DNA of 64,000 nt from an uncultured Gemmataceae bacterium. Lineage in GTDB: Bacteria > Planctomycetota > Planctomycetia > Gemmatales > Gemmataceae. The stretch covers positions 1,440,001 to 1,504,000 of the forward strand of contig CAVVPN010000003.1 in the NCBI GenBank assembly GCA_963750165.1, read 5' to 3'. Both the position numbers and the translations under genes were made by a program. Below the pieces are notes generated by a model, which searched no databases, was not told the origin of the DNA, and saw only the letters and a program-made list of their open reading frames with translations. Of this stretch, positions 1 to 64,000 are shown one piece after another (within the stretch, counting starts at the first letter, position 1; each line of letters opens with the position of its first letter).

Positions 1-78
1 GACCGACGCCAGAAGCAGGGCAAGCCGAGCGGGGCACGGGTTGACGCGGGGCGGGCGGGTCGTCCAGAGAGCGGACAT
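1..78 (-). CDS. 5' end of a gene running off the window (MSALWTTRPPRVNPCPARLALLLASV...), probable signal peptide
   Basis: ATG at 78 on the minus strand preceded by AAGGAG; open to the window edge; hydrophobic stretch after basic residues. Confidence 0.5.
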   Translation of the reverse strand, partial: MSALWTTRPPRVNPCPARLALLLASV

Positions 79-259
79 GCAGGCACTCCTTGGATGCGGG
101 CGCCACGGAGAATCAGATGGGTTCGACCCAGACCAACGGTCCCGGACACCGACACTGGTTTCAGAAGGGCGCGAACGACAACCAGAAGGGTGAACGGGCC
201 TTTTCCGAATGATGAATGAAAGAATTGTACAATACTGCCGTCGGGTGGGAAAGAAAAAA

Positions 260-354
260 GCTGACTGTCACGGATTGTGGAGCGGGTTTTTACGCCTTCG
301 GCGTAAAGATCGGCCCAGTTGAGATTGCCCGCCTCACAATCCGTAACGGTCAGC
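260..354. repeat. Imperfect ~27-bp inverted repeat enclosing a small TTTACGCC-TTC-GGCGTAAA hairpin; possible terminator of the hydrolase gene
   Basis: GCTGACTGTCACGGATTGTGGAGCGGG pairs with CCCGCCTCACAATCCGTAACGGTCAGC; A6 runs on both sides. Confidence 0.6.
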
Positions 355-443
355 AAAAAACACCGTCGTCGCCTTGCACATCGACTCCGTTGAACCGCCC
401 TTGGACAAGACGTTCCATCGACCGGGGCGCGCGGCGCCGCGGC

Positions 444-1286
444 TCACGCCGACAGCCCGGTCGTCGAGGGCACCTGACGGCCCAGCGGCGGCAGCCCCTC
501 CAGGAACTCCGTCACGCACTTCTGAAACAGCAGCCCGTCCTCGATGGGCGGCGCATGGCCGACGCCCGGCAGCACCACCAGCCGCGACCCCGGCAGCCGC
601 TCGTGCAGCCGTTCGCTGTAGCGCACCGGGCACACGCCATCGTCGGCGCCGGCGAGGACCAACACCGGGCAGCGGATGTCCTGCAGGCGCTCCTGGGCGT
701 CGAAGCGGCGCATGGCGTCGAGCTGTCGAAGGAAGCCGTCCAGCGGCTGCGGCTGCGGATTCTGTTGCAGCAGCCAGCGCAACCAGGTGATGCGCTCCGA
801 ACCCTCGAAGAAGCGCCAGCTAACCCACCAGGGCAGGATGGCGTCGAAGAACGCCGGCGTGTCCGCGACCTGGCGGCGGATCTTCTCGAAAGCCAGCAGG
901 GTATTGCAGAACCAGTCGTCGGCCCGGTCAAGGGTGTCTGCCAGCACCAGGCTGCGAACGCATTCGGGGGCACGCAGCGCCAGCTCCTGCGCGATCATGC
1001 CGCCCATCGACAGGCCGATGACGTGCGCCGGCGGCAGGTCGAGGCGGCGCAGCAGGCCGGCGTAGTCGTCAGCGAGGTCGGCGATGCTGTAGGGCTGGCC
1101 GGGGTGGCGCGTCTGGCCGACATCGCGGTTGTCCGGGGCCAGGGCACGGAACTTTTTGGCGAAGCCGCGCAGCTGGGCGGTCCAGTAGAGATGGTCGCCG
1201 CTCAGGCCGTTGAGGAATAACACGGGGTCACCCACGCCCTTGTCGGCGTAGAACAGTTCGATCGGCGGCAGGGAACTCCAGGGCAT
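444..1286 (-). CDS. Alpha/beta fold hydrolase (PcaD/enol-lactonase-like)
   Basis: G-L-S-M-G-G nucleophile elbow, DNRDVG, GADD acid and GVGH histidine motifs. Confidence 0.9.
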   Translation of the reverse strand: MPWSSLPPIELFYADKGVGDPVLFLNGLSGDHLYWTAQLRGFAKKFRALAPDNRDVGQTRHPGQPYSIADLADDYAGLLRRLDLPPAHVIGLSMGGMIAQELALRAPECVRSLVLADTLDRADDWFCNTLLAFEKIRRQVADTPAFFDAILPWWVSWRFFEGSERITWLRWLLQQNPQPQPLDGFLRQLDAMRRFDAQERLQDIRCPVLVLAGADDGVCPVRYSERLHERLPGSRLVVLPGVGHAPPIEDGLLFQKCVTEFLEGLPPLGRQVPSTTGLSA

Positions 1287-1380
1287 CGCGGATTCCTTTC
1301 CTGGCAAGCAGAGAAAACGTCGTCCGCCATTGTGCCGTTCACCGCGCGGCGGGTCAATGGCGTCCGCGGCTCACCTCATG

Positions 1381-1443
1381 GATCGAAGCCCAAGCACCAG
1401 CGCGGGGCCTGCTTGGCCCCGCGCTGGTGCTCGGGCTCCGATC
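1381..1443. repeat. REP-like palindrome, family A (GAGCCCGAGCGCCAGCGCGGG...CCCGCGCTGGCGCTCGGGCTC)
   Basis: Near-perfect hairpin; related copies at 9800, 20298 and 44010. Confidence 0.8.
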
Positions 1444-1469
1444 TGAAACAAGCGCCGGTGTGGTGACGA

Positions 1470-2594
1470 TTACTGCTTGACCGTCAGGGAGTAGAACCCC
1501 GTGGCGTTCGCATAGGTCGTGGCGATGACGCGGTAAGTGCCGGTTGCGGTGGGCGTGAAGACGATGCGGCTATCGAGGCCGTCGAAGTCGTCATTGAAGG
1601 CCAGCTGTTCGCCGGTGGCGTTCTCCAACCGCAGGTAGGGGTCCACCATGCCGCTCTTCATGTCGATCACGTAGCGGATGCCCTTCTGCAAGGTCACGTT
1701 GAACACCTGGCAGTGCGAGTTCGTCCGCACCCGGTCCTTCGCGTTCTTGGCGGTCAAACGGCCGTGGACCGCCAGCAGCGCCGGCCGCACCCGGGCCAGG
1801 GCCAGGTTGCCCGAGATCGACGGCGAGCAGTCGATCTCGCCGTCCTGGATCGGAGCGCCCAGCATCTTGTGGACGCGGGCCTGTGCGTAGCTGCGGACCT
1901 CCTTCAGGGTGACGACGCCATCGCCGTTGAAGTCAGCCTGGCCATCCAGGGCTTCATCGACCGCCTTGGCGAAGGCGCTGTAGCCCTTGTTGCTCAGGCA
2001 GACGCTCGTCTGGCCGGCCATGCTCGCGGTCAGCAGCACGATGCCGCCCCGGGCCGGCTCGGTGTGCCGCTGGAGCACGTCGCGGGCCATGATCCGCAGC
2101 TGCCCGGAGAAGCAGGCGTCGATCAGGATGATGACCTTTTTGCCCTCACTGGCCAGGGTGTCGGCCAGGTTGAGCATATCGCGGCCGGACACCTGCTGCT
2201 CGTCCACGGCCATGAAGCCCCAGTTGGTGCCGGTGCCGCAGTTGTGGCCGCTGGCGATCAGCACCACCCAGTCGCCCGCCTTGCCCTGCTGGCTCAGCCG
2301 ATCCATCGCCTTCAGGATGTCCTGCCGGCGGATTTCGTTGTCCTTGACGCGCACGTCCAGGTAGACCTTGCCGAACAGCTTGCCCTCCTGCGCCTTGAAA
2401 CGGTTCGCCAGGTAGATGGCGTCGTTGGCACAGCCCGGCAGTTTCTTCTGCTTGGGGTAGTTCTCGACGCCGATGCTGAGCACGTGGCACGCCGGCAGCG
2501 GGTCGTTGGCCCGGGCGGTGGAGGCTGCCAGGAACAGACTGGCCAGCGCGGCAGCCCAGAGGAGACGCTTTCCGTTGTGGTAGATCCGTTGCAT
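1470..2594 (-). CDS. Secreted caspase-family (peptidase C14) protein with C-terminal PPC domain
   Basis: Signal peptide; LSIGVENY, SGH and DAC catalytic dyad, ADFNGDGVVT; C-terminal DPYLRL...NDD...TGTYRVIAT PPC motif. Confidence 0.85.
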   Translation of the reverse strand: MQRIYHNGKRLLWAAALASLFLAASTARANDPLPACHVLSIGVENYPKQKKLPGCANDAIYLANRFKAQEGKLFGKVYLDVRVKDNEIRRQDILKAMDRLSQQGKAGDWVVLIASGHNCGTGTNWGFMAVDEQQVSGRDMLNLADTLASEGKKVIILIDACFSGQLRIMARDVLQRHTEPARGGIVLLTASMAGQTSVCLSNKGYSAFAKAVDEALDGQADFNGDGVVTLKEVRSYAQARVHKMLGAPIQDGEIDCSPSISGNLALARVRPALLAVHGRLTAKNAKDRVRTNSHCQVFNVTLQKGIRYVIDMKSGMVDPYLRLENATGEQLAFNDDFDGLDSRIVFTPTATGTYRVIATTYANATGFYSLTVKQ

Positions 2595-2736
2595 TGCTTT
2601 GCCCTTTCCTCAGAAGAACAGCGATGATGATTTCCGGGAAGTCGCCGGGCCCCCTTTGGCCCTGCCGTTCGTTCCCGTGTGCAGTTCTCTAACGGGAGGG
2701 GACGCCGTTGTGACAAACGCGGGGAGGATTTTTTTC

Positions 2737-2889
2737 TGCCGCTTGCGGCTTAACGCTCCGCAACTCTTCAGTCGCCTCGAAGGAACGTCTCAATCACCGT
2801 GCGTGAATGTATAGCATAAGATTCAGGCAGCTGCCTTCGCTGAGGGTACTGCGGCGGTTGGGTTTTTGTAAGTTGAGTCGTAAGCGGCA
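2737..2889. repeat. ~150-bp element bounded by imperfect inverted repeats of REP family B (TGCCGCTTGCGGCTT)
   Basis: TGCCGCTTGCGGCTTAAC vs GTTGAGTCGTAAGCGGCA (15/18 complementary); same ends as the 40708 repeat. Confidence 0.6.
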
Positions 2890-2932
2890 AAGAAACAATC
2901 GGCCAACCTCTTCATCAACTGGGTATCGATTC

Positions 2933-3915
2933 ATGCGTGTGCTGTTGACGGGCGGCTACGGCTGCATCGGCTGCTGGATCGCGCGACAGCTGTTGGAGCG
3001 CGGCGACCAGGTGTGCATCTACGACCTGAAGGAGGACCACCGCCGGCTGCGGTTGATCCTCGACGACGAGCGTATCCGGCAAATCCGCTTCATCCCCGGC
3101 GACGTGACAGACCTGGCGGCCCTGCGCGGCGCCTGGACGCGCACCAGATCACGCACCTGGTTCACCTGGCGGGCCTGCAGGTGCCGACGTGCCGGGCGGA
3201 CCCGCTGCTCGGCGCGAAGGTGAATGTGCTGGGCACGCTGGCGGTGTTTGAGGCGGTGCGGCAGTCGGGCGGTCGGGTGCAGCGGCTTGTGTATGCCAGC
3301 TCGGCGGCGGTGTTCGGGCCGCCGGGCGACTATCCGCCGGGGCCGCTCGACGACGACGTGCCGCTGCGGCCGACGACGCACTACGGCTACTTCAAGTGCT
3401 GCAACGAGGGCAACGCCCGCACTTACTTTCAGGATCACGGCCTGTCGAGCATTGGTCTGCGGCCGTGGACGGTGTACGGCGTCGGCCGCGACTTCGGCAT
3501 GACCAGCGAACCGACCAGGGCCATCAAGTCGCTGGCGCTGGGCCGGCCCTATCACATCACCTACGGCGGCGTGCAGGACCTGCAATACGTCGAGGACGTG
3601 GCGGGGGTGTTCGTGCGCTGCCTGGAGGCGCCGTACCAGGGCGCGAAGTCGTACAACCTGCGCGGCGACGTGGTTGATCTACCGACGTTCCACCGGGCGC
3701 TGGTGGAGGTCGAGCCGGCGGCGGCGCAGCTGGTCACGTATGGCGAGCGGCAGATCGCGATTGCCTACGACCTGTCCGACGCGGCACTGCAGCGCGACCT
3801 GGGACCACTGCCGCGGACGCCGCTGGGCGAGGGTGTGCGGTGGACGCTGCGGCAGTTTCGTGAGCTGCGGGCGGCGGGGCGGCTGGACACGTATGATCTG
3901 GAGGCGGTCGCCTGA
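2933..3915 (+). CDS. NAD-dependent epimerase/dehydratase (extended SDR), one frameshift near 3132
   Basis: MRVLLTGGYGCIG Rossmann motif in one frame; HLAG, SSAAVFG and YGYFK (YxxxK) in the next frame. Confidence 0.85.
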
Positions 3916-3960
3916 CCGTTTGCGGAGGATGCATCCCCGTAGCTGCGCCGGGATCGCTTT

Positions 3961-4019
3961 GTGGGACGGCTCTCCAGAGCCATCGGAGCGCCTCCGACGG
4001 CTCTGGAGAGCCGTCCCAC
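3961..4019. repeat. REP-like palindrome, family C (GTGGGACGGCTCTCCAGAGCC...GGCTCTGGAGAGCCGTCCCAC)
   Basis: Long hairpin; half-copy at 11867-11890. Confidence 0.8.
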
Positions 4020-4069
4020 GAAGGTGATTCGCTGCCCCTGCAACGCGGGATACACCCGATTGCGGATTC

Positions 4070-4204
4070 TTCGAGGCGGTCGCCTTCCTGAAGACGCGGC
4101 TGAAGCCGGCGGCCGCCGCGGACCCGAAGCGGCTGGAAAAGCTGTCCGCGGACCCGGACGCCAAGCAGTTTGCCACGCGCCAGCAGGCGGCCAAGGACCT
4201 CGAC
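4070..4204 (+). pseudogene. Gene fragment resembling the C-terminal helical domain of Gemmataceae WD40 proteins
   Basis: Reads FEAVAFLKTRLKPAAAADPKRLEKLSADPDAKQFATRQQAAKDL with no start codon of its own. Confidence 0.45.
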
Positions 4205-4267
4205 ATGGTTACAATCGAGATGGATGGTTTGCTGGAATTCGACCAGGAACTCAAGGGAGACGAACGC

Positions 4268-4605
4268 ATGGCCTCTGTCCCTGGGGAGCAGACCCCAGCC
4301 GCCCAGCCGGCGGAGACGGTCGAGGAACGCTTTCGGCGCCTGGCAGCGGCCTGGCACAAGGCGGTCGCCCATCACTCCTCGACCACAGTGCGAAATAACC
4401 ATCCCGCCTACCGGGAGATCATTGCCCTGGGCCCAGAGGTTCTGCCGTTCCTCCTGCGCGATCTGGAAGAGAACCACACCCACTGGTTCTACGCCCTGCG
4501 AGAGATCACGGGGGCCAACCCTATCCCGGAGAACGCGGCGGGTAACATCCCGTTGCTGGCGGAAGCCTGGCTGCGCTGGCGCGGGAGCACGGCCACCGAT
4601 GGTAG
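4268..4605 (+). CDS. Small conserved hypothetical protein (HPAYREII...WFYALREITG...WLRW), frameshift near 4579; possible antitoxin
   Basis: GGGAG RBS; adding one G gives the end WAREHGHRW* overlapping the next ATG. Confidence 0.6.
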
Positions 4606-4823
4606 ACCCGCTGGTGGAACTCTTTCCCGGCCTGACCAGGGGCGGTTACCGCAGCACCAGCCCGAAGGACAAGAAGTACAACTGTATCGCCCACGCCGCC
4701 GCGGATGACGGGCGCTGGTGGGGGCCGACCCCTCTCAATGTCAATGAAGTCTTCTGGCCTGCCGGCTGGCGCGTTGCGTCTGCCAGCGCCTTTCGGGCCG
4801 GTCGCAAAGCGACGCCCGAGTGA
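4599..4823 (+). pseudogene. Truncated DUF7689-like protein (FPGL...TSP...YNCIAHAA...WW.P...FWP)
   Basis: Recognisable N-terminal motif, then similarity is lost after about 55 aa. Confidence 0.5.
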
Positions 4824-4949
4824 GCGCATCCGGGTTGGTGCGGGTAGCGCCGCGTTCAGGGCCTCAAGAACAAGTTGTCCGCCCGCCAAACCCTGCTACG
4901 ATGGACATGGGCCCCGTCCGCCGCGGTTCGCTTCAGGAGTTTGCCGACC

Positions 4950-6935
4950 ATGCAGCTTGCCGACGTTCTGTCCCTGCTGGCCCTGCGTCAGATCTCCCCC
5001 TCGCCGACGACCGACGCGCTGGCCGAGCGCCTGCGCGGCGCCGGCTCGCGGCTAACCGGCGCCCTGCAACACGCCCTGCACCGCGCCTGGCAGGCGCTGG
5101 AAGTCGTGCTGGCCGGCGATGGCTTCTGGGACGGCTGCCAGGTGTTCCTCGACGCCGCGGCGTGTACCCGACTGAAGCAACAGGTGCAGCTGCTGCGGAC
5201 CGCGGCATTGCCTGGAAAATCCGCCGGCCGCGCCAGCGTACTGCGGCCCGCCTGCGGTCGTGAGCTGCGTGCCCTGCGCCGCGCCGGCCTGCTGACGCCC
5301 GCCGGCGGCACCGGCGAACGCCTGGCCGAGCACGCCCCACTGCTGGCCCCTGACCTGCCGGACGCGGAGGCCGAACTGCTCCGCCGCCTGCGCGACGAGT
5401 TACGCCGCGTCCAGGCGCCGACGCTGGCCACGCTCTTCGACTCCACCCCGGGCAGTGAACCGCCACTGCTGCTGGTGGCCGTGCGCTGCCTGCTGCGGCA
5501 GGAGATTCTGGCCCAGCCGGAGCTGACGCAGTTGCTGCCGCTGGACGAGCGCCGGCTGGCGCCGCCGACGCAGATGGTGGCGCTGATGGGGCTGTGCGAT
5601 CTGCTGGTCGAGCATGGCCGTGGGCTGCAGGAGTGGCTGGCCGAGGACGCGACGCCGGCGCCGAGCCGCGCAGCAGGCAAGTCGGCCGCGCAGCAGGCGC
5701 AGCAGGGTGACACCGGCAGCGCCGCCGCTGCCCCGGCGACCGCCACCGCCAGCGCCGCCGCGGCCGCCGCCCCCGGTGCGGCCGCCCCACCGCCCGCGGA
5801 CGCCGACCCCGGTGGCGACGACGGCAAGAAAAAATACACGCCACGGCAGCGACTGCTGGCTGCGGCGGTGGTGCTGGCCTGCCTGGCGGTGCCGGCCCTG
5901 ATCGTCTTCTGGTTCTTCCAGCTCCATGCCGTCCGCGAGGTGCAGCGCTTCGAGGGCCACGAAAAACCGGTCACCGCCGTGGCGCTGTCGGCCGACGGCA
6001 AGCTGGTGCTGTCCGCCGGCCTCGACAGGACGCTGCGAGTCTGGGACGCCGAGACCGGCAAGGAGCTGCGCCGCCTGGAGGGCGACGACGGCCACAAGCA
6101 GCCGGTGTACAGCGTGCTGTTCGCGCCGGAGGGCCGCCTGGCCCTGGCGATCAGCGAGGATCGCGCCACCCTCTGGGACGTGGACGCCGGCAAACTCGTC
6201 AACGGCATCTACTTCCAGGAGGGGGTGTCGGGCCACGGCTACTTCCTCAAGGGCGCAGCGTATCTGCTGACGTTCAACGGGCGGACGCATGACTGCATCG
6301 TCTGGCGAATCGACCAGGCGCCGCGGCCGGGCGGCATGTTCAAGACGCCGCTGTCGTCGCGGATCCTCAAATTCCCCGGGCCAAAGATGGCCGTCTACAG
6401 CATCGCCATCGATCCCGAAGGCAAGCACATCGCCTTCGGCGGTTACAGGGACATCGTGCTGTACGAGGTTGTGACGGGCAAGGAAGTGGCCCGGCTCGAG
6501 GGACACACCGACATCGTGCTGAGCCTGGCGTTTTCGCCGGACGGCAAGCGGCTGGTCTCCGGCGGCGAGGATCTGGCGCTGCGGTTGTGGAACCTGGAAA
6601 CGGGCAAGACGCTGGCCAAACGGGAGGGCAAGGACGGCCATCACAGTCAGGTGGTGTGCGTGGCCTTCGCACCGGATGGCAAGCGCGTGCTGACCGGCAG
6701 CACCGGCACCAAGGGCCGCCTGGGCGAGAAGAAGGACGTGACCGACCGCCGTACGCTGCGCGTCTGGGAGATCACCGACCCCGATCCGCGCACCGGCGAA
6801 GTTTTCCTGTACGAGGAGCGGCTCTTCGAGGTGCCCTACGGGGCCATCCGGGCGGCGGCCTTCTCGGCGGAGGGCGACCGGGTGGTGTCCGGTGGCGACG
6901 ACCTGTGCGTGCGGCTGTGGCAGCTGCCGCGCTAG
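4950..6935 (+). CDS. Membrane-anchored WD40-repeat protein with N-terminal helical domain
   Basis: CAGGAG RBS; one TM helix; several GH...WD repeats. Confidence 0.85.
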   Translation: MQLADVLSLLALRQISPSPTTDALAERLRGAGSRLTGALQHALHRAWQALEVVLAGDGFWDGCQVFLDAAACTRLKQQVQLLRTAALPGKSAGRASVLRPACGRELRALRRAGLLTPAGGTGERLAEHAPLLAPDLPDAEAELLRRLRDELRRVQAPTLATLFDSTPGSEPPLLLVAVRCLLRQEILAQPELTQLLPLDERRLAPPTQMVALMGLCDLLVEHGRGLQEWLAEDATPAPSRAAGKSAAQQAQQGDTGSAAAAPATATASAAAAAAPGAAAPPPADADPGGDDGKKKYTPRQRLLAAAVVLACLAVPALIVFWFFQLHAVREVQRFEGHEKPVTAVALSADGKLVLSAGLDRTLRVWDAETGKELRRLEGDDGHKQPVYSVLFAPEGRLALAISEDRATLWDVDAGKLVNGIYFQEGVSGHGYFLKGAAYLLTFNGRTHDCIVWRIDQAPRPGGMFKTPLSSRILKFPGPKMAVYSIAIDPEGKHIAFGGYRDIVLYEVVTGKEVARLEGHTDIVLSLAFSPDGKRLVSGGEDLALRLWNLETGKTLAKREGKDGHHSQVVCVAFAPDGKRVLTGSTGTKGRLGEKKDVTDRRTLRVWEITDPDPRTGEVFLYEERLFEVPYGAIRAAAFSAEGDRVVSGGDDLCVRLWQLPR

Positions 6936-6942
6936 CCCGGAG

Positions 6943-7097
6943 GATTCACCACAGAGCACGCGGAGTGCGCAGAGAACAGACAAAGCGGATCCACAGATGA
7001 CACAGATAATACAGATAAAAACCAATTCAAATGTCTTTATCTATGTCATCTGTGGATCGATTCCTCGGTCTTCTCTCGGCGTGCTCTGTGGTGAATC
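6943..7097. repeat. Nested inverted repeats (outer TTCACCACAGAGCACGC, inner GATCCACAGATGACACAGATAA)
   Basis: Outer arms at 6943-6961 and 7079-7097; inner arms at 6988-7009 and 7037-7058. Confidence 0.8.
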
Positions 7098-7121
7098 ATT
7101 CGGGATAAGAGGGTGCCGCCG

Positions 7122-7535
7122 ATGCCGCTGAAGACCAAGCGCTGGAACGATCCCGCCGAGCGCAGCGATGGCCTGCGATTGCTGATCTGCCGTTACCGGC
7201 CGCGGGCGCTGCCGAAGGAGGATGAAACCTGGGACGCCTGGTGTCAGCAACTGGCACCGAGCAAGGAACTGCACGCGGACTACTACGGCAAGCACGGGCC
7301 GCCGATCACGCTGGAGGAGTACACGCGCCGCTTCCTGCAGGAGATGGAGGCGCAACAGGAGTTCCTGGACGAGATCGCAGCAATGGTGGCGGAGGGCAAG
7401 ACGGTGACGCTGCTGTGCTCGTCGGCGTGCGTCGATGCGGCGAAGTGTCACCGCACGCTGCTACGGCGACTGATCGAGGCGCGGCTCTCCGGTGGAATTA
7501 CCCCTGGCCAAGTCGCGCCGCGGCCGGCAGAATAG
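7122..7535 (+). CDS. DUF488 (YeaO-like) family protein
   Basis: DGLRLLICRYRPR, LAPSKEL, VTLLC and CHR motifs. Confidence 0.85.
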   Translation: MPLKTKRWNDPAERSDGLRLLICRYRPRALPKEDETWDAWCQQLAPSKELHADYYGKHGPPITLEEYTRRFLQEMEAQQEFLDEIAAMVAEGKTVTLLCSSACVDAAKCHRTLLRRLIEARLSGGITPGQVAPRPAE

Positions 7536-7597
7536 CCCTGCGTTGACGCCGAACCGTAAGGGCGTTCGGACCTGGTGCAATTCGAGGATGTGTTGCC

Positions 7598-8389
7598 ATG
7601 TGGAAATTTGCGGCCATCGCGGTGGCGGTTCTGGGCCTGACGGCGAGCGCGGCCGACGCGCTGGAGCTGAAGAACGTCCGCTCTACCTACGGCCCCTTCG
7701 GCTCAGTGCGGCCCGGCAACAAGTTCATGTCGGGCGACTCCATCGTGCTGCAATACGACATCGACGGCCTGCAATTCGACAAGGACACCAACAACGTCAG
7801 TTACACCGCCACCGTGGAAGTGTTTAACGCCAAGAAGGAGTCGATCTTCAAGAAGGCGACGCCCGTCCGCCTGCAGGTCGTGCTCGGCGGGCCGACCGTC
7901 ACCGGCTACGGCGGGATCCTGCTAAACGACCTGAAGCCCGGCGCCTATCGCGCCAAAATCACCGTCGTGGACAAGGCCAACGACAAGTCCACCTCGTTCG
8001 ACTACGCCTTTGAAATCCTGCCGCAGGAGTTCGGCTTCGTCCACCCGTACCTGCCAGCCTACTGGTACCTCAACGGCGGCGAGTACGCGGGGCAGATCGC
8101 CGTCGTCGGCATGGGCCGCGACGCCAAAAAAATGGCCAACGTGGACATCCTCGTCAAGATCCTCGACGAGCAGGGCAAGCCGACCCTGACCAAACCGTGG
8201 TCCCTGAACGTGCCCAGGGACATCCCCGAAGAATACAGAGACAAGGACTTCTTCCCGGTGCTGATCGCGCTGACCCTGACACGCACCGGCACGTTTCGCG
8301 TCCAGGTCGAGGCCATCGACCGGGTTTCCAAGAAGACCGCCAAGCTCAGCTTCCCGCTCAAGGTGGTTGATCCCAGCGCGGTCAAGTGA
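7598..8389 (+). CDS. Secreted hypothetical protein, probably two Ig-like beta-sandwich domains
   Basis: Signal peptide; beta-rich; GC3-biased codons. Confidence 0.8.
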   Translation: MWKFAAIAVAVLGLTASAADALELKNVRSTYGPFGSVRPGNKFMSGDSIVLQYDIDGLQFDKDTNNVSYTATVEVFNAKKESIFKKATPVRLQVVLGGPTVTGYGGILLNDLKPGAYRAKITVVDKANDKSTSFDYAFEILPQEFGFVHPYLPAYWYLNGGEYAGQIAVVGMGRDAKKMANVDILVKILDEQGKPTLTKPWSLNVPRDIPEEYRDKDFFPVLIALTLTRTGTFRVQVEAIDRVSKKTAKLSFPLKVVDPSAVK

Positions 8390-8408
8390 GCGCCGGGAGC
8401 ATCATGTA

Positions 8409-8470
8409 CGGTGAGCCGTGAGCCTCGGGCGAGCGCCGGTCGCGCTCCCCCGAGGCTCGCGGCCAAACGG
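8409..8470. repeat. REP-like palindrome (GCCGTGAGCCTCGGG...CCCGAGGCTCGCGGC)
   Basis: Intergenic imperfect hairpin. Confidence 0.55.
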
Positions 8471-8512
8471 GTTGCGACGCCCGTCGCCACGGACCCCTAC
8501 AAAGAGGCAGCC

Positions 8513-9121
8513 ATGACCCCAACGCAGCAGCAAATCGCCCAGTTCCGCAAGATGGCGACGGATGACCCCGAGAACGAACTGGCTCATTTCCGCCTGGGCC
8601 AGCTGCTCATGAACGAGCAGCAGTTCGCCGAGGCGGCCGACAGCTTGCGGTGCACCCTGGTGCTGAGTCCGCAATTCTCCAAGGCGTTTCAGCTACTCGG
8701 CGCCTGCCTGATGCAACTGGGCCGCCACGACGAGGCCGTGCGCGTGCTCCGGGACGGCTACGCCGTCGCCAGCGCGCGCGGCGACAACATCCCGCGTGAG
8801 GAGATGGCCAAATTGCTCGTGGAACTGGGCGAAGCGCCGCCCGCGGCGGCGCGCGGCCCGGCGGCCGGCGGCGCCGCCACCGGCTTCCGCTGCTCAGCGC
8901 CGCGCTGCGTGGCCGGTGCCGCGGCCCGGCGGCTGCCGAAGCCGCCAATGAACGACGCGCTGGGCCGCGAGATTTACGAGCGCGTCTGCGCCGACTGCTG
9001 GGAGCAGTGGTTGCGGCGCGACAGCATCAAGGTCATCAACGAGGGCCACCTGGACCTGAGCACCGAACAGGGCCAGACGTTTTACGATCACTTCATGCGC
9101 GAGATGCTCGGCCTCGTCTGA
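8513..9121 (+). CDS. TPR + Fe(II)-trafficking YggX-like domain protein
   Basis: N-terminal TPRs; C-terminal PP...LGREIYERVCADCWEQWL...INE..LDL YggX signature. Confidence 0.8.
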   Translation: MTPTQQQIAQFRKMATDDPENELAHFRLGQLLMNEQQFAEAADSLRCTLVLSPQFSKAFQLLGACLMQLGRHDEAVRVLRDGYAVASARGDNIPREEMAKLLVELGEAPPAAARGPAAGGAATGFRCSAPRCVAGAAARRLPKPPMNDALGREIYERVCADCWEQWLRRDSIKVINEGHLDLSTEQGQTFYDHFMREMLGLV

Positions 9122-9136
9122 GCCTGGGGAGTAACC

Positions 9137-9787
9137 ATGCAGCCCGACGGATGCGAATACCTGGTGAACCACGGCAAGAGCGGGGCCGTTGGCCGCTTCG
9201 TCTCGGCGGCGCCGCTCGGGCTGCAGCGCGGCGACCGGGTGGTGGTGCGTTCGCGGCGCGGTCTGGAGGTCGGCACTGTGCTGTGTCCGGCGAACGCGCG
9301 GCACGCGCGCTTGCTGGTCGGCGTGCTGGTCGGTGAACTGCTGCGGTCGGCCGGGGTGGACGACGATGCGGCGCTGGTGCGGCTGCAACCGCTGGCACAG
9401 CGGCTGTTCGACGACAGCCGCCGACTGGTGCGCGAGCTGGACCTGCCCGCGGAGGTGCTCGACGTGGAGGTGCTGCTGGACGGCCGGGCGGTTGTGCAGC
9501 ACGTCCAGGCGGCGGCGTGCGACTGGGAGCCATTCGTCGCCGCCCTGGGGCGGCACGGCGTGGACGTTCTGCTGGAAGACCTGGCGCTGCCCGCGGAGCC
9601 GGAGGCGTCGTCAGCGAGCGGCTGTGGCGAGCCGAACTGCGGCCGTGCTGGCGGTGGGGGCGGTTGCTCCACCTGTGGCAGCGGCGGCGGCTGTTCGTCA
9701 TGCGGTTCGGGCGGCGTGGACTTGCAGGCGTACTTCGCTCACCTACGCGACAAGATGGAGCAGACTCAGCGAACGTCGTTGCTATAG
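9137..9787 (+). CDS. PSP1/RicT-related protein with Cys-rich tail
   Basis: RGDRVVVRSRRGLEVGTVL motif; CGEPNCG...CSTCG...CSSCG tail. Confidence 0.75.
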   Translation: MQPDGCEYLVNHGKSGAVGRFVSAAPLGLQRGDRVVVRSRRGLEVGTVLCPANARHARLLVGVLVGELLRSAGVDDDAALVRLQPLAQRLFDDSRRLVRELDLPAEVLDVEVLLDGRAVVQHVQAAACDWEPFVAALGRHGVDVLLEDLALPAEPEASSASGCGEPNCGRAGGGGGCSTCGSGGGCSSCGSGGVDLQAYFAHLRDKMEQTQRTSLL

Positions 9788-9799
9788 GAGCAAGTTCGA

Positions 9800-9850
9800 G
9801 TCGGAGCCCGAGCGTCAGCGCGGGGCCAGCGCTGGCGCTCGGGCTCCGAC
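9800..9850. repeat. REP-like palindrome family A between convergent genes
   Basis: GTCGGAGCCCGAGCGTCAGCGC / GCGCTGGCGCTCGGGCTCCGAC. Confidence 0.8.
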
Positions 9851-9867
9851 CCGAAGCACGAACCGCC

Positions 9868-11716
9868 TCACGACTTCGGCGTGTCGCCTTTGGGCCGCAG
9901 GTTGCGCAGCCGCGCGTTGAGCGAGTGCTCCTCCGCGACGACCGCCGGGACCGGCGATGGCCGATCCGGGCCGGAGCCGGTCTTACGCTCGTGCATCTCC
10001 TCCCGCAGTTTTTGCACCGGGGCCAGCCGCTCGCGCATGTTGTGCTCGCGCTGCAGCCGCTCCGTCTCCAACCGGATGTCCTCGCGCATCCGCTCCATGC
10101 GCGTCCGCTCGCGGGCCATCTCGGCACGCTCGCGGGCCATCTCCAGCTCCAGCTCGCGCGTCGCCTCGTCCAGCTCGGCGTTGCGGTCGCGAAACATCTG
10201 GATTTCCTGGTTCAACCGGGCCTGGTCCGCCTCCAGCTGGCGGCGGTACTGGTTCAATTCTTCCTCGTAGAGATTGAAGTCCGCCTCGGACTCGGGCGAC
10301 CGCTCCCGCTTCTTCCCCGCCTCCGCCAGCTGGGCGTCTTTTTCCTGGAGCAGTTTCCGCAGTAGCTCGACCTCGGCCTGGAGCGCCGGCGCGTCCGGGA
10401 CCGGCGGCGGGGCCTGGGGATGTGCCTGCAGGGCGTGCCGGAGCCGCTCGTGTTCGGCGTTCAGGGCGTGCTTCATCCGTTCGTGCTCCGCGTGCAGCGC
10501 CTTCAACTGGTCCTGGTGCCGCTGCTCGTCGTCCTGCAGCGTTTGCAGCAGCGCCTTCTGATCCTGGCGCATGGCCTGCACTTCCTCGTCGCGCCGCTGC
10601 TGCACCTCCGCCAGCGCCTGCCGCAACCGTTCGTTCTCCTGATGGAGCGCGTCCGCCGCGTCGCCCTGCGGCGCAGGCGCGGCGGGCAACTTTTCCAGTT
10701 CGGCCACCATGGCCGCGATGCTGGCGCCTGCTCGCGCAGGGCCTGCTCTGCCTCCGTGATGGCGACACACTGCCGCTCCAGCCGTGCCCGCACGTCCGCC
10801 TGGGCTGTCAACCAATCCGCACGCATGCTCGGGGTCCTCTCGGGGTCCGTCTGCAATTCCTGGAGCCGTTTGGCCAGTTCCGCCTGGCCCTGCGCCAGCC
10901 GGGCCCGCTCCTGATCCAGCCTGGCCTGCTGCTGCTCGACCTCCTGCGCGGCCCACTGCACCTCCAGCCGCCGCCGCTCCAGCTCGGCCGCCAGTTTCCG
11001 CTTCGTGAGGCGGGCCTCCTGCTCGCTCTGCCGCCGCCGTTCCGCTGCCTCGGCGTCCAGGGCCGCCCGCCGCGCCTTCAGTTCGTCGTCGAACTGACGG
11101 ATGCTCTTCTGCAGGACCATCTGCTCCTTGCGCAGCAGTTCGCGGTCGCAACTCAGGTCGCGCTCGCCTTCCTCCAGCAGCCGTAACCGCTGCTCGTAGT
11201 CGCACACCCGGCGCGCAGGCCGGACAGCTGTTGCCGAATCGCGACCGGCGGCACCCCATTCGCCGGCGCGGCCGCCGGGCGCTGCCGGAGCGCCTGCCGC
11301 AGCCGCAGCGCCTGGCGGACGAGGTTCTTCCGCGAGCGCTGCAGGCGCTGGATCAGGCGCTCGTCCGCCGCGGGCCGGGCCGGGGCGGCGCCGGGCAGGT
11401 GGACGCGGAAGCTGAAGGGGCCGATCTGCAGCAGGTCGCCGTCCGTCAGGCGCTCCTCGCGAATCTTGTTGCCGTTGACGCGGGTGCCGGCGCGGCTGCC
11501 GAGATCACGGATGCGGAAGCCGTCGGGCTGGCGACTGATGACGCAGTGCGCGTGCGAGATGTCCGGGGCGTCGAGCCCCAAATCGCAGCCGCGGGCCCGG
11601 CCGATCAGCAGCGCGTCCTGATCGAGCAGCCGGTTGCAGCGCGCGGTGGTGCCGTGGACCAGAATCAGCGAGGGCTTGGTCAAATCGGTGGTGGCGTCGT
11701 CGTGTTTGCTGGTCAT
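9868..11716 (-). CDS. FHA domain + long coiled-coil protein, two frameshifts (~11207, ~10720)
   Basis: IGRARGCD...ISHAHC...DLGSRAGTRVNG FHA motif; E/Q/R/L heptads continue across three ORFs. Confidence 0.75.
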
Positions 11717-11924
11717 GGTGAATCCCGTGGGCAGGTGTTTCGGTTCGGGCTGTGCGGGTGGTGGTTGAATCCTGCGACGGGACGCGCAACTATAGCTCAA
11801 AAACTGCGGGGAAGCGTCCGAAAGCCTGTCCCGCGAGCCGGGAGCAGCAGGACGTGGGAAAAACTCGACGGCTCGGGAGAGCCGTCCTACGGTTCGTGGT
11901 CAACGCGCCTGGGAACGGGCCGCG

Positions 11925-13280
11925 TCAGCCGGCCGTCAGCAGTGGTCGCAGTTCCCCCGCGAAAAACACCGATCCGGTGACGCAGATCAGGTCCGCCGGC
12001 CGCGCCGTTGCCACCGCCGCTTGCCATGCCTCGGCCGGTGTCGCGTAAAGGCTGTGCGCGCCGCCGCCCACCGCCTGCCAGTGTCCCGCCAGCGTCTCGG
12101 CGGGGACGGCCCGCGGGTTGTGCGTGTAGCGCGTCAGGTAGGCGTGCGTGAACAGCGGCGCCAGCACGCGCAGCATCCCGGACAGATCCTTGTCGCTGCT
12201 GCCGGCGAAGACCAGGTGCCGCTGCGCCTCCGCCGCGAACGCTGCCGGGAACGTCGTCCACAGCGTGTCCGCCAGCGCCTGCGCCGACGCCACGTTATGG
12301 GCGCAGTCCAGCAGCACCAGCGGCGCCCGCCGCACCACCTCCAGCCGCGCCGGCCACGATACCTCCGCCAGCCCCGCCGCCAGCGCCGCGTCCGGCACGT
12401 GCAGCCCCTCGGCCCGCAGCTGCTCCGTCGCCGCCACCACCAGCGCCGCGTTCTGCGCCTGGTGCTCGCCCAGCAGCGCCAGCTCCAGCGGCGGCCACTG
12501 CCGATCGCGCGTCGCCACGAACACGCGCGGCGGCCGCTGAGCCTCCGCGGTCAGGCAGCCCGGCTCGTAGCGGTAGCGGAAGTCCACGCCGAGCTGCCGC
12601 AGCGGCGCGCCACGCGCGCGGCAGACGCGCTCGATGACCGCCCGCGCTTCCGGCACGCGCACGCCGCTCAGCGCCGGCTGGCCCGGCTTGACGATGCCCG
12701 CCTTCTCGAAGGCGATCTGCGCCAGCGTGTCGCCCAGCTGCTGCGTGTGATCGTAGCTGATGCTCGTGAGGATCGACAGCAGCGGCACGCAGACGTTGGT
12801 CGAGTCGAAGCGACCGCCCAGGCCGACCTCGACCACCGCCACCTCGACCCGCCGCCGTACGAAGTGCAGAAAGCCCAGCGCCGTCGCCACCTCGAAGAAC
12901 GTCACTGCTGCCGCGTCCGCCGGCCGCCGGGCGTCCAGCTCGCTCACCACCGGCGCCAGGTCTGTCAGCACCGCCGCCAGTTCTTCCCGGCTGATCGGCA
13001 CACCATCGACCTGCACGCGCTCCTCGACCCGGCACAGGTGCGGCGACGTGAACAGACCGGTGCGGTAGCCGGCCCGCCGCAGCGCCGCCGCCAGCATGGC
13101 GCTGGTCGAGCCCTTGCCCTTGCTGCCGGCGACGTGGACGATGCGCAGCCGCTCCTGCGGATTGCCCAGCCGGTCGAGCAGGGCGTGCATGCGGTCCAGC
13201 TTCAGGTCGCTCGGTTTGGGGGAGCGCTGTTCGTAGTTGACGCGGCCGAACCAGAACTGCACGGCCTGCTCGTAGGTCAT
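11925..13280 (-). CDS. folC: Bifunctional folylpolyglutamate synthase/dihydrofolate synthase
   Basis: HVAGSKGKGS, FTSPHL, EVGLGGRFDSTN, FEKAGI, LDCAHN, VTGS. Confidence 0.95.
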   Translation of the reverse strand: MTYEQAVQFWFGRVNYEQRSPKPSDLKLDRMHALLDRLGNPQERLRIVHVAGSKGKGSTSAMLAAALRRAGYRTGLFTSPHLCRVEERVQVDGVPISREELAAVLTDLAPVVSELDARRPADAAAVTFFEVATALGFLHFVRRRVEVAVVEVGLGGRFDSTNVCVPLLSILTSISYDHTQQLGDTLAQIAFEKAGIVKPGQPALSGVRVPEARAVIERVCRARGAPLRQLGVDFRYRYEPGCLTAEAQRPPRVFVATRDRQWPPLELALLGEHQAQNAALVVAATEQLRAEGLHVPDAALAAGLAEVSWPARLEVVRRAPLVLLDCAHNVASAQALADTLWTTFPAAFAAEAQRHLVFAGSSDKDLSGMLRVLAPLFTHAYLTRYTHNPRAVPAETLAGHWQAVGGGAHSLYATPAEAWQAAVATARPADLICVTGSVFFAGELRPLLTAG

Positions 13281-13284
13281 CACG

Positions 13285-15717
13285 TCACCCCGACACGTCG
13301 GGCGGCTGCGTCCGCAGCAGGGCCTCGATGCGCCGCTGCCACTGCAACGGCTCGCACAGCAGTTCCTTCGACAGCACCACATTCGCCCCGGCCGCCAGCC
13401 CCTGCTCGATGTCGTCCTCGGTCACCTGCGTGAACAGGGCGATGCGCAGATTCGCCAGCGCGGGGACCGTCCGCAATTTCTCACACAGCGCGATGCCGTC
13501 CATGCCCGGCAGCTTGCGGTCCAGCAGCATCAGGTCGGGCCGCTCCTGCTGCAAGTAGTCCCAGGCCGCCTCGGCGCTGGTCAGCCAGGTAAGCTGGAAG
13601 CCGGCCCGCTGGGCGAAGCGCTCCACCAGCCGGCCGATCTCGGCCATGTCCTCGACGAGCAGCAGTCTCGCCCCCGGCACCGCCGGCGCCGGCGGCGGCG
13701 GCAGCGCCTCGGTGGCGCGGCGGCCGTTGAGCCGGGTCTCGGCGAGCAACCGTGACGGTTTCTCCGGGGCGCGCGGCAGCGTGAAGTAGAAGGCGGCGCC
13801 CTGGCCCGGCTGCGACTCGACCCAGAGCCGGCCGCCGTGCGCCTCGACGATGCGCTTGCAGATGGCCAGGCCGGCGCCGGTGCCCTCGAACTCGTCGTTG
13901 AGGTGCAGCCGCTGGAAGATGTTGAAAATCTGCTCGTGGTGCTGCGGGTCAATGCCGATGCCGTTGTCGCGCACGTACAGCGTCACCCACCCTGGGTCGG
14001 CCGCATCGGTTGCCTGGCCGAGGCAGACCCGCGGCGTCGCGCTGCGGTTGTACTTCAGACCGTTGCTGACCAGGTTCATCACCAGCTGTGTGATGCCCTC
14101 CGGATCGCCCAGGACAGTCGGCAGCGGCCCCTCGGTGTGAAAGCTGGCCTCCTTGCGCTGCATCAGGTCGCCGAGGTACTGGCGGACCTGGGCCACGGCC
14201 GCGTTCAGGTCGAACGGTTGCGGCGCCCGCGTGACCCGGCCGATGCGCGACAGCTTCAGCAAATCCTCAATGCGCTTCTTGAGGCGGCGGCTGGCGGACA
14301 GCAGGTGGTTGATGCACTCGAAGCCGTCGGGGCCGAGTTGCAGCGAAAACTCGCGGGCCAGATCCTGGCTGTACGCCTCCAGGGTGTTGAGCGGTTCCTT
14401 GAGGTCGTGGGAGACGACGTAGTTGTAGGCGTCGAGTTCAGCGTTGATCTTGCGGAGGCCGGCGTTGGCCTGCTCCAGTTCGTCGCGGCGGCGGCGTAGC
14501 TCGTTGGCCAGCCGGCTGCGCTCGGTCACGTCCTGGGCGGCGCTGCGCGAGCGGATGAAGCGGCCCTGGGAGTCGCACAGCGGTTCGCTGAGGATCCACA
14601 CGTCGATGATGGTGCCGTCGCTTTTGAGCCAGCGCGTCTCAACCTGGTCGGCCCGCTGGTAGGCGGCCGGGGCCTGCTCAAAGGCGTCGCGGCTTTCCGG
14701 CGGCAGCAGGCGGGTGTACGGCTGCCGCAGCAGGTCGCGGCGCTCGAAGCCCAGCGTCCGCAGCAAGGTGTCATTGAAGAACACCAGCCGGCCCTGGGCG
14801 TCGAGGCTGAAGTACATCACCGGGGCGTTGTTGTACAGGTCGTAGGAGCGCTCCGTGAGCTGGGCCAGGCGCTCGTTGGCCTGCGACAGCTCCTCGGTGC
14901 GGCGCCGCAGTTCCTGCTCGGCGCGGATGCGGTCGGTGATGTCAATGAGGTAGCAGCGGAACTGCTCGGGACTGCCTTCATCGGTGTAGCGCGTGAGCAC
15001 GTCCACAAGGACGTGGCGCTCCTCGCGGCGCGGGCCGGCGAGCAGGCGGGCGGTCAGATGATGGCGTTCGCCGGTCTGCAGCGCCTCGGCGAAGCCGGCC
15101 TGGACGGGGTGGGCGTCGTCGGGATGAACCACGTCCAGGAACGAATGGCCGTTGAGTTCGGCGAGCGGTCGGCCGAGGAGTCGCTGCAGCGCGGGGGTGG
15201 CGGTCAGCCAGTGCAGGGTGGGCGTCAGCCGCGCGACCATGTTGCGGCTGGAGCCGGTGGTGCGCTGCAGGACGGTGAGGCGCTGGCCCTTGAGCGAGTC
15301 GGCCGCGTCGAGTTTGAACTTGAGGCGCTCGACTTTTTGCTGATGCTGGACGCAGTCGGCGAGGGCCTGGCGGTACAGGGCGCACAGGCGGCGCACCGCG
15401 TCAAACAGGCCGGCCAGGGCGCGATCCGGGAGCAGCTGGGGCGGCGTTTCGGGGGTGGTGTTTGCGGTGGCGTTGGCGCAGAAGGCGGCGAGGCTGTCCG
15501 CCAGCTGGTGGGCGAGATCGCGGCCGCGCCGGCAGGCGACCGCGGCGGTGGCGCAGGCGGTCAGGCCGGTCAGCAGGGCGACGAGGGCCGCCTGTTCGAG
15601 GAGCAGCAGGCCGTCCGCGGCGGCGCCGCGCAGCGTGACGTGCAGGCTGAACAGGACGGCGGCCCCCAGCCCCAGCAACAGGCTCCAGACGGCGACACGC
15701 CAGATTGATGCGGGCAT
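13285..15717 (-). CDS. Membrane hybrid sensor histidine kinase (2 TM, 2 PAS, HisKA, HATPase, REC)
   Basis: SHDLKEPL H-box, NLVSNGLKY, DNGIGI, GAGLAICKRIVEAHGG; C-terminal receiver LLLVED...LLD..LPGMDG. Confidence 0.92.
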   Translation of the reverse strand: MPASIWRVAVWSLLLGLGAAVLFSLHVTLRGAAADGLLLLEQAALVALLTGLTACATAAVACRRGRDLAHQLADSLAAFCANATANTTPETPPQLLPDRALAGLFDAVRRLCALYRQALADCVQHQQKVERLKFKLDAADSLKGQRLTVLQRTTGSSRNMVARLTPTLHWLTATPALQRLLGRPLAELNGHSFLDVVHPDDAHPVQAGFAEALQTGERHHLTARLLAGPRREERHVLVDVLTRYTDEGSPEQFRCYLIDITDRIRAEQELRRRTEELSQANERLAQLTERSYDLYNNAPVMYFSLDAQGRLVFFNDTLLRTLGFERRDLLRQPYTRLLPPESRDAFEQAPAAYQRADQVETRWLKSDGTIIDVWILSEPLCDSQGRFIRSRSAAQDVTERSRLANELRRRRDELEQANAGLRKINAELDAYNYVVSHDLKEPLNTLEAYSQDLAREFSLQLGPDGFECINHLLSASRRLKKRIEDLLKLSRIGRVTRAPQPFDLNAAVAQVRQYLGDLMQRKEASFHTEGPLPTVLGDPEGITQLVMNLVSNGLKYNRSATPRVCLGQATDAADPGWVTLYVRDNGIGIDPQHHEQIFNIFQRLHLNDEFEGTGAGLAICKRIVEAHGGRLWVESQPGQGAAFYFTLPRAPEKPSRLLAETRLNGRRATEALPPPPAPAVPGARLLLVEDMAEIGRLVERFAQRAGFQLTWLTSAEAAWDYLQQERPDLMLLDRKLPGMDGIALCEKLRTVPALANLRIALFTQVTEDDIEQGLAAGANVVLSKELLCEPLQWQRRIEALLRTQPPDVSG

Positions 15718-15821
15718 ACGGCATCCATTGCTGCACACGCGAGAAATTGCCAGCACACACTATACATAGATAGGCGCGCTTTTGCCATGAGCCAAACGAG
15801 CGGCCGCAGGTGAGAGTGGTG

Positions 15822-16058
15822 TCAGGGCATTCGCAGCAGAACTTCCCAGGTGGCCGGGACGGCCACGGCATCCAGCATCCGAAGAAGCCGCTCCAGGTCG
15901 GTGCTGGACATCACCGCCGCCCGGACGGCGTCGTCTGGGGGACCAAGTTGGCGTTCACCGAATGCCAGGAGCAGGTTTCTAGCCGTCAGAAGCTAGCCCT
16001 CTCGGTAACCGGCCATGAACCTGTCATAAGCGGTTTCGGAACTGTCCTGGTCACTCAC
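15822..16058 (-). pseudogene. Stand-alone Rpn C-terminal (RpnS/DUF4351-like) gene with in-frame TAG at codon 22
   Basis: AAGGAG RBS + GTG; MSDQDSSETAYDRFMAGYREG*LLTARNLLLAFGERQLGPPDDAVRAAVMSSTDLERLLRMLDAVAVPATWEVLLRMP aligns with the C-terminus of the upstream gene; absent from the ORF track. Confidence 0.7.
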
Positions 16059-16130
16059 GGGTGGGTTCTCCTTCGCGTCCGCCGAAAACCAGAGGTTCAC
16101 TTACTCTTCCCGGTGCCGGCGCCTGGGATT

Positions 16131-17009
16131 TTATTGTTCTTTTAGCAGGTCTTCCCAACTGGTCGCCTTGTGTGCCCGTCGTGCCAGCCGATGAAAGGTG
16201 GCCACATCCGTAATGCTGGCCAGGGCGGCGCGTGTGGCCTCATCTGCCGGCCCCAGGAACTCCTCACCGAGCTCAAGCAATAAATCCAGGGCCGCCTGGC
16301 GGGCCTCCTGGAGGCCCTTCTGACGACCTTCTTCCAGGATGGCCATGTAGGTCGAAGATTCGTGCATGCCATTGACTCCCTTGAACAGCTGTTTGGCGAA
16401 CTCCTCCGGGCCCCGCAGCCCGGTCAACACGAATGCCGCGGTCAGCAACCGGCCAACCTGGTCCGGCGATGCCTCGCGGTGCAGCCGCTCCTCCATCTGT
16501 TTTACGACCGCCGCCAGACCCGCCGACAACTCCACGCCCGGCGGCAGCTGGCCCAGCGGCGCCAGCGGCAGCACGCCCACCTCGGCCGCCAGCAAGGTTG
16601 CCACCGGCACTTCCCACAAGCGAACCGTTTCGTACTTGAACTCCATTTTACCCCGTTTGGGGCGTGGCGCGTAGTGGATGCGGCCGTTCAGGTTGCGGTG
16701 CGCCGCCTCCGGGCGCAGCAACGTGACGGTCGAATGCACAGGCACGTCGTATTGGCGATGCAGCAGGCTATTGTACACCAGCACGTCGCGGTGCTTGCGG
16801 GCCGACGCGCTTACCTGGAAGTCGAAGTGGGAGATCTCCTGCAACGGGTCGCCCAGTCCCAGCACCAGGTCGGCCGCAGTGGTCACCGTGGACAGGTCCG
16901 GGTTGAGCACCGTCACCGGCAGCGCAGTCGGCGCGTCGAACAACGCCAGCAGACCGCCCGGGCTGACCGCGCCCAGGTCTTTCAACGTCGCGTCGAAGGG
17001 ATGCGACAT
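16131..17009 (-). CDS. Rpn-family recombination-promoting nuclease/putative transposase (PD-(D/E)XK) with DUF4351-like C-terminus
   Basis: FDATLK, ADLV, HFDFQ, Y.VPVHSTV.LLRP, VRLWE, LPLAPL, MHESSTY..ILEEG motifs; AGGAGG RBS. Confidence 0.8.
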   Translation of the reverse strand: MSHPFDATLKDLGAVSPGGLLALFDAPTALPVTVLNPDLSTVTTAADLVLGLGDPLQEISHFDFQVSASARKHRDVLVYNSLLHRQYDVPVHSTVTLLRPEAAHRNLNGRIHYAPRPKRGKMEFKYETVRLWEVPVATLLAAEVGVLPLAPLGQLPPGVELSAGLAAVVKQMEERLHREASPDQVGRLLTAAFVLTGLRGPEEFAKQLFKGVNGMHESSTYMAILEEGRQKGLQEARQAALDLLLELGEEFLGPADEATRAALASITDVATFHRLARRAHKATSWEDLLKEQ

Positions 17010-17076
17010 GACTCCTCCTTTATAAACCCCGAAAGCCGGAAGGGGCAAAGCGCAGAGCGCACGCCACCCCTTCCGG

Positions 17077-17111
17077 CCACGGACCACGGACCACGGACTG
17101 CGGACCACGGA
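17077..17111. repeat. Heptamer tandem repeat (CCACGGA)x5
   Basis: ccacgga ccacgga ccacgga ctgcgga ccacgga. Confidence 0.8.
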
Positions 17112-17134
17112 CGATTAGCGCGGTTTGCAGGTGC

Positions 17135-17220
17135 GTGTAGCGGGTAGTAGGTCCGGCGAGCCGAGCCGGACCCGCAGCGGGTGCCGCTCGGCTCGCGGCA
17201 CCTACCCCAGACCGCTACAC
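17135..17220. repeat. REP-like palindrome (GTAGGTCCGGCGAGCCGAGC...GCTCGGCTCGCGGCACCTAC)
   Basis: GTAG...CTAC-bounded hairpin within a GTGTAGCGG/CCGCTACAC stem. Confidence 0.65.
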
Positions 17221-17236
17221 CCAACCGCAATCCACT

Positions 17237-19419
17237 TTAGCCGCCCTGCACCGGCAGACACACCTGCTCCAGCAGTTTCTCGCAGCGGTCCTGCAGCAGG
17301 TCGGCCAGGTTCGGCAGTGGTTGGCCCTCCGGCAGCGTCTCGCCCAGCGCCGCCAGGAAGCGCGGGAAACCGTACAGCACCGCGAAGCCGTCCAGGCTCA
17401 CCGCCTCCAGCCGCGCGTGCCGGCCGCGCCGCTCCGCGTCCTGCCACAGCGTCTTGCTCTTGCCGGTCAAGGACAGGTCATCCTCGGGCCGCAGCAGAAT
17501 CAGGTGGTCGATTAACGGCGGCGTCGCTTCCAGTGAGCCGAGCTTGGTCTCCAGGTCCTTCGGCTTGCCGGGACCGCGGCCCAGGAACAGGCCGACGCCG
17601 AGCTTCCACGGCTGGCCATCCTTGCACGCCCAGTGCGCGATCGTCAGCACGCCATAGGTCGGGTGCTCGCCGAACGTCAGCTCGCCGACGACGTGCTGCA
17701 ACCGCCACGGCCCCACCTTGACGCCGTGGTCCTGGCACAGTTGCAGGAACGCGCCGAGGCCCGCCTGCAGCTCGCGCGTCGCGCCGGTCAACGCGCCCTC
17801 GGGCTCCAGTTGACGGCGGCCGCTGCGCAGTTCCTGGTCCCACAGTTCGCCGAGGTTCACCTTGACCGGGACTGGCGGCGCGACGGATGGGTTGCTGCGC
17901 CAGGCCGCCAGCGGCAGAAACAGCGGGCGTCGGTTCTGCCGCTTGCGGCTGCGCGGGCGTCGGCGTTTCCACAATCGTCACCGACTTCACAACCGCCGCA
18001 GATTCGGCCGCCGACAGGCGGTTCTCTGCCGGGGCGGGCGCGTCCACCGCGGTCGCGGACTCGCCGTAGACCAGGTGGTCGAACAGATGGCGGAACTGCT
18101 GCAGCATGTCGCGCAGCGTCGGCTCCGTGCGGGCGATGCGATGCACCTGCTCCTCGGTGAACGGATAGATCGACGGCAGTTCGTCGGCGGTGCCGATCTC
18201 GTCCAGCACCGGCCGCAGTCGGGCCTCAACGACGCGGCACACCAGCTCCGGCGGCGGGCTCTCCAGCCGCAGCGCCTTGATGGTGCCGTGGCCGGGCACG
18301 TGGACGGGGTTGTTGAGCCGGTCCTGGATGTAGCCGTCCAGCGACGGCACGAAGCGATTCCACAGGCCGCGCTCCGCGAACACCAGGAAGCACATGCCGT
18401 CGATCTGGTGCATGGCGTGAACGATGCCGGCGAAGAACGCCTCGGCACCGCGCCGGCCGTCGTCGGCGCGGCGGGCCAGCAGCAAATCCTCCAGCTGGTC
18501 GAACGCGACCACCACCGGAATCTTCAGGCTCAGGAAGACCTGCATCAGCTCCTTGAGCAGCGCCAGCACCAGGTCCTGCCGGCTCGGCCGCACCTTGAAA
18601 TCCAGCTCCGCGAAGCCGTAGGTCAGGAAGTTGGCCAGGTCCGCCTCGTCGCCCAGCAGCGCCGCCCGCGCGAAGCCCTGGCGCATGCTGGCGGCGCATC
18701 AGGCCGGCGGTGTTGTGCGCCTCGGTGCGCTCCACGTGCCGGCACAGCACCTCGCAGGCGCGCTCCGGTGACACTCCACTGTCACTGCAAACGCGCCGCA
18801 CCGGCGTGGCGCCGCCGGGCTGCGTCGCCGGCCGCGCCAGCTGGTCGATCAGCCACTGCGTCCGCTCCTGCGCCTGCGACGTGCCCAGGCCCAGCTTGCG
18901 CGCCCAGCCGGCCAGCCCCGGCGCTGGGAACAACCCCAGTTGCTCGTCCCGGGTCAGAGCCGCTCAGCGCCCGTGCAGCAGTCGGCGGCACAGCTCCTCG
19001 CCGACGAACTCCAGCGGCCGCGTGCCGCGCTGACGGGCGCCGCCGAGCAGCGTGTCGATCACCTGGAACAGCAAATATTCCAGGAATTCCGTGTCCTTCT
19101 GGTAGGTGCCCGGCGTCACCAGCAGCTGCCAGGCGCCCTCGTCGCCGTGCTTGATCGAGTGCAGCAGATGTGTCTTGCCGGCGCCCTTGTTTCCGAGGAT
19201 CGGCACCACCTCGGAGTGCGTCGTCGGGTCGTAGCGGTACAGGTCCACGACGCCCAGCAGCTGGGTGCGCTCGCGGGCGAACAGCTCGGCGACGTGGAAG
19301 CGGGCGCAGACCTCATCATCGGGGTTGCGCGCGAAGTAGTTGCGGAAGGGGTTGCCGGCGCGGCGGAAGACATCCAGGGCGTGCTCGTGCAGGACCGGGG
19401 CGGCGAAGTTAACGGACAT
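17237..19419 (-). CDS. P-loop (AAA+-like) ATPase, ~725 aa, three frameshifts (~18960, ~18690, ~17940)
   Basis: Walker A GNKGAGKT, Walker B VVVAFDQLE, YIQDRL arginine-finger-like segment, IYPF; four consecutive ORFs join up. Confidence 0.75.
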
Positions 19420-19452
19420 GGGTACTCCTCCATGAGTGGGGTTGCCTGGGAG

Positions 19453-20280
19453 TCACCGGGCAACAGACGGGCCGCTCCGTGGCGGAAAGCCGTCGGGGAC
19501 CAATGGGTTGTTCAAGGGCGAATAGTGGTAGTGCAGCGCCGGGTCCAGGAACCGCCCCGGCAACATCAATTCGTCGGCGACGAAGAAGGCGTTGACGCCG
19601 GTCGAGTCGGTGGCGACCAGCGTGTAGCCCTTCTCGCGCCCCAGGGCCGCCAGCGACGCCAGGCTGGCCCCGAAGTAATTGCTGCCATCCCAGCGGTGCG
19701 CGGGGTTCTCCTGCATCACCCACAGCGCCGGCGGTGGATGCGTCGCGTTGTACTCGATCACCACCAGCCGCGGCCGCCAACGGTGGACCGCCCGCCAGAC
19801 CCAGTAATCGTTGCTGTCGATGTCGATCGACAGCACGTCAAGGTCCGCCGGCACCTCCTGGGCAGCGAGCAGGGCCTCGATGTTCGCGGAGGTGACCACC
19901 TCCCGGACGCAGCGCACCCGCGGACAGTCGCGATAGTTCGCCGTCAGCTTGGCGAAGTGCTCGGCGTCCGCTTCGAGGAACAATCCCGCCCAGCCCTCCA
20001 CGCAGGCCAGCCGGGCACAGTTGCACTGCGTCCCCGACTCGACGCCGAACTCGACGAAGTAGCGGCGCGGGCGCCGATGCGCTGCAGAATCTCGCGGATG
20101 ATGCCGTCCTCGCCGTTCTGCGAACAGACGCGGTGTTCGTAGCCGCGCAGGTCGCCGGCCTCCAGCCAGCGGCGGCGCTGCGCGGCGCAGCAGCTGGTCG
20201 ATGTCGGCGCGCAGGCCGCCGGAGCGCACCAACCACAGGGCGCCGCGGACGACCGAGGCCAGGTTGCGCAAGAACGGCAT
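19453..20280 (-). CDS. FkbM-like SAM-dependent methyltransferase, frameshift ~20070
   Basis: SQNGEDGII, FVEFG, LSIDIDSNDYWVW, IEYN, GASL, GVNAFFV. Confidence 0.8.
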   Translation of the reverse strand: MPFLRNLASVVRGALWLVRSGGLRADIDQLLRRAAPPLAGGRRPARLRTPRLFAERRGRHHPRDSAAHRRPRRYFVEFGVESGTQCNCARLACVEGWAGLFLEADAEHFAKLTANYRDCPRVRCVREVVTSANIEALLAAQEVPADLDVLSIDIDSNDYWVWRAVHRWRPRLVVIEYNATHPPPALWVMQENPAHRWDGSNYFGASLASLAALGREKGYTLVATDSTGVNAFFVADELMLPGRFLDPALHYHYSPLNNPLVPDGFPPRSGPSVAR

Positions 20281-20297
20281 GGAAACTTCCGTGTTGT

Positions 20298-20358
20298 GTC
20301 CGAGCCCGAGCGCCAGCGCGGGGCCAAGCGTGCCCCGCGCTGGCGCTCGGGCTCGGAC
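20298..20358. repeat. REP-like palindrome family A
   Basis: 27-bp perfect stem GTCCGAGCCCGAGCGCCAGCGCGGGGC / GCCCCGCGCTGGCGCTCGGGCTCGGAC. Confidence 0.85.
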
Positions 20359-20379
20359 CAGTCGGCAGAAAAACCCCCG

Positions 20380-21066
20380 TCACCCCCGCAAGCTGGCGTA
20401 AAATGCGATCACATGCCCCACCAGCAGTGCCAGCGTCGGCTGCGGCAGGTCGCACAGCGGTCCCGTCCACGGGTGCAGGTAAATCTGCCCCTGCGCGTGC
20501 AGCCGCCGCAGACCGTCGTGGAACTGACCGACCGTCAACGCCGGCCGCCCCTGGCACAGTTCGCGATACAGCTCCGGCAGCGGACAATCCTCCGACGTGC
20601 CGGCCGCGTGCCAGCGGTCCAGATGCGCCAGCGCTGCCGGCAGCCAGTCGTCGGCGTCCGCCGCCTGCTCCGGCTGCGCCAGCACGCGCCGCACCACGTC
20701 CCGGAGCCCGTCCAGGCTCACCTGCGCCTGGCGGGCGGCGTGGACCAGCTCGCCCAGCTGCGCCTGCCGGGCCTCCACGGCACGCACCAGGTCTTCGAGC
20801 ACCTGGCGCGGGCTGGCCTGGGTGAGCAGGTATTGCAGGCCCTTGTCGGTGATGGCGCAGATGTCCTGCTCGGATTTGCCGCGCGGCTCACGGCGGAGCA
20901 CGCGGACGAGCGCTTCGTCGAGGCAGCGTTGGGCGGCGAAGCGGGCGGCGCTGGTGGCGACGAACAGGCCCGGACTGCCCTTGCTGCCGTACAGCGGCAG
21001 GCCGGTCGGCTCCGCGGCGGCGCGGCTCAAGGCGTCCAGCAGCAGTTGCGTGGATTTGTCCGCCAA
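20380..21066 (-). CDS. Hypothetical protein with probable N- and C-terminal winged-helix domains linked by a coiled coil
   Basis: GGAGG RBS + TTG; ITDKG wing motif; LPELY...LTVGQFHDGLRRLH..GQIYL. Confidence 0.7.
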   Translation of the reverse strand: MADKSTQLLLDALSRAAAEPTGLPLYGSKGSPGLFVATSAARFAAQRCLDEALVRVLRREPRGKSEQDICAITDKGLQYLLTQASPRQVLEDLVRAVEARQAQLGELVHAARQAQVSLDGLRDVVRRVLAQPEQAADADDWLPAALAHLDRWHAAGTSEDCPLPELYRELCQGRPALTVGQFHDGLRRLHAQGQIYLHPWTGPLCDLPQPTLALLVGHVIAFYASLRG

Positions 21067-21322
21067 TGGCCCCTCCCTGGCTTGGTCGGCGTCGATGGCT
21101 GGGCCGGGGCGTCCGCCCCGGTTTACACACCCGGCCTATTATCCCTGGTCGGCGGAACAGTGCAAGGGTAGAAAATTACCTTTCCCCGCGCCTCAATTTC
21201 CCTATGATCTCTCCTATCGAGGCGGTAACACTTTTAGGGTCTGGCACGGCGCGGCAGCGGAGGGGTTCCTGACCCGCGGGACCGCCCGGCAGTCCTGCCG
21301 TGCGACCAACGGGGAGACACGC

Positions 21323-22273
21323 ATGAAACTTCGTCTGGCAACCTGGCTGCTGCCGATGGCCGCGGCAACGGTGCTGGCGGTGGCCTTCACCGGCAACTTC
21401 TCGGCACAGCAGGGCGGCGAACACGAGCCCGAGCACGCCGCCCACGACAAGTTACTGCGCAAGGGCCTGCTCGACGCCATGCGCCGTGGCGTCTACCTGT
21501 ACAACGAGCGCGGCGACATGGCCGGCTGCACGAGCGTCTTTGAGGGCGCCCTGCTCACCATCCGGCCCCTGCTGCACCACCAGGATCTGCAAAAGAAGAT
21601 CGACAGCGCGTTGGCGAACGTCGAACAATTACCGCCCGGCTATCAGCGGGCCTTCGCCCTGCGCGGCGTGCTCGACGAGGTTGCCGACCGCCTCGCCGGC
21701 AAGTCCGCTTCCAAGGAGAAGGACACGACCCTCAAGGACAAGGACAAGAAGGACAAGGCCCGTAAGGATCAGGACAAGGCCAACAACAAGACGGACCTGG
21801 GGGTGCTCGACAAGGCGACCACCGACAAGGCCAGCAAGGACAAGGCGAAGAAGGACAGGGCGACCACCGGCAAGAAGGACGCCCCGGCCAAGGACCTGCC
21901 GGCCAAGGACACCAGCGTCAAGGACAAAAAGGACGCCCCGGCCAAGGACAAGCAGGCGCCGCCGCAGGACACCGGCACCGTCAGCGGCAAGGTCACCTAC
22001 GACGGCAAGCCCCTCAGCATCGGCTTCGTGACCTTCGTCGGTTTGGACAAGCGGACCTACAGCGCCAACATCCAGCCGGACGGCACCTACACCCTGAAAA
22101 AGGGACTCCCCGTCGGCCGCTACCGCGTGACCATCGACAAGAGCACCTCGCCGCCGGCGAAGGACCAGAAAGTGATCGAGATCCCGCCGAGCTACCAGTC
22201 GGCGGACACGACGCCGCTGATGGTGGAAATCGTCCGCGGCAAGAACACCGCCGACATTCGACTGAGCAAGTGA
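21323..22273 (+). CDS. Secreted protein: helical N-domain, K/D-rich linker, carboxypeptidase-regulatory-like C-domain
   Basis: Signal peptide; VSGKVTYDGKPL..G.VTF, DGTYTL, G.YRVTI, IP..Y...TTPL. Confidence 0.8.
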   Translation: MKLRLATWLLPMAAATVLAVAFTGNFSAQQGGEHEPEHAAHDKLLRKGLLDAMRRGVYLYNERGDMAGCTSVFEGALLTIRPLLHHQDLQKKIDSALANVEQLPPGYQRAFALRGVLDEVADRLAGKSASKEKDTTLKDKDKKDKARKDQDKANNKTDLGVLDKATTDKASKDKAKKDRATTGKKDAPAKDLPAKDTSVKDKKDAPAKDKQAPPQDTGTVSGKVTYDGKPLSIGFVTFVGLDKRTYSANIQPDGTYTLKKGLPVGRYRVTIDKSTSPPAKDQKVIEIPPSYQSADTTPLMVEIVRGKNTADIRLSK

Positions 22274-22280
22274 CCGTCTT

Positions 22281-22310
22281 TTCCCCCTCGCCCCCACGGG
22301 CGAGGGGGAA
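22281..22310. repeat. Hairpin of the CCCCTCGCCC family (family E), possible terminator
   Basis: TTCCCCCTCGCCC-ccac-GGGCGAGGGGGAA just after the stop codon. Confidence 0.6.
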
Positions 22311-22335
22311 GCTCTTTCACGTCTGCCAGGGTCTT

Positions 22336-22399
22336 CCGTAGTGCGGGCGGCCCGCCTGCACAGCGCGCGTGTGCAGGCGGGCCGCCCGCACCACTACGG
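22336..22399. repeat. REP-like palindrome family D (GTAGTGCGGGCGGCCCGCCTGCAC...)
   Basis: GTAG...CTAC-bounded double palindrome; second copy inside the cyclase gene. Confidence 0.8.
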
Positions 22400-22445
22400 A
22401 GAACCGCACGTCCCTGTTGCCCAGCCTCCCTCAGGTGCCGCGCCG

Positions 22446-23006
22446 ATGAACGAATGCACCCATCTCCTGTCCGCCATCGAGCAGGGCGACACCCACGCCG
22501 CCGAGCAATTGCTGCCGCTGGTCTACGACGGCCTGCGGCGCCTGGCGGCCGAGAAGCTGGCCCAGGAGAAGCCCGGCCAGACGCTGCAACCGACCGCCCT
22601 GGTCCACGAGGCGTACCTGCGCCTGGTCGGCGACCGCGACGAGGCGCACTGGGACGGCCGCGGCCACTTCTTCGCCGCCGCCGCCGAGGCCATGCGCCGC
22701 ATCCTCGTCGAGAACGCCCGCCGCCGGCAGCGCCTCAAGCACGGCGGCGGCCGCGCCCGCGAACCGGAACCGCCGGATCTCGCCAGCCCCGAACGTCCCG
22801 AACGGCTGCTGGCCCTGGACGAGGCCCTGAACCGTCTGGCCCAGGTCAACCCCCAGGCGGCCGAGCTGGTGAAGCTCCGTCACTTTGCCGGCTTCAGCAA
22901 CGCCGAGACGGCCGAACTCCTCGGCATTTCGCCGCGCAAGGCCAACCAGGTCTGGGCCTACGCCCGCGCCTGGCTGCGCGAAGAACTGGGCGACGACGAG
23001 GCGTAA
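22446..23006 (+). CDS. ECF sigma-70 factor, TIGR02999 family
   Basis: LLPLVYD.LRRLA, TLQPTALVHEAYLRL, AAEAMRRILVENARRR..LKHGGG, ARAWL. Confidence 0.93.
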   Translation: MNECTHLLSAIEQGDTHAAEQLLPLVYDGLRRLAAEKLAQEKPGQTLQPTALVHEAYLRLVGDRDEAHWDGRGHFFAAAAEAMRRILVENARRRQRLKHGGGRAREPEPPDLASPERPERLLALDEALNRLAQVNPQAAELVKLRHFAGFSNAETAELLGISPRKANQVWAYARAWLREELGDDEA

Positions 23007-23075
23007 TTTTTTTCGGGATGGCGTGCGCACTTCACCGCCAAACGTCGCATGACGGGGTAGACGGAGAGCAGCCCC

Positions 23076-26000
23076 ATGCAAGAGCAAACCATCTTCACCG
23101 AGGCTCTGGAACTGGAAGACCCGGCGGCGCGCGCCGCCTTCCTGGACCGGGCCTGCGCCGGCGACCTGGCGCTGCGCCAGCGCGTCGAGCGGCTGCTGCG
23201 ACGGCACCGGGAGGCCGACAGCTTCCCGGAGCAGCCGGCCGCCACCTTCTCCCATGCGGCCCCCCCCGAGGGGCCCGGCGCGCTGATCGGGCCGTACAAG
23301 CTGTTGCAGCAGATCGGCGAGGGCGGCATGGGCGTCGTCTTCATGGCCGAGCAGACCCAGCCGGTGCGGCGCCTGGTCGCGCTCAAGGTCATCAAGGCCG
23401 GCATGGACTCGCGCCAGGTGCTGGCACGCTTCGAGGCCGAGCGGCAGGCGCTGGCGCTGATGGACCACCCCAACATCGCCCGAGTCCTCGACGCGGACGC
23501 CACCGCCACGGGCCGGCCCTACTTCGTCATGGAGCTGGTCAAGGGCCTGGCCGTCACCAAATACTGTGACGAGCGCCGCCTGAAACCGCGGGAGCGCCTG
23601 GAACTGTTCATCCCCGTGTGCCAGGCCGTCCAGCACGCCCACCAGAAGGGCGTCATTCACCGCGATCTCAAACCCGGTAACGTGCTGGTGGCGCAATACG
23701 ACGGCCGGCCCGTGCCCAAGGTCATCGACTTCGGCGTCGCCAAGGCGGCCGGCCCCCGGCTCACCGAGCGCACGCTGTTCACGGAGTTCGGCCAGGTCGT
23801 CGGCACACTGGAGTACATGAGCCCCGAGCAGGCCGAGCTGAACCAACTGGACATTGACACGCGCAGCGACATCTACGCTCTGGGCGTGGTGCTCTACGAG
23901 TTGCTGACCGGCACGACGCCGCTGGAGCGGGGCCGGCTGCGCGAGGTCGGCTTGCTGGAGGTGCTGCGGCGAATTCGCGAGGAGGAGCCGCCGACGCCGA
24001 GCACGCGGCTGAGCACCTCGGCCGAAGGGCCGGGCATCGCGGCCGACCGCGGCCTGGAGCCGAAGCGGCTGAGCAGCCTGGTGCGCGGCGAACTGGACTG
24101 GATCGTCATGAAGTGCCTGGAAAAGGAGCGCGGCCGCCGTTACGAAACCGCCAACGCCCTGGCCCTGGACCTGCAGCGCTACCTGGCGGACGAGCCGGTG
24201 GCCGCCGGGCCGCCTGGCGCGGCGTACCGCTGCCGGAAATTCCTTCGGCGCAACCGCAGATCAGTGCTGGTCGCCGCCGTGGTGCTGCTGGCGCTGATGG
24301 GCGGCTTTATCGGCGCAACCGCAGGCCTGCTTCAGACGATCGTTGCGCGGGAACAGGCATGGGAGGCCGAACGGAAGGAGCGTAGCCAACGGGTGCGGGC
24401 CAAGGCCGGCGAGAAGAAAGCCCAGGATGAGTACGCCCGGGCCGAGGGGGAGCGGAAAATCGCCGAGCGGGAAGGAAAAATCGCCCAGGCGGTGCGCGAC
24501 TTCTTGCAGAAGCAGTTACTCGCCCAGGCGGATGTCCACGTGCAGGCCGACGCCCTGTTGCAGGGCGGCGCGGGCGAAATCAAGGAGAACCCGACTGTCC
24601 GTGAACTGCTCGACCGCGCCGCGGAAGGACTGACCGGGAAGAAGATCGAGTCGCAGTTCCCCGGCCAACCGCTGGTGCAGGCGGAAATCCTGCACACGGT
24701 CGGCGACGCCTACCGCGGCATCGGCGCCTTCGGGCCGGCCATCGACCACCTGGAGCGTGCGCTGCACCTGCGCCAGCGGCACCTCGGCGCCGACCACCGG
24801 GACACCCTGGCGACGCAGCACCGCCTCGCCCGCGCGTACTGGGACGCCGGCGACCTGCCGCGGGCCCTGCCCCTGTTCGAGCGGGTGTGGGCCCGGCAGT
24901 CCGCGACGCTCGGCGCCGACCACCCGGACACCCTGGAAACCCAGTACAACCTCGCGGTGGCGTGCCAGGACGACGGCCAGATGACCAGGGCGGTCCGCCT
25001 GCTCGAGCAGGTGCGTGACGCCTGGTCCCGGGTCCACAGTCCGGACCACCGGAACACCCTGTATACCGAGGTCACCCTCGCCAACGCCTACGTGGCCGAA
25101 GGCAAGGCCGCCGACGCGCTGCGCCGGCTGGTGCCGCTGTGGGAGAAGGCGGCCAGGAACATCGGCCCCGAGCACCCGGAGACCCTGGCCGTGGTGCACG
25201 TGCTCGCCAGGGCGTACGGGGCCGACGGTCAGTGGGCCAAGGCAACCCAGCTGCTCGAAGGCGTGCGGGGACTGATGGAGAAGGAGTTCGGCCCCGAGCA
25301 CCCGCGCACCCTGGTCGTGTTGAGCAACCTCGGCCACGCCTACGGGAAGGGCGGCCGGGTGGCGGAGGCGACCGAGTTGTTGGAGAAGGTCCGGGACCTG
25401 CGCGTCGCCAAACTCGGCCCCGACCACCCGGCCACGCTGATCACCCTGGACAACCTCGCCCAGGCGCACCGGGCCGCCCGGAATCTGCCGAAGGCAATCG
25501 CCTTGCTCGAACAGGTGCGCGACCGGGCCGGGCAGAAGTTCGGCCCCGAGCACCCGCGGACCCTGGGCATGCTGGCCCACCTCGCCGACGCCTACCGGGA
25601 GGCCGGCCGGCTGCCGGAAGGGATCCAGGTGCTCGATGTGATCCGGGACGCTCGGGTCAAAAAACAGGGTGCCGACCACCCGCAGACCCTGACGGTGACT
25701 CAGCAGCTGGCCGTGAGCTGCTGGACCGTGCGCCAGTTCGACCGCTCTGTGCCGCTGTTCGAGGATCTGCTGAAACGACGCCGGGCGAACCTGGGCGCGG
25801 ACCACCCGGACACGCTGGCCACGATGGCGAACCTGGGCGTCAACTATCGCGACGCGGGCCGCCTGGCCGACGGGCTGGCGATGCTGGAGGACGCCCTGGC
25901 GCGGGGCCGCAACTTGCCCGGGGGACTGCCGGAACGGCTCGCCTTTGTGCCGCGGGCGCTGGCGGTGAGCTACAGCCGGGATGGCCAGTTCGCGAAGGCG

Positions 26001-26447
26001 GAACTGCTGTACCGCGCGGCGTTCGAGGAGGCGCGCGACAAGCACGGCGACGGCCAGCCGCAAACCCTCAACCCCCTCGGCGAATTGTGCGTGAATTTAC
26101 TGGCACAGAAGAAGTTCGCCGAGGCCGTGCCGTTAATGCGCCGGCACCTGGCCGGCCGGGAAAAACACGAGGCCGACGCCTGGCCGACGCAGCACGCCCG
26201 GATGCTGCTCGGCGCCGCCCTGCTCGGCAAGGAGCAATTCAAGGAGGCCGAGTCGCTGCTTTTGGCCGCCCACGAGGGGCTGAAGCAGCGTCAGGCCCAG
26301 ATTCACCCCGCCGACCGGCCGGCGGTCCTGGCCAGCAGCCTGGTGTGGCTGGTGCGGTTGTACGAAGCCTGGGACCGGCCCGAGGAGGCCGCGCAGTGGC
26401 GAAAACGCCTGGAAGCGTTTAAGGCTTCCTTGCCGAAGAAGAAGTAA
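23076..26447 (+). CDS. Ser/Thr protein kinase with TM segment and C-terminal TPR repeats
   Basis: [26 protein letters not shown]; many LGxDHPxTL TPR repeats. Confidence 0.95.
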
Positions 26448-26588
26448 CCTCCCACGGCTCGGATCATCGTTTCCCTTCCCCCTTGAGCTAAGCGGCCGGC
26501 GCACCGCGCGCCGGCCCGACACCGCCCCGGCGTCCGGCCTGCGCGCCGCGGGGATTTTTCTTGTTCCGCAGGCCCAAAGGAGATTCCC

Positions 26589-27782
26589 ATGCGTCTCGTT
26601 CCCTGGCTGCGCTCCCTGGTATCTCCGTCCGCCCGGCGGCAGCCGCGCCGCGTCCGCCCGCTGCTGGAAACGCTGGAAGAGCGGGCCGTGCCGTCGGCCA
26701 ACCATGACATCCTGTACGTCGGCGACGCCGCCGACAACAGCGTCAAGGAGTTCAACGCCGACACCGGGGCGTACCTCGGCACGTTGGTGGCGAGCGGTAG
26801 CGGCGGCCTGGACGGGCCGCGCGGCCTGATCTTCAAGAACCCCGGCAACCTGCTCGTCGTCAACCAGAACGTCGATCAAAGTTTCAGCGGCGAAATCCTC
26901 GACTACAACGGCCACACCGGCGCCCCGAAAAGCCCGGTCGTTTCCCACACCGACCCGAACGCCCCGTTCGCGCCGCGCGGCATGGTGCTGCAGGGCAACG
27001 TCCTGTACGTCGCCAGTTTCCAGGACGCCACCACGCTCAACGGCGAGATCGACAAATACGACGTGAACACCGGCCGCTTCCTGGGCAGCCTGACGCCGCG
27101 TAATTTCTCCGGCACGTTCGAGCCGCGCGGCATCGTGTTCGGCCCCGACGGCTACCTGTACGTCTCGTCCTTCGACCAGACGAACCTGCTGGTCGGTTAC
27201 GTGCTGCGCATGAACCCCTACACCGGCGCCTCGACGGTCGTGGCGGGCAACAACGGTGACGGCATCAACCAGCCCGGCGAGATCCAGGACCTGCACCGCC
27301 CCGAGGGCCTGGTGTTCGGCCCCGACGGCCAACTGTACGTCACCAGCTTCCGCGCCGACGCGACCGACACGGACAAGATTCTGGTGCTGAACCCCAGGAC
27401 CGGCGCCCAGGAGAGCGAGATCAACCTGGACCAGGTGAACCAGCCGCGGGCGTTCGCCCAGGCGCTGGAGTTCGGGCCGGACGGCAAGCTGTTCGTGCCG
27501 ATCAGCGGCAACGGCCCCGACACGGGGTCGATCCGGAGTTACAACGTCGTCACGAAGACCTACAGTGTGTTCGTGGCCGCGGGTGGCCCGCTGGGGCAGG
27601 GCTGGTATCTCACCTTCGGCCAGACGAACCCCGCCACCCTGGCCTACGACGGCGACGACCTGGACGACGTGGGCTGCGACTTCCGGCAGGCGTCGGACCA
27701 GGCGTTCGTGGATTTGCAGGCCCAGGTGGTGTTTTTCTTCTCGGACAGTGACGACCTGATGCACCGGCGCATGTGGGGCTGA
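26589..27782 (+). CDS. Planctomycete extracellular beta-propeller (NHL/Vgb-like) protein
   Basis: RRVRPLLETLEERAVPSA export motif; repeated PRG..FGPDG.LYV.S. Confidence 0.85.
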   Translation: MRLVPWLRSLVSPSARRQPRRVRPLLETLEERAVPSANHDILYVGDAADNSVKEFNADTGAYLGTLVASGSGGLDGPRGLIFKNPGNLLVVNQNVDQSFSGEILDYNGHTGAPKSPVVSHTDPNAPFAPRGMVLQGNVLYVASFQDATTLNGEIDKYDVNTGRFLGSLTPRNFSGTFEPRGIVFGPDGYLYVSSFDQTNLLVGYVLRMNPYTGASTVVAGNNGDGINQPGEIQDLHRPEGLVFGPDGQLYVTSFRADATDTDKILVLNPRTGAQESEINLDQVNQPRAFAQALEFGPDGKLFVPISGNGPDTGSIRSYNVVTKTYSVFVAAGGPLGQGWYLTFGQTNPATLAYDGDDLDDVGCDFRQASDQAFVDLQAQVVFFFSDSDDLMHRRMWG

Positions 27783-27813
27783 GCATACCGGGAGCGCGCT
27801 TCAGGCCACCGGC

Positions 27814-27882
27814 CAGGACCGCCTTGATTTATCGTTTCGCGCGGACACTGCCCGCGCGAAACGATAAATCAAGGCGGTCCTG
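27814..27882. repeat. Perfect 31-bp inverted repeat upstream of the cyclase gene
   Basis: CAGGACCGCCTTGATTTATCGTTTCGCGCGG / CCGCGCGAAACGATAAATCAAGGCGGTCCTG. Confidence 0.85.
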
Positions 27883-27912
27883 CCATCGAAGCCCGCAGCG
27901 TGAGACGACCGC

Positions 27913-29679
27913 ATGGACCGCCAACGGCTCGAAGCCGCGTACCTGAAGGCCCGTGACGCCCTGCTCGCGGAGCGCACGCCGGAGGGCCACTGGGTCGGCG
28001 AACTGTCCACGTCGGCGCTGTCCACGGCCACGGCAGTGATGGCGCTGGCGCTGGTGCAGCGGGACACGCCGCCGCACGACCAGCACCAGCGGTTGATCGA
28101 CGGCGGCCTTGCCTGGCTGGTGGCGCACCAGAACGCCGACGGCGGCTTCGGCGACACGGTCAAGAGCATCAGCAACATCTCCACGAGCATGCTGTGCCGG
28201 GCGGCGTTCCACCTCGTAGTGCAGGCGGCCCGCCTGCACAATGGCGGTGCAGGCGAGCCGCCTGCACTACGGCGCATCGAGGCGTACCTGCAACAGCACT
28301 GCGGCCGCACGCCCGCGGAGCAGGCCGAGGCGATCCGCCGCCGCTACGGCAAGGACCGCACCTTCGCGACGCCGATCCTGACGACGTGTGCCCTCGCGGG
28401 GTTGGTGCCGTGGTCCGAGGTGCCGCCGCTGCCGTTCGAGTTGGCGTGCTTTCCGCAATCGTGGTTCCGCTTCCTCCGCCTGCACGTCGTCAGCTACGCG
28501 CTGCCGGCGCTCATCGCCATCGGCCAGTGCATCCACCACCACCGGCCGCCGTGGAACCCGCTGAAACGCCTGACCGGCTGGCTGGCGCGCGACAAAAGCC
28601 TGCGCGTGCTGCAGGCGATTCAGCCGTCGAGCGGCGGCTACCTGGAGGCGGCGCCGCTGACGAGTTTCGTCACGCTGAGCCTGGCGAGCATCGGGCTAGC
28701 GCAGCACCCGGTGGCGGTGAAGGCGGTCGAGTTCCTGGTACTTGGCGTGCGGCCGGACGGCAGCTGGCCGATTGACACGAACCTGGCGACGTGGGTGACG
28801 ACGCTGGCGGTCAACGCGCTGGCGGTGGCGGGGGATCTGGAGGCGCTGGACGGAAGGGAGAAGTTGCAGAGTTGGCTGCTCTGGCAACAATACCGGAAGC
28901 GCCACCCTTTCACAGGGGCAGCCCCGTGGGGGTGGGCCTGGACGCCTTTGCCGGGCGGCGTGCCGGACGCCGACGACACCCCCGGGGCGATCCTGGCGTT
29001 GTGTCATTTCCCGGAGCTGTTTCACGTCGGCTACGGTCACGAACTGGGCCGCGCTGCGGAATGGCTCGGGAACTTACAGAACCGCGACGGCGGCATCCCG
29101 ACCTTTTGCCGCGGTTGGGGAGCGTTGCCTTTTGATCGCAGCGGATCGGACCTCACCGCGCACACGCTCCGGGCCTGGCGGGTGATCGGTTGGAAAGAGA
29201 AAGCAACTCGTCGTGCCCTGGCCTACCTCGCCCGCCAGCAGCGGCCCGACGGCTCCTGGCTGCCGCTGTGGTTCGGCAACCAGCACGCCCCGGACGACAT
29301 CAATCCCACCTACGGCACCGCCCGTGTGCTGGCCGCGTACCGCGACCTCAATAGGATGAACGACGAACCCGCCCGCCGCGGCGTCGCCTGGCTGCTCGCC
29401 GTGCAGAACGCCGACGGCGGTTGGGGCGGCGCCGCCGACACGCCCAGCAGTGTCGAGGAAACCGCCCTGGCGGTGGAAATCCTGCTCGACGCGGGCGAAG
29501 ATGCCCGGACTGCCGTGAATAAGGGCCTGGCCTGGCTCGTCGATCAGGTGGAGCAAAATACCTGGAAAAACGCCGCGCCGATCGGTTTTTACTTTGCAAA
29601 ACTGTGGTACTTTGAGAAACTTTATCCGTTAACCTTCACGGTGGCCGCGCTGGGCCGCGCCCGCCGCACTCTCTCCTGA
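27913..29679 (+). CDS. Class II terpene cyclase (squalene-hopene cyclase-like)
   Basis: PDADDT (DxDD) motif; QW repeats QNADGGFG, QNRDGG, QRPDGSW, QNADGGWG. Confidence 0.88.
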   Translation: MDRQRLEAAYLKARDALLAERTPEGHWVGELSTSALSTATAVMALALVQRDTPPHDQHQRLIDGGLAWLVAHQNADGGFGDTVKSISNISTSMLCRAAFHLVVQAARLHNGGAGEPPALRRIEAYLQQHCGRTPAEQAEAIRRRYGKDRTFATPILTTCALAGLVPWSEVPPLPFELACFPQSWFRFLRLHVVSYALPALIAIGQCIHHHRPPWNPLKRLTGWLARDKSLRVLQAIQPSSGGYLEAAPLTSFVTLSLASIGLAQHPVAVKAVEFLVLGVRPDGSWPIDTNLATWVTTLAVNALAVAGDLEALDGREKLQSWLLWQQYRKRHPFTGAAPWGWAWTPLPGGVPDADDTPGAILALCHFPELFHVGYGHELGRAAEWLGNLQNRDGGIPTFCRGWGALPFDRSGSDLTAHTLRAWRVIGWKEKATRRALAYLARQQRPDGSWLPLWFGNQHAPDDINPTYGTARVLAAYRDLNRMNDEPARRGVAWLLAVQNADGGWGGAADTPSSVEETALAVEILLDAGEDARTAVNKGLAWLVDQVEQNTWKNAAPIGFYFAKLWYFEKLYPLTFTVAALGRARRTLS

Positions 29680-29726
29680 AGACGCTAACCGAACCCACCC
29701 CGAGCGCCCCCAGTGAGGAAGCACCT

Positions 29727-31496
29727 GTGGCGACCGCTGCCGAACCCCAGGTCGAGAAAAAAGACAAGCGCCCCAGCACCTCGCACTTGAAGGTCGTCCC
29801 CGAGACGCGCGCGCTGCGCGACCGCGTCCGCGCCGAGGCCGCCCGCGTCGGCCAAGGCTTCGACCGCGCGCGGCCGCTCACCAAGCAAGCGCTGCAGGCG
29901 ATGGCCGAGCTGCTGCTGCGCGACATGGGGCTGGGCGAACAGTACCTCGGCTTCACGATGGTGGCGCTGTCCAACGAGTTCTGGCGCGAGCAGGTGCAGG
30001 CCATCGACTTCAAGCGCCGCCTGCTGCTGCTGCCTCACTGCCTCAAGAACGCGGAGGGCTGCCCTGCCGACTACGACGAGTTCGGCCTCGATTGCAAGAA
30101 GTGCGGCGCCTGTTCCGTCGCGGACTTCAAGGTCAAGGCGGAAGAGCTCGGCTACAAGGTGCTCGTCTCCGAGGGCACGCCCATCGTCCTGAAGATCATC
30201 GTCAGCGGCCACGTCGATGCCATCGTCGGCGTCGCCTGCCTGAACGTGCTTGAAAAGGCCATCGACAAGATATTACTGGCCGGCATCCCCTGCGTCGCGG
30301 CGCCGCTGCTGTCGAGCAACTGCCGCAGCACCAGCGTCGATGACGACTGGGTCGCCGAGCTGATCGACCTGCACGTCCCCAAGGAACAGCCGCAGACGAA
30401 GACGTATGTCCATCTGATGCGGGCGGCGAACGCCATTTGCGAGGAGCCGGAATTGTCGCGGCTGGCCCCGCGGGCGCGGGCGAAGGGGACCGACCCGCTC
30501 GCCGCTCACGAGAACATCGCTTACGACTTCCTGGGCAACGGCGGCAAGCGGTCGCGGCCGTTCATCACGCTGGCGGCTTACGACGCCCTGAAGGGGGCGC
30601 CCGGCACACGCTCGGTGGAGGGCGTGGACCTGCCCGACGCGGTGAAGCGCACCGCCCTGGCGATCGAGGCGTTCCACAAGGCGTCGCTGGTCCACGACGA
30701 CATTGAGGACGACGACACCTTCCGCTACGGCCGGGCGACGCTGCACCGCCAGCACGGCGTCGGCACGGCGATCAACGTCGGCGATTACCTGATCGGCCTC
30801 GGCTACCGCCTGGTGAGCCGCGAGCGCAAGGCCCTGGGCGGCGACTGCACCGCGGACATCCTGGACCGCCTGGCGGACGCGCACATGAAGCTGTCCGAGG
30901 GTCAGGGGGCGGAATTGCTCTGGCGCGACGCCCGCGACAAGACGCTGACGGCCCTGGACGCATTGAAGATGTACGCGCTGAAGACGGCGCCGGCGTTCGA
31001 GGCGGCGCTGTACGCAGGGCTGCGGTGCGCGGGGCCGACGGAGCCATATGACAAGCTGGTGGTCGAGTTCAGCCGGCACCTGGGCATCGCCTTCCAGATT
31101 TTGAACGACCTGAAGGACTGGCAGCCGGACGAGGACAACAAGCTGCTGGCGGGTCAGGACGTGCTGGCGGCCCGGCCGACGCTGCTGCTGGCGCTGGCGC
31201 TGGAGGGCTCGGCGCCGGCGGAGCGGGCGGAACTGCTGGCGCTGCTGCACGACGCCGGCGGCGAACGCGCGGCCCGGCTCGAACAGGTGCGCCGCATCTT
31301 TTTCAAGGCGCAGGTCTTCGACAAGGCGGACAAGCTGGTCGAAAAATACCGGGCGCGGGCGGAGGCCCTGGCGGACGCAGTGGAGCCGACGGAGTTGCGC
31401 GAGCTGCTGTATTACCTCATCGATTCGGTGCTGGAGCGGCAGGCGCTGCCGGTGGCGGAAACGGGGATCGTCCAGATCGTGCAACTGGGAGCATGA
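29727..31496 (+). CDS. DUF116 + polyprenyl diphosphate synthase fusion
   Basis: Cys-rich LPHCL..C..CKKCGAC..GVACL..NC N-domain; GGKRSRP, HDDIED (FARM), GQG.EL, KTA, FQILNDLKD (variant SARM). Confidence 0.88.
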   Translation: MATAAEPQVEKKDKRPSTSHLKVVPETRALRDRVRAEAARVGQGFDRARPLTKQALQAMAELLLRDMGLGEQYLGFTMVALSNEFWREQVQAIDFKRRLLLLPHCLKNAEGCPADYDEFGLDCKKCGACSVADFKVKAEELGYKVLVSEGTPIVLKIIVSGHVDAIVGVACLNVLEKAIDKILLAGIPCVAAPLLSSNCRSTSVDDDWVAELIDLHVPKEQPQTKTYVHLMRAANAICEEPELSRLAPRARAKGTDPLAAHENIAYDFLGNGGKRSRPFITLAAYDALKGAPGTRSVEGVDLPDAVKRTALAIEAFHKASLVHDDIEDDDTFRYGRATLHRQHGVGTAINVGDYLIGLGYRLVSRERKALGGDCTADILDRLADAHMKLSEGQGAELLWRDARDKTLTALDALKMYALKTAPAFEAALYAGLRCAGPTEPYDKLVVEFSRHLGIAFQILNDLKDWQPDEDNKLLAGQDVLAARPTLLLALALEGSAPAERAELLALLHDAGGERAARLEQVRRIFFKAQVFDKADKLVEKYRARAEALADAVEPTELRELLYYLIDSVLERQALPVAETGIVQIVQLGA

Positions 31497-32041
31497 GCAC
31501 ACAACCGAACCTGACGAACCCGGACACGCGCGGCCTGTTCGGCCTGTTCCCGCAGGCCGAGTACCTGGCCTACGCGGAACTGGTGTCCGACGAGCAGGTG
31601 CCCGAGCCGTACCACGGCCTGCTGGTCCACGAACACCACATGACGGTCACGGTCGAGCAGTTCCACGGCAGTCCGGTGGACGTGCGTGTGTTACAGCAAT
31701 ACCGCGGCCAGAACGCTTACGCTCGCAAGATTCTGCTGGAAACGCAGCGCGACCGCCGCGTTGTCATGTTCGGCCTGGTGCGGATTCACCTGCGTTTCTG
31801 CAATGACGAGGTGCGGGCGGAGATTCTGTCCGGGCAAATCCCGCTGGGCCGCGTGCTCATCAACCACGACATTTTGCGCCGCATCGAGCCGACCGCGTTC
31901 GTGCGGGTGGTGCCGGGGCCGGGCCTGATGGAGTGGTTCGGCCTGCCGCGGCCGCGCCCGACCTACGGCCGGCTGGCGACGATTCATTGCGACAATTACC
32001 CGGCGGTGGAGTTGCTGGAGATCGTGGCTCCTGAACCATAG
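31493..32041 (+). CDS. Chorismate-lyase-fold (UbiC/DUF98-like) protein
   Basis: LLVHEHHMT..VE, YARKILL, ILSGQIPLGRVL pattern; ATGA overlap with the upstream gene. Confidence 0.65.
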   Translation: MSTQPNLTNPDTRGLFGLFPQAEYLAYAELVSDEQVPEPYHGLLVHEHHMTVTVEQFHGSPVDVRVLQQYRGQNAYARKILLETQRDRRVVMFGLVRIHLRFCNDEVRAEILSGQIPLGRVLINHDILRRIEPTAFVRVVPGPGLMEWFGLPRPRPTYGRLATIHCDNYPAVELLEIVAPEP

Positions 32042-32051
32042 GAGGTGCCCT

Positions 32052-32831
32052 GTGCGATTGTTCCTCACCCTGGCAATTGTGATGACGGCGGCTGGGTTGG
32101 TCCCGGCCAGCCCGCAGCAAAAACAGGACGACGCCAAACAGGCGCGAGCCCGGGTAGACGTGCAGAACCTGGAAAAGGCCGTCGCCGCCTACAAGGTGAA
32201 AAACGGGACGTTTCCGCCCAGTCTGGAAGACCTCACCCAGGGCGACAAGCCGTTCGTGGAGCCCAAGGCGCTGCTAGACCCCTGGGGCCAACGGTACCAT
32301 TACGACGCGGGCCGGTTGAACAAAAAGGGCATCCCCCACCTCTGGACAGAGGGGCCCAAGGGCGCCAAGGTCATCATCGGCAACTTCGAGCCCGGCGCGC
32401 CGAAGCAGACCACCCTCTACCAGCGCCTCGGCGAAGAAAAGGGCATTGCGAAGATTGTCGATGACCTGGTCGAAATCGTCATCGCCGACCCGAAATACCG
32501 CAAGGAACTCAAGGATCACTTCATCAAGGGCGACGTGAAGGCGCTGAAGCGCAAGCTGATCGACCAGCTCGGCGAGGCGACCGGCGGGCCGCAGAAGTAC
32601 AAGGGCAAGAACATGAAGGACGCCCACAAGGGCATGAAGATCACCAACGACGACTTCAACGCGCTCATGGACGACGTCACCAAGGCGCTCGTCAAGAACA
32701 AGGTCGAGGCGAAGGACCTGCGCGTCATCATCAAAATGCTGCAGAAGATGCGCCCGGATGTGGTCGAGGTGCCGGCGAAGTCGTCGCGGCTGGAGCGGCC
32801 GACGCTGGAAAGGGCGCCGGCCGCGGCGTAG
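32052..32831 (+). CDS. Secreted fusion: GspG-like (T2SSG) globular domain + group 1 truncated hemoglobin
   Basis: Signal peptide; AY....G.FP.SLEDL...LLDPWG..YHY; LYQRLG..GI..IVD...ATGGP.KY.GKNM..AH.GM.IT..DF. Confidence 0.8.
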   Translation: MRLFLTLAIVMTAAGLVPASPQQKQDDAKQARARVDVQNLEKAVAAYKVKNGTFPPSLEDLTQGDKPFVEPKALLDPWGQRYHYDAGRLNKKGIPHLWTEGPKGAKVIIGNFEPGAPKQTTLYQRLGEEKGIAKIVDDLVEIVIADPKYRKELKDHFIKGDVKALKRKLIDQLGEATGGPQKYKGKNMKDAHKGMKITNDDFNALMDDVTKALVKNKVEAKDLRVIIKMLQKMRPDVVEVPAKSSRLERPTLERAPAAA

Positions 32832-32891
32832 AAAAACAGCAAGCTGCCCGCCAACCCCGCCCGCCGACAACATCCCCCCGGAGTCCGCCTC

Positions 32892-34421
32892 GTGTCCACG
32901 ACCACCCCCGCCGTCACCGCCCCGCCCCCCGCGACCGGCCACCTCGGCTCGGTCACGCGCGTCCTGGTCATCGTCATCGCCTGCATCGGCTTCCTGTTCG
33001 ACACCTACGAACTGCTGATGTTTCCGGTGATCGGCTCGGACGCCATCGCCGAGCTGGAGTACCACAAGGGTGTCAGCAGCCTCACGCCCGCGGAGGCGGC
33101 CGGCGTCCGCTCCTGGGGCGGCCGCATGCTCTGGGCCGCGGCGCTGTCCGGCGGCGTCTTCGGCCTGCTCGGCGGCCTGCTGATCGACCGCCTCGGCCGC
33201 AAAACCATCATGGTCGCCAGCATCCTGGCGTACTCGCTGTCGCCGGTCGCGGCGGCGTTCAGCACGGAGCTGTGGCAATTGATCCTGTTCCGCTGCACCA
33301 CCTTCATCGGCGTCTGCGTCGAGATGGTAGCCGCGGTCACGTGGTTGACGGAGTTGTTCGAGGACAAGCGGACGCGCGAGCTGGTGATCGGCTGGACGTT
33401 GGCAACCGCGTCGCTGGGCGGCATTCTGGTGACGGAAGCGTATAACTGGATCGTGGAGGCCGCGCACGTGCCCGGCTCGCTGCCCGCCCTGCAGTTCCCC
33501 GGCGGCCACATGGCCGAAAACGTCGCCTGGCGCTTCACGTTGTTGACGGGGTTGATTCCGGGGGCAGCGATTCTATTGTTGATGCCCTTTGTCCCCGAGT
33601 CTGGCGTCTGGAAGCGCAAGAAGCAGGAAGGCACGTTGAAACGCGCCAGTTTCCGCGAACTCTTCTCGCCCGAGCTGCGGCGAACGACGCTTGTGACGAC
33701 GGTCCTGTCCGCGTGCGGTTACGCCGCGGCGTTCGGAGCGATTCAACTGACGCCGTTAATCATCGTCGCCGGGTTGCCCGACATTTCGCGGGAAGTCTCC
33801 GCTGCGACAAAGGGAGTGAAGACCGCCGAGGCCAAACTGAAGGCGGCCGGCGCGGACATCGCGAAACAGGAAGCCGCGCGTGCCCAGCTGGCGGAGGCCC
33901 GGAAAACCCAGGCGGAGGCGGCCCAGGACCTCAAGGCCCGCCGCGGCGACATTCAACGCTGGCAAGAACTCGGCGGCCTGACTGGGCGAATCCTGCTGGC
34001 AGCCCTGCTGTTGTTCGTGCCGAGCCGGTGGCTCATCCGTCTGTTTCTGATCCCGGGCGTAATCCTGTTACCCGTGACCTATTTCCAGCTCGTCCACCAG
34101 GATTACGTCATCTTCGCCACCGCCATCTTCTTCTGCGGACTGTTGACGGTGGCCCAGTTCAGTTTCCTGAGCGAATTTTTGCCAAAGGTGTTCCCGCTGC
34201 ACCTGCGCGGCACCGGCGGCAGTTTCTCGACGAATTTTGGCGGCCGGATGCTCGGCACGATGGCCGCGACGCTGAACACCGAATTCCTGTCGAAGCAGTT
34301 TTCCGGCACACCGCCGCACCAGGTGGCCATGGCAGCCGGCGTCATCGGCGGCACGGTCTACCTGATCGCGCTGCTGGCCACGTTCCTGCTGCCCGCGCCG
34401 CGGTTGGACGTGGAAAAATAG
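32892..34421 (+). CDS. MFS transporter
   Basis: FDTYE, G.LIDRLGRK motif A, FP.HLRGTG; about 12 TM segments. Confidence 0.9.
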   Translation: MSTTTPAVTAPPPATGHLGSVTRVLVIVIACIGFLFDTYELLMFPVIGSDAIAELEYHKGVSSLTPAEAAGVRSWGGRMLWAAALSGGVFGLLGGLLIDRLGRKTIMVASILAYSLSPVAAAFSTELWQLILFRCTTFIGVCVEMVAAVTWLTELFEDKRTRELVIGWTLATASLGGILVTEAYNWIVEAAHVPGSLPALQFPGGHMAENVAWRFTLLTGLIPGAAILLLMPFVPESGVWKRKKQEGTLKRASFRELFSPELRRTTLVTTVLSACGYAAAFGAIQLTPLIIVAGLPDISREVSAATKGVKTAEAKLKAAGADIAKQEAARAQLAEARKTQAEAAQDLKARRGDIQRWQELGGLTGRILLAALLLFVPSRWLIRLFLIPGVILLPVTYFQLVHQDYVIFATAIFFCGLLTVAQFSFLSEFLPKVFPLHLRGTGGSFSTNFGGRMLGTMAATLNTEFLSKQFSGTPPHQVAMAAGVIGGTVYLIALLATFLLPAPRLDVEK

Positions 34422-34496
34422 AACCCCAGGGACGGGCTATAATGATCGTGCCCGTGGTTCTGCCGCAAACGGCAGAAATTCAAGAATCCTGCTGCC

Positions 34497-35786
34497 ATGC
34501 GCATTGCCTACATCACCGCGGGCGCCGCCGGCATGTTCTGCGGCTCCTGCATGCACGACAACACGCTCGTGGCCACGCTGCGCGCCCAGGGCCACGACGC
34601 CCTGCTCATCCCGACCTACACGCCCATCCGCACCGACGAGCCTGATGTCAGCGACGCGCACATCTTCTTCGGCGGCATCAACGTCTATTTGCAGCAAAAA
34701 TTTTCGCTGTTCCGCCATACGCCGCGCTTCCTCGACCGCCTGCTCGACTTCCGGCCGCTGCTGCGCTGGGTGTCGCGCTTCGCGGTCAAGACGCAGGCCG
34801 AGGACCTGGGCGAACTGACGCTGTCGATGCTGCGCGGCGAGCACGGCCGGCAGCGCAAGGAACTGGACAAGCTGGTCCACTGGCTCGCCGACGACCTGAA
34901 ACCGGAACTCGTCAACCTGACCAACGTCATCCTGGCGGCGCTGGTGGCGCCGCTCAAGCGCCGGTTGAACATCCCCGTTTTGGGCACGCTGCAGGGCGAC
35001 GACATCTTCCTCGAATCGCTGCCGCCGCAGTACCACGGCGCCGCCCTCGATATGGTGCGCGAGCACTGCCGCGCCTTCGACGGCTTCATCGCCACCAGCG
35101 CCTATTACGCCGACTTCATGGCCGATTACCTGCAAATTCCGCGGCACAAGATCGACGTGATTCACCCGGGCCTGAACCTGCACGGCCACGGCGGGCCGCG
35201 GCCGGAGCGCAACGGCACGCCGCTGACGGTCGGTTATTTCGCCCGCATCTGCCCGGAGAAGGGCCTGCACCAGCTGGTGGACGCCTTCCGGCTGCTGCGA
35301 ACGGAAGCGGCGGCGCCGCCGTGCCGGCTGCGCGTCTCCGGCTGGCTCGGCGGCAACAACCAGCATTATTTCCAGGAACTGCAAAAACGCCTGCGCGACT
35401 GGGGCCTCGCGGACCAGGTGGAGCACGTCGAAGCGCCGGACCACGCCAGCAAGGTGCGCTTCCTGCAAAGCATCGACGTGCTCTCAGTGCCGACGACGTA
35501 CCGCGAGCCGAAGGGGCTGTACGTGCTGGAGGCGCTGGCGAACGGCACGCCGGTGGTGCAGCCGCGGCACGGCTCGTTCCCCGAACTGATCGAGGCGACG
35601 GGAGGCGGCCTCCTGGTGCAGCCGGACGACCCCGCGGACCTGGCACGCGGCCTGCGCGAGCTGCTCAGCGACCACAGACTGCGGGCGGACCTGGGCCGCA
35701 AGGGCCAGGCGGCGGTGCGCGAACGCTTCACGGCCGAGGCGATGGCCCAACAAACCGAGCAAGTCTATCGGAAATATCTGCCATGA
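34497..35786 (+). CDS. Glycosyltransferase family 4 protein with N-terminal CxxC
   Basis: GMFCGSCMHDN; ARICPEKG; EPKGLYVLEALANG.PVV. Confidence 0.9.
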   Translation: MRIAYITAGAAGMFCGSCMHDNTLVATLRAQGHDALLIPTYTPIRTDEPDVSDAHIFFGGINVYLQQKFSLFRHTPRFLDRLLDFRPLLRWVSRFAVKTQAEDLGELTLSMLRGEHGRQRKELDKLVHWLADDLKPELVNLTNVILAALVAPLKRRLNIPVLGTLQGDDIFLESLPPQYHGAALDMVREHCRAFDGFIATSAYYADFMADYLQIPRHKIDVIHPGLNLHGHGGPRPERNGTPLTVGYFARICPEKGLHQLVDAFRLLRTEAAAPPCRLRVSGWLGGNNQHYFQELQKRLRDWGLADQVEHVEAPDHASKVRFLQSIDVLSVPTTYREPKGLYVLEALANGTPVVQPRHGSFPELIEATGGGLLVQPDDPADLARGLRELLSDHRLRADLGRKGQAAVRERFTAEAMAQQTEQVYRKYLP

Positions 35787-36199
35787 GTGAGCCGTTCCGC
35801 ACGTCGCGCCGTGTTGAGTTCGTGGACACGGACATGGCCGGCATCGTCCACTTCTCGAACTTTTTCCGCTGGATGGAGTCGGCGGAGCTGGACTTCCTGA
35901 AGGCGCGCGGCCTGACCTTCAAGTGGGAGCAGGACGGACTGGCGCTCGGGCTGCCGCGCGTGTCGGCGTCGTGCGACTACCTGAAGCCGGTGCGCTTCGA
36001 CGACACGCTGGACATCGCGGTGCTGCTGGAGAAGCTCGGCCGCACGTCGCTGACGTACGGCTTCGAGTTCAGCGTGCATGGCGAGCTGGTGGCGCGCGGC
36101 CGGCTCAGCTGCGTGTGCTGCCGCAGCCTGCCGGGCAACCGCCTGGAGCCGACCGAGATCCCCGCGGCGCTGCGGGCGAAGCTGACGACGCTCGCGTAA
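35783..36199 (+). CDS. Acyl-CoA thioesterase (4HBT/YbgC hot-dog fold)
   Basis: DTDMAGIVHFSNFFRWME; ATGA overlap with GT4. Confidence 0.9.
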   Translation: MSEPFRTSRRVEFVDTDMAGIVHFSNFFRWMESAELDFLKARGLTFKWEQDGLALGLPRVSASCDYLKPVRFDDTLDIAVLLEKLGRTSLTYGFEFSVHGELVARGRLSCVCCRSLPGNRLEPTEIPAALRAKLTTLA

Positions 36200-36214
36200 A
36201 GAGAAAAGAACCGT

Positions 36215-36496
36215 TCAGGCCGCGATCACCAGCCCTCTCGGGGCACCATTCCGGAGGAACGCCTTGACCGCATCGGACTCTCCGGCGGCGGCGTTCTCCA
36301 GGGTTTCGACCTCGCAGGGTCCCAGTACTTCGACGCCAAGGAGCAGGCCGTCCGGGTCGTAATCGGCGTTGACCACGCCGCCTTTGATTTCGCGCGTCCG
36401 CGCCACTTTCCCGTCCCGCACGCGCAGGTTTACGGCCATGATGCGGCCGCTCTCCTGGTCGAAGGAGGCTTCCAGGCGAAAATCAGGCTTGGTCAT
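36215..36496 (-). CDS. DUF2283-like small protein (possible orphan antitoxin)
   Basis: AAGGAG RBS; VARTREI...V.ADYD.DG.LLGVEVL. Confidence 0.75.
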   Translation of the reverse strand: MTKPDFRLEASFDQESGRIMAVNLRVRDGKVARTREIKGGVVNADYDPDGLLLGVEVLGPCEVETLENAAAGESDAVKAFLRNGAPRGLVIAA

Positions 36497-36625
36497 TCCC
36501 GGTCTCCTTTTCGGTTCGCCAGGTCGTGACGACGACGAGCTGCAAACGGCCGAGGCAGGACAACGCCGATCCTTCCCTCCCGAGCGATTGGGCTGTTGCC
36601 TGGAAGCGAAAAGCGGTAAGTAATG

Positions 36626-36674
36626 ACCCCGTTTACGTTTCGCGCACTGACAGCACGCGAAACGTAAACGGGGT
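36626..36674. repeat. Inverted repeat ACCCCGTTTACGTTTCGCG / CGCGAAACGTAAACGGGGT, possible terminator
   Basis: 19-bp perfect stem; shares the CGTTTCGCG core with the 27814 hairpin. Confidence 0.75.
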
Positions 36675-36725
36675 TTGTTGTTAGTCGTCAATCCAGAACA
36701 ATCCCATTCACCAGCCCGTTCACCG

Positions 36726-37778
36726 TCACGATGCCGGATGGTTGAAGTCCACGACGTACGACCCGCCGGCGGTCACGTGGAGTGGCCGTGTCTGGTCCAT
36801 GGGCTGGCCATTCTGCGTCCAGTGGGCGCGCAACTGATAGGTGTACGACTGACCGGGCGTCAGCGGCGGCGACTGGTATTCGCGCTCTGCGCCGCGCTGG
36901 CGGGTCGGGCTGCCGTCGAACCAGACTTCCGCGTCTGGCGGCACGAGGATGCGGATGGCCGCGGTTGCCGGCGCCGTGGGCGCCGGGCTGACGGCCGGGT
37001 AACCGGTGCCCAGGTAGTACGGTTGATACCCCGTTGAGGAGTAGTAAGGGGTATAAGGGTAATAGCGCCTGTAGTAGGGCAGACCGTAGGACGCGCTACT
37101 GTAATAGGGCAGATAACCATAGCCAGGGACGTAGCCACCGTAGCCACCGTAGCCACCGTAGCCACCGTAGCCACCGTAACCACCGTAACCCAAACCATAG
37201 TCGCCGAAGCCGTCAAGTCCGTAGGAGCCAAGGCCGTAAAGGCCGCCATAGCCGAGAAGGCCGCCGTAGCCGAAGAGACCACCGTAGCCCAGGAGGCCAT
37301 AGCCCAGACCACCGTAGCCCAGACCACCGTAGCCCAGACCACCGTAGCCCAGACCACCGTAGCCCAGGCTGTACAGACCACCACCGTAATAACCATTGTA
37401 CACGGAGGTGCCGTAGCCAGTGTGAAGCCCCCCGCCGTGCAAGACACCGCCGCCACCGTGCAAGACACTGCCGCTGTGCAAGACACCGCCGCCACCGTGC
37501 AAGACACTGCCGCTGTGCAAGACACCGCCGCTGAACCCGCCGCCGTGGAAGCCACCGGCGTGGCCGACACCGCCGAAGCCGCCAGTGTGGCCGACACCGC
37601 CGAAGCCGCCAGTGTGACCGACACCGCCGAAGCCGCCAGCGTGGCCGACGCCGCCGAAGCCGCCAGCGTGGCCGCCGCCGTGCCCACCATGCTGGGCCAG
37701 ACTTGTCCCGGCGCCCACCAGCACCAGGACACCGGTGAGGAGACCCACACCGGCCATGCCAACCAATTGCCTGATCAT
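36726..37778 (-). CDS. Secreted Gly/Tyr/His-rich protein with C-terminal TIGR03000 domain (paralog 1)
   Basis: Signal peptide; GGFGGVGH, GGLGY and GGY repeats; VP.DAEVWFDG..T.QRG..R.Y.SPPL..G..Y.Y.LRA.W. Confidence 0.88.
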   Translation of the reverse strand: MIRQLVGMAGVGLLTGVLVLVGAGTSLAQHGGHGGGHAGGFGGVGHAGGFGGVGHTGGFGGVGHTGGFGGVGHAGGFHGGGFSGGVLHSGSVLHGGGGVLHSGSVLHGGGGVLHGGGLHTGYGTSVYNGYYGGGLYSLGYGGLGYGGLGYGGLGYGGLGYGLLGYGGLFGYGGLLGYGGLYGLGSYGLDGFGDYGLGYGGYGGYGGYGGYGGYGGYVPGYGYLPYYSSASYGLPYYRRYYPYTPYYSSTGYQPYYLGTGYPAVSPAPTAPATAAIRILVPPDAEVWFDGSPTRQRGAEREYQSPPLTPGQSYTYQLRAHWTQNGQPMDQTRPLHVTAGGSYVVDFNHPAS

Positions 37779-37851
37779 AGTACCCCCTCCACGGGCGAAG
37801 CGCACAGCGGAAAATCAAAGCTCCGCCAGAGCTTGCCTCCTCCCTTTCGCT

Positions 37852-37857
37852 ATTATA
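37852..37857 (-). promoter_or_regulatory. Perfect -10 box (TATAAT) upstream of TIGR03000 paralog 1
   Basis: TATAAT at an equivalent position upstream of both paralogs. Confidence 0.55.
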
Positions 37858-38018
37858 CGCAACGAGCTGTTCCACATTGTCCCGCAATGTCGATACGCCG
37901 CCAGAGTGCCAGGGCCCGCACCAGACATAAAGGCCATGGCCAGGCAGCACGTCCGCCTGAACGCCGGACGTACTGCCTGGCCGCTCGATTTTGAGGCAAA
38001 CCAACCACTGGGCCCAGG

Positions 38019-38933
38019 TCACGGGTTCGGGCTGTTGAAGTCCACGACGTACGACCCGCCGGCAGTCACCTGGAGCGACCGCGTCCGGTCCACGGGCTGG
38101 CCGTTCTTGGTCCAGTGAGCGCGCAACTGGTAGGTGAACGTCTGGCCGGGCGTCAGCGGCGGCGTCTGGTATTCGCGATCCGGGCCGCGCTGCTTGGTCG
38201 GACTGCCGTCGAACCAGACTTCCGCGTCCGACGGCACCAGGATGCGAATGGACGCGGCGGTCGTCGTCACGGGCGTCGGGCTGACGGTCGCGTAACTGGT
38301 GCTCGGGTAGTACGATTGATACCCCACTGCGGGGCTGTAGGTGGAGTAACTATAATAGCCGCCGTAGTAGGGCAGGCTGTAGGACGAGCCGTAATAGCTG
38401 TTATACGGATAACCGTAGCCGCCATAGTAGCCGTAGGACGGGTAACCGTAGCCATAGCCGCCAGAGCCGAGGCCGTAAAGGCCGCCAGAGCCGAGCAGAC
38501 CGCCGTAACCGAAGAGACCACCGTAGCCGAGGAGGCCATAGCCGCCATACCCCAGACCATAGCCGCCATACCCCAGACCATAGCCGTAGCCGCCATATCC
38601 CAGGCCGTAACCCCGGTTGTACAGATTGGTGCCGTAATAGCCCCGGTTGTACAGATTGGTGCCGTAATAGCCCCGGTTGTACAGGCCGCCGCGATAAATC
38701 CCCGTGTGGAGGGCACCGCCACGGAAAATCCCCGTGTGAAGGGCGCCGCCGCGGAAGCCGCCGCCGTGGAAGCCACCACCGTGGAAGCCACCCCCGTGGA
38801 AGCCGCCCCCGTGGAAGCCGCCGTGGCCGCCACCGTGCCCACCATGTTGGGCCAGGCTTGTCCCGGGGCCCACCAGCACCAGGACGCCGGCGAGCAACCC
38901 CGCGCCGGCCATGCCAATCACTCCCCTTCTCAT
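38019..38933 (-). CDS. Secreted Gly/Tyr-rich protein with C-terminal TIGR03000 domain (paralog 2)
   Basis: Same architecture as paralog 1; GGFHG and LYNRGYYGTN repeats. Confidence 0.88.
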   Translation of the reverse strand: MRRGVIGMAGAGLLAGVLVLVGPGTSLAQHGGHGGGHGGFHGGGFHGGGFHGGGFHGGGFRGGALHTGIFRGGALHTGIYRGGLYNRGYYGTNLYNRGYYGTNLYNRGYGLGYGGYGYGLGYGGYGLGYGGYGLLGYGGLFGYGGLLGSGGLYGLGSGGYGYGYPSYGYYGGYGYPYNSYYGSSYSLPYYGGYYSYSTYSPAVGYQSYYPSTSYATVSPTPVTTTAASIRILVPSDAEVWFDGSPTKQRGPDREYQTPPLTPGQTFTYQLRAHWTKNGQPVDRTRSLQVTAGGSYVVDFNSPNP

Positions 38934-39005
38934 CTTCCGTCCTCCGCGGGCGAAGAACGTGGCGAAATGTCAAAGCTCCGCCAGCACTTACCTCAATCTA
39001 TTAGA

Positions 39006-39011
39006 ATTATA
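39006..39011 (-). promoter_or_regulatory. Perfect -10 box (TATAAT) upstream of TIGR03000 paralog 2
   Basis: Matches position and downstream leader of paralog 1. Confidence 0.55.
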
Positions 39012-39340
39012 CCCAGGGTAAGCGAACTCGGGTGTTTGGTTTATTGGTCCGGGAGGAACATCATCCTTGTTTCTGGAACCGCGCCCGGCACGGAATGTTC
39101 GTGATCGCCTGGCCACTGGCAGTGTCGGGCCTCGCAACTGAACGCCATCGCTTGCAGGGGATCGATTGCACTGCCCCTGCTTTTTGCTCCAGGATCCATT
39201 CGAGCCGGATCCATTTTTCCTGACGGGCCGCTTTTTTCGTTCCCATCGCGCGGCGATCGGTTACACTAAAACCGAACCCCACCACCGAAACTCCCCGCTC
39301 GCCGGGGCGCCAGCCCTACCGCGAAACGACCGAGGGTGCC

Positions 39341-40702
39341 ATGACGTGTCGTGCTGTTTTCTCGCTGATTCTGCTGTTGTTCGGCGGTTCGCTGGGCGCG
39401 GGCGAGAAGCCGCTCAAGATTGCCGTGTTTGAAGCCGACGTGACGCCGCCACTCGGAACACCGCTGTGCGATGGCCTCGTCCAGCCGGCCAGGGAAATCG
39501 TTGATCGGTTGTCAACGCGCGGCATCATCCTGTTCACCAACGACAAGCCCATCGTGCTGTGCGCCGTCGATTGGGTCGGCATCGGCAACCGCGGCCACAC
39601 CGCCTTCCGCGAAGCCATCGCCCGTGCCGGCGGCACCACGAAGGACCGTGTTTGCGTGCATTGCCTGCACCCGCACGACGCCCCCGGCTGCGACTTTGAA
39701 GCGGACGAATTGCTGCGCCCCTTCAAGCTCAATGGCAAACTCTTCGATCCCGTGTTCGCCCGCAAGGCGATTGAGCGAATCACCAGGGTGATCGAGAAGG
39801 CGGTGAAGAACCCGCGCACCGTTACTCACATCGGCGTCGGCAAGGCCAAGGTGATCGATGTCGCCTCCAACCGCCGCGTGATGGGGCCGGACGGCAAGGT
39901 GAAATACGTCCGCTACAGCTCGACGAAGGATGCGAAAATCCGCGCCGAGCCCGAAGGGGTGATTGACCCGTATGTCCACGTGCTGGCGTTTTATGATGGC
40001 GCCACGCCGGTTAGCGTGCTGACCTACTACGCCACGCATCCGCAAAGCTACTACGGCGGGGGCGGAGTGAGTTGCGATTTCCCCGGCCTGGCCCGCGGTC
40101 TGCGCGAACGGCAGCTGCCCGGCCCGTTGCACGTCCACTTCAACGGCGCCGGCGGCAACGTCACCGCGGGCAAGTACAACGATGGCTCGGTCCAGAACCG
40201 CATGGTCCTGGCGACGCGCCTGGCGAAGGGGATGAAGGAGGCCTTTGAGTCGATCAAGAAGGAGCCGATTGACGCCGCCAAGGTGTCCTGGCGCGTCACC
40301 AGCGCGGCACTGCCGCTCAGCAAGCTCTATAACACCACGGACCTCAAGGCCAAGGTCGCCGACGAGAAGCTGAAGGAACTGGACCGCCTGCGCGCCGCCC
40401 GCAATTACGCCTGGGCGCGGCGCTGTGAAGCGGGCGAAACCATCGATATGCAATGTCTGCAAATCGGCTCGGCCTACGTGCTGCACATGCCGGGCGAACT
40501 GTTCATTGAGTACCAGCTGGCCGCCCAGAAAATGCGTCCGAAATCCGCGGTGATGATGGCCGCGTATGGCGATTACGGCATGGGCTACATCGGCACCGCC
40601 ATCGCCTATACGCAGGGCGGCTACGAAACCGGCCCGGTGTCGCGCATGGCGCCGGAGGTGGAAGGCGTGTTGATGAAAGCGATGCGCGAACTGTTAAAGT
40701 GA
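39341..40702 (+). CDS. Secreted neutral-ceramidase-like hydrolase (planctomycete type)
   Basis: ADVTPPLG, HPHDAP, YATHPQS, S.DFPG, GAGGNV, PGELFIEYQL, GYI...AY..GGYE. Confidence 0.75.
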   Translation: MTCRAVFSLILLLFGGSLGAGEKPLKIAVFEADVTPPLGTPLCDGLVQPAREIVDRLSTRGIILFTNDKPIVLCAVDWVGIGNRGHTAFREAIARAGGTTKDRVCVHCLHPHDAPGCDFEADELLRPFKLNGKLFDPVFARKAIERITRVIEKAVKNPRTVTHIGVGKAKVIDVASNRRVMGPDGKVKYVRYSSTKDAKIRAEPEGVIDPYVHVLAFYDGATPVSVLTYYATHPQSYYGGGGVSCDFPGLARGLRERQLPGPLHVHFNGAGGNVTAGKYNDGSVQNRMVLATRLAKGMKEAFESIKKEPIDAAKVSWRVTSAALPLSKLYNTTDLKAKVADEKLKELDRLRAARNYAWARRCEAGETIDMQCLQIGSAYVLHMPGELFIEYQLAAQKMRPKSAVMMAAYGDYGMGYIGTAIAYTQGGYETGPVSRMAPEVEGVLMKAMRELLK

Positions 40703-40707
40703 TTGCT

Positions 40708-40781
40708 TTCTGCCGCTTGCGGCTTGCGCGCTTCCGCCAAGCCGCAAGCGGCGGAAGCGCGCCAAGCCGCAAGCGGCAGAA
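40708..40781. repeat. REP-like palindrome family B with duplicated right arm
   Basis: TGCCGCTTGCGGCTTG followed by two CGCCAAGCCGCAAGCGGC copies. Confidence 0.8.
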
Positions 40782-40820
40782 CCAGAAATCCTACCAACCC
40801 TACCCACCGGAGCTTATCGC

Positions 40821-43800
40821 ATGCAACTCCGCTACCTCCCTGGCCTGGCCCTGGTCGCCGGCCTGGCGTTCTTCCCCGCCGTGGGCGGCGCAAAAGCAAA
40901 AAGAAAAACTCTACCTCGACCCCATCAACGTCAACATCCCGCACATTTCCACGGACAAATCGGTCCAATACGACTTCGACATCGTTTACGTCCGCGCCAA
41001 ACGCATCGGCGACAAGGTTCACAAGCGCTTCTTCACGGACTTCTCCGCGCCGGTGACCCTGGAGCCGGGCGCCGACCTGATGCTACTGCACCCCGACGGC
41101 CGCGAGGATCTGCTCGTGCCCGGCGGCGAGACCGCATCGGTCACCGACCCGATGGTGTCCTACAACGGCCAGTGGGTCTATTACACGCACGTCCGCGGCC
41201 TGAAAAACTTCACCCAGTGGAACCCGCCGCGGCAGGGCGCCGACATCTACAAGATCCACGTCAAGTCGCGCAAGATCGTGCGGCTAACGAATCAGCAATT
41301 CAGTCCCAACACCGGCGCCGCGCACTGGTCGAAAGACTACCGCACGCCGGAGAAGGGCAAATCGCATTACGAGTATGGCGTCTTCAACATGGGTGCGTGT
41401 CCGCTACCGGGCGGCAAGCTAATCTTCACCAGCAACCGCGATGGCTATCGGCCGGCCCGCGGTTACCCTGCCGTGGCGCTGCAGCTGTTCGTCATGGACG
41501 ACCGCGACACCGACATCGGCGAGCAGGAGACGCCGCAAAACCTGGAAAAGATCGGCCATTTGAACATCTCCGGAGCGCTGCACCCGGTGGTGCTCAAGGA
41601 CGGCCGCGTCATGTACAGCACACTGGAGTCGCAGGGCCTTCGCAGCGAAATCCTCTGGGGCATCTGGACCATCCACCCCGACGGCACCAACTGGAATCCG
41701 CTTATCAGCGCGTTCGACCCGCACAGCGCCCCCAACGGCTTTCACTTCCAGTCGCAGCTGTCCGATGGCTCGATCATCGTCACGGAATACTACAACCAGA
41801 ACAACAGCGGCTTCGGCGCCTACGTCAAACTGCCGCCGTCGCCGCCCAACGGCTACCCTGGCTTCGGGCCGGCGTTCATGGAGGATTCGCGCAACCAGCC
41901 GTGGCGCATGGGCCGCTTTGACAACGGCCGGCCGTTCAATTACCGTATGCCGTTCATGCCGACCCGTTCCGTCGCGCTGACGCCGTTCGCCCTCGGCAGC
42001 GAAGGCCCGGCCAACCGTTCCGTGCGCGGCGACAAGAATTCACCGGCGGTCGGCAAGGTGACACACCCCTCCGGAGCGCCGGACAATCATTTGCTGACCG
42101 CCTACTCGCCCGGTCCCGCGAACCATCAATACTTCTACCCGCCGCAGATCGACAGCGGCATTTACCTCATCAAGAAGGGGGACGTGGTTGAGGAGCCGGG
42201 GCAGATGCTGCTCATCAAAAACGACCCGAAGTTCAACGAATGCTGGCCGCGTGCCCTGGTGCCCTATGAACGCATCTACGGCGTCAAGGAGCCGACGCGG
42301 CTGCCGCGCCTGGCCAACGACGGTAAACTGTCGAAACACCTGCCGCCCGGCACACCGTTTGGCCTGGTCGGCGTGTCCAGCTTCTACAAGCGCGAGAGCT
42401 ACCCGAACGGCGTCGTGCCGAAGGGCAAGGTGACGGCGACCTACGCGGGCGGCAACCACCGCTGGAAGGGCCTTGATGCCTTCACCAGCCACGGCAACGG
42501 TATGCCGCTCAACTTGCACAACCAGGGCGGCGACGTGGGCCTGTACGACAACGACCAGATTCACGCGGTGCGCATCCTGGTGATGGAACCGACCACCGAC
42601 CGCAAGGGCGCCAGCGCCGGCCGCCACTTTTACAACCACGCCCACGAGCGGCTGCGCGTCCTCGGCGAAATTCCGCTGCGCCACTTTCTCCCCTCGCCCC
42701 CCAAGGGGGGCGAGGGGTCGGGGGTGAGGGGGGAACAACCGCTCGATCCGGACGGCAACCCGGACACCAGTTTCCTGGCGAAAATCCCGGCGGACACACC
42801 GTTCACCTTCCAGACGCTGGACCGGAACGGCATGGTGCTGAACATGGCGCAGACCTGGCACCAGCTGCGGCCCGGCGAAATCCGCACCAACTGCGGCGGC
42901 TGCCACGCCCACAGCCAGCAGCCCACGGACTTCGCCCGCACCCGCGCCGGCCAGGCGGATTACAAGGTCTGGGACCTGACGAAAACCACACCGCTGATCG
43001 TGGACAGGCCGCGCGACCAGTCAAGGCAGAAGTGGGACGAAAAAGCTTCGACGGGCGTGCGCTTCGAGAAGCGCGTCAAGAATGTGGAGTATCACCGCGA
43101 CATTCAGCCGATCCTGAAGCGGAGCTGCGTCGCCTGCCACACGGGCAAGGCTGGCAAGCAGCCCGCCGGCAAACTGGACCTCGACGCCGACCACGAGCAG
43201 TTGCAGGTCGCGGATCGCGGCAAATTCCCGGGCACTTACGCGCGGCTGGCGGTGGACATGCGGGCGAAGTTCGGCCACAAACCGATCGCCTACCCCGACT
43301 GGGGCTACCCCAACGCCTCGCGCTATGTCCGCATGTTCCAGTCGCGGCGCAGCCTGCTCGTCTGGAAAATTTTCGGCCAGCGCCTGGACGGCTTCAGCAA
43401 CGAGGACGTTCCCTCGGAGTTTCCGGTCGGCTCCGGCAAACTACTGTTCAAGGGCCAGGAGATCGACGCGAAAAAGTTCGGCAGCGGCCACTACGACCTC
43501 GATTACCTGCCGCCGCAGATGCCGCCGCCCGCGGCGGTCAAGGCCGGCAAGGTCGCGCCGCTGTCCGACGAGGATCGCCGCACCGTCGTCCGCTGGATCG
43601 ACCTCGGCTGTCCGATCGACCTGGATTACGACCCGGCCCATCCGGAGCAGCGCGGCTTCGGCTGGATGCTCGACGACCAGCGACCGACGCTGACCGTGAC
43701 GGCGCCGCAGGCCGGCACCAACACCCAGGTGAGCCGCCTCCTGATCGGCATGCACGATTACTACACGGGGCTGGACCTGGACAGCTTCCGTGTTGTGGCG

Positions 43801-44001
43801 GACTTCGCGGTCAATGGCGTTCAGCCGGGGCAGAACCTGGCGGCGAAGTTTCAGCCGAAAGCTCCGGGTGTGTGGGAGCTGACACTGGCGACGCCGATCA
43901 CGCAGCTGCCACGCGGCCGGCTGGAGGTGTCGGTGCGCGACCGGCAGGGCAACGTCACACGGATTGAGCGGACGATCTCGGTCGGGCAGCCGGCGCGGTA
44001 G
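40821..44001 (+). CDS. Secreted hydrazine-synthase-alpha-like protein (TolB-like propeller, HzsA middle domain, two CxxCH hemes), frameshift near 40885
   Basis: Signal peptide from ATG 40821 (GGAG RBS); SF.AKIPADTPFTFQTLD..G.......W.QLRPGE...CGGCH; IQPIL...CVACH; MPP...L...D......WIDLG. Confidence 0.8.
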
Positions 44002-44009
44002 TTTTGCTT

Positions 44010-44063
44010 TCTGAGTCCGAAGCGCCAGCGCGGGTTGTCCCGCGCTGGCGCTTCGGACTCAGA
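44010..44063. repeat. REP-like palindrome family A variant
   Basis: 25-bp perfect stem TCTGAGTCCGAAGCGCCAGCGCGGG. Confidence 0.85.
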
Positions 44064-44087
44064 GCCGGCAACCGAAAGGAGGACGCC

Positions 44088-45440
44088 TTGAATCGGTTCG
44101 CCCGAAATGGGTCGGAACGTCCCGTTCTGTTCACCGTCCAGCATTACCGCTGGCTGGCGCTGATTTACGCCACGGTGGCCATTGTCGCGAGCTTCGTCCC
44201 ACTCAACTATCAGCCCATCCCCTTCGAGACGGCGCTCCGCAGTTATGCGGCGGCGTGGGCGAAACCGATCAGCTTTACCTCACTGTCGGACTGGATCACC
44301 AACGTGGTGCTGTTCATCCCCCTGGGGTATCTGCTCACGGCGGCATTCTCGGTCCATCGTCCGCAACGCACCGGCCTGGTGGCCGCGGCCGTGGTGGTGG
44401 GCTGCGCGCTCCTGAGCGCTCTGATCGAGTTCACGCAACTCTACTTCCCTCCCCGCGTCTGTTCCCTCAACGACGTGGTGGCCGAGACACTCGGGGCGGC
44501 GCTCGGCGTGCTGGTCTGGTTGGCCATCGGACAGCGGTTGACCGCGTGGGCCCGCCGCGACAGTGAGGGCCTCACCGCCGGTCTGTTCCCCGTCGAGGTC
44601 TTGCCGTGCTGGCTCCTGGTGTTGACGCTGGTGCAATTGCTGCCCCTGGATCTGACCCTGCAGCCGCGCGCTCTATACCACAAATACAGGGCCGGTGGCG
44701 TCCGGCTGGCCTATTTCGTGCCGTGGCCGGGCGCCGCCAAAGTGGCCTTGCGGGAATTGCCGAACCTGTTGCTGTTCCTGCCGACTGGCGTGCTGCTCTC
44801 CGGCCTGGGCGGCCGCCGCTGGCGCACGTGGGCCGGGTGGCGCTGGCCCCTCGGTGTGGGACTGCTGCTCATCGGGGCCATCAAATGCCTTCAATTGTTG
44901 GTGCTGAGCCGGAACAGCTTCGCCCTGGATGTCGTCAGCGGTGGGCTGGCGATCCTGCTCGGCTGGGCTCTGGGACTGGCCGCTCAGGGGGATTCAGTGG
45001 AGCGCCGGCTCTACGCGGTGGCCCTCAGCGTCTGGGTCGGCGTCGTGGCGTTCCTCAACTGGCACCCCTTCGACTTTTCCCTTGACCTGGGCCGGGCGGC
45101 CCACCGAATCGCGGACGTATCCGTCCTGCCGTTCGCGGACTACTGGGGGGGGAATTATCTGCAGGCGCTGGACCAGATCGTGAGCCGGCTGACCGTCTAC
45201 TTCGTAGCAGGGTTGCTGCTGCCGCTGGCCGTTGGGTGGACGCCGCGCGGTGCCACAGCGGTTCGCGTCATCCTCGTGGCGGCCGCCTGGGCGACGGTGG
45301 TGGAACTCGGTCAAGCGCTGCTGCCGTCGCGGTTTCCGAGCCTGACCGATGTGCTGGTGGAGACGCTCGGCGCCTGGCTGGGGTATTTGAGCGTCCAGCG
45401 TCTACGGTATGGTCGCGGGCGCGCTGGCGTCGAGTGGTAG
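44088..45440 (+). CDS. Multi-VanZ-domain membrane protein
   Basis: AAGGAGG RBS + TTG; NVVLFIPLG..IEFTQL...R..SLNDV..ETLG pattern repeated about three times. Confidence 0.85.
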   Translation: MNRFARNGSERPVLFTVQHYRWLALIYATVAIVASFVPLNYQPIPFETALRSYAAAWAKPISFTSLSDWITNVVLFIPLGYLLTAAFSVHRPQRTGLVAAAVVVGCALLSALIEFTQLYFPPRVCSLNDVVAETLGAALGVLVWLAIGQRLTAWARRDSEGLTAGLFPVEVLPCWLLVLTLVQLLPLDLTLQPRALYHKYRAGGVRLAYFVPWPGAAKVALRELPNLLLFLPTGVLLSGLGGRRWRTWAGWRWPLGVGLLLIGAIKCLQLLVLSRNSFALDVVSGGLAILLGWALGLAAQGDSVERRLYAVALSVWVGVVAFLNWHPFDFSLDLGRAAHRIADVSVLPFADYWGGNYLQALDQIVSRLTVYFVAGLLLPLAVGWTPRGATAVRVILVAAAWATVVELGQALLPSRFPSLTDVLVETLGAWLGYLSVQRLRYGRGRAGVEW

Positions 45441-45466
45441 GCGCGGGCAGGTATACGGGGGTACTC

Positions 45467-48373
45467 ATGGGTGAGTTATCCGGTTGGCAGCAACTCCTGA
45501 TCGGTTGGCCCTGGTTCCAGGGCGAGGGTCAGTACCCCCTGCCCGCGTACTCGGAATTCCTGCCGCCGCCGCGCCTTGGCCGCAAACCGTACAGCCCCGT
45601 CACCCTGCCCAACCTCGACGCCGACGACCCGTACGGTTGGCCCATCTCGGAGTACGAGGAGCACCTGGAACTGCGGCCCGGCCTGGCCCACATTGCCCGC
45701 CAGGTGATCGGCGCCCTCGCGAAACTCGGCCAGGGCAAGCGCGCCCACGGCATCGCCCGCGGCAAGCTCCGGGACAACCCGTACTGGCCCGCAACGCTGG
45801 GAGAGCGCGCCGGCGACCTGCCGCACGAACGCTACGTCACGCTGGCGCCGCTGGCGCTGTCGCGCACCCAGGACGACAAGGGCCGTGTCCGCTGGACGCT
45901 GTTCGGCGGCAGCGAACAGGGCCCGGCGCGCGGCTTCTGGCGCGGCTTCTTCACGGCGCCCGGCTACCCGGTGCCCGAGGAACAGGGGCTCGGCTTCTTC
46001 CGCCATCTGCTGCACGCCGCCTACGGCGAACCTGAAAAACGCCTGGCCGATCTGCACCGGGCCGGCTTCCGCATTCTGCCAGGGACGGCCAATCCGCCCT
46101 TCGCTCCGGAGGGGGACCTGCCTGCCTGGGCCGAGCCCCTGCTGCTGGCGAAAAACGAGCGTTTGCGATCCGTCAAGTATTTGCTGACGTTCCGCCCCTT
46201 CGAGAGTCTGCCCGACCACATCGTCCGCGCCTACCTCGACGGCCGGCTGCACCTGCTGCCCTTCCCCGGCAGTCTGCTGTTCTGGGGCGTGCCGGTGTAC
46301 CAGCGCCTGCAACTGGAACTGCCGCTGGCCACGCAAATCCCGCTGCTGCACCTGATCGCCCGCCACGAGGCGCCGCAGGGCATTCGCGTACCGCAGTCGG
46401 GCTGGCTGCATGAGCCGCAGCTCGGCCGCCCCGGGGCCGACCACGTTCACGGCCCCGTGCGCAACACCTTCAAGCGTACGCACCGCTGGGCCAAGGTGCT
46501 CCGCCACGAGGATGAGCTGGCCCTGATCGACCACGAAGACCGGCTGGCGCATGTGCTTTTCAGCACCCAGCCGGACGACCTGGGGCTGTACGGCAAGCCA
46601 ATGGCCCGCAACTGCCAGGTGTGGACGCACGACGGTCACCGCTTGCTGGACGGGCCACGCGCCACGGCCTCGGAGGTCGCCGCCGCCGCGCACGCGGTCG
46701 CCGTCGGCGGCCTGTTCGGCTACCGCTTCCAGTATCCGGCCATGTGTCTCGGCCGGCACGAACTGTACTGGCACCGGCCGCTGATCGGCTTCCTGTCGCC
46801 GCAGACCGGCCGGCCGGAAGTGCTGCCCGACGCCCCGCTCGGCTACCTGACCGCGTATGACGCAGACCGACCCGACCCGGCGACGGCTGTCGAAGTGTGG
46901 CCGCGGTTGTTGCGGCGACCGCTGCACCTGGCCGCCCTGCACCTGTCCGACCACGACCAGGCGCGGCACCCGCACCAGGCCACCGGCAACGTCCGCAAGC
47001 TGCTCGAAACGCACCAGCTGCTGGGCGAGGTGCCGCTGCTGCCGTCGCTGGCCCGCAGCCTGCTGACCACTGCGAAGGCGCAGACGCTGGACGGCTGGCT
47101 GGAGAAACTGCCCGAACGGGCCGGCGCCGCCGAGCGGGGCGCCGCTCTGGCCGTCGAGCTGCGCCGCTTGCTGGCCCCGGCGCCGCCGCCGTTGCCCGAG
47201 CCGTTGACGTTCACGCACACCGCGCGCCGGGCCTTCGAGGTGGCGTACTGGAAGACCATCGCGACCCTGGCCGAAGGCAAGTACCTGACCAAGAACAACG
47301 CCGACTGCGTGCGCGACCCCGTGACGCGCAAGCACCTCGTCCATCACCACCGCGACCTGGAAATCCTGGGCGATTACCTGCTGGCCCATTACCGCAAGGC
47401 GGTGGCCCGCGCCGGCCTGACCGGTCGCGCCCTGGTCGGCGACCTGCCCTTCCGCTGGCAGACCGACTTCCCGTATCCGTGGATGGGCGGCTGGTTGAAC
47501 AACCAGGCCGGCCAGGTGGAGGAGCGCGATTTGATCGTGGTCATCCCCGGGCGCGACCGCAGCCGGGCCGTCGTCATGGCCGACCATTACGACACTGCAT
47601 ACATGGCGGACCTGTATGATCCGAAGTACGGCGGCGACGGCGCTCGCGTTGCCGCGGCCGGCGCCGACGATAACCACTCGGCGACCGCGGCGATGATGCT
47701 CGGGGCGCCGCTGTTCCTGGCGTTGAGCAAGGCGGGGCGGCTGGACTGCGACGTGTGGCTGGTCCACCTGACTGGCGAGGAGTTCCCCGCGGACTGCCTG
47801 GGCGCCCGCCACCTGACGCGCTGCCTGGTCGAGGGCACGCTGCGGCTGCGGTTGCCCAGCGGCGCGTGGCACGACCTGTCCGGGACGCGCGTCCAGGGCG
47901 TGTACCTGATGGACATGATCGCCCACAACAACGACCGCGACCGCGACATTTTTCAGATTTCGCCAGGTGTGGGCGGCGCGTCGATGTGGCTGGCGCTGCA
48001 GGCGCACCTGGCGACGGAGGTGTGGAACGCCGGCACGGCGGTGTGGAACCGCAAGGGGCCACGGAAGCAGGCGGAGCGCTGCCGCCGCAGTCCGCACGGC
48101 GGGGCGGTGCCAGGCATGGTGCGCCACCTGGCGCTGCACGGCGAGGTGCGGCCGCCCTACGATCCGCGCAGCACGCTGTACAACACTGACGGCATGATCT
48201 TCTCGGACGCGGGGGTGCCGGTGGTGCTGTTCATGGAGAACTACGACATCAACCGCAGCGGCTACCACGACACGCAGGACACGATGGCCAACATTGATTT
48301 GGACTATGGGGCGGCCCTGGCGGCGATCGTCATCGAGAGCGTCGCCCGCGCCGCCACGGTGCCGCCGGGGTGA
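45467..48373 (+). CDS. Large protein with unknown N-terminal region and C-terminal M28 metallopeptidase domain
   Basis: ADHYDT, GADDNHS, GEE, MDMI, TD, YH...DT zinc-ligand motifs. Confidence 0.85.
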   Translation: MGELSGWQQLLIGWPWFQGEGQYPLPAYSEFLPPPRLGRKPYSPVTLPNLDADDPYGWPISEYEEHLELRPGLAHIARQVIGALAKLGQGKRAHGIARGKLRDNPYWPATLGERAGDLPHERYVTLAPLALSRTQDDKGRVRWTLFGGSEQGPARGFWRGFFTAPGYPVPEEQGLGFFRHLLHAAYGEPEKRLADLHRAGFRILPGTANPPFAPEGDLPAWAEPLLLAKNERLRSVKYLLTFRPFESLPDHIVRAYLDGRLHLLPFPGSLLFWGVPVYQRLQLELPLATQIPLLHLIARHEAPQGIRVPQSGWLHEPQLGRPGADHVHGPVRNTFKRTHRWAKVLRHEDELALIDHEDRLAHVLFSTQPDDLGLYGKPMARNCQVWTHDGHRLLDGPRATASEVAAAAHAVAVGGLFGYRFQYPAMCLGRHELYWHRPLIGFLSPQTGRPEVLPDAPLGYLTAYDADRPDPATAVEVWPRLLRRPLHLAALHLSDHDQARHPHQATGNVRKLLETHQLLGEVPLLPSLARSLLTTAKAQTLDGWLEKLPERAGAAERGAALAVELRRLLAPAPPPLPEPLTFTHTARRAFEVAYWKTIATLAEGKYLTKNNADCVRDPVTRKHLVHHHRDLEILGDYLLAHYRKAVARAGLTGRALVGDLPFRWQTDFPYPWMGGWLNNQAGQVEERDLIVVIPGRDRSRAVVMADHYDTAYMADLYDPKYGGDGARVAAAGADDNHSATAAMMLGAPLFLALSKAGRLDCDVWLVHLTGEEFPADCLGARHLTRCLVEGTLRLRLPSGAWHDLSGTRVQGVYLMDMIAHNNDRDRDIFQISPGVGGASMWLALQAHLATEVWNAGTAVWNRKGPRKQAERCRRSPHGGAVPGMVRHLALHGEVRPPYDPRSTLYNTDGMIFSDAGVPVVLFMENYDINRSGYHDTQDTMANIDLDYGAALAAIVIESVARAATVPPG

Positions 48374-48447
48374 ACCCAACGCGCCGGTTGGAAGGAATGG
48401 ATGGGAAAATATCTACCAGGGGAGTAATGAATGCCCGCGCAGGGCGT

Positions 48448-48744
48448 TTACAGGCTGACCTGCTTGGCGTATTCCATACGGACGACGTGGAGGGTTTCCT
48501 CGTCTTGCCCGTACACCACCAGGAAGGCAAAAGCGTGCAGGCAGAGGCGGTTTTCCGGGTCCACCAGGGTGAAGGCGAACGTCATCCCGTCGAACGGCTA
48601 GGCGGTGCGCCGGAGCACTTGCCCCGGGTTCTCTTGCAACCGATCAGACAGGCGGAGGTACACCTCGGTCAGAACAAAGTCGGAAAGCCCAAGCTGCGCC
48701 AGGCCGCGGCGAAGATGGGGGCGAATCTGCACCTTGTAGCTCAA
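48448..48744 (-). pseudogene. RelE/ParE-like toxin candidate with in-frame TAG at codon 49
   Basis: MSYKVQIRPHLRRGLAQL...NPGQVLRRTA*PFDGMTFAFTLVDPENRLCLHAFAFLVVYGQDEETLHVVRMEY; TTGA overlap with the upstream gene. Confidence 0.55.
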
Positions 48745-48989
48745 GGCGTCGCCTCCCGCTGCCCGGAATGCTTGGCCCGATGCTCGGCCACGCGCCGCAG
48801 CCACTCCTCACGGCTCACCCCGGCGACCGCGGCGAAAGCGTCCGCGAGTTCCAGGGACTCGCCGCGGACGTGCTCGGCCAGCACTTCTTGATACTCCGCT
48901 TCCGTGAGCGGCCGAAGACGGCTCACGAGTTCCGCCTCCAGCCGGTTCGCCCGTTCTTGCAGTTCATGGCCGTTTGGTTCTGCGCTCAT
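48741..48989 (-). CDS. Small acidic helical protein, antitoxin candidate
   Basis: GGGGAG RBS; 82 aa; translationally coupled to the downstream gene. Confidence 0.6.
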   Translation of the reverse strand: MSAEPNGHELQERANRLEAELVSRLRPLTEAEYQEVLAEHVRGESLELADAFAAVAGVSREEWLRRVAEHRAKHSGQREATP

Positions 48990-49052
48990 GCCCGGCTCCC
49001 CAGGTGTGGTCATGGTTCGACGTTCATCCTACCACAACCTGCAGCAGGGGAC

Positions 49053-50066
49053 TCAGAAATCGCTCACGGAGACGACCTTGCCATCGCTCCGGTCGGCCAG
49101 GGCGTACAGCGTCTGCAGGTCCAGATCGACGGTGAGGTAGCGCACCGACCCGTCGCACAGCAGCACGTTGGCGCCGTTGGGGTGAATCGACTGGATGGGC
49201 GAATGGGGGCTGGGGATGCCCACGCCGGTTGAGGACTTGAAGCCAACGGGGTAGCGCACGGTAGTGAGCTGGACGGTGTTCGGCCCCATCCAGTCGGCGC
49301 AGCACATGCCCATGGTGAACATGAACTGGCCGTTCCCGGCCCGGCAGTCGGTCTGGTTGCCGGCCCCGTCGCTACACCAGTCGGACTGTTCCACGACGGC
49401 CAGCGTGTTGGAGAGGCCGTCGGTGATTTGCCGGAACGCGATCCGGCCCGGGGAGGGGTGAAAGGCCTGCAACACCGTACCGGTGCCATACCCTTGCAGC
49501 CCGTCGATCACCACGTCGAGGAGCACGCCGCCCAGGGACTTGCTGATCCCGGGGTAGGACAGGTTGGTGTAGGTGTCGGCGGCCTGGATCGAGCCCATCA
49601 CGCCGGCGTAGTCGGCCATCATGAATTTGGGCCCCCCCAGGTCTCCCCAGCGCGGCAGCGGGCTGGCCGGACACTGGAAGACCGGCACCAGCAGGTTTTC
49701 CAGCAGGGGTGTGTTGAAAGGGTTGCCGTACGGGCTGCCCCCCTCAATCTGGGTGAAGTTGTAATTGTTCCAGATGTTGTCCTGTTCCAGGTAGGGCAGC
49801 AGGTAGAGCCGCCAGCAGTTGCCGTGGTAGCGATACCAGGGGTACTGGTTGCCCGGCGGCAGGGTCTTTTTGACATCGTGGTGGCAGTGCAGGGCCAGGC
49901 CGATCTGGTGCAGGTTGTTGCCGCACTGGCTGCGGGCAGCGGCTTCGCGGATCTTCTGCACGGCGGGCAGGAGCAGCCCAATCAGCACCCCGATGATGGC
50001 GATCACCACGAGCAACTCGATCAGAGTGAACGCCGCCCGCGCCGGTCTCGCAAACGGGTTTTGCAT
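49053..50066 (-). CDS. DUF1559 prepilin-type N-terminal cleavage/methylation protein with H-X9-DG motif
   Basis: [65 protein letters not shown]. Confidence 0.95.
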
Positions 50067-50194
50067 GAAGACTTCTCTCTCAGGGGATGGGCAGCAACCG
50101 GTACACTCAGGGGAAGGTATCGTTTCGGTTTGCACGAACCAAACGTGTGTGGAGGATTGTAAGCCGGTGGAATGGGGCCGCTCAATGACCATTA

Positions 50195-50219
50195 GCGCAA
50201 TTGGTTTGATATATTGCGC
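50195..50219. promoter_or_regulatory. Candidate operator GCGCAAT-N11-ATTGCGC in a divergent AT-rich intergenic region
   Basis: Perfect 7-bp dyad with an AT-rich spacer. Confidence 0.45.
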
Positions 50220-50321
50220 ACATCGTCGGCGGTGGATCAAGTCGCGGAATTTCATGCGGTGTCCCGCAGCCATCCGCTTATACTAGCTCCTGACCCACCG
50301 CGTTCCCGCAGGAGTTGCTTC

Positions 50322-51833
50322 ATGGCCGCCACCCGCTGCCCGCAGTGCCAGATCCCCATGACCGAGGACGAAGCCCGCGCCGCCGCCTGCCCCGTCTGCG
50401 CCGCGCCGTTCGTCACACCCGCCCCCTCGAGCCCCGTTGCCGCGCCGGTGCCGACACGCTCCCGCACCGGCCCGAGGCTGGCCGTGGCGGCGGCGCTGCT
50501 GGCGGTCGCCGCGGCCAGTGTCTACGTCTATTCCCAGTGGGGGAGCGGTCATGAACCACCCAGCGAGCGTGCCGCCATTTCCCCGAGTCCTGAGCGCCGC
50601 GAGAGCCCGAAAAAGCAGTCGCCTGCCCCGAGCCGCGCGGAGAAACTCCCGCCGCCCACGCGCATCGTCCAGGAAGACCTGCACGCCCCGGAGCGCGTCG
50701 CCGAGCGGATTCCCGCCCCGCCGGTCGTCGTCCAGGAGGAGCCAGCCCCGAAGCGCGTCGAGGTGGTCAAGGCACCGCCGGCCAAGAAGAAGCCGGACCC
50801 GAAGGTCGTCACCAAGCCGAAGGAGAAACCCAGGGAAAAACCCAAGGAAAAGCCAGTGCCCGGCGCCCTGGAAGGCGAGGTGTTCACCGTCAAGGAACGC
50901 AAGCTGAACCGGCCCAACGCCGACTACACGCTGCCGCCGCACCTCGCCGCCGGCAAGAAAATCGACCTGAGCGGTAAGGCGCGGACGCTGCGTCTGGCCC
51001 AGGTCGCCAACCACGCCCTCCTGGAAATCACCGGCCTGGACGCCCAGACGCTGGACATCGGCCGCATTGAAAACCACTCCCCCGTCAAGGTCAGCGGCAA
51101 GGTCAAGAAGCTGACCGTCGGCCCGATCCTGAACGGCGGCAGCCTCGACGCTTCGAAATTGGAGGCGGAGGAGGTCGTCTTCACCGGCCAGATGGAGGGC
51201 CACACCAGGGTGAAGTTGAACGGCAAACTCAAGCGCCTGCGCGTCGAGCAGCACCTGGCCAACGGCGCCGCGCTGGACGCCCTGCAACTGGACGCCCAAA
51301 CCGTCACGTTCGCCAGGCGCCTCGATGGCCACGTCAAGGTGAACCTGAGCGGCAAGGTCAAAACGCTGACCGTCAACCAGATGAGCACGGGCGCCCAGCT
51401 GGATGCGTCGAAGTTGCTGGCCCAGGAGGTTGTCTTCACGGACCGCATCGACGGCCACTCCCGCGTCAAGCTGCAGGCGCCGGGCGGCACGGTCGAGTTC
51501 CGCAGCCGGGTGGAGGGCAACGCCCAGCTGGAGATCAAGGCCCCGGGCGGCAAGGTGACGTTCACGGAGCCCTCGGCCAAAAACAAGCCCGGTTCCAGGA
51601 TCGACGGCGGCGCCCGCGTCACCATCACCGCGAAGGAAGCGGAGTTTCGCGGCATCCTCAACGGCAACGGCACGCAGGTCCTGGTGACGCTGACCGACGG
51701 TGGCGTGCTGCGCTTCCGCGAGCTGGACGGCCAGGTGCGGTTGCAATACCGCAAGGCCGACCGCAGCGGCCCGGAGCCGGTCGTTGAGGCCGGCGCCGTC
51801 CGCGGCCGGGCGAAGGTCGAGAAGCTGAAGTGA
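50322..51833 (+). CDS. Zn-ribbon + TM + Pro/Lys linker + repetitive beta-solenoid protein
   Basis: CPQC...CPVC; one TM; repeated GKVKxLTV...G..LDASKL.A.EVVFT..I/MxGH..VKL units. Confidence 0.8.
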   Translation: MAATRCPQCQIPMTEDEARAAACPVCAAPFVTPAPSSPVAAPVPTRSRTGPRLAVAAALLAVAAASVYVYSQWGSGHEPPSERAAISPSPERRESPKKQSPAPSRAEKLPPPTRIVQEDLHAPERVAERIPAPPVVVQEEPAPKRVEVVKAPPAKKKPDPKVVTKPKEKPREKPKEKPVPGALEGEVFTVKERKLNRPNADYTLPPHLAAGKKIDLSGKARTLRLAQVANHALLEITGLDAQTLDIGRIENHSPVKVSGKVKKLTVGPILNGGSLDASKLEAEEVVFTGQMEGHTRVKLNGKLKRLRVEQHLANGAALDALQLDAQTVTFARRLDGHVKVNLSGKVKTLTVNQMSTGAQLDASKLLAQEVVFTDRIDGHSRVKLQAPGGTVEFRSRVEGNAQLEIKAPGGKVTFTEPSAKNKPGSRIDGGARVTITAKEAEFRGILNGNGTQVLVTLTDGGVLRFRELDGQVRLQYRKADRSGPEPVVEAGAVRGRAKVEKLK

Positions 51834-51854
51834 GCGCCGGCAAGGCATGTCGTT

Positions 51855-51892
51855 GTTAGGGCGCGCGGCGCACCCTAATCACCAGGTTCGGT
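51855..51892 (+). other. attI-like site 1 (GTTAGGG...CCCTAA-TCACCAG-GTTCGGT)
   Basis: Imperfect direct repeat of 53658-53695; resembles the attI1 simple site GCCCTAAAACAAAGTT. Confidence 0.4.
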
Positions 51893-51931
51893 CGCGTGAG
51901 CAATCCTGGCAGGAAGAGAGCATCAACATGA

Positions 51932-53584
51932 GCAAAAAAACTAGGACAGCAAAGCCGGCTGGAGCAGTTTTTCCTCCAACTGTTGGAGGAACGCCCGGGG
52001 ATTGCGACGGAACCGTGTGCGGTTGACTCGGCGGCGGCGGCGGGACTCCAGGTGTTGGCGGAGTTCCGCCTGCCTGACCGGGTCTGCCTCCGCCAACTCT
52101 TCCGCTGTGTAGACGTGCTGCCGGGTCGCCGCGGCCGCCAACACGCGGGCCTCCCCACGGAGCACCAGACTCGGGGACGCCCCCGTGCGGCCGCTGGCCC
52201 GGCGCTCGTGGTAGCGATGGCTGCCGAAGAACTGCTCCAGGTCGTTGTTCGTCCGCGGTAGGTCCGCGACGGCGTAGCAGTGGAACAGCCCCGGCCAGTA
52301 GCTCCGGGTGACCTTCACGAAGTGCTCGACCCCGCTCGCCAGCGCCCCGACCAGCCCGCGGTGGCGGGTCATCGCCCCGAGCAGACCACCCAGGCGCTGC
52401 CGCACGGCTGGGGCCACCCCGGGGCCGTGTTCGCCCAGTAGGTGCGCCGCCTGCCAGACCCAGGCGAAGGCCACGCGCACCGGGGGCCACAGCGGCGCCG
52501 TGGCCGCCAACGCCGCCACGAGCAGCAGCCTCAGCCGGACGAGTTCTTTCGGGAGCCCCTTTTTTCGGCCACCCCGTCCAGGCTGGCCACCACGGCGCTC
52601 AGGCGGTCGTGGAGTTTCAGCCCGGACGCTTCCAGGGGCGGCCGGCCGTCGTCGGTCACGGCACTGCGGACCGCGTCGCAGTACCCCTGGATGGCCTGGG
52701 CCTCGGGGTCGGTGCGGCCCTCCACCTGGCGCTCGAGGGGCCGCACGCCGCGGACGCGCTTCTTGAGTTCCTTCTTGGCGTGGCGGTCGGCCTCGTAGAT
52801 GGGCCGGGCGGCTTCGCGGAGGTAGTGGAAGTGGCAGAGTTGGTGCGGCACGCCGGGCAAGGCTTCGGCCACGGCCTTGCGGATGGAGTGCTGGCCGTCG
52901 GAGACCACCCCGGTGATCGGCACCGCCAGGCCGTCGCGCACCTGGCCGATGAGTTCGGCCAGGTCCTGCTGCCGGCTGGACAACAGGCTGCGCGCAGCAG
53001 GACGGTGCCGGAGAGGCAGTCGCGCAACACCCAGAGCACCTCGTGGCCGACGTCGGGCTGCAGGCCGTCGATGGCCAGGATGACGCGGCCCTGCGCGGCC
53101 AGCAACCCGCGCAGGCGGCCGGCGTCGGTCAGGGTGACGGCCAGCAGTTCGTCGTAGCGCTCCAGGAGGTTGGTGACCGTCCGCTCGGCGATGGCCAGGC
53201 CCCGGGCGACCAGGTGCTGGTGGATCTCGGGGACGGAGCGGTGCTCGGCGTAGCGGAGGGCGCCGAGGTGGGCGATGACGTCCAGGCCGAACTCGTGCTG
53301 GGGCAGGGCGTGGCGGCCCTCGGCCTCGGGCCGGTAGGGCTGCAGGTGGCGTGGGCAGTCGGCGGTGTGGCAGCGGCGGATGTGGAGCACCAGCCGTGTC
53401 AGGCCCAGCAGGGTGACGACGGTGCGGTCGTTCCGGTAGTCGGACCACATCCGTCGGTGGCAGGCGGGGCAGTCCTGGTACAAGGCGTCCAGGTGTTGGG
53501 TGAAGGTGGGTTCGGGGCGGGGCGCCTTCCTGGCCATGGCAAGCTCCTGGGTTGGGGGGCTTTGCTACGCAACTCGTTTTTCGC
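51932..53584 (-). mobile_element. ISNCY-type insertion sequence; ends approximate
   Basis: DDE transposase inside; short imperfect inverted ends GCAAAAAAACTAG / CTCGTTTTTCGC. Confidence 0.7.
51941..53537 (-). CDS. DDE transposase in pieces: probable programmed -1 shift at A6G (~52560) plus an extra frameshift at ~52995
   Basis: CPAC...C....C zinc ribbon, LAIDG, VVSDG, QLCHFHYLRE, PRTNNDLEQFFG. Confidence 0.85.
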
Positions 53585-53657
53585 GGTACGCCTCGGTAAC
53601 GTTCCGTGACGAACGGGACCAACCGCGGGACGAAATTACATTACGTATCAAAGCCGG

Positions 53658-53695
53658 GTTGGGGCGCTAAAGCGTAACCCAAACCCAGGTTAGCT
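53658..53695 (+). other. attI-like site 2 ending in GTTAGCT directly before the cassette-like gene
   Basis: GTTGGGGCGC...GCGTAACCCAAACCCAGGTTAGCT; core GTT at 53689, about 40 bp before the ORF. Confidence 0.45.
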
Positions 53696-53731
53696 GTCTA
53701 GCCGGCTTTGCTGTCCTAGAAAAAAACATGG

Positions 53732-54922
53732 GTGGCTTTGATCGGGTGTCTGATTCTGGGAATCCTGGCTGGCTGCGGAGGCACCGACGGGCAGAAGGAG
53801 GACAAGAAATTGGACCCCTCAACCAAGGGGAGCCAAGGTAACAAGAAGTCAGGGACCGTCGCCGACAAGGGCGGGAAGACCAAGAAGACACCGGACGCGG
53901 ACAAGCTGCCCACGCCGAAGGAATACACGGCGGAAGAGTTGGGCGCCGTTGGAGCAGACTCGGGCAAATGGGACAAGGAATTCCTGGGGAAAATGCTCCG
54001 CGTCAGCGGCGAAGTGGAACTGGTGTCGGCCCCGCTGGCCTACCTCAAGACGAGCAAACAGTTTGAGACTGGTCAACCGGTCAAGGTGACATTGACGTTC
54101 GCCGACGGAGAGGCAGCCAGGAAACTCACCAGAGGGGACAAAGTCCTCGTGGAAGGCAAGGCCCGATCCGCCGGGATCTTCGGCCCCTACCTGGAGAACG
54201 TCACCCTCGTAAAGACGCTGGCTGCTGCGCCGAAGGCAGACGGCGGCATGTCGGCCATCGATTTCGCGAAGGAGGTGTATGCCGATCCCAAGGCCGGTCT
54301 CGAAAAGTACCAGGGCAAGCGGATCCAGCTTACGGGGCAAGTTGGCGAAGCGAGTCCGGAGTACTCGTTCGGCGGCATGTCGCTGAAAACCGGTCTCAAG
54401 CATCGCAAGATGAGCTTTCTTGTCGTCGGCTTGCGGATCTATGTCCAGCCGGAGAAAATACTGCACGCCTACCTGCTCGGCGTTGGGCAAAAGGTGCAAG
54501 TGACGGGTGAACTCACGGGCATCACCGATGACGCGATTACGCTGCGCAATTGCACCTTCGCGGAGCTGGAAAAGAACCCGATGCCATCGCTTGCCGCAAC
54601 CGAGTTGGCGGCCGCGTATGTCAAGGACGTGAAGGAAGCCAGCCGGAAATATGGCGGCGAATTCGGCATGCGCAAGGATCTCTTTGTCCAGGGCAAAGTC
54701 GCTGAGATTGCGGACGCTGAATTCGGGAATAAGGCGGTTCACCTGGAAGGCAGCGGCAAAACGAATGTCGTCTGTTACATCCGGGCGAAGGACGCGAAAG
54801 ACCTAAAAAAAGGCGACGAAATCCGCGTGAAGGCCCAGTGTGTGGGCCTCGTGAACAGTGCAGGCCAGGCGAATGTACATTGCCCCGGATGGCTGGTCCC
54901 GAAAGAACTTTGGGCGAAGTAA
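53732..54922 (+). CDS. Lipoprotein with three tRNA_anti-like OB-fold domains; probable integron gene cassette
   Basis: LAGC lipobox; three A.EL.......KY.GK.....G.V repeats; visibly lower GC; followed by attC. Confidence 0.8.
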   Translation: MALIGCLILGILAGCGGTDGQKEDKKLDPSTKGSQGNKKSGTVADKGGKTKKTPDADKLPTPKEYTAEELGAVGADSGKWDKEFLGKMLRVSGEVELVSAPLAYLKTSKQFETGQPVKVTLTFADGEAARKLTRGDKVLVEGKARSAGIFGPYLENVTLVKTLAAAPKADGGMSAIDFAKEVYADPKAGLEKYQGKRIQLTGQVGEASPEYSFGGMSLKTGLKHRKMSFLVVGLRIYVQPEKILHAYLLGVGQKVQVTGELTGITDDAITLRNCTFAELEKNPMPSLAATELAAAYVKDVKEASRKYGGEFGMRKDLFVQGKVAEIADAEFGNKAVHLEGSGKTNVVCYIRAKDAKDLKKGDEIRVKAQCVGLVNSAGQANVHCPGWLVPKELWAK

Positions 54923-54929
54923 AATGGAA

Positions 54930-55019
54930 CCCGAACCAGTCGTTTGCACATGACGAGCCAACTGAGGTGCATCGGACGCATTCAGTCCAGTGGCCCGCAC
55001 GTGAACTCGGTAATTCGGC
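54930..55019 (+). other. Integron attC site (slightly degenerate)
   Basis: R'' CCCGAAC, L'' arm TTTGCACATGACGAGCCA with extrahelical bases pairing to TGGCCCGCACGTGAAC, 6-bp spacer TCGGTA, R' ATTCGGC; begins 8 bp after the stop codon. Confidence 0.7.
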
Positions 55020-55037
55020 TTCACAAGGAAGACAGCG

Positions 55038-55571
55038 ATGACAACGCGGTTGCTTACGGTTTCGCTCCTGGGGTTGCTGGCAGCGGGGCTGGCGCGCGCG
55101 GACGTGGCGTCCGGGCCGAAGGAGGGCGAGAAGGTCGCTACCCTGAAGGTCTACGCCGTCACCGGCGAACCAAAGGACAAGGAAGTCGATTACACCGGCT
55201 TGCGCAAGGACAAGGCGACGGTGTACGTATTCGTGTCGGCGAAGGACTTTGGTCGGCCGATGTTTCGTTTCCTCAAGAAACTCGACGAGAACCTGAGCGA
55301 CGATGGCTTGGTCGTGGCCGTATGGCTGACCGACGACACGGACAAATCGAAAGAGTATCTGCCGAAGATTGCGCAGTATTTCAAGGGGGCGGCGCTCACG
55401 GTATTCGGCGGGACCGCCGGGCCGAAGGACTGGGCGATCAATTCCGACGCGCACCTGACCGCCGTGATCGCCTATAAGGGCAAGGTGGTCAGGTCGTTCG
55501 GCTACAGGTCGCTGAACGAAACCGACGTACCCGAGGTGGTCAAGACGCTGAAGAAGGCGATCAAGAAATAA
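55038..55571 (+). CDS. Secreted thioredoxin-like-fold hypothetical protein
   Basis: AAGGA RBS; signal peptide; SGP..G.KV..LKV..VTG pattern. Confidence 0.75.
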   Translation: MTTRLLTVSLLGLLAAGLARADVASGPKEGEKVATLKVYAVTGEPKDKEVDYTGLRKDKATVYVFVSAKDFGRPMFRFLKKLDENLSDDGLVVAVWLTDDTDKSKEYLPKIAQYFKGAALTVFGGTAGPKDWAINSDAHLTAVIAYKGKVVRSFGYRSLNETDVPEVVKTLKKAIKK

Positions 55572-55690
55572 GTTAAACGCTCCGCAACCCGCTGGGATCT
55601 CGCGGAAAAAAGCTGACCTCCCTCCTCGGATATGGTATCGGTAGAGGGACACGGCCCCCGCCCGGGGCCGCCATCCGAGGAGGACGCACC

Positions 55691-58600
55691 ATGTCGCAAA
55701 TAGCGCAACCGTGTCCGGCGTGCGGCCGGCCTTTCAATCAGACGCAGGCGGATGTCACCCCGCCCGCCGACGGCCACACCCTGGACGCCGGCATGGCGCT
55801 CGCGGCGTCCGCGGGCGCCCCGCCGGCGCAGGTGACCGGCTACGACCTGCTGCAAGAGCTGGGTCGTGGCGGCATGGGCGTCGTTTACCAGGCCCGGCAG
55901 CATGCGCCCAACCGGCTGGTGGCGTTGAAAATGATCCTGGCGGCCGAGCATGCCGGCGCCGCGGCCGTGGCCCGCTTCCGCAACGAGGCCGAGGCGGTCG
56001 CCAAACTGCAACACCCCAACATCGTGCAGATCCACGCGGTCGGCGAACAGCACGGCCGGCCCTTCTTCACCCTGGAGTACATCGACGGCGGCGGCCTCGA
56101 CAGGAAGCTCGACGGCACGCCCCTGCCGCCGCGTCAGGCCGCCCAGCTGATCGAGACGCTGGCGCGGGCCATCGAGGCGGCGCACCAGGCCGGCGTCATC
56201 CACCGCGACCTCAAACCGGCCAACGTCCTGCTCACCGCCACGGGCGAGCCGAAAATCACCGACTTCGGCCTGGCCAAGCAGCTCGACAGCCTGCACGGCC
56301 AGACCGAGAGCGGCGCCGTCATCGGCACGCCCAGTTACATGGCTCCCGAGCAGGCCGCCGGCAAGGTCAAGGAGGTCGGCAAGGCGGCGGACGTGTACGC
56401 GCTGGGCGCCATCCTCTACGAGTGCCTGACCGGCCGGCCGCCGTTCAAGGCGGTCGCGCCGATGGACACCATTTTGCAGGTGCTCAGCGACGAGCCAGTG
56501 CCGCCCTCGCGCCTGCAGCCGAAGGTGCCGCGCGACCTGGAAACCATCTGCCTGAAGTGCCTGCAAAAAGAGCCGCGCAAGCGCTACGCCACGGCGGCGG
56601 CGCTGGCCGAGGACCTGCGCCGCTTTTTGGTGGGTGAGCCGATCCAGGCCCGGCCAGTGGGCGCGGCGGGACGGCTGCTGAAGTGGGCGCGGCGGCGGCC
56701 GGCGGTGGCGGCGCTGTCGGCGGCGGTGGCGCTGGTGGCGGCGCTGGGCTTCGCGCTGGTGACGGCGGCGCTGGTCCAGGTCGAGGAGAAGCGGCAACTG
56801 GCGGAGAACCAGCGTGCGGCCCTGTTTGACTCGCACCACCGGTTACTCGCGTCGCAGGAGCAGTTGGAGGAAAAGAAAAAGGAGGCCCTGGCGAAGGCGG
56901 CCGCGGCGCTGGCGGCGCGCCAGCAAACGCTCGACGCGCAGAAGGAGTTACATTATTCCAGCTATCTGAACAGCATCGCGCTGGCCCACCAGCTGCTGCT
57001 GAGCAACAACGTGGCGCGGGCGCGGGAGGTGCTGCGCGAGGCCTGCCCCGACGCGTCCCGCTGGGAGTGGCGCTACCTGGACCGGCTGAGCCGCGCCGAG
57101 CGTTACACGGTCAAGGGGCCGGGTATCGGCGTGTCGGGGCTGGCGTTCAGCCCGGACGACAGGTTCCTGGCGGTGGCAAGCATCAACGAGCAGGGCCAGG
57201 ACGCCTTGCGCATTCTGGACGCCGCCACCGGCAAGGAACTGCGGGGCCTGGCGCTGCCGGGCGGCGATTTCACCGGAGTCGCGTTCAGAAGCGACGGCAA
57301 ACGACTGGCCCTGGCCCGGAGCCGGGAGGTGACCGTCGTTGAGGTCCGCCCCGACCAGCCGCCGGCTCAGTGGCCCGTGAAAACGCACAAGCTGAGTTCC
57401 AGCGTCAACGCGGTCGCCTTCACCCCCGAGGGGAAAATCCTCGCGGCCGGCAACGCCCACCTCCGCAAGGACCAGGGGCCGACCCGGACCACCCTGTTCG
57501 TGGTGGACGTGGAAACCAACCAGGAAGTGTGCTGGCTGGACGGTTTTCAGGAGCAGGAGGGCGTCGCCCTGAACGTCCTGCCAGCTGCCTTCAGCCCCGA
57601 CAGACGGCGGTTGGCGGCGGTGGCGGTGGCGGTGGACAGCGGGAGACGCGCGCAACAGGAGCCAAAACCCCAGGCGCAGTCCAAAAACGAGGCGGTCCCG
57701 GCCGTGAAGGACCAATGCGGGCCACCCGCCGCGCCAGAGCAGTCGGCCCAGCAGGCTCAGGGGAAGACCCGGGCGGGGTTCTTCCAGGGCCAGGTCAAGG
57801 TATGGGACCTGGGCCAGAAGCGCGTGCTGCGGTCCTTCAGCACCAGCTTCGCCGGCTTCAAGTCCCAGGTGGCCTTCAGCCCGGACGGCAAACGCATCGC
57901 CTGGGGCGACGGGCCGACCGTGCGCGTGGCCGACGTGGAGGGCAAGGCGGAGCCGCGCGTCCTGGGCGGCCGGCAGCAGGAGGTGAACGGCGTCGCCTTC
58001 AGCCCGGACGGCACCCTGGTAGCCGCGGCCGGCGAGGATGGCACCGTCGTGCTCTGGAATGTCGAGAGCGGCGCGGAGGAGTTGGTCCTGCCCGGCCACA
58101 CCAGCGGCGTGCTGCGCGTGGCCTTCAACGCCAGGGGGGACCGACTTGCCGCCGGTACCCTGTCGTTTTTCGCGGCGCCGGAGGTGCGGTGCTGGGACCT
58201 GGGCCGCGGCCCGCTGACCCGGTCGGTGCGCGGGCCGACGGAGTTGATCTCGCTGTGCCTGGCGGTCAACCGGGACTGCACCCGGTTTCTGCAATTCACC
58301 GTGACCATGCGGGACGGGGGCCGCCCGGAGCTGGATTTCAGTGTCCGCGACGCGGCCAGCGGCCGGCTCGTGCGCCGGCTGGACGAGGTGTCGATGGGTG
58401 CGCCCTTCGCCGAGTTCCGCCCGGACGGCAGCCAGGTCGCGTCCACGATCCAGAAGGGTGCCGTCCTGTCCGACCTGGCCAGCGGTCGGCAGACGGTGCT
58501 CAGCCTTCCCGGCACCCCGGTTCGGGACGCGCTGATCGGCCTGGCCTACAACGCCCGGGGGGATCGACTGGCCGCCGCCACGGTGCAGCAGAACAAGGAG

Positions 58601-59290
58601 GGGAACAAGGGCCTGGAGGCGCTCGTGCAGCTGTACGACCCCGACACCGGCAAGACGGTGGGCCCCGCTCTGCGGGCCCCGGTCTTCGCCGACCGGGCCC
58701 TGGCGGAGCGGCCGCTCCTGCTCACTCAGGCGGCGTTCCACCCGGACGGGCGCCGGCTCGTCGTGGCCGTGGGGGCCCTGGCCATGCAGGGCCCGCAGAA
58801 GGACGGGGGCGGCGCGGCACTGCAGGCGGAGTTGCACTACTGGGACATCGCCGCGGGTAAGCGCCTGCTGGTGAAGCCGTTGCCCTACCTGGTCCAGGCG
58901 CTGGCGTTCCACCCCGACGGCCGTCTGGTCATCGGTGGCGGCAGCAGCGGCGAGGGGTTCGCCGAGTTGTGGGACCTGGACCAGGGCCACGCGGTGAGGC
59001 GCTTCCGCGGCCACGCCAAGGCGGTGTACGCCGTTGCCTGCCACCCGGACGGCAGCCGTCTGGTGACTGGCGGGGCAGACCAGACCGTCAAGGTGTGGGA
59101 CGTGGCCACCGGCCGTGAGGTGCTGACGCTGCGCGGCCTCGGCAAGGCGGCGACGGTAGTGCGCTTCAGCCCCGACGGTCAGAAGCTCGTGGCCGCCACC
59201 GGGCTGGAGTTCCTCGACCTGTTCATGATGGAGAGCCGCGCCGCCCTGCGTGTGCCGCTGGAGGTGCGCGTCTGGGACGCGGGCGAGTAA
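55691..59290 (+). CDS. Ser/Thr protein kinase with TM segment and C-terminal WD40 repeats
   Basis: GRGGMG, HRDLKPAN, DFG, YMAPE; WEWRYL linker; AFSPDG repeats. Confidence 0.95.
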   Translation: MSQIAQPCPACGRPFNQTQADVTPPADGHTLDAGMALAASAGAPPAQVTGYDLLQELGRGGMGVVYQARQHAPNRLVALKMILAAEHAGAAAVARFRNEAEAVAKLQHPNIVQIHAVGEQHGRPFFTLEYIDGGGLDRKLDGTPLPPRQAAQLIETLARAIEAAHQAGVIHRDLKPANVLLTATGEPKITDFGLAKQLDSLHGQTESGAVIGTPSYMAPEQAAGKVKEVGKAADVYALGAILYECLTGRPPFKAVAPMDTILQVLSDEPVPPSRLQPKVPRDLETICLKCLQKEPRKRYATAAALAEDLRRFLVGEPIQARPVGAAGRLLKWARRRPAVAALSAAVALVAALGFALVTAALVQVEEKRQLAENQRAALFDSHHRLLASQEQLEEKKKEALAKAAAALAARQQTLDAQKELHYSSYLNSIALAHQLLLSNNVARAREVLREACPDASRWEWRYLDRLSRAERYTVKGPGIGVSGLAFSPDDRFLAVASINEQGQDALRILDAATGKELRGLALPGGDFTGVAFRSDGKRLALARSREVTVVEVRPDQPPAQWPVKTHKLSSSVNAVAFTPEGKILAAGNAHLRKDQGPTRTTLFVVDVETNQEVCWLDGFQEQEGVALNVLPAAFSPDRRRLAAVAVAVDSGRRAQQEPKPQAQSKNEAVPAVKDQCGPPAAPEQSAQQAQGKTRAGFFQGQVKVWDLGQKRVLRSFSTSFAGFKSQVAFSPDGKRIAWGDGPTVRVADVEGKAEPRVLGGRQQEVNGVAFSPDGTLVAAAGEDGTVVLWNVESGAEELVLPGHTSGVLRVAFNARGDRLAAGTLSFFAAPEVRCWDLGRGPLTRSVRGPTELISLCLAVNRDCTRFLQFTVTMRDGGRPELDFSVRDAASGRLVRRLDEVSMGAPFAEFRPDGSQVASTIQKGAVLSDLASGRQTVLSLPGTPVRDALIGLAYNARGDRLAAATVQQNKEGNKGLEALVQLYDPDTGKTVGPALRAPVFADRALAERPLLLTQAAFHPDGRRLVVAVGALAMQGPQKDGGGAALQAELHYWDIAAGKRLLVKPLPYLVQALAFHPDGRLVIGGGSSGEGFAELWDLDQGHAVRRFRGHAKAVYAVACHPDGSRLVTGGADQTVKVWDVATGREVLTLRGLGKAATVVRFSPDGQKLVAATGLEFLDLFMMESRAALRVPLEVRVWDAGE

Positions 59291-59503
59291 GGGCAACCGG
59301 ACGAAACTGGGACAGCTCAATCCTGAGCCCACCACCACGGGCGCACTGGGCGAGACGACCTGCCGCCTGTTTTGTCAGCGGGGTTTCCACAGCGCTAAAC
59401 TCCGTTTCGGCAACTGCTCCTGGTGCGCAGTATAGTTGCCTGTCCTGACCGCGACCCATGCAGACGCTGAGAACGCTTGCCGCACAGCACGAGAGGGCCC
59501 GTC

Positions 59504-60163
59504 ATGGCTAACCAGCAGGGGACATCACATTACGAACACGGGGACCCGCGCAGCCCTAACGAGATGGGGCCGGATATCATCATCAGCCCGGACACCTTGC
59601 GCGATTGCCGCCTGCCACCGCTGCAATCGCAAGCGCGCACCTGGCCGGTGCTGCATTACTGGGGCGTGCCGGACGTGGACCTGAGCCGGTGGCGGTTGGA
59701 AGTGGTCGGCCTGGTCGCACAGCCGACCACGTTCACCTGGGAGGAGTTTCAGCAACTTCCCCGGGTGCAGGTGTTCGCCGATTTCCATTGCGTAACCCGC
59801 TGGTCCAAACTCGGCAACCTGTGGGAGGGCGTGTCAGTGCAGGAAGTGTTGCGCCGTGCCGGCAGGGTCAAACCGGAGGCGAGCTTCGTCATCGCCCACG
59901 GTTACGATGAGGGTTATACCACCAACCTCACCCTGGCCGATGTTCTTGCCGAGGATGTCTTGCTCGCGGATCGTCACGATGGCGAACCACTGACCGCCGA
60001 GCACGGCGGCCCGCTCCGGCTGGTCGTTCCCCGCCGTTACGCCTGGAAAAGTGCCAAATGGCTTCGGGCGTTGGAGGTCACTGCGGTGGACCAGCCCGGC
60101 ACCTGGGAGCAGGCCGGCTACCACCCCCGCGGCGATCCGTGGACGCAGGAACGCCATCGGTAA
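59504..60163 (+). CDS. Sulfite-oxidase-like molybdopterin oxidoreductase
   Basis: DFHCVTRWS, WEGV, EHGGPLRLVVP..YAWKSAKW, G.WE..GYH.RGDPW. Confidence 0.9.
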   Translation: MANQQGTSHYEHGDPRSPNEMGPDIIISPDTLRDCRLPPLQSQARTWPVLHYWGVPDVDLSRWRLEVVGLVAQPTTFTWEEFQQLPRVQVFADFHCVTRWSKLGNLWEGVSVQEVLRRAGRVKPEASFVIAHGYDEGYTTNLTLADVLAEDVLLADRHDGEPLTAEHGGPLRLVVPRRYAWKSAKWLRALEVTAVDQPGTWEQAGYHPRGDPWTQERHR

Positions 60164-60230
60164 CCGAACTGAAAAAGACCACCAACGCGGCGGCAGATGC
60201 CGAAGACCATCGGGCCATGACGCCGGCGGC

Positions 60231-62768
60231 TCAGCGGCGCCGCTGCGGCCGGCGCTCGGGCGCCGCCGCGGTCGGGTCTTCGGGCCAGGCGTGTTTGGGG
60301 TAGCGGGCGCGGAGATCCTTGCGCACCTGGGCATAGGTGTTGGCCCAGAAGCTGGCCAGGTCGTCAGTGATCTGCTGCGGCCGGTAGTTCGGCGCCAGCA
60401 AGTGCAGCAGCACCCGCACCCGCCCGTCGGCAATCCGCGGCGTCTCGGCCAGGCCGAACAGTTCCTGGATGCGCACCGCCAGCACCGGCGGCCGGCCGAC
60501 CTCGTACTGCAACTTGACGTGACTGCCGCTCGGCACCTCCAGCCGCTCCGGCGCCTCGCGCTCCACCGCCTGCCGCTGGGCATGCGTCAACTTGCCCTGC
60601 AGCGCCTCCAGCCAACCGGCGTTGCGCAGGTCCGCGAACGACCGGCAGCCCGACGCGAGCCACGGCAGCACCTCGCGCAGCTCGGCGTCGTCGAAGGCGG
60701 GCAGGTTCAACTCCGGCAGCCACTGTCGCAGACAGCGGACGCGCGTCAGGTACAACCCGGAGGCGGAGTCCGGCGGCGGCAGCACGCGGTCGAGGTAGGC
60801 AGCGGCCGCGGCGACCAGCACTTCCGCTACTGCCTCCGCGGACGGCGGCGCCGCCGGCGTCTCTTCCAGAATCAGGTCGTCGAAGCGCAGCCGCCGGAAC
60901 GCCGTCACGCGCTCCGCGTCGAGGTCGAAGTGGATCTCGACGCCAACGCGCACCTGCGCCGCCGGCAGCCAGTCGCGCCGCACCGCCGACGCCTGCCGCA
61001 CCAGCGTCTCCTTCTGGCCCGCGTCCACATCGACGCAGACGAACAACTCCGCCGCGTTCACACCGCTCGACGGCGCCAGCCGCACGCCGCGGCCGCCGAC
61101 CATGACGCCGCGCCGGCCGCCCGGCTCGCGCCGCCGAGCCACGCGATCCGGGAACGCCACCAGCAGCGCCCGTTGCACGGCCTCATCCGCCGGCACAGCG
61201 TCCGCGGGCTGCCGCCGCTGTCGGTGGAGCGACCGCAGCAGCTGATCGCGGGCGCGGAGCACGAAGCGCGCGGCGTGGCGGTTCAGCGTGCCCAGGTGGC
61301 TGGACGTGCGGCCGTCGCGCTCGAACGCCTCCAGCACGGCCACGCGGTCGAGCACGTCGGATTCGGTGGCGGCGGCCGGCCGCGACGACTCGGGGCCATC
61401 AAGGGCGCGGACGAACGGCGGCCGCTCTGCCAGCAGCGCCGCCGCCAGCGCCGCGCGCTCCGGATGCTCGAGGCGCTGGCCCTCGATCAGCAACCGGCCC
61501 AGGCGCGGCTGCACCGGCAGTCGGGCGAGCAGGCGCCCCAGGTCGGTCACGCGCCCGTCCGCGGCCAGCGCCCCGAGCCGCTCCAGCAGCCACAGCGCCC
61601 GTGTCACGGCACTGAACGCCGGCGGCTCCAGCCAGGGGAAAGCGCGGATGTCCGCCTCGCCCAGGCTGAGCAACTGCAGCGCCGCGCCGGTCAGATCGAC
61701 GCGGCGGATTTCCGGTTCCGTCTGTTCGCGGCGGGCGCGGTGATCCAGGACGCTCCACAGCCGCACGCAGACGCCGGGCTGCGTCCGCCCTGCCCGCCCT
61801 GCCCGCTGGTCCGCCGAGGCCCGCGAAATTGGCGTCAACTTCAGGCGGTCCAGGCCCACCGCCGGGTCGAAGACCAGCTCGCGCGCCAGCCCCGTATCGA
61901 CGACGCCGGTGACGCCCTCCACCGTGACAGACGTTTCCGCCACGTTCGTCGCCAGCACCACCTTGCGGCGCGGCTGCGGCAGCAGGGCCGCGTCCTGGTC
62001 CGCCGCCGCCAGTTCGCCGTGCAGCGGCAGCACCAACAGGTCGCGCGCCGTCGCCACGGCCTCCAGGTGGTGGGCGGTTTGCCGGATTTCCTGCAACCCG
62101 GGCAGAAAGACCAGCAGATCGCCGGGCGTGCGGTCCAGCGTGCGCTCGACGGCGCGGGCGGTCGCCAGCGGCCAGGGCTGCGATTCGGGACGCGGCTCGT
62201 GCATGATGTCCACGGGATGCAGCCGGCCCGTACTGTCAATGATGGGACAACCGCCCAGGTATCTGGCCACGGCCTTCACCGCCAACGTCGCCGACATGAC
62301 CACGACGCGCAGGTCCGGCCGCACCGTCTGCTGTAACAGGCGGACCATGCCGAGCGCCAGGTCGTTGTCCAGGCTGCGTTCGTGGAACTCGTCGAAGAGG
62401 ACGGCGCCGACGGATTCGAGGTAGGGGTTGCCGTGGAGTTGCTGCAGGAGGATGCCGGGCGTCATTGCGAGGATGCGCGTCTCGGGGCCGCACTGGCGGT
62501 CGAAGCGGACGTGGTAACCGACCTCGGCGCCGAGGCGGCCGTGGCGCTCGTCGGTCATGCGACGAGCGGCGGCGCGGGCGGCAAGGCGGCGCGGTTCCAG
62601 CAGGAGAATGATACCCGCCCCGGCCAGCCCCGCGTCGAGCAGGGCCGGCGGCACGCGCGTGGTTTTGCCGGCGCCGGTCGGCGCCCGCAGGACGGCGCAC
62701 GACTGCTGCCGCAGGGCGTCCACCAGGGCGGGCAGAACCGGGTCAATGGGCAGCGGCGTGCGCGTCAC
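60231..62768 (-). CDS. hrpB: ATP-dependent helicase HrpB
   Basis: GAGKTT, DEFHER, MSAT, ATNVAETS, QRAGRAGR, RYPKHAWP. Confidence 0.95.
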   Translation of the reverse strand: MTRTPLPIDPVLPALVDALRQQSCAVLRAPTGAGKTTRVPPALLDAGLAGAGIILLLEPRRLAARAAARRMTDERHGRLGAEVGYHVRFDRQCGPETRILAMTPGILLQQLHGNPYLESVGAVLFDEFHERSLDNDLALGMVRLLQQTVRPDLRVVVMSATLAVKAVARYLGGCPIIDSTGRLHPVDIMHEPRPESQPWPLATARAVERTLDRTPGDLLVFLPGLQEIRQTAHHLEAVATARDLLVLPLHGELAAADQDAALLPQPRRKVVLATNVAETSVTVEGVTGVVDTGLARELVFDPAVGLDRLKLTPISRASADQRAGRAGRTQPGVCVRLWSVLDHRARREQTEPEIRRVDLTGAALQLLSLGEADIRAFPWLEPPAFSAVTRALWLLERLGALAADGRVTDLGRLLARLPVQPRLGRLLIEGQRLEHPERAALAAALLAERPPFVRALDGPESSRPAAATESDVLDRVAVLEAFERDGRTSSHLGTLNRHAARFVLRARDQLLRSLHRQRRQPADAVPADEAVQRALLVAFPDRVARRREPGGRRGVMVGGRGVRLAPSSGVNAAELFVCVDVDAGQKETLVRQASAVRRDWLPAAQVRVGVEIHFDLDAERVTAFRRLRFDDLILEETPAAPPSAEAVAEVLVAAAAAYLDRVLPPPDSASGLYLTRVRCLRQWLPELNLPAFDDAELREVLPWLASGCRSFADLRNAGWLEALQGKLTHAQRQAVEREAPERLEVPSGSHVKLQYEVGRPPVLAVRIQELFGLAETPRIADGRVRVLLHLLAPNYRPQQITDDLASFWANTYAQVRKDLRARYPKHAWPEDPTAAAPERRPQRRR

Positions 62769-62776
62769 GGGGACTC

Positions 62777-62814
62777 TTTCTCCCCTCGCCCCCTGAAGGG
62801 GGCGCGGGGGGAAA
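62777..62814. repeat. CCCCTCGCCC-family hairpin (family E) between recA and hrpB
   Basis: TTTCTCCCCTCGCCCCC-tgaa-GGGGGCGCGGGGGGAAA. Confidence 0.6.
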
Positions 62815-62820
62815 CTGGGG

Positions 62821-63924
62821 TTACTCCGGCGCCGTCGCAGCCTGCCGGCCGCGCTTCGGCGCCGCCTCCTTCTCCGGCCTGGCCGGCGGCTCCGCGGCCT
62901 CGCCGTTGGCCTCCGGCGCTGGCGCCCCGCCGTTCAGCAGACCGCGCTTTTCCAGGATTTTTTTCGTGATCTCCTCCACGACCGCCGGGTTGTCGCGCAG
63001 GAATTGCTTGGCGTTTTCGCGGCTGTTGCCCAGGCGCAGCTCGCCGAAATAATGGTTGCCGCCGCTCTTCTGGATGATCTCCTCGTTGACGCCCAGTGTG
63101 AGCAGGTCGCCTTCACGGCTGATGCCCTTGTCGAACATCAGATCAAACTCGGCCACGCGGAACGGCGGCGCCACCTTGTTCTTGACCACGCGCACCCGCA
63201 CCTGCGAGCCGATCTTCTCCTCGCCGTCCTTCACGTCGGTGACGCGGCGGATGTCCAGGCGCACGCTGCTGTAGAACTTCAGCGCCAGGCCGCCCGAGGT
63301 CGTCTCCGGGTTGCCGAACATCACGCCGATCTTCTGGCGAATCTGATTGATGAAGACCATGCACGTCCGCGTTCGCGCGATGGTCGGGTTCAGGATGCGC
63401 AGCGCCTGGCTCATGAGCCGGGCCTGGATGCCGACGTGCGCGTCGCCGATCTCGCCCTCGACCTCCGCCCGCGGCACCAGCGCCGCCACCGAGTCAATGA
63501 CAATGATGTCCACCGCGTTCGACTTCACCAGCATTTCCGCGATCTTCAGCGCCTCTTCCGCGTTCGATGGCTGGCTGACCAGCAACCCCTCCAGGTCCAC
63601 GCCGATGCGCTTGGCCCAGCTGGGGTCGAGGGCGTGTTCGGCGTCGATGAAGGCCGCGACGCCGCCCTGCCGCTGGGCGTTGGCGACCGCGTGCAGCGCC
63701 ACCGTCGTCTTGCCGCTCGACTCCGGCCCGAAAATCTCACAGATGCGGCCGCGCGGCAGCCCCTTGCCGCCCAGCGCGATGTCAAGGCTCAGCGCCCCCG
63801 TTGAGATGCCCTGCACGTCCAGCGCCGTGCTGTTGTTCAGCTGCATGATGGCGCCCTTGCCGAACTGCTTCTCGATCGCCGACAGGGCGTTCTTCAACTC
63901 CCGATCCTGTGCCTGGTCCGCCAT
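62821..63924 (-). CDS. recA: Recombinase RecA
   Basis: [44 protein letters not shown]. Confidence 0.98.
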
Positions 63925-64000
63925 GATTCCTCCGCGTGTGGAAAACAAATAGGCCCGGCCGTCTGCCGGTTGGTGATGTTGCAAGACTCGAAAGGTGGCC

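Follow-up and report, generated by a model that had tools for sequence, protein, structure and literature searches.

Layout and conservation of the seven-gene run

The window (the whole stretch of 64,000 nucleotides that was analysed, from an uncultured Gemmataceae bacterium) carries at 27913..36199 a run of seven packed ORFs, all on the plus strand, with intergenic gaps of 47, -4, 10, 60, 75 and -4 nt and an ATGA at both overlaps, as an earlier note on this DNA had described. The title of that note named six of the genes and left out the fourth, which joins a T2SSG-like domain to a bacterial globin. The genes, with the gene sets (modules A and B) to which we assign them, are as follows.

27913..29679, plus strand: class II terpene cyclase of the PVC ‘SHC-like’ clade, 588 aa (PF13243/PF13249), module A
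29727..31496, plus strand: fusion of a Cys-rich DUF116 domain and a trans-polyprenyl diphosphate synthase, 589 aa (PF01976 + PF00348), module A
31493..32041, plus strand: chorismate-lyase-fold protein, nearest DUF98/AF1396, 182 aa (assigned by fold), module B
32052..32831, plus strand: fusion of a pseudopilin-G-like domain and a truncated globin, 259 aa (PF08334 + PF01152), local passenger
32892..34421, plus strand: MFS transporter, 509 aa (PF07690), module B in Planctomycetia
34497..35786, plus strand: GT4 glycosyltransferase with an N-terminal CxxC, 429 aa (PF00534), common to both modules
35783..36199, plus strand: hotdog-fold (4HBT/YbgC-like) thioesterase, 138 aa (PF13279, PF03061), module B

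The run very probably contains parts of two conserved modules. Module A comprises the cyclase and the DUF116-prenyl synthase and, elsewhere in the genome, a single prenyltransferase barrel, a radical SAM enzyme and a ferredoxin. Module B is represented in the run by the UbiC-fold protein, the thioesterase and the MFS transporter and elsewhere by an EhpF-like adenylating enzyme, aldehyde and alcohol dehydrogenases, and halogenase-like and HemN-like genes. Co-occurrence was analysed in 80 hand-picked genomes, of which 33 carry A and B, 7 only A, 14 only B and 26 neither. Many of them are incomplete MAGs, related genomes are not independent (12 of the 14 B-only genomes come from one family) and the search profiles were derived partly from the same 80 genomes. 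Presence of module B was scored by the EhpF-like gene (47 genomes with, 33 without); orthologues matched at 1e-132 or better, and two weak matches, in G021 (1e-50) and G031 (4e-61), were excluded as paralogues, as was a second copy in G303.

A synteny search revealed that the gene order exceeds chance. The complete seven-gene order was found again in 2 of 38 family loci (L103 and L104), and the adjacency of cyclase, synthase and UbiC-like gene is common across the 38. A promoter and terminator scan inside the run gave no signal clearly exceeding that of shuffled sequence. Two candidates were set aside as pathway members. The beta-propeller gene upstream (26589-27782) had no match in 60 phylum and 38 family loci. 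The globin fusion was rejected, a single-domain globin with a leader occupying the fourth slot in only 2 of the 38 family loci (a third, weak row in L105 was discarded) and in none of the 60 phylum loci; in other loci a halogenase-like gene takes this slot.

The tight packing, the two overlaps and the identical order in L103 and L104 would agree with the seven genes alone being a complete cluster for a cyclised, glycosylated aryl-polyprenyl lipid. We regard this as extremely improbable, and the self-contained pathway proposed before is not supported. Genomes that have no cyclase keep four of the seven genes (UbiC-like, thioesterase, MFS and GT4), in many cases as an intact operon, and seven genomes with the cyclase lack both the UbiC-like gene and the thioesterase. 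About 15 more genes of modules A and B sit elsewhere in the same genome; among them, the barrel lies on another contig here and 3′ of the thioesterase in L103, L104 and L086. In addition, the window offers no candidate to activate or prenylate an aryl acid. The seven genes are the junction of two larger uncharacterised gene sets, the other members of which are scattered in the genome.

The cyclase, the prenyl synthase and the chorismate-lyase-fold protein

The cyclase consists of SQHop_cyclase_N and SQHop_cyclase_C domains (Pfam) and retains, as noted earlier, the DxDD motif in the form DADD at 352-355; none of the 91 aligned homologues deviates at D352, D354 or D355. Its departure from canonical squalene-hopene cyclases (SHC) was borne out, with a TIGR01507 score of 88-114 bits against a cut-off of 431. 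The genome's other cyclase, a canonical SHC that adjoins an HpnH-like gene, scores 539 bits. Since that pair and two SQS_PSY (squalene/phytoene synthase) genes lie elsewhere in the genome, the previously noted lack of hpn genes in the window means little.

Motif blocks GELST, SYAL, GVPDADDTPG, GGIPTFC, GFYF and FEKLYP match the SHC-like rows of supplementary figure 10 of Santana-Molina et al. 2020 (PMC7306690), and the cyclase has 68% identity with the Gemmata HG799464.1 protein that this paper lists, with which it shares a subclade (SH-aLRT 98). In a quick tree, which contained two SHC rows and left out OSC and SqhC rows, a long, fully supported branch separated it from SHC and grouped it with SHC-like members. 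A polyprenyl synthase adjoins the cyclase, as in the SHC-like clade. Judged by its sequence, the cyclase is a member of this published clade of unknown function (PMC7306690; McShea et al. 2025, PMC12324236) and is not the genome's hopene cyclase. It is present in 77 of 301 phylum genomes and 39 of 51 family genomes, and its pattern has more than 600 matches in the species collection. The label ‘uncharacterised’ given to the run was correct, although the supplement of PMC7306690 already describes the pairing of cyclase and synthase and proposes a precursor other than squalene.

The claim that the cyclase is independent of squalene synthase and has a prenyl synthase of its own agrees with its distribution. 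No SQS_PSY match was found in 23 of 70 cyclase carriers, five of which have a completeness of 98-99%; in G088 and G203 (99% complete) a TIGR01507 match is missing as well. Because of these 23 carriers, formation of hopene from squalene is indirectly disfavoured, and a non-squalene substrate is highly likely. The synthase accompanies the cyclase in 40 of 40 genomes and occurs in 4 of the 40 without it. The cyclase might instead be a second squalene cyclase for hopanoid-like lipids with incidental neighbours. The acid motif is intact, SQS_PSY genes are present here and in each of the 25 carriers of class Planctomycetia that were tested, and the reading of the genome's own SHC is split over two frames near the C-terminus, so that a back-up is conceivable. 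Against this stand the carriers just described, the 32% identity to a canonical SHC with the long branch (two SHC rows), and the strict pairing with its own synthase and barrel, and we consider it very improbable.

The synthase protein carries DUF116 with seven invariant Cys at residues 60-212 and Polyprenyl_synt at 263-521. Its first motif is DDIED, preceded by A319/S320, which are invariant in 26 rows; small residues at positions -5/-4 before the first DDxxD are a rule of long-chain trans-prenyl diphosphate synthases. The product would be a head-to-tail polyprenyl diphosphate, probably of C25 or longer. The best solved relatives are geranylgeranyl synthases, which makes the chain length uncertain, and no NCBIfam cut-off was reached. 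The second motif is NDLKD, as reported, yet its supposed peculiarity disappears among the aligned orthologues: N occupies the position in 16 and D in 10 of 26, and therefore NDLKD is a clade variant and was rejected as a mark of altered chemistry. Of 49 synthase matches in phylum loci, one (L036) comes from a different polyprenyl synthase encoded on the opposite strand and was set aside.

For the 31493 protein, an alignment-based AlphaFold model (pLDDT 92; single-sequence fold, pLDDT 34) confirmed the suspected chorismate-lyase/UTRA fold. The model aligns with 2nwi (Z 16.9, rmsd 2.1, 144 aligned), with UbiC 1fw9 (Z 12.0, rmsd 3.0, 142 aligned) and with UTRA ligand-binding domains (Z 10-12.5), the fold being common to both families. 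A Pfam search of the protein gave no match, none of 93 close homologues matched Chor_lyase or PF01947, and comparing its sequence profile with those of solved structures returned nothing significant; among Atlas neighbours, 15-19% of members carry Chor_lyase/PF01947. The UbiC product site is formed by Met34, Arg76, Leu114 and Glu155 (PMC7879144). In a weak profile alignment (probability 44%), M50, R78 and L118 align with the Met, Arg and Leu of this site (three of four positions), and on ungapped extension the invariant E176 falls one residue out of register with the Glu. The modelled fold suggests that the protein is probably a 4-hydroxybenzoate synthase. Its gene occurs in 43 of 47 module-B genomes and in none of the 33 others; four A+B genomes have no match.

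As to the remaining genes, the first Cys of the GT4 CxxC pointed out earlier is invariant and the second is present in 9 of 10 rows. GT4 was found in 33/33 A+B, 14/14 B-only, 4/7 A-only and 2/26 genomes with neither module. The thioesterase, with an invariant D17, accompanies module B (45 of 47 genomes against 0 of 33). The nearest NCBIfam models of the MFS transporter, all under cut-off, are sialate and aromatic-acid symporters; among family genomes it is present in 13 of 14 with the cyclase and in 10 of 12 without it, and a single-protein query found it in none of 42 genomes outside the class.

Two gene modules and a GcvH-like carrier

Within module A, the barrel is present in 40 of 40 genomes with the cyclase and in 0 of 40 without, and the radical SAM gene in 35 of 40 and 0 of 40, respectively. 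Module B is anchored by the EhpF-like gene, whose product matches EhpF over nearly its full length (E 6e-45) and has a plasmid homologue annotated as ‘arylcarboxylate reductase’. EhpF belongs to the D-alanylgriseoluteic acid cluster, and EhpF/EhpG and GriC/GriD reduce aryl acids. The modules can be found apart or together. Intact B operons occur in cyclase-negative genomes (L118, L119, L121), and A and B genes are interleaved in one operon in L086, L045, L078, L093, L015, L027, L138 and L187. Both the EhpF-like and the UbiC-like gene are present in four of five cyclase genomes labelled outside the phylum.

The GcvH-like gene follows the coexistence of both modules: it was found in 33 of 33 A+B genomes, 0 of 7 A-only, 0 of 14 B-only and 0 of 26 with neither (33/33 against 0/47). 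Five further genomes gave one exception, the verrucomicrobial G353, which has the GcvH-like gene and no EhpF-like or UbiC-like match. All 14 aligned rows conserve the lipoyl-site Lys, and the gene takes part in a recurring order: HemN-like, GcvH-like, ferredoxin, cyclase.

These distributions bear on whether the two modules make one product. From gene content and sequence, we estimate the chances as close to even that the locus specifies a cyclic polyprenoid of non-squalene origin, to which a hydroxybenzoate-derived unit is coupled and which is glycosylated and exported, with the modules joined by the GcvH-like carrier. A coupled product is disfavoured by the seven A-only genomes, in which the cyclase does without an aryl head, and by the 14 B-only genomes, in which the aryl module does without the cyclase.

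A less likely alternative, which we nevertheless weigh seriously, is that A and B are chemically separate pathways, for a cyclic polyprenoid lipid and for an aryl alcohol or glycoside, which share operon, glycosyltransferase and exporter and whose products are never joined; the GcvH-like gene would then be a part of A, lost from A-only lineages for other reasons. The modules that stand alone in 7 and 14 genomes, G353 and the wide scatter of the genes in Planctomycetaceae all speak for it, as does a planctomycete that has a chorismate-lyase-like/halogenase pair and is reported to make a free halogenated hydroxybenzoate derivative (10.1101/723874). So does the search for UbiA, in which seven UbiA-family proteins of this genome, whose genes are unlinked to the run, found no match at E 1e-4 among all ORFs of the fetched loci (L012-L217). 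On the other hand, the seven A-only genomes, from seven different families, lack the GcvH-like, EhpF-like, thioesterase and UbiC-like genes together, and outside class Planctomycetia B tracks the cyclase (9 of 15 positive against 1 of 27 negative genomes). The recurring gene order around the carrier also argues against separation.

Alternatively, the product could be a cofactor or protein modification, in which the barrel S-prenylates a thiol or the Lys of the GcvH-like protein receives an aryl or prenyl unit, sulfur coming from a DndA-like desulfurase and the ABC system delivering to PQQ-like propeller proteins. Among solved structures, the barrel is most closely related to the beta subunits of Rab geranylgeranyl- and farnesyltransferases; of 60 phylum loci, 14 have the desulfurase and 21 a CobW-like GTPase, and propellers and an FtsX-type permease adjoin GT4 in both modules. 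However, the conserved motif of the barrel has Asp and no Cys at the positions that we take to be those of the zinc ligands of protein prenyltransferases, and the A-only genomes, which have no carrier, retain cyclase, synthase and barrel. The very large number of propellers in these genomes also weakens this explanation, and we hold it to be improbable.

A candidate pathway and its comparison with known systems

The chemistry that we infer from the genes present, their folds and motifs, their linkage and their co-occurrence would run as follows. The DUF116-prenyl synthase would supply a head-to-tail polyprenyl diphosphate, which the radical SAM enzyme, the ferredoxin and the barrel may process ahead of cyclisation; the cyclase DADD would then protonate the chain to give a non-hopanoid ring system, squalene not being required. 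In module B, the UbiC-fold protein would convert chorismate into 4-hydroxybenzoate, which may become halogenated; the EhpF-like enzyme would activate it for reduction to aldehyde and alcohol, and the thioesterase would work on aryl thioesters. Each module would function alone in some genomes. Where both are present, the lysine-bearing GcvH-like carrier would link them, most simply by passing the aryl unit to the terpenoid, and the meroterpenoid-like product would be glycosylated by GT4 and exported through the FtsX-type ABC system. Given that the fetched loci contain no UbiA homologue, there is no known enzyme for the aryl-prenyl joining step; the barrel has no DxD acid and resembles, among solved structures, the beta subunits of protein prenyltransferases most. 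We rate a covalent aryl-terpenoid product as possible, with the balance leaning against it.

A broader reading is that PVC bacteria widely make an undescribed class of glycosylated, possibly halogenated meroterpenoids in which the two-domain SHC-like cyclase folds a chain of head-to-tail polyprenyl type and the GcvH-like protein replaces UbiA or an acyl carrier protein. This protein would carry the aryl unit from the EhpF-type reductase module to the radical-SAM/iron-sulfur terpenoid module, and A-only and B-only lineages would make the halves separately. This reading as a whole seems to us rather unlikely, at about one chance in four.

The substrate of the SHC-like clade is named as an open question for cyclase evolution and for orphan fossil lipids in PMC7306690 and PMC12324236. 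Knowing which gene belongs to which module guides the search for the product of this long-unexplained terpene cyclase. The module split indicates cyclase, synthase, barrel, radical SAM enzyme and ferredoxin as the set to co-express, while the seven genes of the window expressed alone would be unlikely to work; genomes with A+B, A only and B only provide natural controls. If the carrier link is true, it would represent a new way to join aromatic and terpenoid parts.

No published description of the wider gene set was found in the literature searched, a coverage that most subscription papers fall outside. In the texts searched of the SHC-like clade papers, the polyprenyl synthase is the sole neighbour named, DUF116 and chorismate have no occurrences, and the barrel, carrier, Fe-S genes and aryl module found here go unmentioned.

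Hopanoid (hpn) biosynthesis has in common a two-domain cyclase with DxDD and differs in that the present cyclase lies far under the TIGR01507 cut-off and is independent of squalene synthase, the genome having its separate SHC. With the EhpF-type aryl carboxylate reductases, module B shares its anchor, followed by an aldehyde-dehydrogenase-family gene; here an Fe-alcohol dehydrogenase and HemN-like, UbiC-like, halogenase-like, GT4 and ABC genes then follow, and neither phenazine nor grixazone genes were noticed in the loci looked at. According to 10.1101/723874, BaaA/BaaB of Planctomycetales strain 10988 were assigned to 3,5-dibromo-p-anisic acid, an assignment made there without a genetic test. 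In that pair a chorismate-lyase-like gene adjoins a flavin halogenase-like gene, an arrangement also seen in the module B loci L086, L120, L126 and L133; the two pairs are likened by description, BaaB having been compared to Bmp5 and the halogenase-like gene here being nearest to CmlS-type models.

A further parallel is provided by merosterol (MstE) and the putative tolypodiol pathway of cyanobacteria, which likewise combine a chorismate lyase and a prenyl synthase with a class II cyclase whose substrate is a polyprenyl chain other than squalene (PMC9401909, PMC8073705). All three are found here, the lyase by its fold. In contrast, those systems use a UbiA prenyltransferase, of which no linked copy exists here, and the merosterol cyclase has a single domain where this one has two. 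Moreover, the planctomycete cyclase also occurs without aryl genes and is accompanied by Fe-S, radical SAM and carrier genes.

The seven-gene run and its surroundings

The source genome measures 9.6 Mb, and the closest homologues of its cyclase come from records labelled Gemmataceae. Positions 27913-36199 of the window are filled by seven co-oriented ORFs with intergenic gaps of 47, -4, 10, 60, 75 and -4 bases, and the ATGA overlaps claimed in the earlier note are present at both -4 junctions. A Pfam search gave the following assignments:

Gene 1: class II cyclase
Gene 2: DUF116 fused to polyprenyl synthase
Gene 3 (31493-32041): 182-aa UbiC-like protein, no Pfam match
Gene 4: T2SSG-like plus globin
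Gene 5: MFS
Gene 6: GT4
Gene 7: 4HBT thioesterase

The motifs reported earlier are all present; NDLKD in the synthase was nevertheless not special to this protein, since clade orthologues carry N (16 of 26 aligned) or D (10 of 26) at that position of the second motif. The system to which the run belongs is real, conserved and uncharacterised. Around it lie:

22341-26447: ECF sigma factor, then Ser/Thr kinase with TPR repeats, a pair common in planctomycetes
36215-36691 (- strand), directly downstream of the run: small DUF2283-like gene, score slightly below cut-off
36726-37805 and 38019-38933 (- strand): tandem, secreted-looking paralogues with long Gly/His/Tyr-rich repeats and a common C-terminal domain, no Pfam match
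40699-44001: 1100-aa protein matching the hydrazine-synthase-alpha middle domain

The cyclase and the UbiC-fold protein

The window cyclase belongs to the SHC-like clade of Santana-Molina et al. 2020 (PMC7306690) and lies outside the squalene-hopene cyclase (SHC) model TIGR01507, on which it scores 114 bits (cut-off, 431). Its motif blocks agree with the SHC-like rows in supplementary fig. 10 of that paper, and it is 68% identical to a Gemmata protein (HG799464.1) listed in the same supplement. A quick tree limited to two SHC and 24 SHC-like rows, a narrower sample than the SHC/SqhC/OSC phylogeny suggested in the earlier note, parted the two sets by a long, fully supported branch. According to the available part of the supplement, a polyprenyl synthase usually lies near the SHC-like gene and the precursor is possibly other than squalene; the available part of McShea et al. 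2025 (PMC12324236) makes the clade sister to epoxy-polyprenyl cyclases and states that its function is not demonstrated. The cyclase is present in 77 of 301 Planctomycetota and 39 of 51 Gemmataceae genomes. Squalene is unlikely to be its obligate substrate, because 23 of the 70 carriers tested, five of them 98-99% complete, had no match to the squalene/phytoene synthase family (SQS_PSY).

The source genome also encodes two SQS_PSY genes and a separate canonical SHC (539 bits on TIGR01507) adjoining an HpnH-like radical SAM gene. This SHC (contig C12, ~1246300-1248330; fetched locus L116, 6010-8335) lies in two frames near the C-terminus, which may reflect an assembly error or a pseudogene; sequencing errors are favoured, since one SQS_PSY gene (C3, ~2796300-2797100) is likewise in two frames. 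Separately, MAG records labelled Alcaligenaceae or Chitinophaga (L139, L150, L158, L208, L211) hold cyclases or neighbours that are very planctomycete-like. Some of these labels may be wrong, and the cyclase range outside PVC therefore stands on weak ground.

For the 182-aa protein, an alignment-based structure model (pLDDT 92) displays the chorismate-lyase fold that the earlier note had suggested: it matched E. coli chorismate lyase with Z 12.0 (rmsd 3.0, 142 aligned), AF1396/DUF98 with Z 16.9 (rmsd 2.1, 144 aligned) and UTRA domains with Z 10-12.5. A weak profile alignment with E. coli UbiC (probability 44%) placed M50, R78 and L118 on Met34, Arg76 and Leu114, which are among the four product-binding positions described in the available part of PMC7879144, and the invariant E176 one residue off Glu155. 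Chorismate-lyase activity is likely for this protein.

Two separable modules

Neighbourhoods were compared in 60 Planctomycetota loci, representing 60 of the 76 carriers other than the source genome. Of these loci, 48 had the DUF116 synthase close to the cyclase; GT4 lay nearby in 8, the thioesterase in 4, the UbiC-like gene in 3, MFS in 1 and the globin in none of the 60. Commoner neighbours were absent from the window: a 4Fe-4S protein family (40/60 when shorter forms and the small Cys partner are included) and a single prenyltransferase-type barrel (37/60), as were GcvH-like (29/60), radical SAM (25/60), CobW-like GTPase (21/60) and DndA-like desulfurase (14/60) genes. Among 38 Gemmataceae loci, the synthase occurred in 24, UbiC-like in 18, MFS in 8, GT4 in 6 and the thioesterase in 5. 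The synteny sought by the earlier note was seen here in part: the complete seven-gene order recurs in two of these loci (L103 and L104), followed by the barrel in both. One locus (L086) holds nearly all the genes in a single operon, and the source genome has them all, spread over contigs C1, C3, C4, C11 and C12. In the latter genome, an IscA/ErpA-like Fe-S assembly gene (L114, 7538-8014) follows the DndA-like desulfurase, which may therefore simply serve cluster assembly.

We then profiled 40 cyclase-positive genomes, hand-picked for spread, and 40 negatives (all 12 from Gemmataceae, G108 and 27 from Planctomycetota with low handle numbers); the counts come from incomplete MAGs and related genomes, with profiles drawn in part from genomes they were then run on, and "absent" means not found with that query. 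Positives versus negatives showed the barrel in 40 versus 0, the synthase in 40 versus 4, radical SAM in 35 versus 0 and GcvH-like in 33 versus 0. The negative Gemmataceae genomes carried UbiC-like (12/12), GT4 (12/12), thioesterase (11/12) and MFS (10/12) genes, and in their loci these lie in an operon of their own:

Genes: EhpF-like adenylating enzyme (PDB 3l2k, E 6e-45), aldehyde-dehydrogenase-family protein, Fe-alcohol dehydrogenase, PQQ-like propeller, HemN-like radical SAM, UbiC-like, MFS or sodium symporter, GT4, thioesterase, ABC ATPase plus FtsX-type permease
Often also: flavin halogenase-like (WxWxIP motif)
Sometimes also: PaaK-like ligase

With the cyclase marking module A and the EhpF-like gene marking module B, and with three weak EhpF-like matches set aside as paralogues, the 80 genomes fell into A+B (33), A-only (7), B-only (14) and neither (26). 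In that order, counts were 29/0/14/0 for UbiC-like, 33/0/12/0 for thioesterase, 33/4/14/2 for GT4 and 33/0/0/0 for GcvH-like, the last thus following A AND B. From this pattern and the B operon, genes 1-2 belong to A and genes 3, 5 and 7 to B, GT4 can go with either module, and the globin-fusion gene is a passenger at this locus; a reading of the run as one self-contained pathway is not supported. In the GcvH-like carrier, the Lys of the lipoyl site is invariant. Five further cyclase genomes, from loci labelled Verrucomicrobia or Chitinophaga, had EhpF-like plus UbiC-like genes in 4 and GcvH-like in 5; G353, a MAG of unknown completeness, is the exception to the pattern, with GcvH-like but neither EhpF-like nor UbiC-like.

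The source genome holds a second, weaker EhpF-like gene (C4, 122204-123481; 153 bits versus 686 for the module B copy). Eight loci (L020, L028, L042, L069, L071, L122, L123, L137) have a GT4-ABC-propeller block with NuoF/NuoG-like and 4Fe-4S genes; its occurrence in A-only and some module-free genomes suggests a third, more general block.

Proposed pathway and known systems

Beyond the observed gene content, folds, motifs, linkage and co-occurrence, we propose that module A would make a head-to-tail polyprenyl diphosphate, modify it via Fe-S/radical chemistry and cyclise the chain by protonation. Small residues before the first prenyl-synthase motif go with C25 or longer chains; those of this synthase suggest C25 or more, but its best solved-structure matches are C20 synthases. 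Module B would make 4-hydroxybenzoate, possibly halogenated, and reduce the aryl acid through a two-part reductase of the EhpF type, whose chemistry is that of EhpF/EhpG and GriC/GriD. A plasmid homologue is annotated arylcarboxylate reductase, and the available part of PMC3175449 says, with no more detail, that EhpF-O take phenazine dicarboxylate onward.

The AND pattern and the interleaved operons suggest that the carrier couples A and B into a glycosylated, exported meroterpenoid-like compound. Against coupling, A occurs without B in seven genomes, none of the loci has a linked UbiA, and no enzyme is known that would join the two parts. The barrel has no DxD acid, and its nearest relatives are protein prenyltransferase beta subunits.

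What is new here is the placement of each window gene in one of two separable modules, together with a candidate link between them. The cyclase-synthase core is already in print as an open question in the PMC7306690 supplement, and the papers found in our literature search do not describe the wider gene set. Merosterol and tolypodiol pathways, in the available parts of PMC9401909 and PMC8073705, are alike in part, but their UbiA feature is missing here. As a pairing of genes, the UbiC-like/halogenase pair of module B is similar to BaaA/BaaB, for which the available part of 10.1101/723874 proposes a role in making 3,5-dibromo-p-anisic acid.
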